Positions 1 through 64,000 of a DNA stretch of 64,000 bases are shown in pieces. A model generated the notes under the pieces. The model was not told where the DNA came from and did no database searches. It saw only the letters and a program-made list of their open reading frames with translations. The stretch is from NCBI GenBank assembly GCA_017477525.1, contig JAFUVO010000016.1:33119-97118 (forward strand), given 5' to 3'. The position numbers were made by a program, and so were the translations under genes. Every line of letters starts with the position of its first letter. The first letter of the stretch is position 1. The DNA comes from Oscillospiraceae bacterium (lineage in GTDB: Bacteria > Bacillota > Clostridia > Oscillospirales > Oscillospiraceae).

Positions 1-49
1 ACTCCCGTTCAAATTCTTCCCAGGTTCCACCGTTGGCACTGTTATTCAT
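1..49 (-). CDS. Putative HigA/XRE-type antitoxin, 5' end only (runs off the window)
   Basis: A minus-strand ATG at 47-49 overlaps the toxin stop (ATGAATAA). The visible peptide is MNNSANGGTWEEFERE. Its position directly downstream of a Gp49/HigB-like toxin fits an antitoxin. Only 16 codons are visible. Confidence 0.4.
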   Translation of the reverse strand, partial: MNNSANGGTWEEFERE

Positions 50-407
50 CAACGTCAAGTCCCCTTTCCTTCAGATCAGCCAGTTCACGCTTTGCCTGCG
101 CGATTTCCCGTGCAGGTGTTTTCTGCGTTTTCTTCATAAATTGATGAAGCAAAACGAAGCTTCCTCCTGTCCATCCCACAAAGAAAATTCTGTTGCTCAC
201 AGGACGCAGCTCCCATAAATCGCCCTCAATGTGCTTGATATAAGGCTCTCCCAACCGTATTCCATAGCTGCTCAAAGCTTTTACATAATCGCGGATTTTG
301 TTCAATTTGATACGGCTGTCTTTATCCCTCTTACTGGCAAGCTCTGTCAGATAATCCCACACAGGCCGTTTTCCGCTCTTGTCCCTATAAAAAAATATCC
401 GGTGCAA
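42..407 (-). CDS. Type II toxin, RelE/HigB superfamily (phage Gp49-like)
   Basis: The translation HRIFFYRDKSGKRPVWDYL...IKHIEGDLWELR...RIFF matches the Gp49/HigB-like pattern. I place the start at the TTG at 405-407, preceded by GAGGGGG, because the longer ORF (to 491) would overlap the upstream GtrA gene. Confidence 0.7.
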   Translation of the reverse strand: MHRIFFYRDKSGKRPVWDYLTELASKRDKDSRIKLNKIRDYVKALSSYGIRLGEPYIKHIEGDLWELRPVSNRIFFVGWTGGSFVLLHQFMKKTQKTPAREIAQAKRELADLKERGLDVDE

Positions 408-456
408 GGCAGCGCCCCCTCTCTGCCTGAGATTATACTCTAAAGTTATTGCGCCG

Positions 457-909
457 TCAAGCTCTGAACACGATCCACTTGCTGATGACATAGTTCAGTA
501 CGATGACAAGAACCTGAGCGGCGGTTTTCACCGCGATTCCAGGAAAGCGCAGCCGGGAGACGAACACAAACAATACCGCCTCTTCCACGGCCAGGGTGAA
601 CAGTCGACCCCCGAAAAAAGAGAGCATCTGTTTCAAAAAGCTCCCCTTCCCCTCCGCCGGCGCGGAGAACACCCAGATCCGGTTTGTAAAAAACGCGAAG
701 GCCACCGCCAGAATCCAGGAGATGATATTCGCCACCAACTCATTGACGCCCAGGACGGCGTTGAACAGGGCAAAGACGGCAATGCTGAAGGCGGTGGTCA
801 ATCCGCCGAAAAAGAGATACAGCAACGCTTCCTTGTGCTTTCGGTAAAAGGGCTCAAACACACGCAGCGGCGGCAGCGCCATCAATCGGTCAAATATATC
901 GCGGTCCAC
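457..909 (-). CDS. GtrA family membrane protein
   Basis: 150 aa with about four hydrophobic segments. It has the typical GtrA ends (LYLFFGGLTT...FFTNRIWVF...NYVISKWIVF). Confidence 0.8.
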   Translation of the reverse strand: MDRDIFDRLMALPPLRVFEPFYRKHKEALLYLFFGGLTTAFSIAVFALFNAVLGVNELVANIISWILAVAFAFFTNRIWVFSAPAEGKGSFLKQMLSFFGGRLFTLAVEEAVLFVFVSRLRFPGIAVKTAAQVLVIVLNYVISKWIVFRA

Positions 910-1010
910 GGATATCCCACCCCATCGGTTCGTCAGTATCAGTCTTTTACAGTATAATCGTTCCCCACAAATATTACAACAGAAATCAGGAAAAACCGTT
1001 TTTAGGGGGA

Positions 1011-1703
1011 GTGTCCGGGCATACTATACGCATGTTGAACATTATCATACGCACAGTGGTCATATTTTTCGTCCTGCTGCTTCTGATGCGCTTACTGGGC
1101 AAGCGGCAGTTGGGGGAGCTGGAGCTGAACGAACTGGTGGTCTCGATTCTGATCGCGGACCTGGCCTCGGTGCCGCTGCAAAGCCCGGACCTTTCGATCT
1201 GGTACGGGCTGGTCCCCTGCGCGGCGCTGTTCGCCTGCGAATACCTTCTGGCCTGGGCGACAATGAAAAGCGTGAGCCTGCGTCGGATCGTCTGCGGGAC
1301 GCCCTGTTTTCTGGTCATCCGGGGGGAGATTTGCCAGAGGGAGATGCGCCGCTGCCGCTTCACCGTGGACGAGCTGGCGGAGGAGCTGCGCAAGCAGGGC
1401 GTGGGCGACATCAGCGAGGCCCAGTACGCCGTCCTCGAAACCGATGGGACGCTGAATGTGATCCTCTACCCGGACCGCCGCCCGGTGACGGCGGGACAGC
1501 TCTCGATTCCCGTCGATGACGACGGCTACGGCGTGGTGCTGGTGGAGGACGGCGTCGTCCTCGACGGGAACCTGCGCTTCATGAAGCGCGACATGGCCTG
1601 GCTGCAAAAGGAGCTCAAAAGCCGCGGCTGCGCCGGCCCCCGGGAGGCCTACGCCCTGATCCTCTACGAGAGCGGGAAAATCTATTTTTCCAAAAAGCAG
1701 TAA
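1011..1703 (+). CDS. DUF421 (YetF-like) membrane protein
   Basis: N-terminal TM segments with the LLGKRQLGELELNELVV motif typical of DUF421/YetF. The C-terminal soluble domain ends near KIYF. The start is uncertain between GTG 1011 and ATG 1032. Confidence 0.75.
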   Translation: MSGHTIRMLNIIIRTVVIFFVLLLLMRLLGKRQLGELELNELVVSILIADLASVPLQSPDLSIWYGLVPCAALFACEYLLAWATMKSVSLRRIVCGTPCFLVIRGEICQREMRRCRFTVDELAEELRKQGVGDISEAQYAVLETDGTLNVILYPDRRPVTAGQLSIPVDDDGYGVVLVEDGVVLDGNLRFMKRDMAWLQKELKSRGCAGPREAYALILYESGKIYFSKKQ

Positions 1704-1733
1704 GCCCCCTCCCCCGCTACGCTGGAAAACGCA

Positions 1734-1766
1734 GATGCAGCCACCGCCGCTGGCGGTGGCTGCATC
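1734..1766. terminator. Bidirectional hairpin between convergent genes
   Basis: GATGCAGCCACCGCC-gct-GGCGGTGGCTGCATC forms a 15-bp perfect stem. It sits between the DUF421 stop (+) and the BlaR1-like stop (-). Confidence 0.6.
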
Positions 1767-1770
1767 AGTT

Positions 1771-4194
1771 TTATCGAGGCCGCAGGTCCGAGGCGGAAGC
1801 GGGAACGGAAAAGTCAGGAAGGGAGATATCTGCTGAGGAAAGCACCGCGTAGCCCGTTTCGCTGTCCTCGGAGGGCGCGACCACCATGCGGCGGACGGCG
1901 GTGTAGTCCTGATCGCTGTACTTTTCAAAATGCACCTCGGCGGTGGCGTCTATGACAAACGCGCCCTCGCTGCCGCCGTCACGCAGCGCCTGCGTCTCAA
2001 GCTCGTTGACCGCGTGTGTCATCTCGATGGAGAGCATGCCCACGTCCTCCGCAGGGCGGGGCAAGAACGCGCCCCAAAAGCGCAAAGACTGCATCGCCGC
2101 CGCCATGGCGCGGCTCTCCTCCGTTTCCGCCCACACCGGCGTCACCTCCGTTTCGGCCAGCGCCGCGCCTTCCTCCGGCGGCTCAGGCTGCGCAAGGGGC
2201 GTACCGTTTCCCGGGGGCGGCTGCGTGGAAACCGTCTGCTCCGGCGCCCACAACTGGCGCAGATGGGCGGCGTAGCGCTCGATCTTGTCCCGGAGCGGGA
2301 GCGCCGGTGGCAATTCCAGTTCCGCGTCCATGAAACCGTAATCCTCATAGTACAGCGCCCCCGCCGTGGGGCCGAGGACCACCCCGCCGCCGACGGTGCT
2401 GACCAGAAGCGTACTGCGTTCCAGCAGGGCGTTGACCTCTTCGGCAAAAGCCTCCATCTCCTGCGCCGGGAGTTCGATGGAAGAGGGCGTCATTGAAAAA
2501 CTGACGGAGTTTTCCCTGGCCAGAATCGTCGCGGGCCGCTCCCAGCCGGGGGCGTCGTACCAGGTCAGTTCATAGAAGTACGAACCGATCCCCGTTCCCA
2601 TGGCGGGGCAGTAGCGCAGAAGATAATCCTCCCCCTCGTCGGAGACATACTTGAACCATCTGGCCCAGCCGGCATGGGCGCTCTGGGGTTCGCTGATGAC
2701 AAGAAGCGGCTCCCCCTCCGGGCCAGCCAGTGAAATCACGGCGGAATTGCCGCTGCTCTCGACGGAAAGTGTCTCCTGTACGCCGTCATGGTTGAGGTCG
2801 ATGGGCAGCAACAGGCCCGTCTGCCCCTTCGCTTCGGCGGCGTTTAGCGCCGGCGGCTCCCCCCGGTCCGGCAACGCCGTATCCATGCCGGTGTCCGCGC
2901 CCTCGAACTCCATATCTGCCACGGTGACGGCTCCGGGCGCGTCATTGCGGACAAAGACGCGGTAAACGCCCGGCGGCACCCGGTCAATGTTCCCCTCCGC
3001 CCTGCCGCCGTCGCGGGTCTGGGAGACATAGGCCGCCGATTCCGTGGACTGCAAGCCCACGGTGAGAGCCGCGTCCTCCGGCGTCCAGGACAGCGAATAG
3101 CGGAAGTAGCCGCCCACGTCATAGCGCAGCAGCTCTTCCCCGATGAAAGCCGTTTCACCGGGGGCGATCAGGATGCGCTCCGCCGGGCCGTCGCTCCGGG
3201 AGGGCTCCGCCCCGGTGAACAGGCACAGCCCCGCGGCAGTCAACGCCGCCAGCACCGCCAATAGCGCCGCAATCCGGGTCTTCGGGTTCTTCGCCAGCAC
3301 CGCCACCCGCTCCTTCAGCGCCTGTTTGCCGCCGCCCATGGTGGTGGCGCAGCACAGCAGGTCATATTTTCCGGCCCTGCGGGCGCTCAGGCCGATCAGG
3401 ACGCGGCCGTATTCCGCCCGCGCCTCCTCCCCCAGACGGGCCACGGCGCCGGCGTCGCAGGCGGTTTCCGCGTCCCGGCGGGACAGGGCGGCGGCGTACC
3501 AGGCCAGGGGGTTAAACCAGTGCAGCGCCAGCGCCAGACAGCGCAGCGCCGCCCAGAAGGGGTCCCAGTGCAGATAGTGGGTTTCCTCGTGGACCAGGAC
3601 GTGGCGCAGCGCTGCTTCGTCCTCCGCTGCCGCCGGAGTGAGGTAGATGGCCGGGCGAAAAAGGCCGAACAGGCAGGGCGTCGGCAGTCCATCGCAGACA
3701 TACGCCGGCAGCATCCCCTTCTCCCCTTCAAAGGCCCTCCGGCCCCGCCGCAGGCGGCGGGCAAAGCTCAGGTTGCAGCCGAACAGCACCCCCGCTGTCG
3801 CAGCCGCGCCCACGGCCCAGAGGACGCCCAGCACATCCCGCGCCCGTAAGGCCGGTTCCTGTCCCAAACGCTCCGCCGGCGCGGCGGTTTCCGCGAACAG
3901 AAAATCTTCGCCGGCATTTGCGCCGCTATCGTAGTCCCCGGCGCTTTCGCTTTCCAGGTACGCGGCGGGCGGAAGCTCCCGCAGCTGCTCCTCCGCCCGG
4001 GCCGTCTGGGGCTGTTCTGTCAGGTTTTGCAGACTAAAGGGGGATTGAAACACCGTGACGGGCAGCAAAAGCCGCAGCAGCACCGGCAGCCAAAGGGCAT
4101 ATTGCAGCCGGGGGCTGAGCTTTCCCCGCAGCGCCGCCCGCAGGCCGATCCAGAGCAGCAGCAGCGCCGCCGATGAAGCAAACCAGAAGCTCAT
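1771..4194 (-). CDS. M56 family metallopeptidase / BlaR1-MecR1-like signal transducer with a non-canonical extracellular C-terminal region
   Basis: The start MSFWFASS at 4192-4194 overlaps the BlaI stop (ATGA). TM segments are followed by the HEETHYLHWDPFW zinc motif (HExxH). The ~450-aa C-terminal part shows no recognisable penicillin-binding SxxK sensor motif. Confidence 0.8.
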   Translation of the reverse strand: MSFWFASSAALLLLWIGLRAALRGKLSPRLQYALWLPVLLRLLLPVTVFQSPFSLQNLTEQPQTARAEEQLRELPPAAYLESESAGDYDSGANAGEDFLFAETAAPAERLGQEPALRARDVLGVLWAVGAAATAGVLFGCNLSFARRLRRGRRAFEGEKGMLPAYVCDGLPTPCLFGLFRPAIYLTPAAAEDEAALRHVLVHEETHYLHWDPFWAALRCLALALHWFNPLAWYAAALSRRDAETACDAGAVARLGEEARAEYGRVLIGLSARRAGKYDLLCCATTMGGGKQALKERVAVLAKNPKTRIAALLAVLAALTAAGLCLFTGAEPSRSDGPAERILIAPGETAFIGEELLRYDVGGYFRYSLSWTPEDAALTVGLQSTESAAYVSQTRDGGRAEGNIDRVPPGVYRVFVRNDAPGAVTVADMEFEGADTGMDTALPDRGEPPALNAAEAKGQTGLLLPIDLNHDGVQETLSVESSGNSAVISLAGPEGEPLLVISEPQSAHAGWARWFKYVSDEGEDYLLRYCPAMGTGIGSYFYELTWYDAPGWERPATILARENSVSFSMTPSSIELPAQEMEAFAEEVNALLERSTLLVSTVGGGVVLGPTAGALYYEDYGFMDAELELPPALPLRDKIERYAAHLRQLWAPEQTVSTQPPPGNGTPLAQPEPPEEGAALAETEVTPVWAETEESRAMAAAMQSLRFWGAFLPRPAEDVGMLSIEMTHAVNELETQALRDGGSEGAFVIDATAEVHFEKYSDQDYTAVRRMVVAPSEDSETGYAVLSSADISLPDFSVPASASDLRPR

Positions 4195-4583
4195 TTTCTC
4201 TCCCCCCTGATCTCGTCGAGCACCGCGTAGAGCCCGTCTATGTCCGCGTCCGTCAGCTCCGCCTGCTCCGCCATGGCGCTGAGCATCGCGCGGACGCTGC
4301 CCCGGTAGACCCTGCTGAGAAAGCTCTCTGTCTGCCGCCGCGCCGCCTCCCCCCGCGCCGCAAGGGCACGGTAGCGGTTCAGCTTCCCGTCCCCGTCGCA
4401 GGCCACGAGGCCCTTCTTCTCCATCCGCGCCAGCATGGTCAATGCCGTCGAGCGGCTCCAACCCGCCGTCTCCGCCAGCCGCTGCGCCACCTCGCGCCCC
4501 GTTTTGGCCCTGCCGCCGTCCTCCCAGAGGCACTCCATCACATTCCACTCCGCCGCCGTCAGGTCCAGCGTATGTTCTTCCAT
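4191..4583 (-). CDS. BlaI/MecI/CopY family transcriptional repressor
   Basis: 130 aa with a winged-helix N-terminus (LTAAEWNVMECLWE...REVAQRL...WSRSTALTMLARMEKKGLV). It is translationally coupled to the downstream M56 sensor. Confidence 0.88.
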   Translation of the reverse strand: MEEHTLDLTAAEWNVMECLWEDGGRAKTGREVAQRLAETAGWSRSTALTMLARMEKKGLVACDGDGKLNRYRALAARGEAARRQTESFLSRVYRGSVRAMLSAMAEQAELTDADIDGLYAVLDEIRGERK

Positions 4584-4600
4584 CCATCTCCACGTCCCTT

Positions 4601-4649
4601 CTGTCTACATTGTAAACTCATGATAGCACAGTTTGTCTACAATGTCAAC
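4601..4649. promoter_or_regulatory. Putative BlaI operator pair
   Basis: TGTCTACATTGTAAAC (4602-4617) and TGTCTACAATGTCAAC (4634-4649) match at 14 of 16 positions and lie 32 bp apart. Each contains a TACA..TGT core like BlaI/MecI operators. They lie just upstream of the blaI-like start. Confidence 0.5.
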
Positions 4650-4682
4650 AGGTGCTTTTGCCATAGATTTCTCTCCCTCTGC

Positions 4683-4711
4683 TTGACAAAGTTCTCCGGC
4701 TATGGGATAAT
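4683..4711 (+). promoter_or_regulatory. Sigma-A-type promoter upstream of tgt
   Basis: TTGACA (4683-4688), a 17-bp spacer, then GATAAT (4706-4711). Confidence 0.55.
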
Positions 4712-4810
4712 AATGTAAAAAATGTCTCTTCCCTTCGCGTCGAGGGCGGAACAAGGGACAGAGAACGAAAAGCAGGAGGAAGCCCCCTCCCCCGCTGGCG
4801 GGAGCGGGCG

Positions 4811-5986
4811 GTGAGCGATGTGTTTACACTGATTCAGCAGGAGGGCCGCGCGCGGCGCGGCTCTTTTTTAACGCCCCACGGGCGCGTGGAGACGCCCGTG
4901 TTTATGAATGTGGGGACCCAGGCGGCGATCAAGGGCGGGCTCAGCGCCCTTGACCTGGAGCAGATCGGCTGCCAGGTGTTCCTGGCGAATACCTACCATC
5001 TGCACGTCCGTCCCGGCGACGGATTGATTCAGGAGCTGGGCGGGCTGCACAACTTCATGACCTGGTCCGGCCCCATCCTCACGGACAGCGGCGGCTTCCA
5101 GGTTTTCTCCCTGGCGCGGCTCCGGGATATTAAAGAAGAGGGCGTCGCGTTCCACTCCCATGTGAACGGCGCGCGGATTTTCATGGGGCCGGAGGAGAGT
5201 ATGCGCATCCAGTCCAATCTGGGCTCGGACATTGCCATGGCCTTTGACGAGTGCGTCAAAATCCCCTCGCCCTACGAGTATGTCAAAGCCTCCTGCGCCC
5301 GCACGGCCCGCTGGCTTATGCGCTGCAAAACGGCTCTGGCGGAGTACAACGCCGCGCCGGACACGGTGAACCCGGGACAGATGCTCTTCGGCATCAACCA
5401 GGGGGCGGTATTCCACGACCTGCGCATCGCCCACATGAAGGAAATCGCGGAACTGGATCTGCCGGGTTATGCCATTGGCGGCCTGGCCGTGGGCGAGAGC
5501 CACCAGGAGATGTATGACACCATCGAGGCCGTTGAAGAGTACATGCCCAGGGACAAACCCCGCTACCTCATGGGCGTCGGGACGCCGGGGAACATCATCG
5601 AAGGCGTGGCCCGGGGCGTCGACTTCTTTGACTGCGTCATGCCCGCCCGCAACGGGCGTCACGGACACCTGTTCACCTGGTCCGGCATCATCAACCTGGG
5701 CAACCAGCGCTACGAGCGCGACAGCGCGCCGCCGGATAAGGACTGCGCCTGCCCCGTCTGCCGCCGCTACTCCCGCGCCTATCTCCGCCATCTGCACAAG
5801 GCCCAGGAGGCCCTGGCGCTGCGCCTGTGCGTCATGCACAACCTCTATTTTTACAACCAGCTCATGCTGCGCATCCGGGAAGCGCTGGACGCCGGGCGTT
5901 TTGAAGCTTTCCGGCGGGAGTACAGCGAAAAGCTCTCAGCAAGGATAAGTTTTCCTTGCAATTCTGTCCAAAACACGCTATACTGA
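4811..5986 (+). CDS. tgt: tRNA-guanine transglycosylase (queuine tRNA-ribosyltransferase)
   Basis: Full-length similarity to the Tgt pattern (GRARRG...TPHG.VETPVFM.VGT...DSGGFQV...zinc site CxCxxC at CACPVCRRYSRAYLRHL). yajC follows, as is typical. Confidence 0.95.
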   Translation: MSDVFTLIQQEGRARRGSFLTPHGRVETPVFMNVGTQAAIKGGLSALDLEQIGCQVFLANTYHLHVRPGDGLIQELGGLHNFMTWSGPILTDSGGFQVFSLARLRDIKEEGVAFHSHVNGARIFMGPEESMRIQSNLGSDIAMAFDECVKIPSPYEYVKASCARTARWLMRCKTALAEYNAAPDTVNPGQMLFGINQGAVFHDLRIAHMKEIAELDLPGYAIGGLAVGESHQEMYDTIEAVEEYMPRDKPRYLMGVGTPGNIIEGVARGVDFFDCVMPARNGRHGHLFTWSGIINLGNQRYERDSAPPDKDCACPVCRRYSRAYLRHLHKAQEALALRLCVMHNLYFYNQLMLRIREALDAGRFEAFRREYSEKLSARISFPCNSVQNTLY

Positions 5987-6016
5987 TTTTCCGTGAAAAT
6001 AATAGGAGGTTTCCTG

Positions 6017-6418
6017 ATGAAAAAACGAATGACAAAGCTGCTCTCTTCGCTCTCCCTCACCCTTGCCCTGCTCCTGGCGCTGACGGTCAACGTGAGCGCG
6101 GAAACAGGCGCGGTTTCCGCCGCCTCGATGTTCGGCGGCACGGGCTCGATGATTATCATGGTTGTCGTCATGATCGGCGTGTTCTATTTTCTGCTGATCC
6201 GTCCTGAGAACAAAAAACGGAAAAAGGCTGAAGAAATGCGCAACAGCCTGTCCGTCGGCGATAAAATCACCACCATCGGCGGCATCGTCGGAAAGATCGT
6301 CCATATCGGCAACGACCTGATTACCTTCGAGACCGGAGAGGACCGCGTCCGCATCCAGGTCACGAAATGGGCCATCTCCACCAACGAGATCCAGAAAAAC
6401 GAGGATCCCAACAAGTGA
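6017..6418 (+). CDS. yajC: Preprotein translocase subunit YajC
   Basis: FYFLLIRPENKKRKKAEEMRNSL.VGDKITTIGGIVGKI is the YajC signature. ATG 6017 is preceded by GGAGG. It sits in the classic tgt-yajC synteny. Confidence 0.9.
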   Translation: MKKRMTKLLSSLSLTLALLLALTVNVSAETGAVSAASMFGGTGSMIIMVVVMIGVFYFLLIRPENKKRKKAEEMRNSLSVGDKITTIGGIVGKIVHIGNDLITFETGEDRVRIQVTKWAISTNEIQKNEDPNK

Positions 6419-6500
6419 GCTTTTCCACCGGCGCCGTGCCGGCATGTTTTTCCACCTCCCTGAATAAGCTGATACAAAGCTGATTCAGGGAGGTTTTATC

Positions 6501-6908
6501 ATGGAGAAAAACGCCGGATGGAAAAAACACACCTATGTCCGGGCCTGGGCCGCCGGGCTCGGGGGAATTGCGCTGCTGCTGATTTTGCTGCTGCTGTGCG
6601 CGCTGTGCGCCCTGCACGTCCCCGCCCTGCAGGGCCGCGAAGCGCTGCTCGGACATGCCGCGCTGTTCCTCGCCGCTCTGGCGGTCGCCTGCGCCGCCGC
6701 GGGGGTGAACCAGGATGCCCGGCCCGCCGCCGTGGGAATCTGCCTCGGGATGCTTCTGCTGTTTTTGCTGGCCATGGCGCTTGCCTCGGAGGGCTCCACG
6801 GTCGCGAACCTGAGCATGTTGTTCAGCCTGCTCTGCCTTGCCGGGGCGGGCCTGCTGGCTTTGATGCTCGGAAAACCCCGGCGGCATGGGCGCAAACGGA
6901 AAAGATAG
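6501..6908 (+). CDS. Small polytopic membrane protein, function unknown
   Basis: 135 aa with about four hydrophobic helices and a basic C-terminus (RRHGRKRKR). I recognise no family. Confidence 0.5.
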   Translation: MEKNAGWKKHTYVRAWAAGLGGIALLLILLLLCALCALHVPALQGREALLGHAALFLAALAVACAAAGVNQDARPAAVGICLGMLLLFLLAMALASEGSTVANLSMLFSLLCLAGAGLLALMLGKPRRHGRKRKR

Positions 6909-7127
6909 CGCTTTTCCCGCTCCTGGCGCGGGCCTGGCCTGACACAATTTACATAACAACCGGGCATAATTCACAAAAATATGATTTTTCTCCCCATGCC
7001 CCTTGCATGTGCCGGAAAAAAGGATTATATTAGGATTGCTTACAAAAAGTGTAAATTGTGTAACAATTTCTGTAACCAATTAACGCCGCCCCGGCGGCTC
7101 GTATTTAAAGGTGAAAGGACACAGTTT

Positions 7128-7721
7128 ATGCTGACACTGTCTGCCCCGCGCTTCCGGCGTCCGCGGCTCCAGGTGGATTCCGCGCTTCGGAACGGGGAGC
7201 TCTTGCTGCTTGTGATGCTGGCCGCCGGGGTACTGGCGGGGGGCGTCGTGGGCTTCTTTTCTCTGCAAAACGGGGATGCCGGTCCGCTGGAAGATTATGT
7301 CGCTTCCCGCTTCCTCTGCGCCAGCCTCCCCACAGCGCTTCTGAACGCCTCGGGCTTTTTTCTTCTGCTGGGCGCCGCCGCCACCAGCTACCTCGGGGTG
7401 CTGGCGCTCCCTGTCGTGGTGTTCCTGCGGGGCTATCTGCTGAGCTGCGCCGTGTCCGGGCTTTACGCGCTGTTCTCCCTCCGGGGCCTGGGCTGCGCCC
7501 TGCTGCTGCGCGGCATCCCGGGGCTTCTGGTCATCCCCTGCTTCTACTGCGCCGCCTGCGCCGCGCTGGCAAGCTCCCGGCGGCTGCTGTCCCTCCGCCT
7601 CGGCCAGCCCGGCCCCGCGGCCAGGGGCGGCCTGGGCTGCATCCCCCTCTCCGCCGGAGTTGTCCTTTTTGATGCTTTTTACGGGTATTATATCGTCCCG
7701 GCGATGTTCTCCGGTTTTTGA
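7128..7721 (+). CDS. Polytopic membrane protein, possibly stage II sporulation protein M (SpoIIM-like)
   Basis: 198 aa from ATG 7128 with about five TM segments. Size and topology resemble SpoIIM. It lies next to xerD, as spoIIM does near ripX/xerD in Bacillus subtilis. The family assignment is tentative. Confidence 0.4.
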   Translation: MLTLSAPRFRRPRLQVDSALRNGELLLLVMLAAGVLAGGVVGFFSLQNGDAGPLEDYVASRFLCASLPTALLNASGFFLLLGAAATSYLGVLALPVVVFLRGYLLSCAVSGLYALFSLRGLGCALLLRGIPGLLVIPCFYCAACAALASSRRLLSLRLGQPGPAARGGLGCIPLSAGVVLFDAFYGYYIVPAMFSGF

Positions 7722-7777
7722 CCGCTTGCACTGTTGGGAAAACAGTGTGTATATTTTATATTGGGGTGAGCTTTCCT

Positions 7778-8671
7778 ATGAAAGATTATGAGTGCATGGC
7801 AAGCTATGAGCGCTATCTGAAAGACGAGCGCCACGTTTCGGCAAATACAATGTGCTCTTATATGCGGGACATCCGCCAGCTCGCCGCCTACCTCTCCGCC
7901 AATACCGGGCATGGGCTTTCCGACGCGGAGGACGGCGATTTGGCGGGATATACGGCCTGGGAAAAGGAAAATGGAAAGTCCGCCGCCACCGTCGCCCGCT
8001 CCATCGCCTCTATGAAGGGCTTTTATGGTTTCCTCGCCGAGAAAAGGGCGATCCGGAGCAATCCCAGCGCCCGCCTTGTCCCGGAACGGGTGCCGCCGAA
8101 GCTGCCCCAGATCCTCACCAGCAAGGAAGTGGAGCTGCTGCTCAAGCAGCCGGTCTGCGTCGATCCCAAGGGCTACCGGGATCGCGCCATGCTGGAGCTG
8201 CTGTATGCCACGGGAATCCGCGTCAGCGAGCTGATCAGCCTTGACGTCGGCGACGTCAACATCCCCGCCGCGGTCATCACCTGCCAGGGGCGGGACGGAC
8301 GGGCCCGGGTCATTCCCATCTACGCCGCCGCCGTCCGTGCGCTGAATGAATACATTGAGTTTATCCGCCCCCACATGCTCGCCTCTTCGACGGAAAAGGC
8401 GCTGTTTGTCAACCTCAGCGGCGCGCGCATGAGCCGCCAGGGCTTCTGGAAGCTGATGAAAACCTACCAGGACAAGGCGGGCATCGAGAAGGATATCACG
8501 CCCCGCAGCCTGCGCCACTCCTTCGCCGCGCATCTGCTGGAAAACGGCGCGGACCTCCACTCCATCCAGGAGATGATGGGCCACGCGGATATCAGCACCA
8601 CCCAGGTCTATTCCCATCTGGTGAAAAGCCGTCTGAAGGACGTCTACCGCAAGGCTCATCCCCGCGCATAG
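7778..8671 (+). CDS. xerD: Site-specific tyrosine recombinase XerD/XerC
   Basis: Starts at MKDYE. The catalytic C-terminus is RHSFAAHLLENGADLHSIQEMMGHADISTTQVYSHL. Confidence 0.9.
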   Translation: MKDYECMASYERYLKDERHVSANTMCSYMRDIRQLAAYLSANTGHGLSDAEDGDLAGYTAWEKENGKSAATVARSIASMKGFYGFLAEKRAIRSNPSARLVPERVPPKLPQILTSKEVELLLKQPVCVDPKGYRDRAMLELLYATGIRVSELISLDVGDVNIPAAVITCQGRDGRARVIPIYAAAVRALNEYIEFIRPHMLASSTEKALFVNLSGARMSRQGFWKLMKTYQDKAGIEKDITPRSLRHSFAAHLLENGADLHSIQEMMGHADISTTQVYSHLVKSRLKDVYRKAHPRA

Positions 8672-8714
8672 CCATGGGGACAGATAGATCGCACGATTGC
8701 TGAGGATCACAGGT

Positions 8715-9230
8715 TTGAGAATTTTAGGCATTGACCCGGGGATCGCCACCGTGGGCTTCGGGGTGGTGGACACGGAACCGGGGCGCCTGCGCTATGTGAG
8801 CTGCGGCGTGATCACCACGCCGGCCCACACGGCCCTCTCCGCCCGGCTTGACCAGATTTACACCGACCTTCAGGAGCTCTTCGACACCTTCCGTCCGGAG
8901 CAGATTTCCATTGAGGAACTGTTTTTCAGCAAAAACATCACCACCGGCATCTCCGTCGCCCACGGGCGCGGGGTCATTCTTCTGGCGGCGTATCAGAATC
9001 AGATCCCCGTTTATGAGTATACGCCGATGCAGGTCAAGCAGTCGGTGGTGGGCTACGGCCTGGCGGAAAAGCGGCAGGTCATCGACATGGTGCGGCGTAT
9101 CCTTCAGATGCCGGCGGCGCCGAAGCCCGACGACGCGGCGGACGCCGTGGCCCTGGCCATCTGCCACGCCCGCAGCGCCACTTCACTTTTGACAAAGCTC
9201 GGAGGAGAGCAGCCATGTTCCACTATATAA
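8715..9230 (+). CDS. ruvC: Crossover junction endodeoxyribonuclease RuvC
   Basis: (L)RILGIDPGIATVGFGVV at the N-terminus and DAADAVALAICH near the C-terminus. The TTG at 8715 is preceded by GAGGA. Confidence 0.92.
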   Translation: MRILGIDPGIATVGFGVVDTEPGRLRYVSCGVITTPAHTALSARLDQIYTDLQELFDTFRPEQISIEELFFSKNITTGISVAHGRGVILLAAYQNQIPVYEYTPMQVKQSVVGYGLAEKRQVIDMVRRILQMPAAPKPDDAADAVALAICHARSATSLLTKLGGEQPCSTI

Positions 9231-9820
9231 GCGGCCCTGTCGCGGAGCTGGGCCCCAACCTCGCGGTCATTGACTGCGGCGGCCTGGGCTTCCAGGTCAA
9301 CACCTCCGCCTACACCCTCGCCGGCCTTCAGACGGGCGCGAAGGCGAAATTGTTCACCTATGTCCACATCCGCGAGGAGCTGTTCGAGATTTACGGCTTC
9401 CTCAGCAGGGCGGAAAAGCGCTGCTTCGAGCTGCTGCTGGGCGTCAGCGGCGTTGGGCCGAAGGCGGCGCTGGCCATCCTCTCCACAGGCTCGCCGGAAG
9501 AGGTTATTTTCTCCATTGTCTCCGGGGACGAGAAGGCCATCATGGCCGCCCAGGGCGTGGGGAAAAAAATCGCCCAGCGGATCATCCTTGAGCTCAAGGA
9601 CAAGCTCGCCAGCGAGACTTCGTCCATCTCCTTCCCCGGCGGCAAGAGCGCCCCGGTCCTGCCCCGCGGCGGCGGAAACCGGGACGACGTGGCCGCGGCC
9701 CTGACGGTGCTGGGCTATGCCTCCGCGGAGATCAACGCCGCGCTGAAGGGGATAGATTTGGACCAAATCAGCGTGGAGGACGGCGTCAAGGCCGCCCTGC
9801 GGGCGATGATGACAAAATAA
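9215..9820 (+). CDS. ruvA: Holliday junction branch migration complex subunit RuvA
   Basis: MFHYISG...GGLGFQV...[17 protein letters not shown]. It lies between ruvC and ruvB. Confidence 0.93.
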
Positions 9821-9830
9821 GAGGGGTACT

Positions 9831-10871
9831 ATGAGCATCAGCTTTTCGGACGAGAGCTTCGCGGAGGCCATTACCACCACCTCCGCGCTTCCGGAGGACG
9901 GGAACGAGGTGTCGCTCCGCCCCCGTTATCTGAACGAGTACGTGGGACAGGCCAAGGCGAAGGAAAATCTGGAGGTGTTCATCGAGGCAGCCAAGCTGCG
10001 CGGCGAACCCCTCGACCATGTGCTGCTCTCCGGCCCCCCGGGCCTGGGCAAAACCACGCTGGCCTCCATTATCGCCAATGAGATGAGCGTGAATATGCGC
10101 ATCACCTCCGGGCCGACGATTGAAAAGCCCGGCGACCTGGTGGCGCTGCTGACCAACCTGCAGCCCAATGACATCCTGTTTGTGGATGAGATCCACCGGC
10201 TGAACCACCAGGTGGAGGAAATTTTGTACCCCGCGATGGAGGATTATGTCATCGACATCATCATCGGCAAAGGACCAAGCGCCAACTCCATCCGGCTGAA
10301 CCTGCCGAAATTTACGCTGATCGGCGCGACCACCCGCTCCGGCCAGCTGACCGCTCCGCTGCGGGACCGCTTCGGCGTGGTGCTGCGCCTCGAGCTCTAC
10401 AACGTCGCCGAGCTGCAGCGGATCGTGGAGCGCTCCGCCGGCATCCTCGGCGTGTCGATTGAGCGGGAGGGCGCGGAGGAAATCGCCAAACGCAGCCGGG
10501 GGACGCCCCGCATTGCCAACCGAATGCTCCGCCGGGTCCGGGATTTTGCCCAGGTCCGCGCCGACGGCGTGATTACGCGGGAGGTGGCGGACGCCGCCCT
10601 GACCCGCCTCGAGGTAGACCACATGGGCCTGGACGCCCTCGACCGCCGGATGCTGCGCAGCATCATTGAGTTTTACCACGGCGGCCCCGTGGGGCTGGAA
10701 ACCCTCGCCGCCACCATCAATGAGGAAGCCGTCACTCTTGAGGACGTCTACGAGCCCTATCTGCTGCAGCAGGGCTTCTTAACGCGCACGCCCCGGGGCC
10801 GCTGCGTCACCCAAAAGGCTTACGCCCACTTGAATATTCCCTTCATGGGCCAGAGCAGTCTGGAGCTTTAA
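9831..10871 (+). CDS. ruvB: Holliday junction DNA helicase RuvB
   Basis: Walker [12 protein letters not shown], Walker [11 protein letters not shown], and the RuvB C-terminal winged helix. Confidence 0.96.
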
Positions 10872-11019
10872 AGACTTTTTTCCATGCATAACGTTTATTT
10901 TGAATGGGTTTCCAGCCCGCGATCCTCTCCCCTCCGTCGCAGGAAACGCAGGTAATGGGTCAATATTTGTCCGCTGAATTTTTTCCGGGCCTGTTTTTTG
11001 GTTTTTTTTGCAGTTTTCC

Positions 11020-11048
11020 TTGACATATTATTATTCAGTGTATATAAT
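11020..11048 (+). promoter_or_regulatory. Consensus sigma-A promoter upstream of sigH
   Basis: TTGACA (11020-11025), exactly 17 bp, then TATAAT (11043-11048). It ends 29 nt before the TTG start of the sigma factor gene. Confidence 0.75.
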
Positions 11049-11076
11049 GGTAGCGGCAGAAAATTGGTGAACCGCT

Positions 11077-11691
11077 TTGACTGACTATTCCGCGTATTCC
11101 GATATTCAACTGTTGCGCCTGGCCGGGGCCGGGGACCGTTCCGCTGAAGACGCGCTCATCCTCCGCTACCGCTGTCTCGTCCGCTCCTGCACCAGGCCCT
11201 ATTTCCTGGCCGGGGGCGATCGGGAGGATTTGGTACAGGAGGGTATGATCGGGCTGATTTCCGCAATGCGGGAATTTGATCCCTCCGGCGGGGCCTCCTT
11301 CCGGACCTATGCCGAGCTGTGCATCCGCCGCCGGGTCATCAGTGCGGCGAAATCAGCTTCACGGCAAAAGCACGCACCGTTAAACGATGGTATTTCACTG
11401 GATGAAATCCTCTCTGAAGAGAACCAGAACGTATCCTTTTTCACGGGGCAGAGATTTGCCCGCTCTCCCGAGGATCAGATGCTGGCCCGGGAACGGGAGC
11501 GGGATTTTTATGAAACCTATTCACGGTATTTGTCCGCGTTTGAGGCAGAAATTCTCGAATATTACCTGAAAGGGCTGAGTTATCAGGAGATCGGGGATAA
11601 GTGTGGCCGTTCCCTCAAAAGCGTGGACAATGCCATCCAGCGCATTCGGAACAAGCTATCCCGGCGCTTCACCCATGGCGATTTCAGCTAA
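11077..11691 (+). CDS. sigH: RNA polymerase sporulation sigma factor SigH
   Basis: Region 2 reads DLVQEGMIGLISAMREFDP....FRTYAELCIRRRVISA. Region 4 HTH reads YLKGLSYQEIGDKCGRSLKSVDNAIQRIRNKL. TTG start. Confidence 0.85.
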   Translation: MTDYSAYSDIQLLRLAGAGDRSAEDALILRYRCLVRSCTRPYFLAGGDREDLVQEGMIGLISAMREFDPSGGASFRTYAELCIRRRVISAAKSASRQKHAPLNDGISLDEILSEENQNVSFFTGQRFARSPEDQMLARERERDFYETYSRYLSAFEAEILEYYLKGLSYQEIGDKCGRSLKSVDNAIQRIRNKLSRRFTHGDFS

Positions 11692-11751
11692 GTTTAGCTG
11701 TCGCAATATTAAAAGCCCCCAAAAGGCGGAATCAAAAAGAGAGGATTCGAA

Positions 11752-12030
11752 ATGTACGAAGACAAGACCTTAGTGTGCAAAGAATGCGGCAATGAGTTCG
11801 TATTCACCGCAGGCGAGCAGGAGTTCTATGCCGAGCGCGGCTTCCAGAACGAGCCCCAGCGCTGCAAGGCATGCCGCGACGCCCGCAAGGCCGCTGCCCG
11901 CGGCCCGCGCGAGTTCTTCACCGCCGTCTGCGCCGCCTGCGGCGGTGAGGCCAGGGTTCCATTCCAGCCCAGGGACGACCGCCCCGTCTACTGCAGCGAC
12001 TGCTTCGCCAAGATGAAAGCGGCGGAGTGA
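11752..12030 (+). CDS. Zinc-ribbon domain protein (two CxxC...CxxC modules)
   Basis: CKECGNEF...CKACR and CAACGGEA...CSDCF. This is a small protein common in Clostridia. The function is not established. Confidence 0.7.
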   Translation: MYEDKTLVCKECGNEFVFTAGEQEFYAERGFQNEPQRCKACRDARKAAARGPREFFTAVCAACGGEARVPFQPRDDRPVYCSDCFAKMKAAE

Positions 12031-12035
12031 GCTTC

Positions 12036-12082
12036 CAAACAAACAAAAAAGCATGTCACCGACATGCTTTTTTGTTTGTTTG
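12036..12082. terminator. Bidirectional intrinsic terminator
   Basis: Extended palindrome CAAACAAACAAAAAAGCATGTC-acc-GACATGCTTTTTTGTTTGTTTG between convergent genes. Confidence 0.8.
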
Positions 12083-12150
12083 GGGAAACATATAATCTGT
12101 GCCGCCTTCTGCCCGGATGGGGAGAAGGCGGCGCAAAGCAAAGAGGCATC

Positions 12151-13395
12151 TCAGGCGTAACGTGTCCGCATGACTTCCTCCCAGGCGCAATAGCCCTCCA
12201 CCGAGAGGTGGGGCGAGCCGTCCCAGCCGGCGTATTCCGGCGGGAGATAGCCGTCTTCGCCGCAAAGCGCGGAATACACATCGAGATACCAGCACTGCTT
12301 CTCCTCCGCCATGCGGTAGAGCGCCTCGTTGAAGGCCCGGATTGCCTCCATGCTGTAATTCCCGTCTTCAGCCCGTTCCCGCGTCACCGGCGCCAGGGAT
12401 ATCACGTAGATCTCCGCCTCCGGCATGGCCGCGCGGATGCGGTCGACAAGAGGGGCATAGAGGGCGCAGAAATTCTCCGGGCTGCTGTAGAGGTCGAACA
12501 CGCCGTAGGTGATGTAGACCCTTCGGTAACTGTTTGCGCACAACTGCTCCATCCAGCGCTCGGCGTCGATAATTGAGGTGTACTCATCACCGTAAAAGTC
12601 CATAATGCCGTGGAGGCCGGAATAGATGCCCATCCCCTGGGCCAGGGAGGAGCCGAGCATGGCGCTGTCGGCGAAGAAGGCGTCCTCCGCCCGCTCCCGA
12701 AGGGCCAGGTCGGGCCAGCTCCACTCCCGCAGTGTAAACTTCACGCGCAGGGAGCGGCGGGCCATGCGGGCCAGGGCCGCGGCGGCCTCGGCGTGGGAAA
12801 TCGCATCGTCCGGGCGGAAATTGGTGCGCCCCGTGGCCGCGGCGGAGAAGATTCCCGCCCGGTAAAGGCTGTAGACCGCGCCGGCGCAGGCGGCGTCCGC
12901 GGGCACGTCGCCGACCCGGCCCTGCGGCACATCATTGAGCGCCGGCAGCGCCTTCCCGGGCAGCGCCTGGGACAGCAGCACCGCGAAATCCCCCCGGCTG
13001 ATCGACGCGGCGGCGTTTTCCTCCGCCCCGGCGGGCAGCCCATTGTCAGAAGCGTAATCCCAGTAGGCCCGGTACCAGGGGTCTGTCGCGGGAAACTCCG
13101 CCTCCCCCGTGTTGTACAGGCTGTGCAGGCGGCAGGCCAGCACCAGCGCTTCCGCATGGCTCAGCGGCTGCGCCATTCCGAACACGCCGCCGCTGCCAAG
13201 CATCAGCCCCAGCTCGTACACCGCGGCGACGCTGTCCCGGTAAGGGCTGTCCGCCGCCACGTCGGAAAACAGCCCGTCGCTGTACCGCGCCGTGGGGCGC
13301 AGATTGGCGAAGCCCGGACCGGCATTCGCCCGCGCCGGTACGCACAGGGCCAGCGCCAGTATCAGCGCCAGCGTCAGAGAAATACATCGTTTCAT
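12151..13395 (-). CDS. Secreted SLH-domain protein with C-terminal SGNH/GDSL-like hydrolase domain
   Basis: Signal peptide (LALALCVPARA). Two SLH-like segments (FSDV...YRDSVAAVYELGLM.G; GDVPADAACAGAVYSLYRAGIF). The C-terminal SGNH-like block is YVISLAPV...FNEALY. Confidence 0.6.
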   Translation of the reverse strand: MKRCISLTLALILALALCVPARANAGPGFANLRPTARYSDGLFSDVAADSPYRDSVAAVYELGLMLGSGGVFGMAQPLSHAEALVLACRLHSLYNTGEAEFPATDPWYRAYWDYASDNGLPAGAEENAAASISRGDFAVLLSQALPGKALPALNDVPQGRVGDVPADAACAGAVYSLYRAGIFSAAATGRTNFRPDDAISHAEAAAALARMARRSLRVKFTLREWSWPDLALRERAEDAFFADSAMLGSSLAQGMGIYSGLHGIMDFYGDEYTSIIDAERWMEQLCANSYRRVYITYGVFDLYSSPENFCALYAPLVDRIRAAMPEAEIYVISLAPVTRERAEDGNYSMEAIRAFNEALYRMAEEKQCWYLDVYSALCGEDGYLPPEYAGWDGSPHLSVEGYCAWEEVMRTRYA

Positions 13396-13922
13396 AGCTC
13401 CTTCTCCCCTATCGGTAATTGTATGATTTTCCTCCCGCTGCGCATGGCGTAAAGAATCGTCGCCTGTGTCCCGCCTGGGAGGCCGTTATATACCGCGATG
13501 AGGTATTCCGCCGCGTCCACCATATAGCGGTTGCGCCGCATCATGCAGTCGGCGGTGTAGCTCCGGGAGATCACGGTGTGGAAGTCGCATTCCGTCACAA
13601 GGCGGTCGTAGCGGCGGCGCTGGGCTTCGCTCCAGTGCGCCGACTGGTCCTCGCAGGGGATCGCGGCCTCGATCGTCACCTCCGGGTGCTCCTCCCGCAG
13701 CGCCATAACCGCCTCGCAGAAATAAAAGTCACAGCCCGTGGCCATGCCGCAGAGGTAATGCCGCACCCCATCTATATATACCGCCTCGACGGCATCAAAT
13801 ATGTATCGTTTGAGCCTGATACAGCGCGAATCCTCCTCATTTTCCCTCCATGGGAGCTTGGCCTCCCTGTGACCTGTGAACGCGCAGGCGTGTTTTATAT
13901 CATTGTTATTCATATGCGCCAC
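13392..13922 (-). CDS. SLOG-fold DUF1273 (YpsA-like) protein
   Basis: CAFTGHR...GMATGCDFYFCEAV...EAAIPCEDQ...W...YDRL...AD matches the DUF1273 pattern. Its stop overlaps the downstream start by 4 nt. Confidence 0.75.
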   Translation of the reverse strand: MAHMNNNDIKHACAFTGHREAKLPWRENEEDSRCIRLKRYIFDAVEAVYIDGVRHYLCGMATGCDFYFCEAVMALREEHPEVTIEAAIPCEDQSAHWSEAQRRRYDRLVTECDFHTVISRSYTADCMMRRNRYMVDAAEYLIAVYNGLPGGTQATILYAMRSGRKIIQLPIGEKEL

Positions 13923-14067
13923 CTGTTATGCCCTGCCCTTCCACGCCGGAAAGGCGTTTTTTGCCGCCCCTCCGGGCGAACGCCATCATTGTACACGACG
14001 AAAAGAATCTTGTCAAAACCTATTGCAATTTCCCCCAGACTGTGCTATAGTACCATACGAACTGAAT

Positions 14068-14192
14068 AGGAAGATCTTCAGGGCAGGGTGAAATTCCCGA
14101 CCGGCAGTGAAAGTCTGCGAGCCTTTTCCCTCGGGAAGGGTTGATACGGTGTAATTCCGTAACCGACGGTATAGTCCGGATGGAAGAAGATG
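14068..14192 (+). promoter_or_regulatory. FMN riboswitch (RFN element)
   Basis: Carries the conserved RFN blocks: CAGGGCAGGGTGAAATTCCCGACCGGCAGT, AAGTCTGCGAGCC, and GGTTGATACGGTGTAATTCCGTAACCGACGGTATAGTCCGGATGGAAGAAG. It lies directly upstream of a RibU-type gene. Confidence 0.93.
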
Positions 14193-14288
14193 CTTCGGCT
14201 TGCGCGTTTTGGGGGAAATGCGGCAGTCCGACGGTGCCTGGAAGAAGAGCTTCTCTTTCAGGCAATCTTTATTTTTCGGAGGTATCCC

Positions 14289-14912
14289 ATGAAAAGCACA
14301 AGCAAAACCGCCTATTTCGCGAAAGTCGCCATGCTCGGCGTCCTGGCCTATCTGGTCATGTTCATCGAGTTTGCCCTCCCCTTCTTCCCCTCCTTCCTGA
14401 AGCTGGACCTCAGCGACCTGGTCCCCCTGATCGGCTCCCTGGCCCTCGGCCCCGTCGCCGGCCTGCTGATTGAGCTGTTGAAGAACCTGCTCCATCTGCT
14501 CACCACCCACACCGGCGGCGTCGGTGAGCTGGCGAATTTCATTGTAGGCAGCGCCTTTGTCTGCACCGCAGGCATCATCTACCAGCACAACAAGACGAGG
14601 CTCGGCGCTGTGATTGCCTTGGCCTGCTCCGTGCTGGCGATGATCGTTTCCGGCGCGCTGGTGAACTACTTCATCACCGTCCCCCTCTATGCCATTGTCC
14701 TGGGTCTCTCCACGGAGAGCATCGTGGGCATGTCCAGCGCCGTCATTCCCGCGATCCATGACAAGCTGACGCTGATCCTCTTCGCCTTCTGCCCCTTCAA
14801 CCTGCTCAAGGGCATTGTTTTGACCCTGATTACCATGCCGCTGTACAAGCGCGTTTCCCCCATGCTCAAGCGGGAGAATCTGCGCGGCGGCAAGAAGGAG
14901 GCGAAGGTCTGA
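14289..14912 (+). CDS. ribU: ECF transporter S component, riboflavin transporter RibU
   Basis: Six-TM protein with FLKLDLSDLVPLIGSLALGP, typical of RibU. It is preceded by the FMN riboswitch. ATG 14289 follows GGAGG. Confidence 0.88.
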   Translation: MKSTSKTAYFAKVAMLGVLAYLVMFIEFALPFFPSFLKLDLSDLVPLIGSLALGPVAGLLIELLKNLLHLLTTHTGGVGELANFIVGSAFVCTAGIIYQHNKTRLGAVIALACSVLAMIVSGALVNYFITVPLYAIVLGLSTESIVGMSSAVIPAIHDKLTLILFAFCPFNLLKGIVLTLITMPLYKRVSPMLKRENLRGGKKEAKV

Positions 14913-14913
14913 C

Positions 14914-15351
14914 TTGACCCTCCGCTTCCAACGCCTCAGTCCCAACGCCTCAGTCCCCACGGCGGCCACCCCCTTCGCCGCGGGTTATGACCTGCGGGCC
15001 TGCCTCGACGCTCCCGTCGATATCGCCCCCGGGCAGACCGTGATGGTCGGCACCGGCCTGGCCATCGCCCTCCCGGAGGGCTGGTTCGGCGCGGTGTTCG
15101 CCCGCAGCGGCCTGGCCGCCCGGCAGGGCCTCCGCCCCGCCAACTGCGTCGGCGTCTGCGACTGCGACTACCGGGGAGAATATCTCATCCCCCTGCACAA
15201 CGACAGCGATGAAACCCGTACCGTTTCCCACGGCGACAGAATCGCCCAACTGGTCCTGCTCCCCTGTCCCCGTATTGAATTTGAAGAGGCGGAAAGCCTT
15301 CCCGCCTCCGGCCGCGGCGTTTCCGGTTTTGGGAGTACTGGGCTTTCCTAA
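14914..15351 (+). CDS. dut: dUTP diphosphatase
   Basis: AAGYDLRA...ARSGLA...DCDYRGE...GDRIAQLV...RG..GFGSTG are the dUTPase motifs. TTG start. Confidence 0.92.
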   Translation: MTLRFQRLSPNASVPTAATPFAAGYDLRACLDAPVDIAPGQTVMVGTGLAIALPEGWFGAVFARSGLAARQGLRPANCVGVCDCDYRGEYLIPLHNDSDETRTVSHGDRIAQLVLLPCPRIEFEEAESLPASGRGVSGFGSTGLS

Positions 15352-15362
15352 TATGTTTTTGG

Positions 15363-15405
15363 AAAATACCGCACAACTCCGCCGCCGGAGTTGGGCGGTA
15401 TTTTA
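15363..15405 (+). terminator. Intrinsic terminator after dut
   Basis: AAATACCGCACAACTCCG...CGGAGTTGGGCGGTATTT hairpin followed by TTTT. Confidence 0.75.
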
Positions 15406-15454
15406 GTACAATTAAACGAAAAGTTCAAATATCGAATATTTTTGAATTTTTTGC

Positions 15455-15483
15455 TTGATTATTCATTTTCGTTATATTATAAT
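15455..15483 (+). promoter_or_regulatory. Sigma-A-type promoter of the amino-acid ABC operon
   Basis: TTGATT (15455-15460), 17 bp, then TATAAT (15478-15483). Confidence 0.6.
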
Positions 15484-15534
15484 GCACAAATAGTTCGGTA
15501 ATACCTACGAAACGAAAAAGGAGAAGGAACAAAA

Positions 15535-16380
15535 ATGAAAAAACTGATTTGCATCGTGCTGGCGCTGTGTATGGCCGCCGCGTTGGCCGCCTGCGGCGGA
15601 AGCTCCAGCTCTGGAAACAACAGCACGACGGCCGCGAACAACAACACCGCTTCGGCGAACAACGCGCCCGCGGCGGGCACGGAAGCTTCCGCGTCCGGCA
15701 GCTCCCTGACCACGATCGAGGCCGGCAAGCTGACGATTTCCACCAGCCCTGACTTCCCTCCCTTCGAGTACACGGATGACAGCGGCAACGTCATCGGAAT
15801 CGAGCCGGAGCTCATGAAGCTGATCTGCGACAAGCTGGGGCTGGAACTGCAGATTGACGCGATGGACTTCAACAGCGCGCTTCTGGCAGCCGAAAACGGA
15901 AAGAGCGACGCGGTGGTTTCGGGCGTCACTGTCCGCGAGGACCGCAAAGCCCTGTTTGACTTCACCACCAGCTACACCACGATTACGCAGGCGATTGTCT
16001 CGAAGGAAGGTTCCGGCATCACCATGGAGAACCTTGGTTCCTACCGCATCGGCGTCCAGAGCGGCACAACCGGACAGGAGTTTGTGGAAGAGGACTTCGG
16101 CCAGGACACCGTGTTTGCCTACGATACCTATTCCCTGGTGTTCCAGGCCCTAAACAACGGGCAGGTCGACTGCATCGTCATGGACGACGCGGTTGCAAAG
16201 GCTTATATCGCTTCCAATCCCGGCCTGACCATGACAAACACCACGTATTCGCCTGAGGAGTACGCCTTTGGGTTCCACAAGGGCAACGAGGCGCTGGTGA
16301 ACGCGGTCAACAGCGCGCTGGCTGAGCTGATGGCCGACGGTACAGTGGACAGCATCATCAGCAAATACATGACGGAGTAA
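15535..16380 (+). CDS. Amino-acid ABC transporter substrate-binding lipoprotein
   Basis: Lipobox LAACGG. Family-3 SBP features (PDFPPFEY...GIEPEL...DAVVSGVTV...R...FDF). The substrate is not determinable from the sequence. Confidence 0.85.
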   Translation: MKKLICIVLALCMAAALAACGGSSSSGNNSTTAANNNTASANNAPAAGTEASASGSSLTTIEAGKLTISTSPDFPPFEYTDDSGNVIGIEPELMKLICDKLGLELQIDAMDFNSALLAAENGKSDAVVSGVTVREDRKALFDFTTSYTTITQAIVSKEGSGITMENLGSYRIGVQSGTTGQEFVEEDFGQDTVFAYDTYSLVFQALNNGQVDCIVMDDAVAKAYIASNPGLTMTNTTYSPEEYAFGFHKGNEALVNAVNSALAELMADGTVDSIISKYMTE

Positions 16381-16454
16381 GATTATGATGGAAAAGGGCG
16401 GTCCCATGATGAACCGCCTTTTTCCATTCTGAGGAAAAGAGAGGTGTTTTCCCC

Positions 16455-17222
16455 TTGTCCAGTTACGAGCTCTGGAAGGAACTGATGCGCAGCGGAGACA
16501 GCTCCGTCACCGCGCTGCAGAGAGCATATGTCTACTTCTACCAGGCGTTCATCGAAAACAACCGCTGGCAGCAATACTTAAACGGCGTATTGACGACACT
16601 GTGGGTGACGGCGGCGGCGCTGGTGCTCGGTATTATCTTAGGCGTCATTGTCGCGGTGATCCGCACTGCCCATGACCAGCAGCGCCCGGGCCAGCGCAAT
16701 CCCCTCCTTGGTATCTGCAACTTTATCCTGAAAATCTACGTCACCGTCATCCGCGGAACGCCTATGATGGTGCAGCTGATGATCATGGGCTTCGTCATTT
16801 TCGCAAGCAGCCGTTCCTTTGCATTGGTTGGCGCGCTGACACTGGGCATCAACTCCGGGGCCTACGTTTCAGAGATCATCCGCGGCGGCCTGATGGCTGT
16901 GGACGGGGGGCAGATGGAGGCGGGGCGCAGTCTCGGCCTGAACTATGCCGATACCATGCGCTTTATCATCGTCCCGCAGGCGGTCAAGGCAATTCTGCCC
17001 GCCCTTGGCAACGAATTTATCGTGCTGCTGAAGGACACCTCCCTCATCAGCGTCATCGGCGGCAAGGAACTGCTTTACGCCGCCCGGGGCGTTGTCAGCC
17101 GGACCTACGAAGCCATGTATCCGTTTCTCGGTACCGCGCTGATCTATCTGGTGCTGGTGATGATTTTCACCTGGCTGCTGGGGATCTTTGAAAGGAGGCT
17201 GCGGCAGAGTGATCGACGTTAA
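16455..17222 (+). CDS. Amino-acid ABC transporter permease (His/Glu/Gln/Arg/opine family)
   Basis: Polytopic. The EAA-like loop is [23 protein letters not shown]. Confidence 0.88.
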
Positions 17223-17931
17223 AAACCTCTCGAAGTCCTTCGGGGACCACCTGGTCCTGGACAACATCAGCGAGCACATCCACCCCGGGGAAAAGGTGGT
17301 CATCATCGGCCCCTCCGGCAGCGGCAAGAGCACCTTCCTCCGCTGCCTGAACCTCCTCGAGATTCCCACGAAAGGCAGCATCACCTTTGACGGCGTCGAC
17401 ATCACGGACCCCAAGGTCAACATCGACGGCATCCGCCGCCAGATGGGGATGGTGTTCCAGCATTTCAATCTGTTCCCCAACATGACCATCCGCAAAAATA
17501 TCACCCTTGCCCCGGTGTGGACGGGCCTGATGAAGCAGGCGGAAGCGGACGAGGCGGCGGAATCCCTGCTGCGGCGGGTGGGGCTGGAGGACAAGGCGGA
17601 GGCTTATCCCGCCCAGCTCTCCGGCGGACAAAAGCAGCGCATCGCCATCGTCCGCGCCATGGCAATGAAGCCCAAGCTGATGCTCTTTGACGAGCCCACC
17701 AGCGCCCTTGACCCGGAGATGGTCGGCGAGGTGCTGGACGTCATGCGGGAGCTTGCCGACGAGGGCATGACCATGGTGGTCGTCACCCACGAGATGGGCT
17801 TTGCCCGGGAAGTCGGGACCAGGGTGCTCTTCATGGCGGACGGCATCGTCATGGAGCAGAACACCCCATCGGAACTGTTCGGCAATCCCAAATGCGAACG
17901 TCTGCGCGGTTTTCTCGCGAAAGTCCTGTAA
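17209..17931 (+). CDS. Amino-acid ABC transporter ATP-binding protein
   Basis: Starts at GTG 17209 ([12 protein letters not shown]). Walker [10 protein letters not shown], signature LSGGQKQR, Walker [13 protein letters not shown]. Confidence 0.92.
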
Positions 17932-17941
17932 GACACAGGGG

Positions 17942-17990
17942 TGCTCCGAAAAGCTTTGCTTTTTGGAGCACCCCTGTGTCTTTATTATCT
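17942..17990. terminator. Bidirectional intrinsic terminator
   Basis: 16-bp stem GACACAGGGGTGCTCC/GGAGCACCCCTGTGTC with an inner AAAAGC/GCTTTT extension, between convergent genes. Confidence 0.8.
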
Positions 17991-19142
17991 CGCGTCCCAG
18001 AGTACCGCGCCGCGTTTGAGGCGCTGCAGCCCGTCTTCGAGGGTCGCGCCCGTGCAGGCGATGTTCATGCGGATAAAGTTCTCCCCTGTCGCGCCATAAG
18101 CGCCGCCCCGGGTGACAAACAGCCCCGTTTCCTTCCGAAGGAAGGCGCAAAACTCCGTGGCCGGCATCCCCAGGTCAATCCAGAGCAGGTAAGTCGCCTC
18201 TGAGGGGACCAGGTGGAAACGCGGCAGCTCCGCCCTTAGAAAGGCGTCCACCCTGCGGCGGTTGACGGAAATGTGTTCCCGCAGGGCATCCAGCCAGGGG
18301 CCGCCCCTTGTGAACGCCGCCACCGCCGCCGGCACCGCCAGGGCGTTGGGTTCAGCTACCTCGTCCGTGTTCAGCCCGCGAAACACCTTGTGCCGCAGCG
18401 CCGGGTCCGCCACGCTGACCGCTGCCGTCTGCATCCCGGCCAGATTGAAGGCTTTCGTTGGCGCGATACATGTGATGGCAATGTCCCGGCAGGTTTCCGA
18501 TACGGAAGCGAAGGGCACGTATCCTCTGCCCGGCTCCGTCAGGTCGCAGTGGATTTCGTCCGCGACCACGGCGACGTGGTGCTGTTTGCAGAGCTCCCCG
18601 ATCCGCCCCAGCGCTTCCCGATCCCAAATCTTTCCCACGGGGTTGTGAGGGTTGCACAAAATCATCAGGGTGGTCTGGGGATCTGACAGCTTCCGTTCGA
18701 GGTCTTCAAAATCCACTGAGTAAACCCCGTTTTCATAACGCAAGGGATTTTCCAGGACGCGGCAGCCGTTGTTGACGATGGAATTGAAAAAGATGTTGTA
18801 AACCGGCGTCTGTATCAGCACGTTTTCATTGGGAGTTGTCAGCTTGCGCACGATGCTCGAAATCGCCGGTACAACCCCTGTGCAGAAGCTCAGCCACTCC
18901 CGTTCCATGCGAAAGCCGTGGCGGCGTTCCCACCAGCCGATATATGCCTCATACCATTCGTCGGGCAGGACGCTGTAACCGAAAATCCCGTGTTCCAGAC
19001 GGGCCTGAAGGGCTTCCAGTATCTCCGGCGCGGCGCGGAAGTCCATGTCCGCCACCCACATGGGAAGCTCCTTCTCCCCCACGTTCCATTTGAGGGAGCC
19101 TGTCCCCCGGCGGTTGATTGCCTCATTAAAATCATATGCCAT
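17985..19142 (-). CDS. PLP-dependent C-S lyase, MalY/PatB family (cystathionine beta-lyase-like)
   Basis: MAYDFNEAINRRGTGSLKW...MWVADMDF is the characteristic PatB/MalY N-terminus. The rest is a class I/II aminotransferase fold. Confidence 0.85.
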   Translation of the reverse strand: MAYDFNEAINRRGTGSLKWNVGEKELPMWVADMDFRAAPEILEALQARLEHGIFGYSVLPDEWYEAYIGWWERRHGFRMEREWLSFCTGVVPAISSIVRKLTTPNENVLIQTPVYNIFFNSIVNNGCRVLENPLRYENGVYSVDFEDLERKLSDPQTTLMILCNPHNPVGKIWDREALGRIGELCKQHHVAVVADEIHCDLTEPGRGYVPFASVSETCRDIAITCIAPTKAFNLAGMQTAAVSVADPALRHKVFRGLNTDEVAEPNALAVPAAVAAFTRGGPWLDALREHISVNRRRVDAFLRAELPRFHLVPSEATYLLWIDLGMPATEFCAFLRKETGLFVTRGGAYGATGENFIRMNIACTGATLEDGLQRLKRGAVLWDAR

Positions 19143-19147
19143 ATTTC

Positions 19148-20017
19148 TCACCACTCCGGCCTTTCCGGCCGTTCCTCCACGGCCTCGCAAAAGATCTCCG
19201 TCTTCCCCGGGTCGACGCGCTCCTTCTCCAAAATCAGCTTACCGATGCCCGCCGCCCGCAGGGTCCCCCCTCCGGGATTCAGCACACTGTCCACGCGGTT
19301 GACAATCTCCGCATCCATTGTGGAGTATTCAAAGGCATAGGTCGTGTCCAGCAGCTTGCAGTTTTTCATAATGAGGTTTTCAATGTAACACATCCCCTGC
19401 AGACTCTCGATGGTGCAGTCCACGAGCGTCAGGTTTTTGGCGTTCCAGCCCAGATACTCCCCGGAGATAAAGGAATCGTAGACCGTGACATTTTCCGTGT
19501 TCCAGAAGGCGTCCTTTGTCAGCAGCTTCGAGCCGCGGATTACCACATTCTTTGCCCCGTCGAAGCCGTAGTTGCCGTCCAGGCGCAGCCCCTCGATTTC
19601 CATGTCCGCGCAGTTCATGGCAAAATAGTCGCCCTTTGCCAGAACATTTTTCATCTGCACATCCCGGCAGTTCCACAGGGTTTCGGCGGCGTTGGTCAGC
19701 TGTACGTTTTCCAGCCGCAGCCCCGCGCAGCGGCGGAAATTTTTCGGCGCCTCTATGATGGCGTCCTTTACGGCGACGCGGTTGCTGTACCACACCCCGG
19801 CCCGCGCCGTATCGTACCAGGTGCAGTCCTCCGCCGTGATATCCTCCGCGTACCACAGCGGGTATTTCCAGCGGAACATGCAGCCCGTCAGCTCGATGTT
19901 GCGGCTCTCCTTCAGCGGCGATTCCCCGTCTTCAAACACGCTGTCCACGATGCGCAAATCCCGCCCGTGGAACAACGCCCGCTCTCCAACAAATTTTTGC
20001 TGTCTCAGTTCTGTCAT
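19148..20017 (-). CDS. DUF3737-like beta-helix protein
   Basis: Starts at MTELRQQKFVGERALF. The sequence shows repetitive beta-helix-like periodicity (ENV.L.N...C.DV.M.NV...). There are 6 nt between its stop and the downstream lyase gene. Family assignment is from memory. Confidence 0.55.
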   Translation of the reverse strand: MTELRQQKFVGERALFHGRDLRIVDSVFEDGESPLKESRNIELTGCMFRWKYPLWYAEDITAEDCTWYDTARAGVWYSNRVAVKDAIIEAPKNFRRCAGLRLENVQLTNAAETLWNCRDVQMKNVLAKGDYFAMNCADMEIEGLRLDGNYGFDGAKNVVIRGSKLLTKDAFWNTENVTVYDSFISGEYLGWNAKNLTLVDCTIESLQGMCYIENLIMKNCKLLDTTYAFEYSTMDAEIVNRVDSVLNPGGGTLRAAGIGKLILEKERVDPGKTEIFCEAVEERPERPEW

Positions 20018-20086
20018 AATGCTGCTCCTTTTGCATATTCTTTCTTTTCTATGCCTGATATCATACGTTTTTTTCCGTAATTTGTC

Positions 20087-20134
20087 AACAACAATAAAAC
20101 ATCCGCCCTTCCGGGCGGATGTTTTATTGTTGTT
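20087..20134. terminator. Intrinsic terminator downstream of oppA (palindromic, bidirectional)
   Basis: AACAACAATAAAACATCCGCCC-ttcc-GGGCGGATGTTTTATTGTTGTT, a 22-bp stem. Confidence 0.8.
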
Positions 20135-20141
20135 TCGTGTA

Positions 20142-21974
20142 TCAGCGGCCGAACTGGCAGTCGTTGTTGCCGGAAACGGTGGTCCACATCTCGAGCATGT
20201 TGATGGGGTCGTTGAAATCGGCAATCCAGCCCTCGCGCGCGAAGTCGAAGTTACCGGCCTTGCGCTCCTCGAGGAACACGTTCCAATCCTGCTGCTCAAT
20301 GCTCAGGTCGATGCCCACGACGGCCAGATCCTGCTGGATGGACTCAGCGATGGCGATGTGGCCGGAGGTGGGATTGGTGATATAGGTCAGCTGGATCGGC
20401 GTGGAGTCGGAGAGCATCCCGTTGTCGTCAAACTCATAGCCCGCCGTCGTCAGCAGGGAACGCGCTAAGGTCACGGTCTCATCATAGGCATCGTTGATGC
20501 CATAGGCGTCGAAGTAGCCGTCCTTGGGATCGCTCTTAAACACGCCGCCATTGCCGTCGGCCATGCCCAGGGGGATGAAGGAGTTGGCGGCGACCTGTCC
20601 GGTCTGGCCGATGTTGTCGCAGATATAGTCGCGGTCGATCAGCAGGGAGAAGGCCTGACGCATGAGGGTGGCCTGCTCCGGGGTCTTGCCGTTGAAGATG
20701 GCGCTCTTGCAGTTGAAGGCCACATAGTAGGTGCCCAGCTCATCCACAATGTGGAACTCGCTGTTGTTGTTGGCCAGCAGATTGGCGATCTCATCGGTGG
20801 GAACGGTATCGCAGAAGTCGAGGTTGCCGGCATTGTAAGCGGCAAAGATGGCGGTGTCGTCGGCGGAGAGCATGTACTCTAATTTCTCGACAGTCACCTT
20901 ATCGGCGTCGAACCAGTAGGGGTTCTTCTCATAGGTCATGGAAACAGCGTGGTTCCAGCCGGTGCAGACATAAGCGCCGTTGGAGACAAAGCCGGCCTCG
21001 GTGCACCAGCCGCCGGGGCTGGTCTGCCAGTCGGCATAGGACTCAACCGCGGACTGCTTCACGGGGTAGAAGGTCGGGAAGGCCATCAGATCCTCCATGT
21101 AGGCGCAGGGGGCGATCAGGGTGAACTGCAGGGTGGTGTCGTCCAGGGCGGTGACAGCCAGATCGTTGGGATAGCCCTCGAAGCCGGAGAACATGTAGGC
21201 GTAGTCGGCGGCGGTCTCGTCGGCGGAGGCGCGCTTCCATGCGTACTCAAAGTCAGCGGCGGTCAGGTCGCTGCCGTCGGACCACTTCAGGCCGTCCCGC
21301 AGGGTGACGGTGTAGGTCAGGCCGTCGGCGCTGGTCTCGTAACCGGTGGCGCAGGCCGGGACAGTCTTGCCGCTGGCGTCATAGGTGTACAGCCCGGAGA
21401 AAGAGTTGGCAGCCAGGCAGGCGCCATCGACGGAGCTGTTCAGCGCCGGATCGAGGTAGTCAGGCTCGCTGGCCAGTTGCAGGCGCAGGGTGTCAGAGCC
21501 ATTGTTCATTTTGGAGAACATGAAGAACTTCGTGGCAAAGGGGTTGGAGTAGATGCCGTCCACATAGTCCTTCTGCATGTAGATGTCGTTGTAATAATAG
21601 ATGGGGATGACGCAGTTGGTGGCCATCAGGATGTCTTCAGCCTGGTGCATCAGCTCGGTGCGGCGGGTAAAGTCTGTCTCCGACTTGATTTGCGCAATCA
21701 GCTCGTCATAAGCGGACCATTGGGTCAGAGGGTCAATAAACGCGGGGCTGACAAGCTCAGCGGCGTTCACGTCTGAGCCATTGCCGCCGTCCGCGGCCTC
21801 GGTGGAAGCGGGAGTGCTGGCGGTGTTTGTGCTGCTTTGCGTAGTGTTCGATGCGCTGTTGTTGTTGTCGGTGGTTGTGGCGGTCGTGGTGTTCGTTGTG
21901 GTCGAGCTGCCGCCGCAGGCGGCCATCGACAGCACCATAACCAATGCCAGGAGCATTGCCAGGGTCTTTTTCAT
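20142..21974 (-). CDS. oppA: Oligopeptide ABC transporter substrate-binding lipoprotein (family 5)
   Basis: 610 aa. Lipobox MAACGG followed by a low-complexity T/N/S linker, then the SBP_bac_5 body. Confidence 0.85.
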   Translation of the reverse strand: MKKTLAMLLALVMVLSMAACGGSSTTTNTTTATTTDNNNSASNTTQSSTNTASTPASTEAADGGNGSDVNAAELVSPAFIDPLTQWSAYDELIAQIKSETDFTRRTELMHQAEDILMATNCVIPIYYYNDIYMQKDYVDGIYSNPFATKFFMFSKMNNGSDTLRLQLASEPDYLDPALNSSVDGACLAANSFSGLYTYDASGKTVPACATGYETSADGLTYTVTLRDGLKWSDGSDLTAADFEYAWKRASADETAADYAYMFSGFEGYPNDLAVTALDDTTLQFTLIAPCAYMEDLMAFPTFYPVKQSAVESYADWQTSPGGWCTEAGFVSNGAYVCTGWNHAVSMTYEKNPYWFDADKVTVEKLEYMLSADDTAIFAAYNAGNLDFCDTVPTDEIANLLANNNSEFHIVDELGTYYVAFNCKSAIFNGKTPEQATLMRQAFSLLIDRDYICDNIGQTGQVAANSFIPLGMADGNGGVFKSDPKDGYFDAYGINDAYDETVTLARSLLTTAGYEFDDNGMLSDSTPIQLTYITNPTSGHIAIAESIQQDLAVVGIDLSIEQQDWNVFLEERKAGNFDFAREGWIADFNDPINMLEMWTTVSGNNDCQFGR

Positions 21975-22027
21975 TTTTGGTTTACCTCCAATTTTTTTAT
22001 CATAGAATCCTTGCGGATACTATTTCA

Positions 22028-22980
22028 TCATTTGTTCCAGCAGGCCACAAAATGTCCGCCGCCGCGGTCGGTCAGGGCGGGGCACTCCTTCCCGCACTGC
22101 TCCGTAGCGAAGCGGCAGCGGGTACGGAAGGCGCAGCCGGTGGGCATGTTCAGGGGGCTGGGCACATCCCCTTCCAGCAGAATCCGCTTGCGGCTCCGGG
22201 TGATGTCCGGGTCCGGAATCGGCACCGCGGAAAGCAGGGATTCGGTGTAGGGGTGCATGGGGCGCTCATTGAGCTCGTCGGCGTCGGCGATCTCGACGAT
22301 TTTTCCCAAGTACATGACCGCGATGCGGTCGGAGATATGGTGTACCACCAGCAGGTCGTGGGCGATGAAGAGGTAGGCCACGCCCAGCTTCTCCTGCAGC
22401 TCCTCGAACATATTGATGACCTGGGCCTGGATGGACACGTCCAGCGCCGACACAGGCTCGTCGCACACGATGAACTTCGGGTCCACCGCCAGGGCGCGGG
22501 CGATGCCGATGCGCTGGCGCTGGCCGCCGGAGAACTCGTGGGCATAGCGCCGCGCGTGTTCCGCGTTCAGGCCCACGAAGCTCATGAGCTCAAGAATCTT
22601 CTCCCGGCGCTCCTTCCGGCTCTTGCACAGATGGTGGACATCCAGCGGTTCGCCGATGATGTCCTCGACGGTCATGCGGGGGTCGAGGGAGGAATAGGGG
22701 TCCTGGAACACCATCTGCATCTGCTTGCGCATGTGGCCGATGTTCCCGGAAGTGACGGGCTGGCCGTCGAACAGGATTTCGCCCGAGGTGGGCTCATAGA
22801 GGTGGAGGATGGTGCGGCCCACAGTGGTCTTTCCGCAACCGGACTCCCCCACCAGCCCCAGGGTCTCCCCACGGTTCACCGTGAAGGAAACGTCGTCGAC
22901 GGCCTTCAGCGGGACCGTCTTAAAGCCGGATTTCACGGGGAAATACTGTTTCAGGTTCCTGACCTCAAGCAGAACATCGC

Positions 22981-22984
<4 letters not shown>
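22028..22984 (-). CDS. oppF: Oligopeptide ABC transporter ATP-binding protein OppF
   Basis: Walker [10 protein letters not shown], signature FSGGQRQR, Walker [13 protein letters not shown], and the Opp C-terminal extension. Confidence 0.9.
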
Positions 22985-23987
<1,003 letters not shown>

Positions 23988-23991
<4 letters not shown>

Positions 23992-25088
23992 CTCTTCAGT
24001 TTCGGGTCAAAGGCATCCCGGAGGCCGTCGCCCAGCAGGTTCAGGCTCAGCACGATCAGGCAGATGATCAGGGCCGGGAAAACCAGCTTGTAGGGATAGC
24101 TCTGCAATCCGGCGCGGGCGTTGTTGGCCAGGGAGCCCAGGGAGGGCATCGGGGCCTTGACGCCGATGCCGCAGAAGCTCAGGAAGCTCTCGGTGAAAAT
24201 GGCCGAGGGAATCTGCAGCGCCGTCGAAATGATAATCACGGACAGGCAGTTGGGGAGGATGTGCTTGCGGATGATGCGGCCGGGATTCGCGCCGATGGAA
24301 CGGGCCGCCAGGATGTACTCGTTCTCCTTGATGGAGAGGATCTGGCCGCGTATCAGGCGGGCCATGCCCACCCAGTACAGCAGCCCGAACACGATGAACA
24401 GGCTCACCATGCTGGTGCCCAGCCGGGCCAGGAGCGTCCCGCTCGGAAAGTGCAGCCGCTCCTGCAGCACCACGGAGAGAAGGATGATAATCAGCATGTC
24501 GGGCAGGGAGTAGATGATGTCGACAATGCGCATCATAATCAGGTCCACCTTGCCCCCCAGGTAGCCGGAGATGCTGCCGTAGAGCATCCCGATGATCAGG
24601 ACGATGATGCTGGCGAAAAAGCCGACCACCAGACTGATCCTTGTACCGTAAATCACGCGGATGAAGTAGTCTCGGCACTGCTCATCCGTGCCGAAGATAT
24701 GGGGGAAGCGCTCGCCTCCGGCGTCGATATAGCGCTGCTCGGCCTCGCTGTAAGTGAAGGGCGCCAGGTTCTTGGCCCCCTTGTCGCGCTTGCCGTTGAC
24801 CGAGAGGATTTCCTCGTAGCTGTAGGGCACGACCATCGGGGCGATGATGATTGTCAGAATGATCGCCGCCAGGACAATCAGGCTGGCCACGGCCAGGGGA
24901 TTCTTAAAGAGCTTGCGCATACCGTCCCGGAAGAAGGTGGTGCTCTCGCTCATGACGTCCTGCTGGCGCTTCTCGTCCTCCGTCGCCGGAATAAAATCCG
25001 AGGCGGAGAATTTTTTCAGGTCGATCTGGGCGCTGAGAATCTGTTTTTTCGGCGTCCCATTGGGGTTTTGCCTGCGCTTGGTGTCCAA
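23988..25088 (-). CDS. oppC: Oligopeptide ABC transporter permease OppC
   Basis: Extended N-terminus, then a BPD_transp_1 core (ENEYILAARSIGANPGRII). Confidence 0.88.
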
Positions 25089-25105
25089 TTTCTTCCGCCT
25101 CCTTC

Positions 25106-26035
25106 TCAGTCGTACTTGATCCGCGGGTCGACCAGCTTGTACAGCAGGTCGCAGATCACGTTGGCAATCACCATCAGCGTCGCCAGGAAAATGGTGGTCG
25201 CCATGATGAGGGTGTAGTCGTGGTTGGTGATGGCGCTGATGAACTTGCTGCCCAGGCCCCCCACGGTGAAGATGGTCTCAATGACCATCGAACCGGTGAT
25301 GATGTAGGCGATTTGGGGGCCGGCGTAAGTAATCACGGGAATCAGGGAGTTGCGCAGCGCGTGTTTGAAAATCATCATTGTGCGTGACACGCCCTTGGCC
25401 CGGGCCGTGCGGATGTAGTCCTGGCTCAGCGCGTCCAGCATGGAGGTTTTTGACAGACGGGTGATATAGGCCATCGGATAGGCCGAAAGGGCGATCACCG
25501 GAAGCACATAGTTGTTGTCCGTGGCGCTCCACACCGGCACCCACTGCAGCCGGATACAGAACACCAGCAGCAGCAGCGAGGCCAGCACGAAAGAGGGCAC
25601 GGCGGTGAGCAGCGTCGACAGAAAGACGATGATCCTGTCCGGCAGCTTGTTGCGCATCAGCGCCGCCGTACTGCCCAGCACGGTGCCCAGAATCAGCGCC
25701 ACGATCATGGCTGAAACACCCAGCCGCGCGGACACCGGGAAGGACTCCCCGATGATGTCCTTGATCTCACGCCCGTTCTTCAGCGAAACGCCGAAGTCGC
25801 CCTGCAGGATCCCCTTCATATACAGAAGAAACTGTTCCGGCAGGGGCTTGTCCAGGCCGTAACGCGCCTCCAGAGCAGCGATGGTGGCCTCGCTCAGCGC
25901 CTTTTCCCGGTTGAAAGGCCCGCCGGGGACGGCGTGCATGGTGAAGAACGTGATCGCGCAGATGATGATGACTGTCAATACCGCCAAAAGCAGGCGCTTG
26001 ACGATGTATCTGCCCACAAACCTCTCTCCTCTCAC
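25106..26035 (-). CDS. oppB: Oligopeptide ABC transporter permease OppB
   Basis: YIVKRLL...N-terminus and the EAA loop QDYIRTARAKGVS. Confidence 0.9.
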   Translation of the reverse strand: MRGERFVGRYIVKRLLLAVLTVIIICAITFFTMHAVPGGPFNREKALSEATIAALEARYGLDKPLPEQFLLYMKGILQGDFGVSLKNGREIKDIIGESFPVSARLGVSAMIVALILGTVLGSTAALMRNKLPDRIIVFLSTLLTAVPSFVLASLLLLVFCIRLQWVPVWSATDNNYVLPVIALSAYPMAYITRLSKTSMLDALSQDYIRTARAKGVSRTMMIFKHALRNSLIPVITYAGPQIAYIITGSMVIETIFTVGGLGSKFISAITNHDYTLIMATTIFLATLMVIANVICDLLYKLVDPRIKYD

Positions 26036-26407
26036 ATTTTGGAATCTCTCTTGTCTTTTCCCCCCGGGAAAAAACGCAAAGGAACCCCATCCCTTTGCTG
26101 ATTGTGTATTTTTTCAAAACACGTCAATTATTTTACCTTAAAATCGTCAATATTGCAAATTGAATCTGTGCATATTTCATTTTTTGTAAATTCTATCTAA
26201 TAGCAATTATAATTTATTACAAAAATTAAACGCTTTGCCGAAGTATCCTCCGGGACACCGCTTCCCCGGCTCTCCGCGGAGCCATATTCGGCGCGAATTA
26301 TTCGCAGCTTCTCGACAGACGGAATTTGATTTGATATAGTATAATCATATTTGATAATGCCCTTTTCCAAGAAGAAAATGATTCTGGAATCTGAAAAGAG
26401 GGATCCC

Positions 26408-27538
26408 ATGCCGAAAAACCGAAACGCGAAATCCTCCCCATGGCCCCGCCGGCGCGGCAAAGCGGAGGTTTTTGTTCTCTGCTTCATGCTGCTGGCCTCC
26501 TTGCTCGGTCTGTGCGAACCGGTATGCGCCGGTTCGGTGGGCGGCGCCGCCGGCGTCGCGCCGGAGCCGGACTTTGCGCGCTTCGCCGGCCTTAGCTGGG
26601 AGGAGCTGACCCGGGAGTTCCTCGCGCAGGCCCCCGGTTCGGCGGAAAACGTCGGTATCGCTTATTATAACACCGTGACAGGCGAATACCACAGCTATCA
26701 GGGGGACCGGTATTTTTATGCCGCCAGCCTCTACAAGCTCCCACTGAATATGTATTTTGCGGAAAAAATATACCGCGGGGAAATGAGCTTCGACGACAAA
26801 ATTTACGGCAGGCGCTACGGGAACATGCAGAAGGCCAGCCTTCAGTTCTCCTCCAACCCCGAGAGCGAAAGCCTGATGGGATATCTCGGCGGCGGAAAGC
26901 GCTATCTGGATGCGCTCCGCCCCTACCTCGCCGGGGAGGATGAGGACTACGATTTCAGCTTTCTCCGGGACAACCGTTTTACGCCCTGCCAGATGCTCCA
27001 CGCCCTGCGGCTGCTCTACGAAGACCCCGAACGCTTTCCCGATGTGCTCTACTACCTGGCCCAGGCCAGCCAGGACAATTTTTTCTGCAAATACGAGACG
27101 CGTTTCCCCATCGCCCACAAATACGGCTGGCTGGCTGAGGAAGGCATCACGGTGGTGAACGACGCCGGGATCATCTGGACGGAGGAGCCGATCCTCCTGG
27201 TATTTATGAGCAACAACAATTCCGGGGATACCGTCACGCTCGGGCAATACTGCGTCCTGATGTGCGATTACTGCCAGTACTGGCACCGGGTCCATCTGGC
27301 CGCGGCGGAGGGACTTTCAGGGGAAACCCGGGAACTGCTGCGCCGCTCCGCCCGGAGCATGGCGGAAGCGCTGCGCCCGGCGGAAGAAGGAAGCCTTCCC
27401 GAAGCATTTTCGGCTTCCGGCGGGGCGGGAAAGGAAACAATGAAAACGGAAACAGGCGCATTGCGCGCATTTCCCCCGGTCCTGGCCGCGTTCGGGATTG
27501 CCGGTTTATGCGTTTTTCTCAAATTCAGAAGGCACTGA
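26408..27538 (+). CDS. Membrane-anchored serine hydrolase, class A beta-lactamase-like fold
   Basis: SxxK motif in FYAASLYKLPL. N-terminal signal/TM segment and a C-terminal TM segment. The start is uncertain (26351, 26378 or 26408). Confidence 0.55.
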   Translation: MPKNRNAKSSPWPRRRGKAEVFVLCFMLLASLLGLCEPVCAGSVGGAAGVAPEPDFARFAGLSWEELTREFLAQAPGSAENVGIAYYNTVTGEYHSYQGDRYFYAASLYKLPLNMYFAEKIYRGEMSFDDKIYGRRYGNMQKASLQFSSNPESESLMGYLGGGKRYLDALRPYLAGEDEDYDFSFLRDNRFTPCQMLHALRLLYEDPERFPDVLYYLAQASQDNFFCKYETRFPIAHKYGWLAEEGITVVNDAGIIWTEEPILLVFMSNNNSGDTVTLGQYCVLMCDYCQYWHRVHLAAAEGLSGETRELLRRSARSMAEALRPAEEGSLPEAFSASGGAGKETMKTETGALRAFPPVLAAFGIAGLCVFLKFRRH

Positions 27539-27692
27539 ACACGCCATCCCGGGACCGCCGGCGATATTTTGACCATAATTTTGATTTTTCCTATTCCTTT
27601 TTTTGAAACTTTGTGGTATATTGACAAGTAACGTATGGGAGCTGCCCTCCGGGCCGCTTCATGCGCCGGAAAATACTGCGGAGGTATCTCAT

Positions 27693-28052
27693 ATGCCTGA
27701 ACATTATATTACGATACCCGGCGAAAAGGGCAGCGTCCATATCTCGGAGGACGTGATCGCCGTCATTGTGGGCAGCGCGATCAGCGAGGTGGAGGGCGTG
27801 GCCGGCCTCACCGGCGCCGGCGGCCCGGATTTCAGCGAACGCCTGGGCTTTAAGTCCCTCTCAAGGGGCGTCGGCGTCAGCTTTGAGGGCGGCCGCGTCC
27901 GTGTGGACGCCTCAATCCATGTACGATACGGCGCCTCGATCGCCCAGGTCGGCGCGCTGGCGCAGAAAGCCGCCGCCGCCGCGGTCGAATCCATGACGGG
28001 ACTGGACAGCACTATCAATATCCACGTCGCCGGTGTGAGCTTTGAAAAATAA
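27693..28052 (+). CDS. Asp23/Gls24 family envelope stress protein (YqhY-like)
   Basis: VHISEDVIAVIVGSAISEVEGVAGL... matches the Asp23 pattern. GGAGG precedes ATG 27693. It sits upstream of nusB, as in Bacillus. Confidence 0.85.
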   Translation: MPEHYITIPGEKGSVHISEDVIAVIVGSAISEVEGVAGLTGAGGPDFSERLGFKSLSRGVGVSFEGGRVRVDASIHVRYGASIAQVGALAQKAAAAAVESMTGLDSTINIHVAGVSFEK

Positions 28053-28056
28053 GGCC

Positions 28057-28548
28057 ATGACCAGAACAGCAGCCAGGGAACTGGCGGTTTTACTTTCCGC
28101 TTCGGCGGCTCCGGGCCGGGCGGAGGAGGCGGCGGAAACCTTTTTTGAGCCGGAACATTATCAGACGCTGGCCTCCGAGGGGGAGCAGTTCGCGGACTAC
28201 CCCGACGAGCGGCAGATGGATTACATCCGCCGCCTGAACGCCGAGGTTGACGCGCATCGGGAGGAAGTGGACGGCTATGTCCGCCTCCATGCCCATGGCT
28301 GGCGTCCGGAGCGCCTGTCACGGACTACCGCCGCCATTCTCCGCTGCGCCCTGTGCGAGATACTATATATCAAAGACGTCCCCACGGGCGCGGCCATCAA
28401 CGAGGCCGTCGAGCTGGCGAAAAAATACGAGGGGGCGGAGACCGCCGCTTTTGTCAACGGCGTTCTGGGCGCCTTTGTCCGCGGACGGGAGACCGCTGCC
28501 GGGGAGGAAACGGAAGATGGAACAGCAGACGGTCCTGAGTGTCACTGA
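28057..28548 (+). CDS. nusB: Transcription antitermination factor NusB
   Basis: R..AR..A...L and ...TAAILRCALCEILYIKDVP..AAINEAVELAKKY......FVNGVLG. Confidence 0.88.
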   Translation: MTRTAARELAVLLSASAAPGRAEEAAETFFEPEHYQTLASEGEQFADYPDERQMDYIRRLNAEVDAHREEVDGYVRLHAHGWRPERLSRTTAAILRCALCEILYIKDVPTGAAINEAVELAKKYEGAETAAFVNGVLGAFVRGRETAAGEETEDGTADGPECH

Positions 28549-29725
28549 GCTCAACGGGCGCGTCAAGTCCCTGCTGGACGGCGACGGGCTGCTGCAGAAC
28601 GTCAGCGTCCGCGGCGAGCTGAGCAACTATAAAATCTACCCCTCCGGCCACCACTATTTCACCCTGAAGGACGCGGAGAGCTCCCTGCGCTGCGTTATGT
28701 TCCGTTCCAGCGCCGCCCGGCTGCGCTTCCGCCCGGAGAGCGGCATGGGGGCCACCGCCTTCGGGCGTGTGACCGTCTACCCCAGGGACGGGGCCTACCA
28801 GCTCTACTGCACCGTTCTGCTGCCCGAGGGTATGGGCGACCTCTACGTCGCCTTCGAGCAGCTCAAGAAAAAGCTCGCCTCCGAGGGGCTGTTTGACCCG
28901 GCGCATAAGAAGCCCCTCCCCCGCTACCCCCGGCGCATCGCCGTGGTCACCAGCGGCGCCGGCGCGGCGGTGCGTGACATCATCCGCGTCGCCGGAAAGC
29001 GCTGGCCCATGGCCAAAATCATCGTCCTGCCCGTGCGCGTCCAGGGCGTCGAGGCCCCGCCGGAGATTGTCGGGGCCCTGCGCTACGCCAACCGCTGGCG
29101 CGTTGCGGATTTGATTATCACGGGCCGCGGCGGCGGCAGCATTGAGGACCTCTGGGCCTTCAACGACGAGCGGGTGGCCAGGGCGATCTATGAAAGCGCC
29201 CTGCCCGTGATTTCCGCCGTGGGCCACGAGCCGGACGTCACCATCGCGGACTACGTCGCGGACAGGCGGGCCGCCACCCCCAGCAACGGCGCGGAAATCG
29301 CGACCCCGGATGCCGCGGAGCTGCGGGAGGCCCTGCGCTCCGCCGACGCCCGCTGCGCCCACGCCCTCCGGCGGCAGCTGGAATTTTACCGCCGGCGGCT
29401 GGAGGAGCTGCGCTCCCGCCGCGTCATGGAGAGCCCCCTGGGCTATATCGAGATGAAGCGGATGGAGCTTGACCTGCTCCGCGCCCGCCTGCTGCGGCGG
29501 CAGGAGCTGGTACTCGCCCAGAGGCGGCAGCGTTTCGCCCATCTGAGCGCCGCGCTGGACGCCCTGAGCCCGCTGAAGGTTTTTGCCCGGGGCTATGCCG
29601 TGGCGGAAAACAGCGCCGGACGGCTCCTGCGCAGTGTAAACGAAGCCTGCCCCGGCGAGCGCATCCATGTCCGCTTCCGGGACGGCGCGCTGGACTGCAC
29701 CGTGGATGGGGTATCCGCGTCATAA
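28517..29725 (+). CDS. xseA: Exodeoxyribonuclease VII large subunit
   Basis: LSVTELNGRVKSLLDGD..LQNVSVRGELSN....SGHHYFTLKD and ...RGGGSIEDLWAFNDE. Confidence 0.93.
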   Translation: MEQQTVLSVTELNGRVKSLLDGDGLLQNVSVRGELSNYKIYPSGHHYFTLKDAESSLRCVMFRSSAARLRFRPESGMGATAFGRVTVYPRDGAYQLYCTVLLPEGMGDLYVAFEQLKKKLASEGLFDPAHKKPLPRYPRRIAVVTSGAGAAVRDIIRVAGKRWPMAKIIVLPVRVQGVEAPPEIVGALRYANRWRVADLIITGRGGGSIEDLWAFNDERVARAIYESALPVISAVGHEPDVTIADYVADRRAATPSNGAEIATPDAAELREALRSADARCAHALRRQLEFYRRRLEELRSRRVMESPLGYIEMKRMELDLLRARLLRRQELVLAQRRQRFAHLSAALDALSPLKVFARGYAVAENSAGRLLRSVNEACPGERIHVRFRDGALDCTVDGVSAS

Positions 29726-29757
29726 ATGCCAGGCTCTCATAGAAAAAGGAGAACAGT

Positions 29758-29994
29758 ATGGAAGAGAAGGAACCGGGTTTTGAGGAGGCGATGAAGCGCC
29801 TTGAAACCATCGTCGCCGCCCTGGAAAAGGGTGACGCCAGCCTCAGCGACTCGATGAAGCTGTTTGAAGAGGGCTCCGCCCTGATCCGCCGCTGCGGCGA
29901 GCTGCTGGACACGGCGGAGCAGCAGGTGGTGAAGCTCAGAAAAGGTCCCGACGGAGCGCCGGAGGAACTGCCCTTCGACGCCGGGGCGGACTGA
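29758..29994 (+). CDS. xseB: Exodeoxyribonuclease VII small subunit
   Basis: FEEAMKRLETIVAALEKGDASLSDSMKLFEEG..L.R.C...L is the XseB pattern. Confidence 0.9.
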   Translation: MEEKEPGFEEAMKRLETIVAALEKGDASLSDSMKLFEEGSALIRRCGELLDTAEQQVVKLRKGPDGAPEELPFDAGAD

Positions 29995-30006
29995 CTTGCG
30001 TTTCCC

Positions 30007-31860
30007 TTGGATATCTTAGCTCAGATACAGTCCTCGGCAGATGTAAAAAAGCTGCCCCAGGAGCAGCTTGGGGAGCTTTGCGCCGCGCTGCGGAGGGAAA
30101 TTTTGCAGACTGTGGCGAAAAACGGCGGCCACCTGGCGTCCAGCCTCGGCGCGGTGGAGCTGACGGTGGCGCTGCACAGGGTCTACGACAGCGCCCGCGA
30201 CCGGCTGGTGTTCGACGTGGGCCATCAGGCTTACGCCCACAAGCTGCTCACAGGGCGGCGGGAGGCCTTCGCGACGCTGCGGCGCTTCGGCGGGCTGGGG
30301 GGCTTCCCCCGCCCGGCGGAATCCCCCGACGACGCGGCCGTCGCCGGCCACGCCTCCACCGCGATCTCCGTCGCCCTCGGCATGGCCCGGGCCCGGACGC
30401 TGCGGGGCGAGGGCTGCGATATCGCTGCCGTGGTCGGGGACGGCGCGCTGACCGGCGGCACGGCCTATGAGGGCCTCAACGACGCCGGCGGCAGCGGCGA
30501 AGCCCTTGTGGTGGTGCTCAACGACAACGCCATGAGCATCAGCGAAAACGTCGGCGGCATGGCGCGGCTGCTGGCCCGGGCCAGGGTCCGCCCCGGCTAC
30601 CTGGCATTCAAACGGTTTTACCGGAGCACCGTGGGCCGGCTCCGTGGGCTATACCGCTTCCTTCACGGCATCAAGGAGGGCGTGAAGGACCTGCTCCTTC
30701 CCGACAACATGTTCGAGGACATGGGCTTTTATTATCTCGGGCCCATCGACGGGCATGACGTCGACACCCTGGAGCGCACCCTGCGCTATGCCCGTTCCCT
30801 GCGCATCCCCGTATTGGTACATGTGGTGACGGTGAAAGGCAGGGGCTACGGACCGGCGGAGCGGGAGCCATCACTCTACCACGGCGTCAGCCCCTTCGAC
30901 CCGGAAACCGGGCTCCGTCCGGCGGAGAAGGAAAGCTTTTCCTCCCGCTTCGGCGCTGCCCTGTGCGCGCGGGCGGAGCGCGATAACACCATTGCCGCGA
31001 TTACAGCGGCAATGGCGGAGGGCACCGGCCTGACGGAATTTGCCCGGCGTTTCCCCGAACGCTTTTTCGACGCGGGCATCGCGGAGGGCCACGCGGCGGC
31101 GATGGCCGCCGGCATGGCCCTGCGGGGGCTGAAGCCCGTGTTCGCGGTCTACTCGACCTTCCTGCAGCGGGCCTTCGACATGCTGATCCACGATATGGCC
31201 CTCGGCGGGGCCAAAGTGGTGCTGGCAGTCGACCGGGCGGGCCTGGTGGGGCCCGACGGCCCCACCCATCAGGGCGCTTTTGATGTGGGCTACCTCTGCC
31301 AGGTCCCCGGACTGGCGGTCCTGGCCCCTTCCAGCTACGCGGAGCTGGAAGCCATGCTGGACAGGGCGTTGGATGGGGACACTGCCTGCGCCCTGCGCTA
31401 TGCCAGAGGGCAGGAGGGCGCATTTACCGGAGACAGCTCCGGCAGCGACACGGCGCTGCTGCGCGAAGGCGGCGACGTCACGCTCGTGAGCTACGGCGTC
31501 CTCATCAACGAAGTCCTCGCCGCCGCGGAGGCCCTGTCGGAGCGGGGGATTTCCGCCGCTGTGCTGAAGCTCAACCGGCTGGACCGCCTCGACATGGAGC
31601 CTGTGGAACGCTCCCTGCGCCAGACCGGGCGGCTCGTGGTGGCGGAGGATACCGCCCGCGCCGGCTGTATCGGCTTTCGCCTGCTGGCGGAGGTGGGATG
31701 CCGGAGCTGCTTCCCCCGGCGGCAGCGGCTGCTCAATTTAGGGGACGGCGTGGTCGCCCAGGGGAGCGTCGCCCAGCAGCGGCATATGCTGGGCCTGGAT
31801 GCCGGGGGCATCGCCCGCGCCGCCGGAGCGCTGATGGGGGAAGCGGAGGTGAAGGCATGA
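30007..31860 (+). CDS. dxs: 1-deoxy-D-xylulose-5-phosphate synthase
   Basis: GGHLASSLG..ELTVALH, DVGHQAYAHKLLTGR and GDGALTGG..YEGLN are the ThDP motifs. TTG start. Confidence 0.95.
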   Translation: MDILAQIQSSADVKKLPQEQLGELCAALRREILQTVAKNGGHLASSLGAVELTVALHRVYDSARDRLVFDVGHQAYAHKLLTGRREAFATLRRFGGLGGFPRPAESPDDAAVAGHASTAISVALGMARARTLRGEGCDIAAVVGDGALTGGTAYEGLNDAGGSGEALVVVLNDNAMSISENVGGMARLLARARVRPGYLAFKRFYRSTVGRLRGLYRFLHGIKEGVKDLLLPDNMFEDMGFYYLGPIDGHDVDTLERTLRYARSLRIPVLVHVVTVKGRGYGPAEREPSLYHGVSPFDPETGLRPAEKESFSSRFGAALCARAERDNTIAAITAAMAEGTGLTEFARRFPERFFDAGIAEGHAAAMAAGMALRGLKPVFAVYSTFLQRAFDMLIHDMALGGAKVVLAVDRAGLVGPDGPTHQGAFDVGYLCQVPGLAVLAPSSYAELEAMLDRALDGDTACALRYARGQEGAFTGDSSGSDTALLREGGDVTLVSYGVLINEVLAAAEALSERGISAAVLKLNRLDRLDMEPVERSLRQTGRLVVAEDTARAGCIGFRLLAEVGCRSCFPRRQRLLNLGDGVVAQGSVAQQRHMLGLDAGGIARAAGALMGEAEVKA

Positions 31861-32663
31861 AGAAAGAACGCCTCGACCAGATTCTTGTGGACCGGGGCCT
31901 GTTCCCCTCCCGGGAGCGGGCGAAAGCCGCCGTCATGGAGGGCATTGTGTTCGTGGAGGGACGCCGCTCCGACAAGCCTGGCCTCGCCCTCGACCCCGCC
32001 GCCTCCATTGAATTGCGCGGGGACGCGCTGCCCTGGGTGTCCCGGGGCGGGCTGAAGCTGGAAAAAGCCCTCCGCGTGTTCGCCTTCGACCCCGCCGGAC
32101 TGGTCTGCGCCGACTGCGGCGCCTCCACCGGAGGGTTTACGGACGTGCTGCTGCAAAGCGGGGTCAAAAAGGTCTATGCCGTCGACGTGGGTTACGGTCA
32201 GCTGGCCTGGAAGCTGCGCTGCGATGAACGTGTCGTGAATTTGGAGCGCACCAACGCGCGCTATCTCACGAGGGAGCAGATTCCGGAGCCCCTGGACCTG
32301 GCGGTGATGGATCTGGCGTTCATCTCCCTGCGCCTGGTCCTCCCCCCTGCCGGCGCGCTGCTGCGGCCGGGCGGGGACGTGATCTGCCTCATCAAGCCCC
32401 AGTTCGAGGCCGGGCGGGACAAGGTCGGAAAGAAAGGCGTCGTCCGCGACGCGGAAATCCATCGGGAGGTTTTGGAGGGCCTTGTCCGCTTTTTCCCCGA
32501 GGCGGGCTTCAGCCTCCTGGGTCTGGACTACTCCCCGATCCGCGGCCCCGAGGGGAACATCGAATATCTGGCCCATTTGCGCCAGGGACAGTGGCCCGGG
32601 CCGGAAATCGACACCGCAGCGGTGGTCGCGGCTTCGCACAGCGAATTAAAGGAGAAAGCATGA
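31857..32663 (+). CDS. tlyA: TlyA family 23S/16S rRNA (cytidine-2'-O)-methyltransferase
   Basis: RLDQILVDRGLFPSRERAKAAVMEG.V (S4 domain), then DCGASTGGFTDVLLQ.G (SAM motif). The ATG overlaps the dxs stop. Confidence 0.9.
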   Translation: MKKERLDQILVDRGLFPSRERAKAAVMEGIVFVEGRRSDKPGLALDPAASIELRGDALPWVSRGGLKLEKALRVFAFDPAGLVCADCGASTGGFTDVLLQSGVKKVYAVDVGYGQLAWKLRCDERVVNLERTNARYLTREQIPEPLDLAVMDLAFISLRLVLPPAGALLRPGGDVICLIKPQFEAGRDKVGKKGVVRDAEIHREVLEGLVRFFPEAGFSLLGLDYSPIRGPEGNIEYLAHLRQGQWPGPEIDTAAVVAASHSELKEKA

Positions 32664-33331
32664 AGCGTACCCCAATCGATGAACGGCAGCTCCCGGCTTA
32701 CTCCCGGAGCGAAGAGCTCACAAATATGATTACCCATATCGCCGGCGGCGCCATCGGCGCCAGCGTTATGGTATTCGGCATCCTGATCGCCGCCCACCAC
32801 CGCAACCCCTGGGCCATCGTCAGCGTCTGCGTCTACGGTGCGTCCATGGTCTGGCTGTATGCCATGTCCAGCATCTACCACGGCCTGAACGCGGGACGCG
32901 GAAAAAAGGTCATGCAGGTGTTGGACCACTGCACCATTTTCGCCCTTATCGCCGGAACCTACACGCCGGTGCTGCTGGCGGGCATCCGTCCAGCCCATCC
33001 GGCCCTGGCCTGGACGGTGTTCGGCTGCGAATGGGGCCTCGCCGCCCTCGGCGCGACCCTGACAGCCATCGACCTGAAAAAATACCGCATTTTTTCCATG
33101 GCCTGTTATATCGGCATGGGCTGGTTTATCATCCTGGTCCTGCCGCAGACGCTGCAGGCGCTGACCGTTCCGGGCTTCCTCTGGCTCCTGGCGGGCGGCC
33201 TGGCCTATACCGCCGGTGCCGTCCTCTACGTCATAGGAAAGAAAAAGCCCTATTTCCACAGCGTATTCCATGTTTTCGTCATCATCGGCAGTTTCCTTCA
33301 GGCGATCTGCATCCTCAGATATGTCCTCTGA
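32660..33331 (+). CDS. Hemolysin III / PAQR family membrane protein
   Basis: Seven TM segments. EELTNMITHIAG...SSIYH...LDHC.IF..IAGTYTP...H.FV are the Hly-III motifs. Confidence 0.88.
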   Translation: MKRTPIDERQLPAYSRSEELTNMITHIAGGAIGASVMVFGILIAAHHRNPWAIVSVCVYGASMVWLYAMSSIYHGLNAGRGKKVMQVLDHCTIFALIAGTYTPVLLAGIRPAHPALAWTVFGCEWGLAALGATLTAIDLKKYRIFSMACYIGMGWFIILVLPQTLQALTVPGFLWLLAGGLAYTAGAVLYVIGKKKPYFHSVFHVFVIIGSFLQAICILRYVL

Positions 33332-33348
33332 AGGGGGCGGGAGGTGAA

Positions 33349-34191
33349 ATGGGAAACAAAATCATCCTCTGCCCGAACCCTGACAAGGACCGCGGCCTGG
33401 CCGTCACGCGGCGGGCGCGGGAACTCCTGGAAGGCGCGGGCCACCGCGTGTCGGTCTGCCCGGAATACCTGGACAGGCCGGAGGAAGCGGAGGGCGGCGC
33501 GCTTCTGGACGAGCTGCCCGGCGCGTTCTTAGTGGTGTCGCTGGGCGGGGACGGGACAATTATGCACACGGCCCGGCGCATGACGGGCAGCAAGGTGCCG
33601 ATCCTGGGCGTCAATCTGGGCACCGTGGGATTTCTGGCGGACCTCGACTGCGGGGAGCTTCCCAGCCTGCTGGACGCCGCGGCGGGCGGCTTCCGCCTCA
33701 GCCCCCGGATGATGCTCCGGGCGGAGCTTATGCGGAATGGCGCGCTGGTCTACGAAAATTACGCGCTCAACGACGTGTATATCCACGGCATTGTCCAGAT
33801 GCTGCACCTGACCGCCCGGGGGGACGGGCGCAAAATCCTCGATTTTTCAGGGGACGGGCTGGTGATCGCCTCGCCCACCGGCTCGACTGCCTATTCGATG
33901 GCGGCCGGGGGGCCGTTGGTCGAGCCCACAGCGGAGAATATCATTTTAACGCCGGTATGTCCCCACGCGCTTGCCGCCCGTTCCTTCGTGCTGGCCCCCG
34001 AGCGGGTCGTGACCGTGGAAATCGGAAGGCTGCGCGGCGGCGCGATGCTCTCGGCAGACGGCAACGCCTTTGAAATCCGCGCCGGCGATACGGTGCGCGT
34101 GTGCAAGGCAAAACACAAGACCCTGATCGCCCGGGTGGGCGGCAAGACATTTTACGACATTGTGTATGAGAAACTGGGGGAGAGAACATGA
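33349..34191 (+). CDS. nadK: NAD kinase
   Basis: VVSLGGDGTIMH (GGDG motif), NLGTVGFLAD, and ASPTGSTAYSMAAGGP. Confidence 0.92.
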   Translation: MGNKIILCPNPDKDRGLAVTRRARELLEGAGHRVSVCPEYLDRPEEAEGGALLDELPGAFLVVSLGGDGTIMHTARRMTGSKVPILGVNLGTVGFLADLDCGELPSLLDAAAGGFRLSPRMMLRAELMRNGALVYENYALNDVYIHGIVQMLHLTARGDGRKILDFSGDGLVIASPTGSTAYSMAAGGPLVEPTAENIILTPVCPHALAARSFVLAPERVVTVEIGRLRGGAMLSADGNAFEIRAGDTVRVCKAKHKTLIARVGGKTFYDIVYEKLGERT

Positions 34192-34637
34192 AAAGCGAAC
34201 GACAGAGAAAAATCCTCGAAATCATCTCAAAAGAGAACATCGAAACACAGAACCAGTTGATTGAGGCATTGGCCAGAGAGGGCGTCAAGAGCACGCAGGC
34301 AACGCTTTCCAGAGACATCCGTGATATGCACCTTGTCAAGGAGCTGAGCCCCGAGGGCATCTACCGTTACACTGCCGGGAGCCGGGACGGCGGCTTTGAC
34401 CACGACGCGCGGCTGCGGAAAATTTTCCGCGAGAGCGTCGTTGACTACGCAGTGGCCCAAAATATGATCGTCATCAAGACCCTGCCCGGCCTGGCGGACG
34501 CCGCCAGCTCCATGCTGGAGAGCCTGGATATCCCCAGCCTCGTGGGCAGCATCGCCGGCGACGACACCGCCTTTGTCGCGATGAAGGACAACGCCTCCGC
34601 GGAAAAGCTCTGTTCACAGATTGAGGATCTTTTATAA
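34188..34637 (+). CDS. argR: Arginine repressor ArgR/AhrC
   Basis: RQRKILEIISKENIETQNQLIEAL...G...TQATLSRDIRDM.LVK and the C-terminal GSIAGDDT. Confidence 0.92.
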   Translation: MKSERQRKILEIISKENIETQNQLIEALAREGVKSTQATLSRDIRDMHLVKELSPEGIYRYTAGSRDGGFDHDARLRKIFRESVVDYAVAQNMIVIKTLPGLADAASSMLESLDIPSLVGSIAGDDTAFVAMKDNASAEKLCSQIEDLL

Positions 34638-34765
34638 GCTCCTGTCCTCCGCCCCCCGTTTTGGGGGCGGGGAATAACGATGATATTTAACCCCCCCTGG
34701 GATCTATTATACCTGCATTCCCCTCCCCTCTGGGGGAGGGGAATCTAAAAGAAGAGGCTTAGCTT

Positions 34766-36448
34766 ATGCTGACGGACTTGCACATCGAAAATATTGCCGT
34801 GATCGAGCAGGCCGACGTGGCCTTCGGTCCGGGCTTCAACGTCCTGACCGGCGAAACCGGCGCGGGAAAGAGCATTCTCATTGATTCCATCGGCGCGGTG
34901 CTGGGCGGGCGCGTCAGCCGGGAGCTGGTGCGTTCAGGCGCGAAAAACGCCATGGTCAGCGCCGTGTTCACAGACTGCGACGCCGGCACGTGGTTTGAGG
35001 AAAACGACCTCGAGGACCCCGGAGAGCTGATCCTCCAGCGGCGCATCAGCGCGGACGGGAAATCCACCTGCCGCGTCAGCGGCCTGCCGGTGACGGCCCA
35101 GCAGCTGCGCTCCCTCGGGGCCCTGCTGCTGGACATCCACGGCCAGAACGACGGCCGCCAGCTCCTGGATGAGACGCGCCACCAGGATTATCTGGACCGC
35201 TTCGCCGGCATAGACGTGGAGATGGCGGAGTATAGCGCCGCCTACAACAGCTGGCGGGCGCTGAAGCGCGAGATCGGCCGCTTGGGCATGGACGCGCTGG
35301 AAAAGGCCCGCCTCACGGAGACGCTTTCCGCTGAGGTCCGGGAACTGGAAAACGCGAAGCTCCGCCCCGGCGAGGAGGAGGAGCTGAGCCAGCTGCGGGA
35401 CCGCATGAAGAACGCGGAGAAGCTTACCGAGGCTGTTGAGGGGGCATACAGCGCCCTCTATGAGGCCGACGGCAGCGCCATCGCCCTGGCCGGCGAGGCA
35501 GAACACCTGATTGCCACGGCGGCCGCTATGGCCCCCGAGCTGAAAGCCGCCTCCGAGAGCGTCGCCCAGGCCCGCTTTCTTTTGGAGGACGCGGCGGAGC
35601 GCCTCAACGACCTGCGGGAGGGCCTCGATTTTTCCGCCGAAGAATATGACGCGGCGGAGAGCCGCCTCTCCCTGTTGCGGAAGCTGCAGCGCAAGTACGG
35701 CACGGACGAGGCAGGGCTTGTTTCCCGACTGGAGGCCAGCCGCCGGCGCCTCGGGGAGTTGGAGAGCTCCGACGACCTGCTGTTGCAGTTGGAAAAGGAC
35801 CTCAAGAAGGCGGAGAAGGCTGTCCTCGCCGCCGGCGCGGCGCTGAGCGCGAAGCGCGCCGAAGCCGCCAAAGCCCTGGCGGAGCGTGTGCAGGCTGAAT
35901 TGAAATACCTCAACATGCCCTCAGTCCGTTTTGTGGCGGAGCTGAGCCCCAAGCAGACCAAGGAGGGCTTCGACGCCACGGGCTGCGACGAGGTACGCTT
36001 TCTGATGAGCGCCAACGCCGGCGACACGCCGGGGCGCATCGCCCATATCGCCTCCGGCGGCGAGCTCAGCCGGGTCATGCTGGCGCTGAAAAGCGTGTTC
36101 GCAGAGCGGGACGCCGTGGGGACCCTCATCTTCGACGAGATCGACACCGGCGTTTCCGGCATCACCGCCCAGCGGGTCGGAGAGAAAATGGGGGCGCTGT
36201 CCCGGCACAGGCAGCTGATCTGCATCACCCACCTGCCCCAGATCGCGGCGATGGCGGACAGCCATTTCTGCATCTCCAAACGGGAGGACGGCGGCAAAAC
36301 CTTTACCACGGTGGCGGCGCTGGACCACGGCGGACGCGTCCTGGAGCTGGCGCGGCTCTACGGCGGCGACACGGTCACGGATACCACCCGCAAGAGCGCC
36401 GAGGAACAGCTGGAAGCGGCGGAACGCTTCAAAACGGGGGTGGGATGA
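34766..36448 (+). CDS. recN: DNA repair protein RecN
   Basis: MLTDLHIENIAVIE...LTGETGAGKSILIDS is the Walker A region. The C-terminus carries SGGELSRVMLALK and IFDEIDTGVSG. Confidence 0.95.
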   Translation: MLTDLHIENIAVIEQADVAFGPGFNVLTGETGAGKSILIDSIGAVLGGRVSRELVRSGAKNAMVSAVFTDCDAGTWFEENDLEDPGELILQRRISADGKSTCRVSGLPVTAQQLRSLGALLLDIHGQNDGRQLLDETRHQDYLDRFAGIDVEMAEYSAAYNSWRALKREIGRLGMDALEKARLTETLSAEVRELENAKLRPGEEEELSQLRDRMKNAEKLTEAVEGAYSALYEADGSAIALAGEAEHLIATAAAMAPELKAASESVAQARFLLEDAAERLNDLREGLDFSAEEYDAAESRLSLLRKLQRKYGTDEAGLVSRLEASRRRLGELESSDDLLLQLEKDLKKAEKAVLAAGAALSAKRAEAAKALAERVQAELKYLNMPSVRFVAELSPKQTKEGFDATGCDEVRFLMSANAGDTPGRIAHIASGGELSRVMLALKSVFAERDAVGTLIFDEIDTGVSGITAQRVGEKMGALSRHRQLICITHLPQIAAMADSHFCISKREDGGKTFTTVAALDHGGRVLELARLYGGDTVTDTTRKSAEEQLEAAERFKTGVG

Positions 36449-36451
36449 AGG

Positions 36452-37198
36452 ATGGAGATCAATCTTTCCGCCCTGCGCGCCGAGGCGCGCCAATCCCTGC
36501 GCGGCCGCCATCCCAGCGCTTTCCTCGTATCTCTGGCCTTCTACCTCATTCTGATGCTGCTGGCCTTCCTCAGCCAGCGCATCATGATGACCGCCATGCA
36601 CTTTCCCGAGATCATGGCACTCAGCGAACGGATGCTCAACGCCACAACGCAGGCTGAGCAGTTGGAAATTGTAGACGCCCTGGCCGGACTCAGCGACGGC
36701 TGGGAACGGGCAGGGGAATATATCCTCATGGCCATCCGAATCATGAACGCGATGCCCACCATGGGCTTTATGAGCTACTGCCTCGGCCTGCTGCGGGGCG
36801 AGGATGGGAGCGTGGGCTCCATCTTCGACGCCTTCGGGAACTTTTTCCGCTTCCTCGGACTGAACATCCTGACCTATCTCATCACAAGCGCGCTGACCAT
36901 CCTGCTCATCATCCCCGGCATCGTCATGTCCTATGCCTATGCCATGGCCCCCTATCTGCTGATGGATGACCCCAGGAAGGGCCCCATCGAATGTATGCGG
37001 GAGAGCCGGAGCCGGATGCGCGGCTACAAGGGGAAGCTGTTTCTGCTGGACCTGAGCATGATCGGCTGGATACTGCTCTCCGTCCTCCCCGGCGCGGGCG
37101 TCTACACCCTCCCCTACTACTACTGCGCCCGGGCGAACTTCTACCGCGCCGTCACAGGCCAGGCTGACGCCCCCCATCATGTGGACATTTCTGTATAA
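36452..37198 (+). CDS. DUF975-like integral membrane protein
   Basis: 248 aa, polytopic. The N-terminus (LRAEARQSLRG...) and overall layout resemble DUF975. Family assignment is from memory. Confidence 0.5.
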   Translation: MEINLSALRAEARQSLRGRHPSAFLVSLAFYLILMLLAFLSQRIMMTAMHFPEIMALSERMLNATTQAEQLEIVDALAGLSDGWERAGEYILMAIRIMNAMPTMGFMSYCLGLLRGEDGSVGSIFDAFGNFFRFLGLNILTYLITSALTILLIIPGIVMSYAYAMAPYLLMDDPRKGPIECMRESRSRMRGYKGKLFLLDLSMIGWILLSVLPGAGVYTLPYYYCARANFYRAVTGQADAPHHVDISV

Positions 37199-37233
37199 AA
37201 ATATATTCTCCCCCAAAGGGGGAGAATATATTT
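37199..37233. terminator. Bidirectional intrinsic terminator
   Basis: AAAATATATTCTCCCCC-aaa-GGGGGAGAATATATTTT, exactly filling the gap between convergent stops. Confidence 0.8.
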
Positions 37234-38634
37234 TCAGCCGGCTGCTTCCCGCGTCAGCTTTTTGATCCAGCGGTAGCGGCGGAAATGGAGGAATACCGGG
37301 AGGCACTTAAAAATCTGGTCGGATTGGATGACCATGACCACGTTCACCGCCGGCCAGCGCAGGACGAAGGCGCTCAAAAAGCTCAGGGGCATCACAATCA
37401 GCCAGGTGGAGATGATGTTCATGTACATCGTGAATTTCGCGTCCCCGCCGCCGCGGATGATCCCCATGCTGACGGGCATCTGGTAGCTCATACCCGCCAT
37501 GACCACGCTCATGACCACCAGCAGGCTGTCCGCGAGGGACATGGCCCGGGGGCTCAGATTATAGAAGCTCAGCAGCGGCCGGCGGAGCAGCAGCAGGGCC
37601 AGGGCCAGCAGCGCCCCGATGGCGACGGACAGGACCGACAGCGTCCGGGCCTCCTCCCGGACCCGCCGCTCGTCCCCCCTGCCCACCGCCGCGCCGATCA
37701 TCACGGCGCAGGTGGCGCTCATGGCCTGGACGATCACCTTCAAATACTGGTAGAAGGTGGTGGCGACGCTGTTGGCGGCGATGGTGTCGGAGGCTTCCGC
37801 GCCGAGGTGGCCCAAAATCGCGGTCTGCATCGGCACCGACACCGCCCAGAGCAGTTGGGAGAGCATCACGGGCAGCTCCACCTTAAAATAGTCCCGCGCC
37901 AGCTCCGGGCTCGGCCGGAGAAAATTCTCCGAAAACAGCAGCAGCTTCTTATCAAAGCGCAGCAGGTAAACCAATACGATTCCCAGCTCCAATATCCGGG
38001 CGATAACGGTGCCCACCGCCGCGCCCCGGACGCCCAGCTCGGGAAAGCCGAAGCGCCCGAAAATCAGCGTGAAATTGACCGCCACATTGACGATGAGCGA
38101 GACAACGGAGATAGCGAAGGAAATACGCACCGTTTCCACGCTGCGCAGGGACGCGATCAGGACGCTGGTCAGGATGAAGGGCAGGAAGCTGTACTTCAGC
38201 AGCGCCAGGTACGCCGCCCCCGCCTCCACAATCGCCTCGTCGGCGGTGAACAGGCGGAGCACCGGATAGGGGAACAGGCCGCAGATGAGCGTGACGAGCA
38301 GCCCCAGCGCCGTCCCTAATTTCAGCGCCACGCCGGTGAGCAGCCGGATCGGGCCGGTGCGCCGCTGCCCCCAGTATTGGGCCGCCAGCACCACGAAGCC
38401 GTCCCCCACCCCCAGGGCCAGGGTCTGCACGATGAAAAAGATCTGGTTCACCGTCGCCGCCCCGCTCAGCGCCGTCTGGCTGTACGCCCCCAGCATCAGG
38501 TTGTCCGCCATGTTGACGCTGTATGCCACCAGATTTTGCAGCGCGATGGTCAGGAATATCGGAAACAGCGTCCGGTAGAACGCCTTCTCCCCCAAAATAA
38601 AACTCTCTTTTTCCAATGGGGCAGCCCCCTTCAA
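37234..38634 (-). CDS. MATE family efflux transporter
   Basis: 466 aa, 12 TM. The N-terminus is ...FYRTLFPIFLTIALQNLVAYSVNMADNLMLG, typical of MatE. Confidence 0.88.
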   Translation of the reverse strand: MKGAAPLEKESFILGEKAFYRTLFPIFLTIALQNLVAYSVNMADNLMLGAYSQTALSGAATVNQIFFIVQTLALGVGDGFVVLAAQYWGQRRTGPIRLLTGVALKLGTALGLLVTLICGLFPYPVLRLFTADEAIVEAGAAYLALLKYSFLPFILTSVLIASLRSVETVRISFAISVVSLIVNVAVNFTLIFGRFGFPELGVRGAAVGTVIARILELGIVLVYLLRFDKKLLLFSENFLRPSPELARDYFKVELPVMLSQLLWAVSVPMQTAILGHLGAEASDTIAANSVATTFYQYLKVIVQAMSATCAVMIGAAVGRGDERRVREEARTLSVLSVAIGALLALALLLLRRPLLSFYNLSPRAMSLADSLLVVMSVVMAGMSYQMPVSMGIIRGGGDAKFTMYMNIISTWLIVMPLSFLSAFVLRWPAVNVVMVIQSDQIFKCLPVFLHFRRYRWIKKLTREAAG

Positions 38635-38712
38635 AAGAAATCGCCGCCGGGGAACTTTTTCCGCGCCGGCGCGTCTGTATGGACAGGATGAACAAACAGG
38701 AGGGATAAAGAA

Positions 38713-39771
38713 ATGAAAAACGGGAAAATCAAATGGCTTCCGCTGCTGCTGGCCTGCGCCATGGCAGCCGCGCTGCTCTCCGGCTGCGGCGGGGCGCAGT
38801 ACAACAGTGGCGGCTCCGTGGCAAAAAGCACACCGTCGGAGGCGAATTACGACACCCAGGCGGCTTACAGCATGGACGGGGCCTCCGGGGGCTGGGCCGA
38901 GGCGCCCACTGACGCGCCGGCCCCGGAGCCGGTTTCCGCCCCCGCGGTGCCCGCCAACATCAAGATGATCTACACCGCCGACATCTCGTTGGAATCAACG
39001 CAGTTCGACGCCGCCGTGGAACAGCTGGAAGCCCTGGTGGCGGAAAAGAGAGGCTGGATGGAACGCAGCAGCTTCGACAACAATAGCCGCAATTACCGCC
39101 GCGCCTATTTCACCGTCCGGGTCCCGGCGGAGCAGTTCGACAGCTTTTGCGCCAGCGTGGGGAATCTCTGCAATATCCTCAGCATCAACCGGAGCATGGA
39201 GGACGTCAGCGAGATCTACTACGACAATGAAGCCCGCCTCGCCACCCAGCGGACCAAGCTGGCCCGGCTGCAGGAGCTCCTGGCCCAGGCGACGAGCATG
39301 GAGGACATCATCACCTTAGAGTCCGCGATCTCCGAAACCGAACTGGCCATCGAACAGCTCACCGGCACCTTGCGGCACTATGATTCCCTGGTGGGCTACT
39401 CCACCATCAGCATCACCCTCAGCGAGGTTTTCCAGCTCACAGAGGTCGAAGAGCCGGTCATCGGCTTCGGCGCGAAGCTGGCGGAGGCCTTCCGCTCCGG
39501 CAGCCGGGGCTTCGTCAGCTGGGCCCAGGGCGCACTGCTGGATCTGGCGAGGAACTGGGTCGGCTGGCTGATTTTCCTTGTCATCTGCGCCGGCATTGCC
39601 TTCCTGATCGTTTCCGGCGTCCGCCGCTCCAAAAAACGAAGGGCAGCCGCCCGGGCCTTCCCGCCGCCGCAGCCGCCAAGACCACAGCAGCCCGCGCCAC
39701 AGCAGCCCATAACCCCGCAGAAGCAGAACCCGGCTCCGCAAAAACCGGAGGGCGGGGAGCAAAGCAAATAA
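38713..39771 (+). CDS. DUF4349 domain lipoprotein with C-terminal TM segment and proline-rich tail
   Basis: Lipobox LSGCGG. The central block is MIYTADISLES..FD......L......GW....S.......R.AYFTVRVPAE.FD. The tail is PPPQPPRPQQPAPQQP. Confidence 0.7.
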   Translation: MKNGKIKWLPLLLACAMAAALLSGCGGAQYNSGGSVAKSTPSEANYDTQAAYSMDGASGGWAEAPTDAPAPEPVSAPAVPANIKMIYTADISLESTQFDAAVEQLEALVAEKRGWMERSSFDNNSRNYRRAYFTVRVPAEQFDSFCASVGNLCNILSINRSMEDVSEIYYDNEARLATQRTKLARLQELLAQATSMEDIITLESAISETELAIEQLTGTLRHYDSLVGYSTISITLSEVFQLTEVEEPVIGFGAKLAEAFRSGSRGFVSWAQGALLDLARNWVGWLIFLVICAGIAFLIVSGVRRSKKRRAAARAFPPPQPPRPQQPAPQQPITPQKQNPAPQKPEGGEQSK

Positions 39772-39782
39772 CACGAATCGTC

Positions 39783-40850
39783 TCAGCCAGGGCTGTCCCC
39801 TCCCCCGTTTTGGGAGGGGGCGGTCCTGATTTTTGCGAAGTGGTACAGCATACACAGCAAAAAGCCCACGCTGGCCACGCCGAAGGCCGGGTAGACGGTG
39901 TCGATCAAATCCCCAAAGCCGAACAGGGACAGGCCCCAGATCAGCCCGGAGGCAAGAAACACGAAGGCCGTTCTGTGGCGCCGTACCGGCGCGGCGCATT
40001 GCGCAAGCTGGTTGAGGCCGGTCAAAAAGCTGGAAAAGGCGGTGCCGAACATCGCGAGGAACAGCAGCAACGAGAACAGCAGCGCCAGCGCGGGGGACAG
40101 CTTTTCGGCAACATAGAGCATGGGGAGCTGCTCCGCCGGGGCAGCCGGGTCGCGGTCGAGGACCAGCAGGAACAGCGCCGCCATCATCATCAACAGCCCC
40201 GTCCCGATACCGACCCCGGCAACGACGCCGCGCCCCGTGACGCGCCGACCCAGCGGGGCCAGGATCGCCACGGAGCCGAACATATTATAGGAGGAGAAGG
40301 TCAACGCGGAAAACAGCCACCCCTCCCCTGCCCCGCCCCCATTCGGCTGGGCCGGAAGGCGGAACAGCGCCAGGAGGCTCATTCCAATGGCGGCGGCGGT
40401 TAGGACGGGGACCGACACAGAGAAGGCCCCCACCATCCCCTCCAGGCCGGTCAGGGTAAAAACCGCCACAACCAGCGAAAACAGCAGGCTTGTCCAGACA
40501 TGGCGCAGACCGAAGCCCTGTTCAAAAATGGCCCCCACCCCGGCGGTCATGATGCTGTCGACGCCGAAGAGGAACAGCAGCGAAAAGCCCACGACAGCCT
40601 GCCGCGCGGCAGGCGCGTCCCAAGGAATGACCAAACGGTCGAGCGCCTCGGTGTTTGTCCGCCGCGCCAGCAGCAGGGTGACGGCCCCAAGCAGGCCGAG
40701 GCAGAGCATGGCCAGCGTCAGACCCGCCCAGCCCCAGCCGCCAAAGCGCCCGAAAAACTGCCATAGCTCACGCCCGGACACGTAGCCCGCGCCGAGGAAG
40801 CAGCCGGCAAAGGTAAAGCCCAGCCGCAGGGGCGATATGCGTTTCTCCAA
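39783..40850 (-). CDS. YkvI-like polytopic membrane protein (putative transporter)
   Basis: The N-terminus FTFAGCFLGAGYVSGRELWQFF resembles the YkvI family. About 11 TM segments. TTG start at 40848-40850. Confidence 0.6.
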   Translation of the reverse strand: MEKRISPLRLGFTFAGCFLGAGYVSGRELWQFFGRFGGWGWAGLTLAMLCLGLLGAVTLLLARRTNTEALDRLVIPWDAPAARQAVVGFSLLFLFGVDSIMTAGVGAIFEQGFGLRHVWTSLLFSLVVAVFTLTGLEGMVGAFSVSVPVLTAAAIGMSLLALFRLPAQPNGGGAGEGWLFSALTFSSYNMFGSVAILAPLGRRVTGRGVVAGVGIGTGLLMMMAALFLLVLDRDPAAPAEQLPMLYVAEKLSPALALLFSLLLFLAMFGTAFSSFLTGLNQLAQCAAPVRRHRTAFVFLASGLIWGLSLFGFGDLIDTVYPAFGVASVGFLLCMLYHFAKIRTAPSQNGGGDSPG

Positions 40851-40859
40851 GCCTGTTGT

Positions 40860-41735
40860 TTATCTGCCGTAGGCTTCCCGAATGGTGGCGATGACGCTGC
40901 TGGAATCGTCCTTGCCATGGCCCTTCGTCTGGGCCAGGCGGTAGAGCTGCAGCGCCGTATTGAGGGTAAAGTTCGGGATGGCGGCGTCTTGGCAGAGCTG
41001 GCGGGCCAGTTCGAGGTCCTTCACCACCAGATCCGTCGCGAAGCCCGGTTTCAAGTCGCCGCTTTTGACCTTCTGCATCTTCGCGCCGAGGATCATGTTG
41101 TTCCCGGAGGAGTTCATGGTAACTTCATAGAAATCATCCATCGAAATGCCGAGGGCGTCCGCCATGGCCGCGGCCTCTCCGTTGACGGCCTGGGCCGCGA
41201 AGGCCATGAAATTGTTGATGAGCTTGATGGCGTTGCCGCCGCCCCGGGTTTTCATAAAGAAGTATTTGTTCCCGATGGTATCCGTGTATTCCTTCAGGCC
41301 GAGGGAGAGGAACTCTTCCTCCCCTGCCCCCACCATCAGGGAAAGTTTTCCGTTAGCCGCGCCGGCGGGGCCGCCGGACACGGGCATATCAAGGTATGTG
41401 ATGCCCTTTTCCGCCGCCGCTGCCGCCAGGTCCCGGTTCAGCTTCGGGGACACAGTACTGGTGTCGACGATAATCTGGCGCGCCTTCCCATGGGCCAGCA
41501 GGGTTCTGACCACCCCGTCCGCCTGTGCGGGACCGGGAAGGGAGAGGAAAATCAGCTCTGACTTTTCCGCGACCTCCGCCACGCTGGCCGCCACCGCCGC
41601 GCCGCGCTCGGCGAAGGGGGCGCATTTTTCCTGGCTGCGGTTGTAGACGAGGATGCCTCCCGCCTTTTTCCGAAGATTTTCCGCCATGGGCGCGCCTATG
41701 TTGCCCAGACCGATGAAACCGATGTTTTTGCTCAT
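40860..41735 (-). CDS. NAD(P)-dependent oxidoreductase, 3-hydroxyisobutyrate dehydrogenase family
   Basis: MSKNIGFIGLGNIGAPMAENL (Rossmann GxGxxG). The family core is LDMPVSGG..GA..G.L. GGAGG precedes ATG 41735. Confidence 0.85.
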   Translation of the reverse strand: MSKNIGFIGLGNIGAPMAENLRKKAGGILVYNRSQEKCAPFAERGAAVAASVAEVAEKSELIFLSLPGPAQADGVVRTLLAHGKARQIIVDTSTVSPKLNRDLAAAAAEKGITYLDMPVSGGPAGAANGKLSLMVGAGEEEFLSLGLKEYTDTIGNKYFFMKTRGGGNAIKLINNFMAFAAQAVNGEAAAMADALGISMDDFYEVTMNSSGNNMILGAKMQKVKSGDLKPGFATDLVVKDLELARQLCQDAAIPNFTLNTALQLYRLAQTKGHGKDDSSSVIATIREAYGR

Positions 41736-41815
41736 TGTTTTTTCCTCCTGTTTCATTTGTTTTTCCATCTTGCCGCCCCCGGATCAGCCGGCTTCGAGAG
41801 GGGCGGCACATTTTT

Positions 41816-44800
41816 TCATTTTTCCTCCGCATTTCTCGTAAACGCGGGGCAGAGCGGACGCATAATATCGTCGCAGACGAAGATTTTGAAGGATGCCGCC
41901 CCCTCGGTCAGGAGCTGCACCGGAATATTTTCGACTTCGCCCAGTCTGAGTTCGGGAATTTCACGCACACCTGTGCCAATCAGACGGCCGTCTGTGTCAT
42001 AGGAAGCCACCACCACGGTGCCGCCGATGCCGGGGCCGGCGATGTTCTGAACATGCACTGTGACAGCGCCGGAAGCGCAGTCCGCGGACTGCACCGCGAA
42101 TTTATCACCCGTTTCCCTCCACAGCGCCGTGAGGACGGCGTCGCCGGAAAGCGTTACGGTGTCCCCGGGCTGGTAGACTTCCGCGCCGCCGTTCATCTGC
42201 CAGCCGGCAAAGCCCTTTCCGGCGGGAACAGAGAAATCGCAGACCGGTAACGTATATTCCGCTGACCGGAGCGCGACGGCGGGCATTGCGCCGCTTCCGC
42301 CGTTGGCGGCAAAGCTGGCAAGGCGCGGCACGTTGTCCATGTCGCCGGTCACAGAACGCTGTTCATGGTCAACCGTCAGCGTCGCGTCCTCCGCGCCGGT
42401 CACGCTGATCTCGCCCTCCATATTGGAGAGCGCGGTACCGCTTTCCCCGCCAATGGTTCCGGCCATGTTGATTTCCCTGGCGGCAGCGTCAAAGCTGCTG
42501 CTGAGGGTCACATCATAGCTCTTTCCAGCGTCCTCGGGAACGAAGCGGACATAGTTGAGCTGTTGCCCGTCATCCACTTCGAGAATAACGGTGTTCGCGC
42601 CCGTTTCGACCGTGGCGGAGCGGTCGGTGTGGGTGAGGCTGATTTCCAGCGTTTCCTCCGCCGCCCCCAAAAGCCCGGAGCTGTTGAGGCTCGGGAGGCG
42701 CTCGACGGTGTAGAGGTCCGCCGGGAGCCAGAGGGAGACTGTTTTATCGTCGCTTTCGACGATTTCTCCATCGCCGTCCAGCATGACGCCGAGGAAATCC
42801 ATTTGATAAATGTCCGAACGGTTGCTGCGGACTTCGCCGCCGCTGACGCTGGCGAGGGATACGCCGTTGGCGTCGCGGATGTCGACATCGAGGTTGACGT
42901 TCACGAACGCGCCGCCCGTACCGAGGCCCGGGCCCCTGGCCTTCCACACCGCGTAGATATCCTCATAGGGCACGTAGGAAATATGCGAAGCCAAGCCGCG
43001 GACGCTCCCCCAGCTCACACGATTGCTGATTGCGTATTCCCAGCCGGTGTAATTGCCGTTTTCTTTGGTCAGCTCGATGTAATGGTCACTGTCGTTGGGG
43101 TAATTCGGGTCGTAGACGCTGATTCGGGCGCTGTTCTCGAAATCTGTCAGCCGATAGCCCAGTACGGCATGGCCCTTCCCCTCCGGGCCGTAGACGCACA
43201 CGACCGCCGGGTCGTGGCCCGTCTCCTGGAAGTTTTTCACATGCCCGGCCAGCGCGTTCAACGGCTCGGGGTAGCGCTTGTCCGTAAAGCTGTTGGCCGT
43301 CAAATCGTACTGCACCAGCTCCGAAAACTGGCTGATTTGCACCGCTTCAATGAAATCTTTTACCGAAATCTCCCCGTTGCTGTCACCCAGCCCGAGTTCC
43401 CAGGCGCTCTCCGCACCATCGGAGAAGTCGGACGGCTGCAGTTCGTTCTCGTTCTCGAACAGCAGTCCCGCCGTAACGGCCATACCGAAGCAGTTGCCGT
43501 TCCACTTGTCGTGGGCGAGGTAATATTTTTCCGCCCGCTGCGTTTCGCCGAACATGATCTGATAGATCCGTTTGGCGATGGGGTTCTCTGCGCCCTGGTA
43601 TTGAAAAGCATTCGCCGTGTTGCCGAAGAAATAGCTCAGGCTGCCGGCGTCTTCGGGGAGGCGGGGATTGTTGATCCGGCTCCACTGGGCATAGAGGGTC
43701 AGGCTCTCGTTTCCGGTATACAGTCCGCCGGGCTGGTAGACGGGGCTGCCGGTCCTCTCTGTCGCCCAGCCGGTGAATTTATAGCCCGCGCGCGTTGGGA
43801 TTTCGGCGCTGAGATCCAGGTCGGTGTCATGGATTTTGGCGCCGACCTCGGGCGCGCCGGCGCCGCCGTTGGCCTCGTATACCACGGGATAGGCGTCCGC
43901 CAGCCACACGGCATAGAGCGTTATGTCCGCGTTCTCTGTATAGGAATCCTCGGGCTGGTATTCCGGCGTATCCGTTTGCTGCGCCGTCGCCCAGCCGAAG
44001 AAGGAATAGCCGCTGCGCAGCGGTCGCCTGCCGCTGAGGCCCAGGGGAATGTCGAAGGTTTTGAACTGGTCATTCGGCGCGCCCTCGCCGCCGTTGGCCT
44101 CATAGTGTACCGTATAGCGCATCAATGCCCAGTGGGCGTAGAGCGTCTGGTCTGCCGTCAGGTCTGCGATGGTCGTCCGCTCCACCGCCTTGCCGTATTC
44201 CGGGTCGGTGTACCAGCCAGTGAACGCGTAATTTGGGCGGGTGGGCCTGGGCATATCGCCATAAAAACCTCCGTTGATAACGCGCATACTCCGTTTGCCG
44301 ACTGCGCCGCCCGCTGCGTCAAAATACACGGTGTGGCCGAGGCCATTCCAGCGGGCATAGAGGATCTGGTCATCAAAAAGTTCGACGACGGTGGTGTTCT
44401 CGATCTTCTCTCCGCCCTCGTAGTCGGTGTACCAGCCGGCGAAGCTGTAGCCGGGCCGGACGGGTTCGGGCAGGGAACCGTAGGCTTTCTCATAATATAC
44501 GGTCACGCTGTCGGGGTCAACCGTGCCATCGCCGGAATCGAAATACACCGTAAACTCGTTGCCGGCCCAGCGGGCGTAGAGCGTCTGGCTGTCCGAGAGG
44601 GTAGATACGGTCGTCCCCTCCACCTTTGTCCCTCCCTCGACGCCGGTGTACCAGCCGGCAAACCTGTAGCCGCTGCGTGTGGGGACCGGAAGCTCGCCGT
44701 AGGCTTCTCCGGTGGTCACTTCGGCGCTCCCCTTCCCCACCGTGCCGCCGTTGGGGTCGAAGGTGACAGTGTAGGTATTGCCCTTCCAATGGGCATAGAG

Positions 44801-47800
44801 GGTCTGGTTGGCCGTGATATCGGCGACGGTATCCTCTTCCACCAGCTCTCCGCCGGAGGCGCCGGTATACCAGCCGGCGAAAACGTAGCCCGGGCGTTCG
44901 GCGTCGGGCAGCTCGCCGTAGGCTTCGCCGTTGGTCACGGTGGTGTTCCGCTTGCCCGGAGTGCCGCCGTTGCCGTTGAAGCTCACAGTGTAGCTGTTCC
45001 CCTTCCATTGGGCATAGAGGACGTGGTTCTCCGCAAGCCATACGATGGTCAGATTTTCGATCAAATCGCCGCCGTCCTCGTCCGTGCTCCATCCGGCGAA
45101 GCTGTAACCGTCCCGCGTGGGGACGGGCAGGGTCCCGTAGGGGCTTTCATAGCGGACTTCCACGCTTTTCGCTATACCTCCGCCGCCGTTGGCGTCCAGG
45201 GTCACGGTGCAGGTGTTGGCGTCCCAATGGGCATAGAGGAACTGGTCATCCGTCAGCGCGGACACGGTATCCCGCTCCACTTTCGCCCCGTCCCCGTCGT
45301 CGTCGTACCAGCCGGCGAAGCTGTAGCCGTAGCGCGTGGGGACGGGCAGCTCGCCGTAGGCTTCGCCGGTGGTGGCAGTGATGCTCTTGACTGTGACCGC
45401 GCCGTCGCCGGGGTCGAAGTATACGTTGTAGCTGTTGCCCTTCCAATGGGCGTAAAGGGTCTGGTTGGACGTGATATCGGCGACGGTATCCTCCTCCACC
45501 AGTTCGCCGCCGGAGGCGCCGGTATACCAGCCGGTGAAACTGTATCCCGGGCGCTCCGGTATGGGAAACCCGCTTTCCAGTCCGTAGGGGCTGCCGTTGG
45601 TCACGCGCATCTGCTCCGCGCCGGCCTCCCCGCCGTTGGCGTCGAAGCTCACGGTATAGGTATCGCCCTTCCAGCGGGCGTAGAGCGTATGGTTTCCGGC
45701 GACGGTGACTTTATCGCCACCGGCCACCGGAACACCCTCCGCTCCTCCGGTATACCAGCCGCCGAACACATATCCCGCCAGCGTTGGGGTGGGCAGCTCG
45801 CCGTAAGGGCTGTCAAAGGTCACGCTCATACTGGCCGGCTGGACCTCGCCCCCCTTGGGGTCAAAGGCCACTTCATAGGTTCCGGCGGTCCAGCGGGCAT
45901 AGAGCGTCTGGTTCCCGGTCAGATCAACCGTGTCCCCGGCCACAACCGCGGCGCCGTCTGCCGGGGCGGTGTACCAGCCCAGGAAATCATAGCCGTACAG
46001 GGTGGGCGTGGGGAGCTCCCCATAGGCTTTGGTGTCCGTCACGGTCTTGCTGGCGGGGCTGACCTCGCCGCCGCCGGCGTCGAAGCTGATGGTATAGGAG
46101 GGGTGGGAAACCCTGACCGTGCAGGAGGCGCTGACGCCGTTGGAGGCGCTGACGCGGATGACGGCGCTGCCCTCGCCGAGCGCATGTACATTGCCGCTGT
46201 CATCCACTGTTGCGACAAGCCCGTTGCTGCTGCTCCAGCTCAGTCCGGCGGACGCGGCGGCGGCGGGCGGGACCGCGCGGAACGCCACGGGTTTGACGTC
46301 GTTTATAATCAGGTTCAGCGCCGTGTCGCCGAGTTGGAGGAGGGCCAGCGCGGGGACGGCTTCGCCGCTGACGGGATCGGCGGGGCCTTCCAGCTGCAGA
46401 TAGGGATATCCGCCGGAAATGGTCCAGGCGCTGTCAAAATCCCAGCCGGCATAGGTCGCCCGCGCCCGCATTTCCGCGTCGGTGCAGGGGGTCATGCCCC
46501 CGATATCCGCCTCAATATCCGCGTTAATCCCCGCGCAGCCGAAAATATCGCTGTTGACGCCCTCTTTTTTGAGATAATAGCAGCCGTAGACCGTGTCCGA
46601 ACCGAACACGGGCCCGTCCGTGCCGAAGAGCGCGCCGGCCAGCGCCGGACTGCTGACCGCCCCGCTGGCATAGCAGTTTGTCAATGTCAGGCTGGAATCA
46701 CCCAGTGCGCCGCCCGCGATGCCGCCCGCGTATCTGCCGGCGGTGACATCCCCGGTGCTGCGGCAGTTGGTGATCGAAACGCCCCGCCCGGAGATGCCCC
46801 CGGCGTAGTTCTCCGCCGCGGAAACTGTCCACATATTCACGCAGAGGGAGATCGCGGACCGGCCTTGCCCCTCGATGCCACCGACATAGTTATCCCCGCT
46901 GACCGTTCCGTAGTTCCTGCATCCGGTGACGATTGGGATGCTATTCGTGCCATCCCCGATAATGCCGCCAACACTGTCTCTGCCGGTCACGGAACCGTAG
47001 TTCGCACAGTACTCAAACGTAGAACCCTCTGTGTATCCCGCAATACCTCCCGCATACGCAGAGGTTACGCCGCCGGTCACGGAACCATAGTTTGCGCAGT
47101 TCTCAAAAGCAGAACTGCTTGCGTATCCCGCGATGCCACCCACAAGGGAATTACCGCTCACGTTGCCATAATTGGTGCAGTTGATAACGCTTCCCCGCAA
47201 CATGCCAACAATTCCGCCTATATAAGCAGAAGGACAGCTAACGATACCAGAGTAGATTAAATTTCTGAGGACGGTTTCACCATATCCGTATCCGATAATC
47301 CCTCCGGTCGCATCATAATAACTCTTATAATCTCTAGTATTATTTACATAAGAATTGATAACAGCCAGGTTTTTGACTTGTCCCGTTACGGTGCCGAAAA
47401 GCCCAGCACAGTAGTACCACCCCGAAACATATACGCCGGAAATCGCATGGCCGTTGCCGTCAAATATGCCTGAGAACGCCGAGCTGCTGTTTCCCCCGAT
47501 CGGCTCCCAGCTGTACAGCCGGGAAGTATTCAGTACATTCCCCTCACTGTCCAGGGAAATCTGGCTGTTGAGGACCAGGTCGTTTTTCAGGATGTAATTT
47601 CGGGTGAGCCAGCTGCCGCCCTCCCGCGCGATAAACGCGAGCTGTTCGCAGGTGGTGATCTCATAATAATACAGCCCGTCAATCTTGACCAGGGCCGTGG
47701 GCGCGGCGGTCGTGCCGTCCCAGACGTCGGCATCGGCGGAAACCTCCGGCGGGGCAGGTGGGGCGTCCCCGAGCAGCGCGGGCCCCGCGGCCCCCAAAAC

Positions 47801-47938
47801 GCCGTCCATGACGCTGTTCACCGGATCCGCCGCCGGCGGGGCCTCCGGCACGGCCTCTTCCTCCGCGAAAATTTCCGCCGGCCCCAATGTCAGCGCCATA
47901 CACAGGGCCAAAAGCGCGCAAAGAATCCTCCTTGACAT
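41816..47938 (-). CDS. Giant secreted repeat protein (2040 aa)
   Basis: Starts at ATG 47936-47938 after GGAGGG. Residues 1-24 are a signal peptide (MSRRILCALLALCMALTLGPAEIFA). Residues ~85-520 carry repeated GGIAG/GGIIG (GLUG-like) motifs. Residues ~535-612 are Big_2-like (LSWSSSNGLVATVDDSGNVHALGEGSAVIRV). Residues 614-1419 hold eleven ~73-aa repeats of the pattern Y.V.FD.NGG......V..G..YG.LP.P.R.GY.F.GWYT........T.....Q.LYA.W. Residues ~1430-1665 form a Cys/His/Asp domain. A twelfth repeat lies at 1871-1941. No LPXTG, SLH or choline-binding anchor is seen. Confidence 0.85.
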   Translation of the reverse strand: MSRRILCALLALCMALTLGPAEIFAEEEAVPEAPPAADPVNSVMDGVLGAAGPALLGDAPPAPPEVSADADVWDGTTAAPTALVKIDGLYYYEITTCEQLAFIAREGGSWLTRNYILKNDLVLNSQISLDSEGNVLNTSRLYSWEPIGGNSSSAFSGIFDGNGHAISGVYVSGWYYCAGLFGTVTGQVKNLAVINSYVNNTRDYKSYYDATGGIIGYGYGETVLRNLIYSGIVSCPSAYIGGIVGMLRGSVINCTNYGNVSGNSLVGGIAGYASSSAFENCANYGSVTGGVTSAYAGGIAGYTEGSTFEYCANYGSVTGRDSVGGIIGDGTNSIPIVTGCRNYGTVSGDNYVGGIEGQGRSAISLCVNMWTVSAAENYAGGISGRGVSITNCRSTGDVTAGRYAGGIAGGALGDSSLTLTNCYASGAVSSPALAGALFGTDGPVFGSDTVYGCYYLKKEGVNSDIFGCAGINADIEADIGGMTPCTDAEMRARATYAGWDFDSAWTISGGYPYLQLEGPADPVSGEAVPALALLQLGDTALNLIINDVKPVAFRAVPPAAAASAGLSWSSSNGLVATVDDSGNVHALGEGSAVIRVSASNGVSASCTVRVSHPSYTISFDAGGGEVSPASKTVTDTKAYGELPTPTLYGYDFLGWYTAPADGAAVVAGDTVDLTGNQTLYARWTAGTYEVAFDPKGGEVQPASMSVTFDSPYGELPTPTLAGYVFGGWYTGGAEGVPVAGGDKVTVAGNHTLYARWKGDTYTVSFDANGGEAGAEQMRVTNGSPYGLESGFPIPERPGYSFTGWYTGASGGELVEEDTVADITSNQTLYAHWKGNSYNVYFDPGDGAVTVKSITATTGEAYGELPVPTRYGYSFAGWYDDDGDGAKVERDTVSALTDDQFLYAHWDANTCTVTLDANGGGGIAKSVEVRYESPYGTLPVPTRDGYSFAGWSTDEDGGDLIENLTIVWLAENHVLYAQWKGNSYTVSFNGNGGTPGKRNTTVTNGEAYGELPDAERPGYVFAGWYTGASGGELVEEDTVADITANQTLYAHWKGNTYTVTFDPNGGTVGKGSAEVTTGEAYGELPVPTRSGYRFAGWYTGVEGGTKVEGTTVSTLSDSQTLYARWAGNEFTVYFDSGDGTVDPDSVTVYYEKAYGSLPEPVRPGYSFAGWYTDYEGGEKIENTTVVELFDDQILYARWNGLGHTVYFDAAGGAVGKRSMRVINGGFYGDMPRPTRPNYAFTGWYTDPEYGKAVERTTIADLTADQTLYAHWALMRYTVHYEANGGEGAPNDQFKTFDIPLGLSGRRPLRSGYSFFGWATAQQTDTPEYQPEDSYTENADITLYAVWLADAYPVVYEANGGAGAPEVGAKIHDTDLDLSAEIPTRAGYKFTGWATERTGSPVYQPGGLYTGNESLTLYAQWSRINNPRLPEDAGSLSYFFGNTANAFQYQGAENPIAKRIYQIMFGETQRAEKYYLAHDKWNGNCFGMAVTAGLLFENENELQPSDFSDGAESAWELGLGDSNGEISVKDFIEAVQISQFSELVQYDLTANSFTDKRYPEPLNALAGHVKNFQETGHDPAVVCVYGPEGKGHAVLGYRLTDFENSARISVYDPNYPNDSDHYIELTKENGNYTGWEYAISNRVSWGSVRGLASHISYVPYEDIYAVWKARGPGLGTGGAFVNVNLDVDIRDANGVSLASVSGGEVRSNRSDIYQMDFLGVMLDGDGEIVESDDKTVSLWLPADLYTVERLPSLNSSGLLGAAEETLEISLTHTDRSATVETGANTVILEVDDGQQLNYVRFVPEDAGKSYDVTLSSSFDAAAREINMAGTIGGESGTALSNMEGEISVTGAEDATLTVDHEQRSVTGDMDNVPRLASFAANGGSGAMPAVALRSAEYTLPVCDFSVPAGKGFAGWQMNGGAEVYQPGDTVTLSGDAVLTALWRETGDKFAVQSADCASGAVTVHVQNIAGPGIGGTVVVASYDTDGRLIGTGVREIPELRLGEVENIPVQLLTEGAASFKIFVCDDIMRPLCPAFTRNAEEK
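43682..46099 (-). repeat. Eleven tandem coding repeats (~219 nt each) of the Listeria-Bacteroides/InlB-B (Flg_new) type
   Basis: Periodic protein repeat ending in LYA[RHQV]W. At the DNA level, units 3 and 6 share a ~118-nt segment (45438-45555 vs 44781-44898) with 11 mismatches by hand alignment. Confidence 0.85.
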
Positions 47939-48018
47939 GGTCAATCCCTCCACACAACAAATATTCCCGGCCATATGCCCGTGGACGGGAACAAAGGTCC
48001 CCGCCACAGGCCATGGCC

Positions 48019-48060
48019 GGAAACGCAAAAACGGTGTTGAGCGTTTCTGACTCAACACCG
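48019..48060 (-). terminator. Intrinsic terminator-like hairpin inside the 5' leader of the giant gene (possible attenuator)
   Basis: On the minus strand, CGGTGTTGAG-tcagaaacg-CTCAACACCG (10-bp stem) is followed by TTTTTGCGTTT. It ends about 80 nt upstream of the ATG at 47938. Confidence 0.55.
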
Positions 48061-48096
48061 CTTGCAAAAAAGTCAAAGCGTAACACAACGCCCTAC

Positions 48097-48125
48097 TTGA
48101 AATGTGAAAGTGAAATGGGTATAAT
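48097..48125 (+). promoter_or_regulatory. Near-consensus sigma-A promoter with no downstream credible ORF
   Basis: TTGAAA (48097-48102), 17 bp, then TATAAT (48120-48125). Confidence 0.5.
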
Positions 48126-48243
48126 TGGGGCGTGGCGCAGACAATTCAGTTTGTTGTGTTGAGTGGTTCGAGCACTCCGCATATGGCTGCGGGGTGCTGC
48201 AACACCCCGCAGCCAGCCGCCTTCGCGTCTCCGTGCAAACACT

Positions 48244-48272
48244 ACTATAATACAGTGCGCGAAATTGTGCAA
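48244..48272 (-). promoter_or_regulatory. Candidate promoter for the giant surface protein gene
   Basis: Minus strand TTGCAC (48267-48272), 17 bp, then TATAGT (48244-48249). This would give a ~300-nt leader. Confidence 0.4.
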
Positions 48273-48443
48273 GCTTTTTTTGCATGAAATTCCATATTTC
48301 CCCCGCCGCATGGGAAAACATCCCTCAGCGCCCCCCTCCCCCGAGGATGGGGGCGGTTTGGCATTAGGCCACTTCTGGCAGAGTATCTTCGCAAAATGGC
48401 AAAAAGTCCGGCGCTGTACGTGAATTATGCGAAACGAAAACCA

Positions 48444-48502
48444 AACCGCTGTCATTGCTCACCAGCGCGTACGCTGGTGAGCAATGACAGCGGTTCTTTT
48501 TG
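48444..48502 (+). terminator. Very long perfect hairpin with T-tract (intrinsic terminator of the orphan unit)
   Basis: AACCGCTGTCATTGCTCACCAGCG-cgta-CGCTGGTGAGCAATGACAGCGGTT forms 24 perfect base pairs, followed by CTTTTTG. Confidence 0.65.
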
Positions 48503-48644
48503 TCCTGCTTTTGTAGGATTTGCTAACTTTTTTCACAGCTTCTGGCGCAAGCAATGCGAACAGTTCCGAATTGACAGGGACGTGGCATTCCGCCAAATTC
48601 CCATCCGCTCTTGTAAAAATCTTTTAAAAAGAGAAAATTTACCC

Positions 48645-48673
48645 TTGCAATTTCTGATCGGATGTGCTATGAT
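48645..48673 (+). promoter_or_regulatory. Promoter of tRNA-Arg
   Basis: TTGCAA (48645-48650), 17 bp, then TATGAT (48668-48673). It ends 25 nt before the tRNA 5' end. Confidence 0.65.
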
Positions 48674-48698
48674 ATATAAGTCCTCAGGGTTCAGATAT

Positions 48699-48775
48699 GC
48701 GCCGTTAGCTCAGCTGGATAGAGTGTCTGGCTACGGACCAGAAGGTCAGGGGTTCGAATCCCTTACGGCGTGCCA
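48699..48775 (+). tRNA. tRNA-Arg (anticodon ACG), CCA encoded
   Basis: Folded by hand. Acceptor GCGCCGT/ACGGCGT, D arm GCTC..GAGT, anticodon arm TCTGG-CTACGGA-CCAGA, T arm AGGGG-TTCGAAT-CCCTT, then GCCA. Confidence 0.93.
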
Positions 48776-48777
48776 AG

Positions 48778-48811
48778 AAATGCCCGGTTTTCTTTGAAAA
48801 CCGGGCATTTT
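48778..48811 (+). terminator. Intrinsic terminator after tRNA-Arg
   Basis: AAATGCCCGGTTTT-ctttg-AAAACCGGGCATTT followed by T. Confidence 0.75.
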
Positions 48812-48965
48812 CATAACTTTTTTGGCAGTTTTAAATGTGGGTCAAATTGCCCGACCCACATTTTGACCCACACGGGGAAAGGTTCGGATAGTACGGGATA
48901 GGAAATTCCTTTGTTTTTTTCGCTGTTTTTGCAATTCTTCAAAACTATTTCAAGATTTTTGCGGG

Positions 48966-49673
48966 TCAGGTCCTTCGTCTGCTTTGCGGGGCGAAGGGCC
49001 TTTCTTTGATTATGCGTATCATTTTTTGAACGGTCAAGGAGTCCGGTTCAACGTGGCAAAGCAGGAACAGCACCTCCACCCCCTCCTCCTGCGCCTCCGC
49101 AAGCGCAGCGCCAAATTCCGGGTGCGTAGCGGTATTGGGTCTCACTTCGGTGACGCCGTCCATCTGGATCACGAATGCGACAGCGGCATGGTAACCTTCT
49201 TTCGTGGCGCGGGCCAACTCCCGAAGATGCTTTACGCCACGCTCTGTCGGCGCATCCGGGAAATAGCCGATTCCGTCGATCTCCAGTGTACAGCCCTTGA
49301 CCTCCATCAGATACTTTTCTCTGCCCTTTTCCATGTAGAAGTCAATGCGGGAATCGCCGTAGGTGTATTCCGGAACGATTTTATCGAAGCTCTGTGTTTC
49401 CAACCACTCCCGCGCGACCTTGTTCGGCGCTTGGCTATCGATGTTGACCAACGGACCGCTTGATTTGCGCGCGGCGATCAGGTCGTATTTCGTTTTGCGG
49501 GCGGGGTTCGCCGATTGTTCCAGCCAGACTTCTGCGCCTTCCACCAATAACTCCCGGCACCGTCCTGTGTTCTTCACATGGACGGTTTCTGTTTTGCCGC
49601 CGATTTGTACATGGGCAATGAAGCGATTCGGGCGGTCAAGGAACGTTCCGCGTATGACATTGTCGTACCTCAT
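48966..49673 (-). CDS. sfsA: DNA/RNA nuclease SfsA
   Basis: MRYDNVIRGTFLDRPNRFIAHV...VHV.NTGR..ELL..G..V.L........KT.YDL and ...DSRIDF....EVK. Confidence 0.88.
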   Translation of the reverse strand: MRYDNVIRGTFLDRPNRFIAHVQIGGKTETVHVKNTGRCRELLVEGAEVWLEQSANPARKTKYDLIAARKSSGPLVNIDSQAPNKVAREWLETQSFDKIVPEYTYGDSRIDFYMEKGREKYLMEVKGCTLEIDGIGYFPDAPTERGVKHLRELARATKEGYHAAVAFVIQMDGVTEVRPNTATHPEFGAALAEAQEEGVEVLFLLCHVEPDSLTVQKMIRIIKERPFAPQSRRRT

Positions 49674-50164
49674 CTTCTGAATCTGTAAATTTTCTTCAGA
49701 CGTTCCAGCATCTCGAAAACGACAGGGCATACCTCCGCGTAGGACAGGATGCTGAAAAGGCTATGCAGCCGCTCTGGTCTGTCCGTATAGGGGAAGTCCC
49801 TGCATTCCTTCGGCTTACAGTCCTGAATCGCGCATTTTCCGTCGTCTCCGAGAAACCGGCACGGTGCCGCCAGTTCAGGTCCTTCCTCTCCCTCGGTGAG
49901 ATAGTTCTCGATAAAATCCTGCTTTTCCATGCCAAGGAAGGCAGAAATGGATGTGATTTCCTCATCCTGTAGAGGTGTTGTGAACTTTCGGCAGCAATTA
50001 GCGCATTTGCAGCAATCAAAGTCCGCAAACAGCTCCCGAAGCAGTTCCAGAAACTGATGATCCAGCTCGTCCTCATCCGCATGGATTTTCAGAAACGTCC
50101 GAAATTGCAGATTCTCATCCTCCGTCCGCTTCGCCGTTTTGCGGAGCTGTCTGGGCGTCATCAT
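49670..50164 (-). CDS. YkgJ family cysteine-cluster protein (UPF0153)
   Basis: CCKCANCCRKF...C.FL..DGKCAIQDCKPKECRDFP matches the CxxCxxCC family pattern. Confidence 0.75.
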   Translation of the reverse strand: MMTPRQLRKTAKRTEDENLQFRTFLKIHADEDELDHQFLELLRELFADFDCCKCANCCRKFTTPLQDEEITSISAFLGMEKQDFIENYLTEGEEGPELAAPCRFLGDDGKCAIQDCKPKECRDFPYTDRPERLHSLFSILSYAEVCPVVFEMLERLKKIYRFRR

Positions 50165-50823
50165 TTTGATTTGCCTCCCGGCATGACCTTTGGCGAGATA
50201 AAGATGTAGGTATCCTGATCGCCTTCATAGCCGCAGACGCCCATGCGGGGAGAATTGGTAATGGGAAGCAGCATTTCTTCATGCTCGTGTCCCTCCGCAC
50301 AAGCCTCGCAATAGAAGGGGTTGTCGGTTTCATAGATACATTCTGCGCAGATATAGGCGGCATCCGCGCCGCACTCTGCGCACCGGAACACAGGAGGAAT
50401 GTTCCGTGCGAGCAGACGCACCGCTTCCTTTTGCGGCTTGCGGAACGTGCGCCCGATTACGGTAATCAGAGTTTCCGTGGTACTGCCGAAATCATATTCG
50501 TGCAGCAACTGGTCGCTGTCCGAAAAAACACCCAGTTTGCGGTTCTTGCCGATCTCCCGATGGCCCGGTCCGCTGAACGCGCTCATGTGTCCGCAACACT
50601 CCAGCCAGATTTTGCGCAGGAATGTGTCCAGCGTATTCAGCGTACTGCTGACCGGAATGTCAACGTACAGCCAATAGTCTTTGTCATAGGCCCCTTCGAT
50701 CTTGAGCAGGCAACACTCCTGTCCAGCCGCTTCACCGTGCGTTTTCAGGAGATGGTTTTTCATCGCCACCTTCCCCAGTTCCGCGCCGCAGAGATAGCAG
50801 TTTCCTTTTGTAGCGGATGCCAT
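50161..50823 (-). CDS. Zinc-finger protein with pRiA4b ORF-3-like core
   Basis: The N-terminus is CYLCGAELGK...HLLKTH. The core is YWLYVDIP...TLDTFLRKIWLECCGHMSAF...HEYDFGSTTE (PRiA4_ORF3-like). The C-terminus has CAEC..CAEC..CEAC..H.H clusters. Family assignment is tentative. Confidence 0.45.
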   Translation of the reverse strand: MASATKGNCYLCGAELGKVAMKNHLLKTHGEAAGQECCLLKIEGAYDKDYWLYVDIPVSSTLNTLDTFLRKIWLECCGHMSAFSGPGHREIGKNRKLGVFSDSDQLLHEYDFGSTTETLITVIGRTFRKPQKEAVRLLARNIPPVFRCAECGADAAYICAECIYETDNPFYCEACAEGHEHEEMLLPITNSPRMGVCGYEGDQDTYIFISPKVMPGGKSK

Positions 50824-50950
50824 GCTGTCACCCTTCTTTCTGTATGAGGTATCTTCATTATAGTGCATTTGACGAAAAAAACAAGACCAGGCCTTGCTTT
50901 CTGTAAAGAATTCTGATAATGTTTCTATGCCGCCTGTAAATTTGAAAAAG

Positions 50951-50983
50951 CAGCACGGCGGATGATGCTTATCCGCCGTGCTG
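50951..50983. terminator. Hairpin terminator downstream of the integrase gene
   Basis: CAGCACGGCGGAT-gatgctt-ATCCGCCGTGCTG forms a 13-bp stem with T-tracts on both strands. Confidence 0.7.
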
Positions 50984-50995
50984 TGTTTTGATAGC

Positions 50996-52150
50996 TTACA
51001 CCGCTCCCGCCAGGAAGTTCCCCACCTTGTTCGCTGCGTCCTGCTTCATCGCCTTGGTGATATGCCCATAGGTGTCAAGTGTAAACCCTGCACTGTAGTG
51101 GCCCAGCAGGCCGGAAAGCGTCTTTACATCCACGCCGTTCTGGAGTGCCAAGGTAGCGAATGTATGTCTGAGTGAATGGAACGGAATTTCCTCCATCCCC
51201 GCCCGTTTTAGGACGCGGTGGAGCATCTTCAGCATGCTGTCAGGGCACATTGGACCACCCGACGGCGAGGAGAAGGCATAGATGCTGAAGCCGTCTTCCC
51301 TCTCCTTTTTCTCCCTTAGTATCTGGACCACCTCCGTCGCGACGATGATCTGGCGATAAGCATTCTTAGTTTTCAGAGGTGACTCCTTGACCTCGCCGTT
51401 TAGCCGTGTAATTTGGCGTTGGATGTAGATGCTCCCAGCCTCGAAGTCGATGTCATCCCAATGGATGCCCAGCAGCTCGCCCCGGCGGAGGCCCGTTGAC
51501 AGCTCCGTATAATAGAGCTCGAACACGCCGCTGTGTTTTGCTTCGAGGAAGAAGGCTTCCAGTTTATCCAGAGGAAGCGTTTTCATCTCCGTCTTTTCCT
51601 TCTTCGGCAGGACGCAGCCGGTGGCGGGATTCTCCGGGATCATCTTTTCCTTGACCGCCTGCTCCAGCGCGTGGGAGATGAAGAAGTGCATGTTACGGAT
51701 CGACTTCGCCGCAAGGCCCTTCGGCTGTTTCTCGGACTCCTTCCGCTGAACCCGTCCGCTTTTGCCCATACGATTGTAGAAGAGTTGGATGTCGTGGGTT
51801 GTAAGTTTTTGAAGCTTGGCTTTGCCGACGCTGCTGGTGGCGATTTGGTTTTTGAGAAACCCTTCGTAGTTGATCCGTGTGGATTCCCTGAGATAGACTT
51901 TGCCGTAGGTGTCCATCCAGTAACGGAGCCATTGAGCCAGCGTGTACTCGTCCGCCTTTGCCACGTTGGAGATATCTGCGAGGGCAACCGCGTCTTTCAG
52001 CTTGGCCTTGACCTCCGCTTGGGTTCTTCCGAGAACATTTTTAATGACGCGCCTGCCGTTTTCATCATACCCTGCGGTATAGCGTCCTTCCCAGCGTCCA
52101 TCTTTCCGCTTGCGGATATTGCCCTCACCGTTTGCTCTGCGCTTGGCCAT
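50996..52150 (-). CDS. Tyrosine-type site-specific integrase
   Basis: The N-terminal arm-binding region is MAKRRANGEGNIRKRKDGRWEGRY. The catalytic C-terminus is HSLRHTFATLALQNGVDVKTLSGLLGHYSAGFTLDTYGH. Confidence 0.92.
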   Translation of the reverse strand: MAKRRANGEGNIRKRKDGRWEGRYTAGYDENGRRVIKNVLGRTQAEVKAKLKDAVALADISNVAKADEYTLAQWLRYWMDTYGKVYLRESTRINYEGFLKNQIATSSVGKAKLQKLTTHDIQLFYNRMGKSGRVQRKESEKQPKGLAAKSIRNMHFFISHALEQAVKEKMIPENPATGCVLPKKEKTEMKTLPLDKLEAFFLEAKHSGVFELYYTELSTGLRRGELLGIHWDDIDFEAGSIYIQRQITRLNGEVKESPLKTKNAYRQIIVATEVVQILREKKEREDGFSIYAFSSPSGGPMCPDSMLKMLHRVLKRAGMEEIPFHSLRHTFATLALQNGVDVKTLSGLLGHYSAGFTLDTYGHITKAMKQDAANKVGNFLAGAV

Positions 52151-52250
52151 CTTGTCATCCCTCCCTTGGTAAGCACACAACATACCACAACGATTTTTGG
52201 AAAGCTACTACTTTTTTCGGACTCGGACAAATTGACCGGCACCAAACGTG

Positions 52251-54209
52251 TTACACGGTCTGTTGATACTGATTGTTCAACGCATCCTCATGGTCATCAA
52301 TTTTATGTCCGGCGGACAGTCGTTTGTCCATCAACTCCCGCCGCCGCTTGCGGTCGATCTGAATTCCGCCGGTCACCGGCGGCAGGGGTGTGCGCTCTTG
52401 AAAGATGCTACCCATGTGATGAAGCAGTCGGGTGGCGGATAGCATCATGGATGTCGGGTGGAGCGAATCCCAGCGGTTAACAAAGTGCTGTGCGTATTTG
52501 TGCCCCTGATCTGCTGCCTGCTGCATCCAGTAGAGTGCCTCATCCTTATCTCTCGGAACACCGTCGCCGTTCAGGTACAGCTTGCCAAGCATGTAATGTG
52601 CGTATGGATTCCCTGCGTCGGCGGCGTATTGGAGATACTGCGCCGCTTTGTTTGCATCTTTGTCTGCGACCTCACCACGCAGATATTCTTTGCCAAGACG
52701 GTAGGCGGCGTAAGTGTTTCCATTCTGTGCCGCAGCCTCCAACCATCGCAGCCCTGCTTCGATATTGCGGACTTCCACATCGTTCGAAATCAACAGCTTG
52801 CCAAGTGCGTACTGCGCCGCATCGTTTCCCTGCCGTGCCGCTTTCTCGAACCAATACGCCGCGGTCACCCAGTCCGGAATCTGCAGCGGGCCGTCGCGAT
52901 AGAGTCTGCCCATTGCGTACTGCGCATGGGTGTCGCCGCCTTTGGCGAGTTGTTCCATCTGGCGGATAGCCGCGTCGCGCTCGGCCATCGGGATATCTTC
53001 GTCGGTGATGATCTGGTATTGCTCCCAGAACGATTCTGACGGCCAATCGAATTCTTCCGGCTCATCCTCACTATCAATCCCCTCATCTTCAAAGCTGACC
53101 ACGCCGAGACGGATACGCTCCGCTTCTTTGATGATTGCGTTCTTGATTGCCGTAAACTCTTTTTCCTCGGACAGCTTCTTCCGTTGCCGCCGCTCGTCTT
53201 TGTAGTAGCTGTCGACCTGCCATTGCAGCTCCAGCCACTTGTCGTAGCACTCGGCCACGACAGGAAGCCGTTCCATCTCGTCGACGATCTCGTTTACTTT
53301 TTTCTTCAGCCGCTTCGGGAGGTAGCCATAGGACTTTTTACCTTTGACCGATCCGAGCTCTGCCGCCAACTCTTGCATCAACTGTTCCGCCTCCGGGTGA
53401 TCACAGATGCCGCGTTGCATCTCCCGAGCCAAGTCCAGGACTGCTTGCCTCGCTTCATGCACCAGCTCGTCACGGGACTCGGACTTCTGCTCGTAGATGT
53501 TCAGCATCTCGAACTTGAAGATATCGTTTGTGAGCTGCGACCGAATCTGCTTGATCCCCTCGCGGGACAGATACGCTTGACCCGGCTTTGCTGACCACGC
53601 CATCATGTGGATGTGGGGATGATCGCCCTCATCGTGGAATGCAGCGTACCATCGGAAGTCGTTCGGCGGGATATGCATCGCCGCCGCGATGTCGTTGCGG
53701 TGTGCGCGTAGCAGATTGCGCCAGGCGTTCGCGTTATCGTAGCCAAGGCGCGCCGCGTCCTCCCGCTTGAGGGAGAGGATGTGCGTCCAAACGTTGCCGG
53801 TATAACGCGCCAGCTCCGCCGCCGTCGCCTCGAGGTCAACGCCGTCCTCGTCCCCGAACAGGCCGTGACTCCCCAGACGCTCCGCCCGTGGGCGGGTGGC
53901 GATGTAGCGGGCGTAGACGTCCGAGTGCTGCGCCGCGTCCCAGTTGTTCTCCAACGCTATAGATATGAGCGAGGACGCGCGGGCTTTCGTCGGCTCTGCT
54001 ACGTAGTCTTGATATTCATCCAGAGATTTTGTATCTGGGAAATCTCTGACGAGATCTCGGATGAGCTGTTCCTGCTTCCGTGTCGGCGGACGGTCGTCGG
54101 GGACGATCTCGACGTGTTCCCGCGTTCCGATGTATTTGAGATACTTCTCCGCGCCGCCGCCTTTGCCCCCGCACTTGATGTAGGGGCTCTTGACAATCAG
54201 TCGCGCCAT
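52251..54209 (-). CDS. MOBP-type (MobL-like) relaxase fused to C-terminal Sel1-like repeats
   Basis: The N-terminus is MARLIVKSPYIK...YLKYIGTRE. The histidine triad region is FHDEGDHPHIHMMAW. The C-terminal ~170 aa carry four Sel1-type repeats (GDTHAQYAMGRLY, GNDAAQYALGKLL, GNTYAAYRLGKEY, GNPYAHYMLGKLYLNGDGVPRDKDEALYW). Confidence 0.8.
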   Translation of the reverse strand: MARLIVKSPYIKCGGKGGGAEKYLKYIGTREHVEIVPDDRPPTRKQEQLIRDLVRDFPDTKSLDEYQDYVAEPTKARASSLISIALENNWDAAQHSDVYARYIATRPRAERLGSHGLFGDEDGVDLEATAAELARYTGNVWTHILSLKREDAARLGYDNANAWRNLLRAHRNDIAAAMHIPPNDFRWYAAFHDEGDHPHIHMMAWSAKPGQAYLSREGIKQIRSQLTNDIFKFEMLNIYEQKSESRDELVHEARQAVLDLAREMQRGICDHPEAEQLMQELAAELGSVKGKKSYGYLPKRLKKKVNEIVDEMERLPVVAECYDKWLELQWQVDSYYKDERRQRKKLSEEKEFTAIKNAIIKEAERIRLGVVSFEDEGIDSEDEPEEFDWPSESFWEQYQIITDEDIPMAERDAAIRQMEQLAKGGDTHAQYAMGRLYRDGPLQIPDWVTAAYWFEKAARQGNDAAQYALGKLLISNDVEVRNIEAGLRWLEAAAQNGNTYAAYRLGKEYLRGEVADKDANKAAQYLQYAADAGNPYAHYMLGKLYLNGDGVPRDKDEALYWMQQAADQGHKYAQHFVNRWDSLHPTSMMLSATRLLHHMGSIFQERTPLPPVTGGIQIDRKRRRELMDKRLSAGHKIDDHEDALNNQYQQTV

Positions 54210-54613
54210 CAGGAATCACGCTGAGCGTCGCGTACCTTCTGATCGAATGAGACGCGGCCATTGGTTTGCTTGACATGATCCACCCTCTTTGACCGGATGT
54301 GGCGCATTGTATCTTCGTTGATTTTGTAGACCAGCGCGAAGGTCTCCGCCAGCTCATCGACTGTAACCGAGTTCGTGAACAGCAGGCCCGCGATCCTGTC
54401 CTCGAGCATCCCCAGTCGTCCGTCGATCACAGCCTGGATTGCCGTCGGGAGAAAAGCGCCTGCATTGTTTGCGCTGAGATAGTCGAGGTAATACTCTACC
54501 GCATGTTCCACAAATTCCGTTTGACTTCGACTGCCATCTTCTGTATATCGCCGCTCAATCTCCGCCTTTTTCTCGGCGGGCAGATAAAGCGCGAATTTCA
54601 CTTTTTCGCTCAA
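54209..54613 (-). CDS. Ribbon-helix-helix relaxosome accessory protein (MobC-like)
   Basis: I place the start at TTG 54611-54613 after GGAAAGGAAG. The N-terminus SEKVKFALYLPAEKKAEIERRY fits an RHH beta-strand plus helix. The stop overlaps the relaxase ATG. Confidence 0.6.
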   Translation of the reverse strand: MSEKVKFALYLPAEKKAEIERRYTEDGSRSQTEFVEHAVEYYLDYLSANNAGAFLPTAIQAVIDGRLGMLEDRIAGLLFTNSVTVDELAETFALVYKINEDTMRHIRSKRVDHVKQTNGRVSFDQKVRDAQRDS

Positions 54614-54931
54614 AACGCTTCCTTTCCAGGGATTTGACCCCTGTGATTCTCTCGTGTTTGCGCGGATCTTGCGGTACCATGACCGCACAGTCACTTTTTG
54701 CCCTCTGCGATGACCCCAGAACCGGCTCGCCAAAACTGCCCGCACTGCGGGCAGAAGTGGCTGCTGGGGTGTCGCTTGCGACGCCACGGCTTTATCCTGC
54801 TTCGCCTTTCGTCCTCCGTACTCGCCCCAAGATGGGCGAAATACCGGGTGGATGTCGGATGCTGTGGTGTGTGTCCTCCTTGCCCGTCAGCGTGGCACAC
54901 AGCGGCACACGTTGGGCAACGGATGGTGAAT

Positions 54932-55345
54932 CTATACCGGATGCGTCCGGTCAAACACGGCCAGCTTCTTTTCCGCTCTCTGTCTGGCCGCCTCCAGCCG
55001 CGCCGCCTCATACTGCTTGCTCATGTAGTAATCTACTGCTTCGCTGATTGGGAGCAGCGTGTACCTCAGATTCCCGTTTCGTTTCTTCCCTCTGACAACC
55101 ACCTGGGTTTCCTCCGTCTCGATCAGGCGCTTCTTCACCAGCGAGAGCACATATTTCCGCACGGTGTTCCTGCACATCCCCAGCGTCCGCCCGATGGTAC
55201 CGTAGCTGGGATAGCAGAGGTTCTTCCTTTGGTCCTCACAGTACAGCAGGTAAGCGTAGACTGCGATCTCATTGTGATCCAGTCCCAGCTCGAACAGCTC
55301 ATTCGGCAGCCGGACGTATCTGTTCTTTCTCTCTGTCATCAACAC
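54932..55345 (-). CDS. Winged helix-turn-helix protein (replication/regulatory, HTH_36-like)
   Basis: YVRLPNELFELGLDHNEIAVYAYLLYCEDQRKNLCYPSYGTIGRTLGMCRNTVRKYVLSLVKKRLI. Confidence 0.65.
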   Translation of the reverse strand: MLMTERKNRYVRLPNELFELGLDHNEIAVYAYLLYCEDQRKNLCYPSYGTIGRTLGMCRNTVRKYVLSLVKKRLIETEETQVVVRGKKRNGNLRYTLLPISEAVDYYMSKQYEAARLEAARQRAEKKLAVFDRTHPV

Positions 55346-55548
55346 CCGCCTCCCGTCTGCTCGTTCACCCAGCGGATGAACTTGTCCTTCGGCACGACGA
55401 TCCGGCTGCCGATGCGCAGAGAGGGAAAGCCCTCCCGGTGCAGCAGCTCGTAACCGCTGGCCGCCGCGATACCCAGCGCCTCCGCCACCATCCTGGCGTT
55501 GAGAAACAGAGGCAGGTCGTCGTAGCTGCGATAGATTGACTGCTTCAT
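55339..55548 (-). CDS. Excisionase-family (MerR/HTH_17-like) DNA-binding protein
   Basis: 69 aa from ATG 55548 after AGGAGG. The sequence is LPLFLNARMVAEALGIAAASGYELLHREGFPSLRIGSRIVVPKDKFIRWV. Confidence 0.7.
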   Translation of the reverse strand: MKQSIYRSYDDLPLFLNARMVAEALGIAAASGYELLHREGFPSLRIGSRIVVPKDKFIRWVNEQTGGGC

Positions 55549-55582
55549 TTTCGTCCTCCTATGAATGATAGAATGTTTCCTG

Positions 55583-55611
55583 TTGACAATCTGGCATTTC
55601 TGCGTTAGACT
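55583..55611 (+). promoter_or_regulatory. Candidate promoter for the DUF6076-like gene
   Basis: TTGACA (55583-55588), 17 bp, then TAGACT (55606-55611), in the divergent intergenic region. Confidence 0.35.
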
Positions 55612-55730
55612 GCTATCAACAGCAAAGGCTTTCAATGAGTCTTTAGACCGATATTAAAACTTTGCTTTAGCCTTGTCAAGACTGCATTTGTAAACTTTCT
55701 ATTAACATCAGTCTATTTCGGAGGCGCGAT

Positions 55731-56693
55731 ATGTTCCGATATGAATTCCAATACTATATCCTAGACGGGAGAGAGCATTTCGTCTACGGCGACCGTGACG
55801 GAACTATGCTCAGGGAAAACTATCTTTTTCCGCAAAGCCTTCTTCTGCTGCTGGACCTGAACGTCGTCGAGATCGACACCATCACCCACCGCCTGGACCG
55901 GCTGATCGAGCGCTATCAGGCGGAACGGACCGAGGAGATTGAAAAAGAGATCATGTCCGGTCTGGAGGAGCTGGCCGCGATGCACATTTTCTTCACGCTG
56001 CTGCCGCTGGATTGGAGATGGCGCTTTGACCGGGCCAGGGACGCGGACTGGCGAACCATGTCCGACCTCCTGCCGCGCAAACGGATTTCGCATCTGTATG
56101 TGGAGGTGCAGGAGCGCCAGCGCCAGATCAAGACGCTGTTCCATGAGATATTGAGCAGCGAACTGGACCGGGCGGGAACGCCGCAGCGGATGGCCGCGTA
56201 TTATCAGAAGGAAATCAAATTTGAGCAGGACCGCTACCACTTCCGGCTGCATCCTGTCTGCTATGAGCTTGTGGAGCAGGGTATCTTCACAGACGTGCTT
56301 TACCCCGACGACGTGTATGACCTGATTGATTATTCAGTGACGGAGTGTGTCAAGCGCCAGCTGCGGATGAAGGTCTGCGAGCGCTGCGGACGCTGGTTTG
56401 TCATGAGCCGGAACACGGCGGAATACTGCAATCTCCCGGTGGACGGCAAGCGTGGACGGAGCTGCCGGGAGGTGGCGGCAATGGAAAAGTGGACGGAGAG
56501 CCGGAAGGACGATACCATTTTCAAGGAGTACCGCCGGGAGTACAAGCGGCGCTTCGCCTGGATTCGCGCGGGGCGGATCACGGCGGAGGAGTTTTATCAA
56601 TGGAGCGAGCAGGCGCGGCTCCGGGAGGCGGACTGTGAGAAGGGCGGGACCAGCTTTGAGGAATTCAAGAACTGGCTGAAATATTCCAATTAG
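55731..56693 (+). CDS. DUF6076-like protein with C-terminal Cys cluster
   Basis: 320 aa with CERCGRWFVMSRNTAEYCN......SCRE near the C-terminus. This gene type commonly accompanies this relaxase/integrase module in Clostridia. Family name is from memory. Confidence 0.5.
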   Translation: MFRYEFQYYILDGREHFVYGDRDGTMLRENYLFPQSLLLLLDLNVVEIDTITHRLDRLIERYQAERTEEIEKEIMSGLEELAAMHIFFTLLPLDWRWRFDRARDADWRTMSDLLPRKRISHLYVEVQERQRQIKTLFHEILSSELDRAGTPQRMAAYYQKEIKFEQDRYHFRLHPVCYELVEQGIFTDVLYPDDVYDLIDYSVTECVKRQLRMKVCERCGRWFVMSRNTAEYCNLPVDGKRGRSCREVAAMEKWTESRKDDTIFKEYRREYKRRFAWIRAGRITAEEFYQWSEQARLREADCEKGGTSFEEFKNWLKYSN

Positions 56694-56698
56694 AGAGA

Positions 56699-56738
56699 CT
56701 GCGGGAGAGGCCGGCGCGGGTGCCGGCCTCTCCCGCAG
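56699..56738 (+). terminator. Strong GC hairpin after the DUF6076-like gene
   Basis: CTGCGGGAGAGGCCGGC-gcgggt-GCCGGCCTCTCCCGCAG forms a 17-bp stem. No clear T-tract follows. Confidence 0.55.
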
Positions 56739-57044
56739 GGTGGCTAATATTGATTCAGGCGACGCAGATGGTGACGCCATGGAGGATATGAGTGAGCAGA
56801 ATTGTTTGTATCGGGGATTCCAATAAGCTCCAGCTCTCCTGCATGGATACATTTTTCACTCTTTTCCGCCTTATACTGCCAGATTTGTTCAGTCAATGGT
56901 AGGAGTGCTTCGCCACGCAGGACAAAGATAGCAAGCCGTCGGAAACGTGGACTTGTGCCGACCTCATGCTGCGATATGGGCTTTCCTCGCCGGACACGGC
57001 GGAAATGGCTTGCAAGAAAGCATTGGAAACACAGATTTCAAAGA

Positions 57045-58733
57045 ATTTACGTAGATAGGAATCGGCGAAAAGGGGGCCTATTCGCTCAAAGAAATGCCAA
57101 GGCATTGAAGCAATTCCAAGTCTTTCTTCGGAATCTCAGAAAGGCGGTTACTTTTGGAAACAAGGTTGTCACGCACTCGATAGATGTTTTTTCCCATCGA
57201 AAGAATATCTTCCGGAGAGTAAGTGCTACTTAAATCATTTTCCCTCAACAACTTAACTACTCCATAGAAATACAAAAGACTAATGTGATTGATGAAGGAC
57301 CATGCTTCCAATTCTTCATTTGTTCTCTTGTATGAAGCACCAATCTGAATTGCGTTTTTCAGATAATCAAAGCACTGTTCAACATCCCAGCGTTCTTTAT
57401 AGGTCATATAAATCTGTTTGGGAGAGAACCCAGTGTTGCTGATGAATGCAAACATTCCACGCCTTGCGTCATCAAAAATGGATGCTGATTCCATTCCATC
57501 ATAATCAGCTTCCTTTTTCTGCAGAAATGACACTTCAGCTTGCATTTTGCGTTTATCATCGCGGAAAATATAGACCTTGTTTCCTTGAATGCCGCTGTCT
57601 AAAGTTTTGTACCAAATATTTCGTCCTTTATATGGGAAGCAGCCATCAAACTTGTGGTCATCCGGGTTTTCGACAAATTCGTCCGGAATTAGCCGAGTGT
57701 TGTATTGCAGTGGCAAAATGAATGTAATTTTGTTTTCCATAAGGAAACTAATGTTTTTCTTGGAATAGAATCCTTTATCAGCAATGATAATGCAATTGTG
57801 GCACCCAGATGCAGAAATAGTTTCTTTTAGAGCGGTTTTGTCGGTTATATTGCCAGGAACCATCCGATAGAAAACCGGCATAAATGAGCTACGGTCAAAT
57901 ATGTACAGAAGCCGTACTTGGGTTTCCTGCTTGTGATCGGGGTTATACCCTTTCTGTGCATAACTGTCATCTGCTCTTGTAAATATACTTGTACCGTCAA
58001 ACAACAGTTTTGATCCCGATTTCATAGAACTACGCATAAAGGAAGTCATATCCCCACTACGGGAACCGAGTTTTCCGATCAGGGTACGAACCGTATAATC
58101 GCTACAAGCAAGGTCTGGATGTATGTCATTTAAATATGAAGCCTCAAATTCACGCTTAATTCGCTTTCCGTGGCAGCCAGTTACAAGCTGCAACATGGAA
58201 ACAACAGATATTTCTCTGTAGATATCCGGAAAACACTCTTTCAAACGGTTTTCAAGATTTCCAGATAACTGAGACAATATAGCATAAGCACCATAGTTTT
58301 TGACGATAGGATGGAGTGGCATTATCCTACGCATTCCATATGTGTTTGGTATAAAGCCGTCTTCAAGTGTAATCTTCCCGAGCGATTTTCCTGTTACTTT
58401 GCAAGCTTTTCTTTTACTGGGATTCCATTTGGAGGAAATCTCATAAACGTAGAAATGGCCTGAAATACAGCGGATTTCCACAGAGCCATAGTCAGTTGGT
58501 TTCAATGCCTTGATTGCTTCCGGAATAGCCATAGTATCCTCCGACATATATCCGTAATTTACGGATATATAATACCATGTTTTCAGCTAAAAGGGAAGTC
58601 TAAATTTCAAAAAATCCAGGCATTTTGGCGTATATTTTTCTGATTCCGCCCATTATTAGTAGCGCTTTTGATAGTCATCGCGGAATATCCTATTGAAATC
58701 TCGAATTTAGCCGACGTTCCTATCTACGTAAAT
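57045..58733 (-). mobile_element. Insertion sequence, IS1634/IS4-like (~1.69 kb)
   Basis: Terminal inverted repeats: ATTTACGTAGATAGGAA at 57045-57061 and its exact reverse complement at 58717-58733. These are followed inward by an imperfect TCGGC..AAA extension. The element contains a single DDE transposase gene. It is much more AT-rich than its surroundings by eye. Confidence 0.8.
57078..58547 (-). CDS. DDE transposase, IS1634/IS4 family
   Basis: 489 aa with ...IIADKGFYSKKNI... and the C-terminal YKERWDVEQCFDYLKN block typical of IS4-group DDE_Tnp_1 enzymes. Confidence 0.8.
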   Translation of the reverse strand: MSEDTMAIPEAIKALKPTDYGSVEIRCISGHFYVYEISSKWNPSKRKACKVTGKSLGKITLEDGFIPNTYGMRRIMPLHPIVKNYGAYAILSQLSGNLENRLKECFPDIYREISVVSMLQLVTGCHGKRIKREFEASYLNDIHPDLACSDYTVRTLIGKLGSRSGDMTSFMRSSMKSGSKLLFDGTSIFTRADDSYAQKGYNPDHKQETQVRLLYIFDRSSFMPVFYRMVPGNITDKTALKETISASGCHNCIIIADKGFYSKKNISFLMENKITFILPLQYNTRLIPDEFVENPDDHKFDGCFPYKGRNIWYKTLDSGIQGNKVYIFRDDKRKMQAEVSFLQKKEADYDGMESASIFDDARRGMFAFISNTGFSPKQIYMTYKERWDVEQCFDYLKNAIQIGASYKRTNEELEAWSFINHISLLYFYGVVKLLRENDLSSTYSPEDILSMGKNIYRVRDNLVSKSNRLSEIPKKDLELLQCLGISLSE

Positions 58734-58790
58734 ACTTGTCTTTTTGTGTTGGAAAGATGAAAAACTACTTATAAAAAGGGGGCAAGGTAG

Positions 58791-59165
58791 ATGATTGAGA
58801 AAAGAGCTTGGCGATACTGCGTCGTCGGCAATATCGTCAGAGCGCATTATGATTCCGACGGCATTCTTCGGCACGGAACCTCAGCATACGTGGGCGGCGC
58901 AAAGGTCTATCTGGCCGGCAAGAGCTGGGACAATCATCAGAATGAAATCAGTATTCTCGGGTTGACCAGGGGCAAGCGGCAGCAAGTCCACGAGGTGCCT
59001 GTGGAACTGATAGAAAATGTCAGATGCCAAAGAGTGTATCAGCCATCAATCTTGAATATTATGGGAGTTCATGAGTTCGCTTGCTGCTGGTGGGGCAATA
59101 CGCAGGAGGACAAGAAGTCGGCAGAAGAGTTTGCCGTGCAATGGAATTGCGAAAAGGAGGAATAG
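58791..59165 (+). CDS. Hypothetical protein (124 aa), no recognisable family
   Basis: ATG preceded by AAGGGGG. It is followed 3 nt later by the next ORF. I found no Walker A, HExxH or other catalytic motif. Confidence 0.55.
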   Translation: MIEKRAWRYCVVGNIVRAHYDSDGILRHGTSAYVGGAKVYLAGKSWDNHQNEISILGLTRGKRQQVHEVPVELIENVRCQRVYQPSILNIMGVHEFACCWWGNTQEDKKSAEEFAVQWNCEKEE

Positions 59166-59167
59166 AA

Positions 59168-60265
59168 ATGAAACTTTTTGATGAATTTGAAGCAGTAAAA
59201 TTCCCTGAAGAGAATCTGATTTTCATTACGTGCAACGGATACCTTTACTACATTTATGATCCTGAATCGAACTTTTGGAGGAAGCACAGAAACGCCGGAA
59301 ACGATCATATTACCGTGCAGAATTATGAGGAAGTGAGCAGAGAAGAAATAATCGCTGCAATGGGAGGCTCTTTTCCGACGAAAGCAACTGATTTTACCAG
59401 AATGTGTAAACCATCGCTATTGCATATTGGCAATATGATGGACCTGCTTGTTGAGGATTATCCCAAGTATATGTCAGGCAGGGAAATATGCCGCGCGGTT
59501 CACCGCTTTTTATTAGAGTCGGTTATTCCTCACAAGTCTTATCTGGGCATAAAAAAGCTCTTTGACAACGCCGCTGCGCGTCATCAGGGCAATGATCAGG
59601 TTTTAACTCATCTAATGAATTTATGCGATTCTTTTCTCGGCAGGGATATCTTCAAGAAAGAGATCGGGATAGTAGACGGTCATGACAGCTCATCCTATTT
59701 TTGGATCATGCCCGTTAGAGTTATTGATGATTCAGACACAAACGCTCTGGACAATGTTGCCGAAATGAAAAGTGTCGAAATATCAATTGAGGAAAACGAT
59801 GTCAATCAATACCTCACTCCGTTTCTCTATCAATATTTTGATGAGGAACTGGAAGCCAACAAAAAGAGGGTTGACTATTGTTGGACAGATGATGACGGAA
59901 ATGAGCATGCAACATATGTAAACGGCTTTGAGTGGTATTTGACCCATAATTTCTACACGTTTGATTCGATTCATAAAATTTTAGATGACATCCGTGATAC
60001 ATCTGATGCGCTGCTTGCCGGAAGAGAAACCGAATATACAATGAAACTAAGAGAAAAACGGGGTTGGGCTACTTATGAATTGCTCTATGCTAAGGGTCTC
60101 AGCAATGAGCAAGTCAAGGACTACAATGTCAACAGGCCAAAGGAAGATTACACCGAAGTGGAATTGATTGTTGATTTTTATCGGAGATTTTCCTATCGAA
60201 TGGAATATATGATGAGAGTTGGAGCAGAAAAAGGGTATAATCTGATTTCCTTTATGGGACCTTAA
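59168..60265 (+). CDS. Hypothetical protein (365 aa), no recognisable family
   Basis: ATG 59168 is preceded by AAGGAGGAA. AT-rich codon usage is consistent across the ORF. No catalytic or nucleotide-binding motif was recognised. Confidence 0.65.
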   Translation: MKLFDEFEAVKFPEENLIFITCNGYLYYIYDPESNFWRKHRNAGNDHITVQNYEEVSREEIIAAMGGSFPTKATDFTRMCKPSLLHIGNMMDLLVEDYPKYMSGREICRAVHRFLLESVIPHKSYLGIKKLFDNAAARHQGNDQVLTHLMNLCDSFLGRDIFKKEIGIVDGHDSSSYFWIMPVRVIDDSDTNALDNVAEMKSVEISIEENDVNQYLTPFLYQYFDEELEANKKRVDYCWTDDDGNEHATYVNGFEWYLTHNFYTFDSIHKILDDIRDTSDALLAGRETEYTMKLREKRGWATYELLYAKGLSNEQVKDYNVNRPKEDYTEVELIVDFYRRFSYRMEYMMRVGAEKGYNLISFMGP

Positions 60266-60306
60266 AAGCAGAGAGAAGAGAACATCACCGGAATAAGGAG
60301 GTAAAT

Positions 60307-60534
60307 ATGGGCGGGTATCATGGTTATAATGTCAGATCCACGCTCGAATCATATTTCGGCAAGGAACCGCTTCAAGAAATGCGGGCAGAACACGAACGCT
60401 TGCAAGACGCGAGCGATACTGCAGGCATTATCCCCCACGTCTGGGAACAAGCAGACGAAATAATGCTTTTTCTCTGTCAATCGGAATACTTTCTGCATGC
60501 AGGACCTCTACGGACACGCAAAGATAGCATATGA
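60307..60534 (+). CDS. Hypothetical small protein (75 aa)
   Basis: ATG is preceded by AAGGAGG. It lies 41 nt after the previous ORF and is followed by an imperfect hairpin (60541-60577). Confidence 0.5.
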   Translation: MGGYHGYNVRSTLESYFGKEPLQEMRAEHERLQDASDTAGIIPHVWEQADEIMLFLCQSEYFLHAGPLRTRKDSI

Positions 60535-60581
60535 ACAAAAAACCGCCCTTAGGCAATCATCCTGCCCAAGGACGGATTTCT

Positions 60582-61922
60582 TTATCTGAGGACTTCCCAG
60601 TGCCCAAAACGGTTCCCGCCAACGCGAACAAGAATACCGGCATTTTTCATTTCTTTGATTGCCCGCTGCAGCGTTCGGAGCGGCACAGCCAATTCTGTCG
60701 TCAGTTCACTTTGCGTAATATCCGGTTTTTTCAAGATAATTTCCAGTATCTTATCCGCCAAACCGCCATCCATTCCGCCAGCGTGGCGGATTGGCGGATT
60801 GGGCATTTTTTCCGGAGAACTCTGCAACGCAGTAAACTTAACCGTCAAATCATCGCCCAACACAGAGTATTCCGGGTCGGGTGTCCCCAGTTCACGGCAG
60901 GCCTCGATGATTTTCTGAATTCCGCGGCCCCACGCTTCAATATAGCCGGCGCGATAGAAGGCATTGGCGATGGATGGATTAAAGGGAACAGAGCGATGTG
61001 TCTGCATCAGTGTTTCTACTGTCCAGTCCCGTGGCAGAATGCAACTGTTGCTAATATACATAGCCTCATCTTCGATGCGGATCTGGATGGGAATACTGGC
61101 GGCATAATTGTTGTGGGCCAGCGCATTGTAGACTGCCTCGCGTACTCCCTCGCGTGGAAAGGGGTAAGTCTCAACCCGAACGTCGTGCTCATAGGTAATG
61201 GCCGCTTTGAGGTACTTCGTAAAGATCAGATCAATGACCAGATCGGCAATGTGGAACAGCGAGCCCTCCACGGTGTCCTGGTATTGCAAGTTGGAGCCCT
61301 CGCCGAATTTTCCGATCTTCACATAGCAGCCGGAGATGATACGTCCGGGCTTCTTGCTGAAGAGCATGACTGCGGCCCGTTTCAGTTTTCCGTCCGTAAG
61401 CAGATCAAGATGATCGAGCAGTTCTTCGTTGGAAATGCTCAGATCCTTCTTGGTCATGCGGTTGTTCTTGACGGCTTCTCTCCGAAAAATTTCAATGCTG
61501 TCCTTGTCCAGGTCGTCCACGCCAATGCTGTCCACCGGGACCGCATCCCAACGATAGCCGGTTTTTGATACCAGAAACTCTGTCAGCGTTGCTCCGCGGA
61601 GCTGTTGCTTGGTGCTGCCGCTCCGGTAGTGGTACTCGCCCTTGTAACTAACCGGGTAGGAGCTGGGATGAACCTTGATCTCAATATACTCCAAACTGTC
61701 CTGCGCCAGCAGATTCACATCCGCGATGATGCCCATGGTATCCTGGATCTTGTTCGGAATATCCTCCAACAGCCGCTTCCCATTTGTAAGGCCAACAACC
61801 TTTCCGTCATCACGGATGCCAATATAAATCGTACCGCCCTGCGCATTGGCAAACCCGCACACCCATTTCAGATATTCATCTCGCCAAGATTCCTTATACT
61901 CGATATTTTGGCTCTCCGGCAT
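60582..61922 (-). CDS. AlbA_2/Schlafen-like DNA-binding domain, HATPase_c_4-like domain and C-terminal wHTH protein (annotated in databases as ATP-binding protein or putative transcriptional regulator)
   Basis: The N-terminus ESQNIEYKESWRDEYLKWVCGFANAQGGTIYIGIRDDG is the AlbA_2 signature. The central region is EAVYNALAHNNY...I...FNP.IANAFYRAGYIEAWGRGI. The C-terminal HTH is ITQSELTTELAVPLRTLQRAIKEMKNAGIL. Confidence 0.8.
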   Translation of the reverse strand: MPESQNIEYKESWRDEYLKWVCGFANAQGGTIYIGIRDDGKVVGLTNGKRLLEDIPNKIQDTMGIIADVNLLAQDSLEYIEIKVHPSSYPVSYKGEYHYRSGSTKQQLRGATLTEFLVSKTGYRWDAVPVDSIGVDDLDKDSIEIFRREAVKNNRMTKKDLSISNEELLDHLDLLTDGKLKRAAVMLFSKKPGRIISGCYVKIGKFGEGSNLQYQDTVEGSLFHIADLVIDLIFTKYLKAAITYEHDVRVETYPFPREGVREAVYNALAHNNYAASIPIQIRIEDEAMYISNSCILPRDWTVETLMQTHRSVPFNPSIANAFYRAGYIEAWGRGIQKIIEACRELGTPDPEYSVLGDDLTVKFTALQSSPEKMPNPPIRHAGGMDGGLADKILEIILKKPDITQSELTTELAVPLRTLQRAIKEMKNAGILVRVGGNRFGHWEVLR

Positions 61923-61943
61923 ATAATCACCTCCGCATCATTA

Positions 61944-62171
61944 TCACCAATTCGGATCGGCTGCCATTTGGTTCAAGCAGAGATAGAACGCCGCCTGCTG
62001 ATAGGACTCGTCCATCTTTTTCACTGCCTCGCACAAATCATGGATGGCCTTTACAGCCTTTGCGACTTCAAGGTCTTGATTTGAACCGTAGGCCGGAATC
62101 TGATCCCGAACACTATGATAATATTGCGAATTCACAGTTTGTGGGTTGAGCATCTGATTATTGAAATACAT
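61944..62171 (-). CDS. Hypothetical small protein (75 aa) between hsdR and the AlbA_2 gene
   Basis: ATG preceded by GGAGGG. It starts 21 nt after the hsdR stop and ends 21 nt before the AlbA_2 gene start. No family recognised. Confidence 0.55.
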   Translation of the reverse strand: MYFNNQMLNPQTVNSQYYHSVRDQIPAYGSNQDLEVAKAVKAIHDLCEAVKKMDESYQQAAFYLCLNQMAADPNW

Positions 62172-62192
62172 GCTTGTCCCTCCATTCTATCA

Positions 62193-64000
62193 TCAGCTTA
62201 CCAGCAGCAAATCCTTGATTTTGCGGATAATCGTATTTCTGATCTGCAGCTTGACTGGCTTATTCTCGCTCAACTCGGTATAGAACTCCGCTTTCTCCGT
62301 ATCCCCGCTGATCGTTCCGTCAAAAGCCCCGTCCATGATTTTGGCGTCGAGGCGCTCGGAAACAGCGGCTTCATATGCGCTGGGCGTACTGTTCTTGACA
62401 TTGGACTGCAAATCGCTGTCCTCGCTCAGATCGGAGATCATGCTCTTGATCTCCGCATCCGCATTGGCGTAACGAAGATTGAACTTTTCAATAATCTCGT
62501 CGATCAGTGACAGAGTACGGTCTGCGGCAACCACATCCGTGGAGATTCCATCAAACGCCTGATCTTCTTTTGAAAGGACGATTGCGAATTCCTCTTGCGA
62601 AGCTTTGGTGGAATACTCCACCAGCTCCACCAACTCGGAAGCGTCGATCTCCGGTGTGACCTCTCGCTCGTACAGAACGTTATATAGCACGCTGAAGACA
62701 ATGGCCAACTGCTCCATATCCGGGTTCCACACGTTGTATACAGAGGAAATGTAGTAAAACAGCTTCCCGAATTTCTTCAGCTCCAAGGCAAATGTCTTTT
62801 GCCTTTCTGCATCCAGCGTACGATAGTTCCTGGAAATGCCGGCAAGCAGAGAAGTCAGCTCCCCGCTGTTTTGCTCATCGGAGGAGATCAGCGCATAGAT
62901 TTTCTGCGCATCCAGAAGCGTGACAACGCAATAATCCAGGATGTGATCCCGCTTAGCAAACAGGATGTTCGGATCTGCCTCGTTCTCTGATGGCAGGAAC
63001 AACTCGCCCCCATAGTATTGCGTGAAATAGGTCTTGATTTCTTCCGGGGGATTTATGAAATCCATCACAAAGGTGCGCTTGTTCTTTGCCGGACGGTTCA
63101 GGCGGGAGATCGTCTGCACGGCCTTGACGGCGCCTCCGAGCTTCTTGTCAATATACATGACGCAGAGCTTGTTTTCGTCAAAACCCGTCTGCAGCTTATC
63201 CGCCACGATAATGATGCGGCAATCATCGTTTTTCCGGATGATCGACTTGATGTCATAGGGCGCGCCGTTTTCCAGGTAGTCTCGGTTCATGGTCTCTTCG
63301 GTGAATTTTAACCCGTCAAGCTCGATCGTTCCCGTAAAGGCCACACAGGCGCGGAACGCACAGCCACGCTTTTTCAGGTATTCATCCGCCGCCAGCTTAT
63401 AGCAGACCGCATGCTTGCGGGAGGGCGTGATGATCATGGCCTTGGCTTTCCCACCCAGCCAACCCTGCCGCCGGTCAATGAAATCGCTCAGCATGATCTC
63501 CGTTTTTGTTTGAATGACTTCATCAGAAGTCGTTACATAGTTCAGGATCGCCGTCTGCGCCTTGGCACTGTCATACGCGGTGGCGTCATCCTTCTTCTTT
63601 TCAACGCGGTAGAAATCCCGAAAAGAGGAATAGCAGAGAAGCGGATTGAGAATAAATCGCTCTTCGATCGCCTGCTTCATAGAATACTTGTCGAAAAAGG
63701 TCTTTCCGATCTCCGTACGGGTACCGAAGAGCTCCATGGTCTCCTTCTTCGGCGTTGCAGTGAAGGCAAAATAGCTGACATTTCGCGTGTTGCGGATGGC
63801 CGCGCCATCTCTAAGCAAAAGGTTCTGCCCATCCTCCAGTTCCTCATAAACATCGTCCAGTTCCACAGACTCTTTCAGAGATTTTCCGGTTAATGTCTCG
63901 GATGCTTTGGACATGGATTTACCGGCAGTGGAAGAGTGCGCTTCATCAATGATAATGGCGTAGTTCCGATCTTTATGCTGCTTGATCTCGTTGAGAATCG
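62193..64000 (-). CDS. hsdR: Type I restriction endonuclease subunit R (HsdR), N-terminus outside the window
   Basis: The reading frame stays open to the window edge. Upstream of the listed Met it reads ILNEIKQHKDRNYAIIIDEAHSSTAGKS (DEAH box). Helicase motifs follow: FTATP, VADKLQTGFDE, and QTISRLNR. Confidence 0.85.
   Translation of the reverse strand, partial: ILNEIKQHKDRNYAIIIDEAHSSTAGKSMSKASETLTGKSLKESVELDDVYEELEDGQNLLLRDGAAIRNTRNVSYFAFTATPKKETMELFGTRTEIGKTFFDKYSMKQAIEERFILNPLLCYSSFRDFYRVEKKKDDATAYDSAKAQTAILNYVTTSDEVIQTKTEIMLSDFIDRRQGWLGGKAKAMIITPSRKHAVCYKLAADEYLKKRGCAFRACVAFTGTIELDGLKFTEETMNRDYLENGAPYDIKSIIRKNDDCRIIIVADKLQTGFDENKLCVMYIDKKLGGAVKAVQTISRLNRPAKNKRTFVMDFINPPEEIKTYFTQYYGGELFLPSENEADPNILFAKRDHILDYCVVTLLDAQKIYALISSDEQNSGELTSLLAGISRNYRTLDAERQKTFALELKKFGKLFYYISSVYNVWNPDMEQLAIVFSVLYNVLYEREVTPEIDASELVELVEYSTKASQEEFAIVLSKEDQAFDGISTDVVAADRTLSLIDEIIEKFNLRYANADAEIKSMISDLSEDSDLQSNVKNSTPSAYEAAVSERLDAKIMDGAFDGTISGDTEKAEFYTELSENKPVKLQIRNTIIRKIKDLLLVS

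Follow-up and report, generated by a model that had tools for sequence, protein, structure and literature searches.

Several described systems come close to the locus considered here. Single-gene abortive-infection (Abi) defence genes are solitary, AT-rich and horizontally spread genes of low-GC Gram-positive bacteria, encode proteins of ~300–400 aa and lie near restriction-modification (R-M) and other defence genes. ArdA and Ocr are anti-restriction proteins that act as acidic DNA mimics, and acidity is likewise a property of nuclease immunity proteins such as barstar and the colicin Im proteins. Ankyrin repeats and ADP-ribosyl glycohydrolase fusions occur among the immunity proteins and the heterogeneous polyimmunity loci reported by Zhang et al. 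2012 (PMC3482391), and anti-defence islands in leading regions of conjugative elements have been described by Samuel et al. 2024 (PMC11541004).

The stretch of DNA analysed in the current study, referred to as the window, comprises 64,000 nt from an Oscillospiraceae bacterium (GCA_017477525.1, contig JAFUVO010000016.1, positions 33,119–97,118 of the forward strand). It contains three ORFs on the same (+) strand: orfA (58791–59165, 124 aa), orfB (59168–60265, 365 aa), whose ATG at 59168 was set by alignment of homologues, and a 75-aa ORF, orfC (60307–60534, with its stop at 60534). An initial annotation had proposed these as a three-gene defence or immunity system. Its coordinates and ribosome binding sites were confirmed: the Shine-Dalgarno sequences are purine-rich, with AAGGAGG 6–7 nt before the starts of orfB and orfC and GGGGG/AAGG in front of orfA. 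The gap of 41 nt that it gave between orfB and orfC also stands, whereas that between orfA and orfB is 2 nt and not 3 nt.

The orfA and orfB families resemble polyimmunity loci in several respects. Relatives lie in long arrays of genes that share a strand, are mostly unique (L011, L034, L079, L130) and encode unrelated small or medium-sized cytoplasmic proteins; the membership and order of the arrays differ between close relatives, there is no toxin in the locus, the arrays include ankyrin-like and ADP-ribosylglycohydrolase members and in some cases are close to recombinases, and domain fusions occur (orfA with DUF6508, and the C-terminal domain of OrfB with alternative N-termini). In contrast to polyimmunity loci, however, orfA and orfB match no Pfam Imm or SUKH family, and no such family was found among the best 25 of 141 and the best 25 of 51 neighbour families listed, sets that do contain ankyrin and ADP_ribosyl_GH. 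Moreover, the window holds two intact genes flanked by remnants instead of an extended array, and orfB, which often stands alone, shows a much higher conservation than is typical of immunity proteins. OrfB is acidic (pI 4.96, net charge −20), as are ArdA and Ocr, but shows no sequence match to them and no significant structural match in the PDB.

Remnants and intact genes at the locus

The element to the left of orfA is an IS1634-family insertion sequence (57030–58748, − strand). Its transposase gene (57078–58547, −) matches Pfam DDE_Tnp_1 and the NCBIfam model transpos_IS1634 (1.2e-46; NF033559, 159.7 bits against a cut-off of 100). The terminal inverted repeats are imperfect, being 34 nt long and 79% complementary (within 57028–57061 and 58717–58750), and a TTGGAAA direct repeat at 57023–57029 and 58749–58755 represents a 7-bp target duplication. 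The insertion hit the final codons of a gene for a sigma-70 region-4-like HTH protein that had already decayed, and of which a 3′ remnant of ~40 codons without a start is left (56903–57029, +, the frame being open only from 56903). The translation of this remnant, WTCADLMLRYGLSSPDTAEMACKKALE, aligns with the upstream gene of the related locus L088, WTYTDLMLHYGLSSPDTVEKVCRKALEKMKNYL*. In L088, which lies on an independent contig and is intact, the HTH gene precedes orfA and the sequence is uninterrupted across the insertion point. Because L088 is continuous here and the insertion sequence has its own TTGGAAA duplication, the element inserted into a pre-existing block; the idea that it delivered orfA and orfB is therefore ruled out, and it is a mere neighbour which interrupted the locus.

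The 75-aa ORF is not a gene of its own but a truncated remnant. It consists of the 63-codon 5′ stub of a large WG-repeat gene (WG_beta_rep, family c2; codons 1–63 at 60307–60496, +), followed by 12 unrelated codons. L088 is 91.8% identical to the window over 1748 nt (58750–60496), keeps the 2-nt and 41-nt gaps between orfA, orfB and the third gene, and is collinear up to position 60496, past which its third ORF continues for at least 101 aa. Alignment of the two DNA sequences places the break at nt 60496/7, which is also the start of the AlbA_2/type I R-M block. The stub also aligns with residues 10–70 of the 804-aa and 1550-aa proteins encoded next to orfB in L056 and L057. As a general observation, the insertion of an IS together with the replacement of a block can leave gene stubs that resemble small genes.

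To the right of the stub, homology with L088 stops and a junction (60497–60581, −) includes the intrinsic terminator-like stem of the AlbA_2 gene (60543–60575, −; 14 pairs, then a T-run). The neighbouring defence block, which is outside the cassette (60582–64000, −), was recognised by Pfam and PADLOC matches and comprises an AlbA_2/Schlafen-HATPase_c_4-wHTH gene (60582–61922, −), orf75 (61944–62171, −) and hsdR (62193 to past the window edge, −). A truncated hsdR was ruled out as an effect of the window edge; the gene encodes 982 aa in the full contig, and hsdS, Bro-N, hsdM and Fic/SoFic genes lie beyond it. The integrative mobilizable element is represented by a tyrosine integrase, a MobL relaxase, HTH_36 and HTH_17. 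Hence the setting described in the initial annotation, between an IS and a convergent AlbA_2-orf75-hsdR block inside such an element, was confirmed.

The proposal that the three ORFs are more AT-rich than the backbone held for orfB (GC 0.402, GC3 0.42; 0.395 in the IS), but not for orfA (0.507, GC3 0.61) or the stub (0.484), which are similar to AlbA_2 (0.517) and hsdR (0.507). Nor do the genes form one AT-rich block acquired separately, as orfA and orfB are 10 points apart in GC and 19 in GC3, and the composition of orfB is a family trait, since in 40 of 44 loci the gene has a lower GC content than the DNA on either side. An Rfam scan of 56.5–60.8 kb gave no match, and promoter matches at the locus were no more frequent than in shuffled sequence. 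The reading of the genes as integron cassettes was dropped, since gaps of 2 and 41 nt are too short for attC sites.

The OrfA and OrfB families

The two remaining genes, orfA and orfB, are intact and under purifying selection (dN/dS of 0.22 and 0.35, respectively, against L088). In agreement with the initial annotation, the products of orfA, orfB and orfC have no family or catalytic motif match in Pfam, NCBIfam, PHROGs or PADLOC. Only the neighbours AlbA_2 and hsdR matched PADLOC-DB v2.0.0, with 0 matches at E ≤ 0.1 for the three proteins, a result that places none of them in a known or candidate anti-phage defence system of that library. Alignment profiles of OrfA and OrfB gave 0 matches at E ≤ 10 against PDB sequences. 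Foldseek searches with the AlphaFold2 models (pLDDT 91.2 for OrfA and 92.7 for OrfB) likewise gave no significant match, the best E-values being 0.57 (PDB) and 0.32 (BFVD) for OrfB and 0.09 (PDB) for OrfA, with SH3 domains at 0.2–0.6; these searches covered the PDB and BFVD for OrfB and the PDB for OrfA and, as the AlphaFold DB lay outside them, a known fold may be missed. Resemblances to SH3 and YfbM structures were set aside, as their Foldseek scores are too weak. What stands of the claim of undescribed genes is therefore two conserved, intact proteins that belong to no described family searched, and not a three-gene defence or immunity system.

OrfA is a member of a small uncharacterised family, with 26 clusters among 5.8 billion proteins and 80 metagenome loci. 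It is mildly basic and is predicted to form an SH3-like small beta-barrel with a C-terminal helix. A literature search for DUF6508, the domain to which OrfA is fused in some relatives, and for DUF6076 returned no papers.

The OrfB family is much larger. Its homologues form 727 clusters (90% identity, E < 1e-3), or 412 representatives at 50%, conserve the length of 365 aa and span several phyla of gut and rumen bacteria at 60–70% identity. The model predicts an N-terminal beta-meander (residues 1–40), a helical bundle (58–157) and a C-terminal alpha/beta domain (~163–365). The C-terminal domain is also found alone and with different N-terminal modules, including fusions to a TrpH-like PHP phosphoesterase and to a 994-aa topoisomerase IA; a distant form is carried by Alloiococcus sp. 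CFN-8 and Treponema strains. A Pfam scan of 57 proteins with the distant domain found no DUF, only the PHP and topoisomerase fusion domains, and the source names of ten clusters are all 'hypothetical' or 'PHP domain-containing'. Acidity is family-wide, with a median pI of 4.8 in 120 full-length members and 4.7 in 26 stand-alone C-terminal domains. In the wider C-domain family, most of the conserved positions hold aromatic or hydrophobic residues, and the conserved polar residues of OrfB are GHD 171–173, E204/S206/E208/E209/D211 and H260/N261.

Gene neighbourhoods across related loci

Relatives of orfA lie near orfB in 3 of 67 species-level orfB loci (adjacent in L078 and L073, 8 kb away in one), and relatives of orfB lie near orfA in 3 of the 80 orfA loci (adjacent in L115 and L170 in the order B–A, ~0.9 kb away in L129). 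Adjacent copies occur in either order, and over 90% of loci in either family do not contain the other gene. The initial annotation had treated the three ORFs as a unit, a view that fails on these results: orfC is a truncated remnant, orfA and orfB are apart in the great majority of loci, and the sole locus that shares the arrangement is the 92%-identical L088, in which the third gene is long, so that the three are essentially never conserved together. The genes also do not qualify as a type II toxin-antitoxin pair, being mostly apart, with an OrfB of 365 aa and no match to a toxin-antitoxin family. The arrangement of polymorphic toxin-immunity pairs, in which the immunity gene is just 3′ of a toxin gene whose C-terminal toxin domain is variable, was not found either. 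Across ~150 related loci, in which they are mostly apart and have varied neighbours, orfA and orfB are self-contained single-gene modules.

The 115 same-strand neighbours of orfB match 141 Pfam families, each by at most two proteins. A conserved partner of orfB was rejected, as no neighbour family is present in more than ~12% of loci. Recurrent neighbours are Hen1-Pnkp, a Thg1-like protein with a kinase, ADP-ribosylglycohydrolase, ankyrin-like and WG-repeat proteins. The WG-repeat gene is upstream of orfB in some loci and downstream in others; Pfam shows no toxin domain in the large WG-repeat neighbour, and the L005 sequence was read as having no signal peptide. PADLOC gave 0 relevant matches for the recurrent partners (WG-repeat c2, ankyrin-like c1, DUF3841, DUF4186 and others). 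Paralogy of orfA or orfB with the recurrent neighbours was dropped after HMM searches for hidden relationships between them found none. In the three orfB loci with an existing gene annotation, the neighbours include Gabija-like (OLD-TOPRIM and UvrD), Hachiman-like (HamA and helicase), SMODS-SLATT, HipBA and R-M genes. In line with the initial annotation, orfA and orfB are mobile-element cargo beside defence genes.

Decay of a cargo array and the proposed role of OrfB

We propose, with roughly an even chance of being right overall, that an integrative mobilizable element carries here what decay has left of a variable cargo array, with binding roles for OrfB and OrfA as the more tentative part. 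The ancestral order was that of L088, namely HTH gene, orfA, orfB and large WG-repeat gene. In this genome the HTH gene has lost its 5′ part, after which the IS1634-family element hit its last codons, cutting orfA and orfB off from the upstream DNA. The WG-repeat gene was severed at codon 63, the point at which the AlbA_2/type I R-M block is attached.

More tentatively, OrfB may be a binder and not a catalyst, acting as an acidic decoy or inhibitor that protects the carrier cell or the element, with OrfA as a separate small binding module. OrfB would occupy the basic nucleic-acid-binding surface of a nuclease-type enzyme, candidate targets being a ribotoxin or DNase effector, or a restriction or defence nuclease; the mildly basic SH3-like barrel of OrfA would belong to the same kind of array. 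The lack of any catalytic family or motif for OrfB in Pfam, NCBIfam, PHROGs, PADLOC and PDB profiles favours a binder or decoy, as do the mostly aromatic or hydrophobic conserved positions of the C-terminal domain, its fusion to nucleic-acid enzymes, the damage-reversal and protein-binding genes among the recurrent neighbours and the family-wide acidity, although acidity alone is weak evidence. Against a binder, no toxin or nuclease partner is consistently adjacent to orfB. The identity of 60–70% across phyla also argues against it, being unusual for immunity and anti-defence proteins, which generally diverge quickly, and is what one might see in an enzyme, whose active site could be formed by the conserved polar residues.

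A wider formulation, which we hold with more doubt than confidence, is that OrfB founds a new family with a fold unseen in the PDB and BFVD and serves as a single-gene protective module, either neutralising a nucleic-acid-targeting toxin or defence nuclease or triggering defence. It is similarly doubtful that this family was recently transferred between phyla of gut and rumen bacteria, with OrfB acting alone or as a conserved core recruiting interchangeable WG-repeat, ankyrin-like or SH3-like OrfA partners.

The strongest of the alternatives, in itself unlikely, is that orfB is a stand-alone abortive-infection-type anti-phage gene, in which the conserved C-terminal domain of the product would sense infection and the N-terminal part would act. 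Like the Abi genes, orfB is solitary and AT-rich, has no recognisable domain and lies beside R-M and defence genes. It is directly among the defence genes of the three annotated loci, has type I R-M, SoFic and AlbA_2 genes beside it in the window and is often monocistronic, standing alone between opposite-strand genes in many loci. The joining of a constant C-terminal domain to varied N-terminal modules, including the PHP phosphoesterase, and the absence of orfB from phage collections and from an IMG/VR scan are consistent with such a role. Unlike the Abi genes, OrfB shows no similarity to PADLOC models, Abi families included, and has a far higher conservation across phyla; it has no recognisable effector domain, and the neighbours in many loci are only housekeeping genes such as those of IMPDH, GMP synthase and SAM synthetase.

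It is quite improbable that orfA and orfB are instead establishment or anti-defence genes, expressed early after transfer to neutralise the restriction and defences of the recipient. The layout would fit leading-region anti-defence islands (PMC11541004), as these genes of unknown function on a mobilizable element lie opposite the MobL relaxase gene across the relaxase-upstream region and are transcribed away from it. In L011, orfA is in an array that follows a relaxase, a Toprim protein and a coupling protein. In L078, orfA and orfB directly follow a 2477-aa polyvalent protein with LPD38 and PBECR3, and polyvalent proteins are thought to act at invasion (PMC5512222); this is the sole locus with a giant nuclease-domain protein upstream, and PBECR3 is not C-terminal in it. 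The acidity of OrfB is also compatible with DNA mimicry. However, most family members are not near a detectable relaxase or integrase; among the 44 orfB loci that span 8 kb or more, only 6 have a BLAST-detectable gene of this kind within reach, which is a lower bound, and tblastn with OrfB found no match in 72,556 plasmids or 50,697 phages. Known anti-defence markers do not accompany the genes, with no ArdA, Acr, PsiB, SSB or orphan methyltransferase among the window neighbours or the neighbour families listed, and in this genome the IS separates orfA and orfB from the upstream DNA.

Still less probable is a facultative two-component module, in which OrfB would be a core with interchangeable SH3-like OrfA, ankyrin-like or WG-repeat partners. 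The 2-nt gap is kept in L088, and tight adjacency (16–18 nt) is found in at least five independent lineages (window/L088, L078, L115, L170 and L073), a recurrence that is far above chance for two rare families. Moreover, in about one third of the distinct orfB loci the adjacent gene is of the WG-repeat (8), ankyrin-like c1/c24 (11) or orfA (3–5) type, and the trio of orfA, orfB and WG-repeat gene occurs in two orders, in window/L088 and in L115. The variable order of the two genes, the predominance of loci without the other gene, the frequency of solitary orfB and the 19-point difference in GC3 between adjacent orfA and orfB argue against such a module.

That OrfB assists RNA repair or tRNA metabolism as an accessory factor is very unlikely. 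In favour of such a role, orfB is downstream of Hen1-Pnkp in two separate lineages (L001 group, L047), follows a kinase-Thg1-like pair by 25 nt in L047 and is on one strand in a row with another such pair in L062; in bacteria, Thg1-like proteins act in the repair of tRNA 5′ ends (PMC3061083). A TRAM/tRNA-U5 methyltransferase is upstream in L056 and L057, the C-terminal domain is fused to the TrpH-like PHP phosphoesterase, and RtcB occurs among orfA neighbours. Against it, this holds for only ~5 of 65 distinct loci, most loci are without an RNA-related neighbour, and direct RNA binding is not to be expected of so acidic a protein.

With the three-gene proposal gone, what is left is a large, well-conserved and unannotated OrfB family, with a confident predicted structure that has no known structural relative; its genes are carried by gut and rumen bacteria of different phyla and lie repeatedly beside genes for defence, RNA repair and protein binding. 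The cultured carriers Yanshouia hominis BX1 and Yeguia hominis NSJ-40 make functional tests of OrfB feasible. If OrfB blocks a nuclease or confers phage resistance, it would be a new single-gene player in bacterial conflict biology, and would offer a way into the large number of cargo genes without annotation that integrative elements carry in gut Clostridia.

Organisation and composition of the cassette

As the initial annotation described, the cassette consists of three plus-strand ORFs, each with a purine-rich ribosome-binding site: orfA (58791-59165, 124 aa), orfB (59168-60265, 365 aa counted from the ATG used by its homologues) and orfC (60307-60534, 75 aa). The very short gaps reported between them stand for orfB and orfC (41 nt), but the gap between orfA and orfB is 2 nt rather than 3. 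The surroundings also agree with the first description, with mobile-element genes, an IS on the left and convergent AlbA_2/hsdR genes on the right. To the left, genes for a tyrosine integrase, a MobL relaxase with Sel1 repeats, HTH_36, HTH_17 and DUF6076 proteins are followed by the IS; to the right lie a convergent AlbA_2(Schlafen)-HATPase_c_4-wHTH gene, a 75-aa ORF and hsdR.

The description of the cassette as AT-rich holds for orfB (G+C 0.402, GC3 0.42), but not for orfA (0.507 and 0.61) or orfC (0.484 and 0.49). The corresponding values are 0.395 for the left IS (GC3 of its transposase gene 0.41), 0.517 and 0.62 for AlbA_2, and 0.507 and 0.66 for the portion of hsdR inside the window, with a G+C of 0.545 in the element backbone (48-56.7 kb) and 0.617 in the chromosome (1-47 kb). 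As orfB is AT-richer than its own flanks in 40 of 44 loci, its low G+C in the window is a family trait and does not show a joint arrival of the three ORFs. Near 47-48 kb (window 47000-51000) the G+C drops from ~0.65 to ~0.49-0.55; as this point is upstream of SfsA, CxxCxxCC and the integrase gene, low GC sets in ahead of the integrase. The 2090-aa protein encoded at 41816-48088 (minus strand) carries Flg_new (Listeria-Bacteroides) repeats, 11 in all, together with Big_2 and GLUG motifs, and is probably located at the cell surface; the 1631-aa ORF opposite its gene (42365-47260) is probably spurious, owing to high GC.

A decayed cargo array beside a defence island

Among 5.8 billion proteins, orfC has just two relatives; it matches residues 10-70 of WG_beta_rep proteins of 804 and 1550 aa, which adjoin orfB homologues in other genomes. 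The decisive comparison is with L088, an independent metagenome contig that shares 91.8% identity with the window over 1748 nt, the similarity spanning exactly 58750-60496. Its orfA (124 aa) and orfB (365 aa) are likewise 2 nt apart, and 41 nt after orfB begins a further ORF with no stop within 101 codons, up to the contig end. At 60496/7 the window diverges into 12 unrelated codons and a stop, followed by the AlbA_2 terminator and 3' end. Given that the L088 ORF stays open past 60496, where the window breaks off, orfC is what remains of a large gene, namely its initial 63 codons; the gene was cut when the defence block (AlbA_2, the 75-aa ORF and hsdR) joined.

On the left of orfA, the similarity to L088 picks up again beyond a 1.7-kb IS1634-family element, which combines a DDE transposase with imperfect inverted repeats of 34 nt and the direct repeat TTGGAAA, and which interrupts the final codons of a sigma-70-region-4-like HTH gene; just ~40 codons of that gene are left in this genome. 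Delivery of orfA and orfB by this IS was rejected, since the resumed similarity, the direct repeat and the position inside an older gene indicate that the block was already there when the IS broke into it. Contigs of at least three other samples show this decayed arrangement too.

The initial annotation envisaged an undescribed three-gene system. Among 67 species-level and 10 metagenome orfB loci, an orfA relative adjoins orfB only in L078 (A-B) and L073 (B-A), and lies 8 kb away in L047. Of 80 orfA loci examined, ~45 of them with flank long enough to judge, L115 (B-A-WG gene) and L170 (B-A) have an adjoining orfB relative, and L129 has a distant one at ~0.9 kb. Such adjacency is far more frequent than chance would give for two rare families. 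Each gene nonetheless occurs without the other in more than 90% of its own loci and the order is not preserved, which, with orfC a stub, speaks against both a three-gene system and a conserved unit. Our results show that the locus is a decayed cargo array, in which orfA and orfB are intact single-gene modules, each independent of the other, and orfC is a stub.

In two lineages, independent events have cut the WG-repeat gene within ~6 nt of the same place. The window break (60440-60500) ends it at codon 63, joined to the AlbA_2 3' end; in L016-L020 (about 1329-1400 in L016) it ends at codon 61, joined to DNA with three CGAAAATCGCCAAT-like repeats of ~15 nt. In L092/L093 (711-1070), a third lineage, codon 80 is an in-frame stop, after which the ORF resumes in frame. 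The ~35 nt preceding the break are unusually conserved as DNA, and the region may be a recombination or insertion hot spot.

Within the window, hsdR (62193-64000, minus strand) is intact and open to the window edge, which alone cuts it; in the full contig it encodes 982 aa, and hsdS, a Bro-N gene, hsdM and a Fic/SoFic gene lie beyond. Contig L177, which matches this region (1-10228; ~64-72 kb in window coordinates), carries Fic/SoFic, hsdM, Bro-N, hsdS, hsdR, the 75-aa ORF and AlbA_2/Schlafen-HATPase_c_4-wHTH on one strand, with extra genes embedded in the type I R-M operon and an ISLre2/UPF0236 transposase following it, and is a compact multi-system defence island. In L179 (2051-4999), a sibling contig of another sample, a TAC-to-TAA nonsense change splits hsdR into 393 and 573 aa, so that the restriction subunit is inactivated in part of the population.

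Two protein families and a proposed role for orfB

Both orfA and orfB are real, conserved genes (dN/dS against L088 0.22 and 0.35, respectively) and, in line with the earlier failure to place them in a family, neither matched Pfam, NCBIfam, PHROGs, PADLOC or PDB sequence profiles. The orfB family comprises 727 clusters at E<1e-3, nearly all of 361-367 aa and 60-70% identical, with carriers that include Oscillospiraceae, Ruminococcus, Christensenellaceae, Lachnospiraceae, Erysipelotrichaceae, Gastranaerophilales, a Fretibacterium MAG and an alphaproteobacterial MAG. An exhaustive profile search gave 412 representatives at 50% clustering and found the C-terminal domain (~163-365) also alone, in ~190-aa proteins, and on other N-termini. 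In the confident orfB model (pLDDT 92.7), five N-terminal strands form a beta-meander, which is followed by a helical bundle and a C-terminal alpha/beta domain; a Foldseek search returned no significant match in PDB or BFVD, relative to which the model is provisionally a new fold. The orfA family is small (26 clusters; 80 metagenome loci recovered) and mildly basic (median pI 8.3), and its model (pLDDT 91.2), a small SH3-like barrel with a C-terminal helix, showed only weak SH3 and Sm-like resemblances in PDB.

The window copy of orfB has a net charge of -20 and its relatives are uniformly acidic (median pI 4.8; stand-alone C-domains 4.7). Conserved positions across the wide C-domain family are chiefly aromatic or hydrophobic, with a few polar ones (S206, E209, N261). 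Fusions of this domain to a TrpH-like PHP phosphoesterase were found in two clusters, one of 14 and one of 24 members (P0220 and P0228, ~482 aa); in P0363 (994 aa) the domain is attached to the C-terminal end of a complete topoisomerase IA. At L094 5791-7599 and L114 5563-6891 the orfA domain is fused, respectively, to a DUF6508-containing region (a 602-aa protein) and, by our reading of the sequence, to a region resembling a GNAT acetyltransferase. DUF6508 genes standing by themselves are likewise present in orfA arrays (L011).

We tentatively propose that orfB would work by binding, as an acidic decoy or inhibitor of a basic nucleic-acid-targeting enzyme; candidate targets would include ribotoxins, DNase effectors and restriction-type nucleases. 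The lack of a catalytic signature, the conserved acidity, the fusions to nucleic-acid enzymes and the company of damage-reversal and binding-repeat genes are consistent with this, but the high conservation and the handful of conserved polar residues would also fit an enzyme.

Genomic company and alternative roles

In the three loci with gene annotation, orfB is surrounded by genes of defence or related conflict systems: SMODS-SLATT, WYL and Hen1-Pnkp (L001); NgoFVII-type R-M, Vsr and Gabija-like OLD-TOPRIM with UvrD (L005); and HipBA, Hachiman-like HamA with a helicase and a type IIG enzyme (L009). An ADP-ribosylglycohydrolase with DUF3841 is found near orfB in L032 and L033, and in many loci orfB is solitary between opposite-strand genes. 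The Pfam families of 115 non-redundant same-strand neighbours (141 families, each in at most two proteins) span defence, RNA-repair and ordinary housekeeping genes. We regard it as unlikely that orfB is a single-gene Abi-like defence protein.

Somewhat less likely still is an establishment or anti-defence gene of the mobile element. By BLAST, an integrase or relaxase is detectable in only 6 of 44 long orfB loci, a lower bound. In L078 (1688-12483), orfA-like and orfB-like genes follow that of a 2477-aa polyvalent protein (a type described in PMC5512222) with LPD38, a PBECR3 nuclease domain and HExxH; also encoded after it is a 489-aa protein with a C-terminal half that, judged by its sequence, spans the membrane. 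Relatives of orfA lie in long same-strand arrays of mostly unique genes, in L011 after a relaxase, a Toprim protein and a coupling protein. These arrays resemble heterogeneous polyimmunity loci (Zhang et al. 2012, PMC3482391) and share some features with leading-region anti-defence islands (PMC11541004); the defining markers of either were not found in the orfA/orfB arrays.

That orfA and orfB form a facultative pair, or that orfB is a core whose binding partners can be exchanged, appears improbable. Clustering of all neighbours revealed no conserved orfB partner; the commonest neighbours were a WG-repeat family on either side (~8 distinct loci), family c1 (~8 distinct loci), ankyrin-like by our reading as it has no Pfam match, and the shorter ankyrin family c24 (3 distinct loci).

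RNA-repair modules recur beside orfB homologues of different phyla, with Hen1-Pnkp in L001 (3860-9152) and L047 (4745-11098) and an AAA_33 kinase with a Thg1-like partner in L047 (4745-11098) and L062 (1425-5700), both modules preceding orfB in L047 with a 25-nt gap before it; an RNA-repair accessory factor is nevertheless the least probable role and very doubtful.

Binding remains our preferred, tentative reading for orfB. The orfA and orfB families, both new and unannotated, belong to a familiar kind, the variable cargo of conflict islands. Of the two, orfB is the more interesting: it is large, conserved and distributed across phyla, and no structural relative of it turned up in PDB or BFVD.
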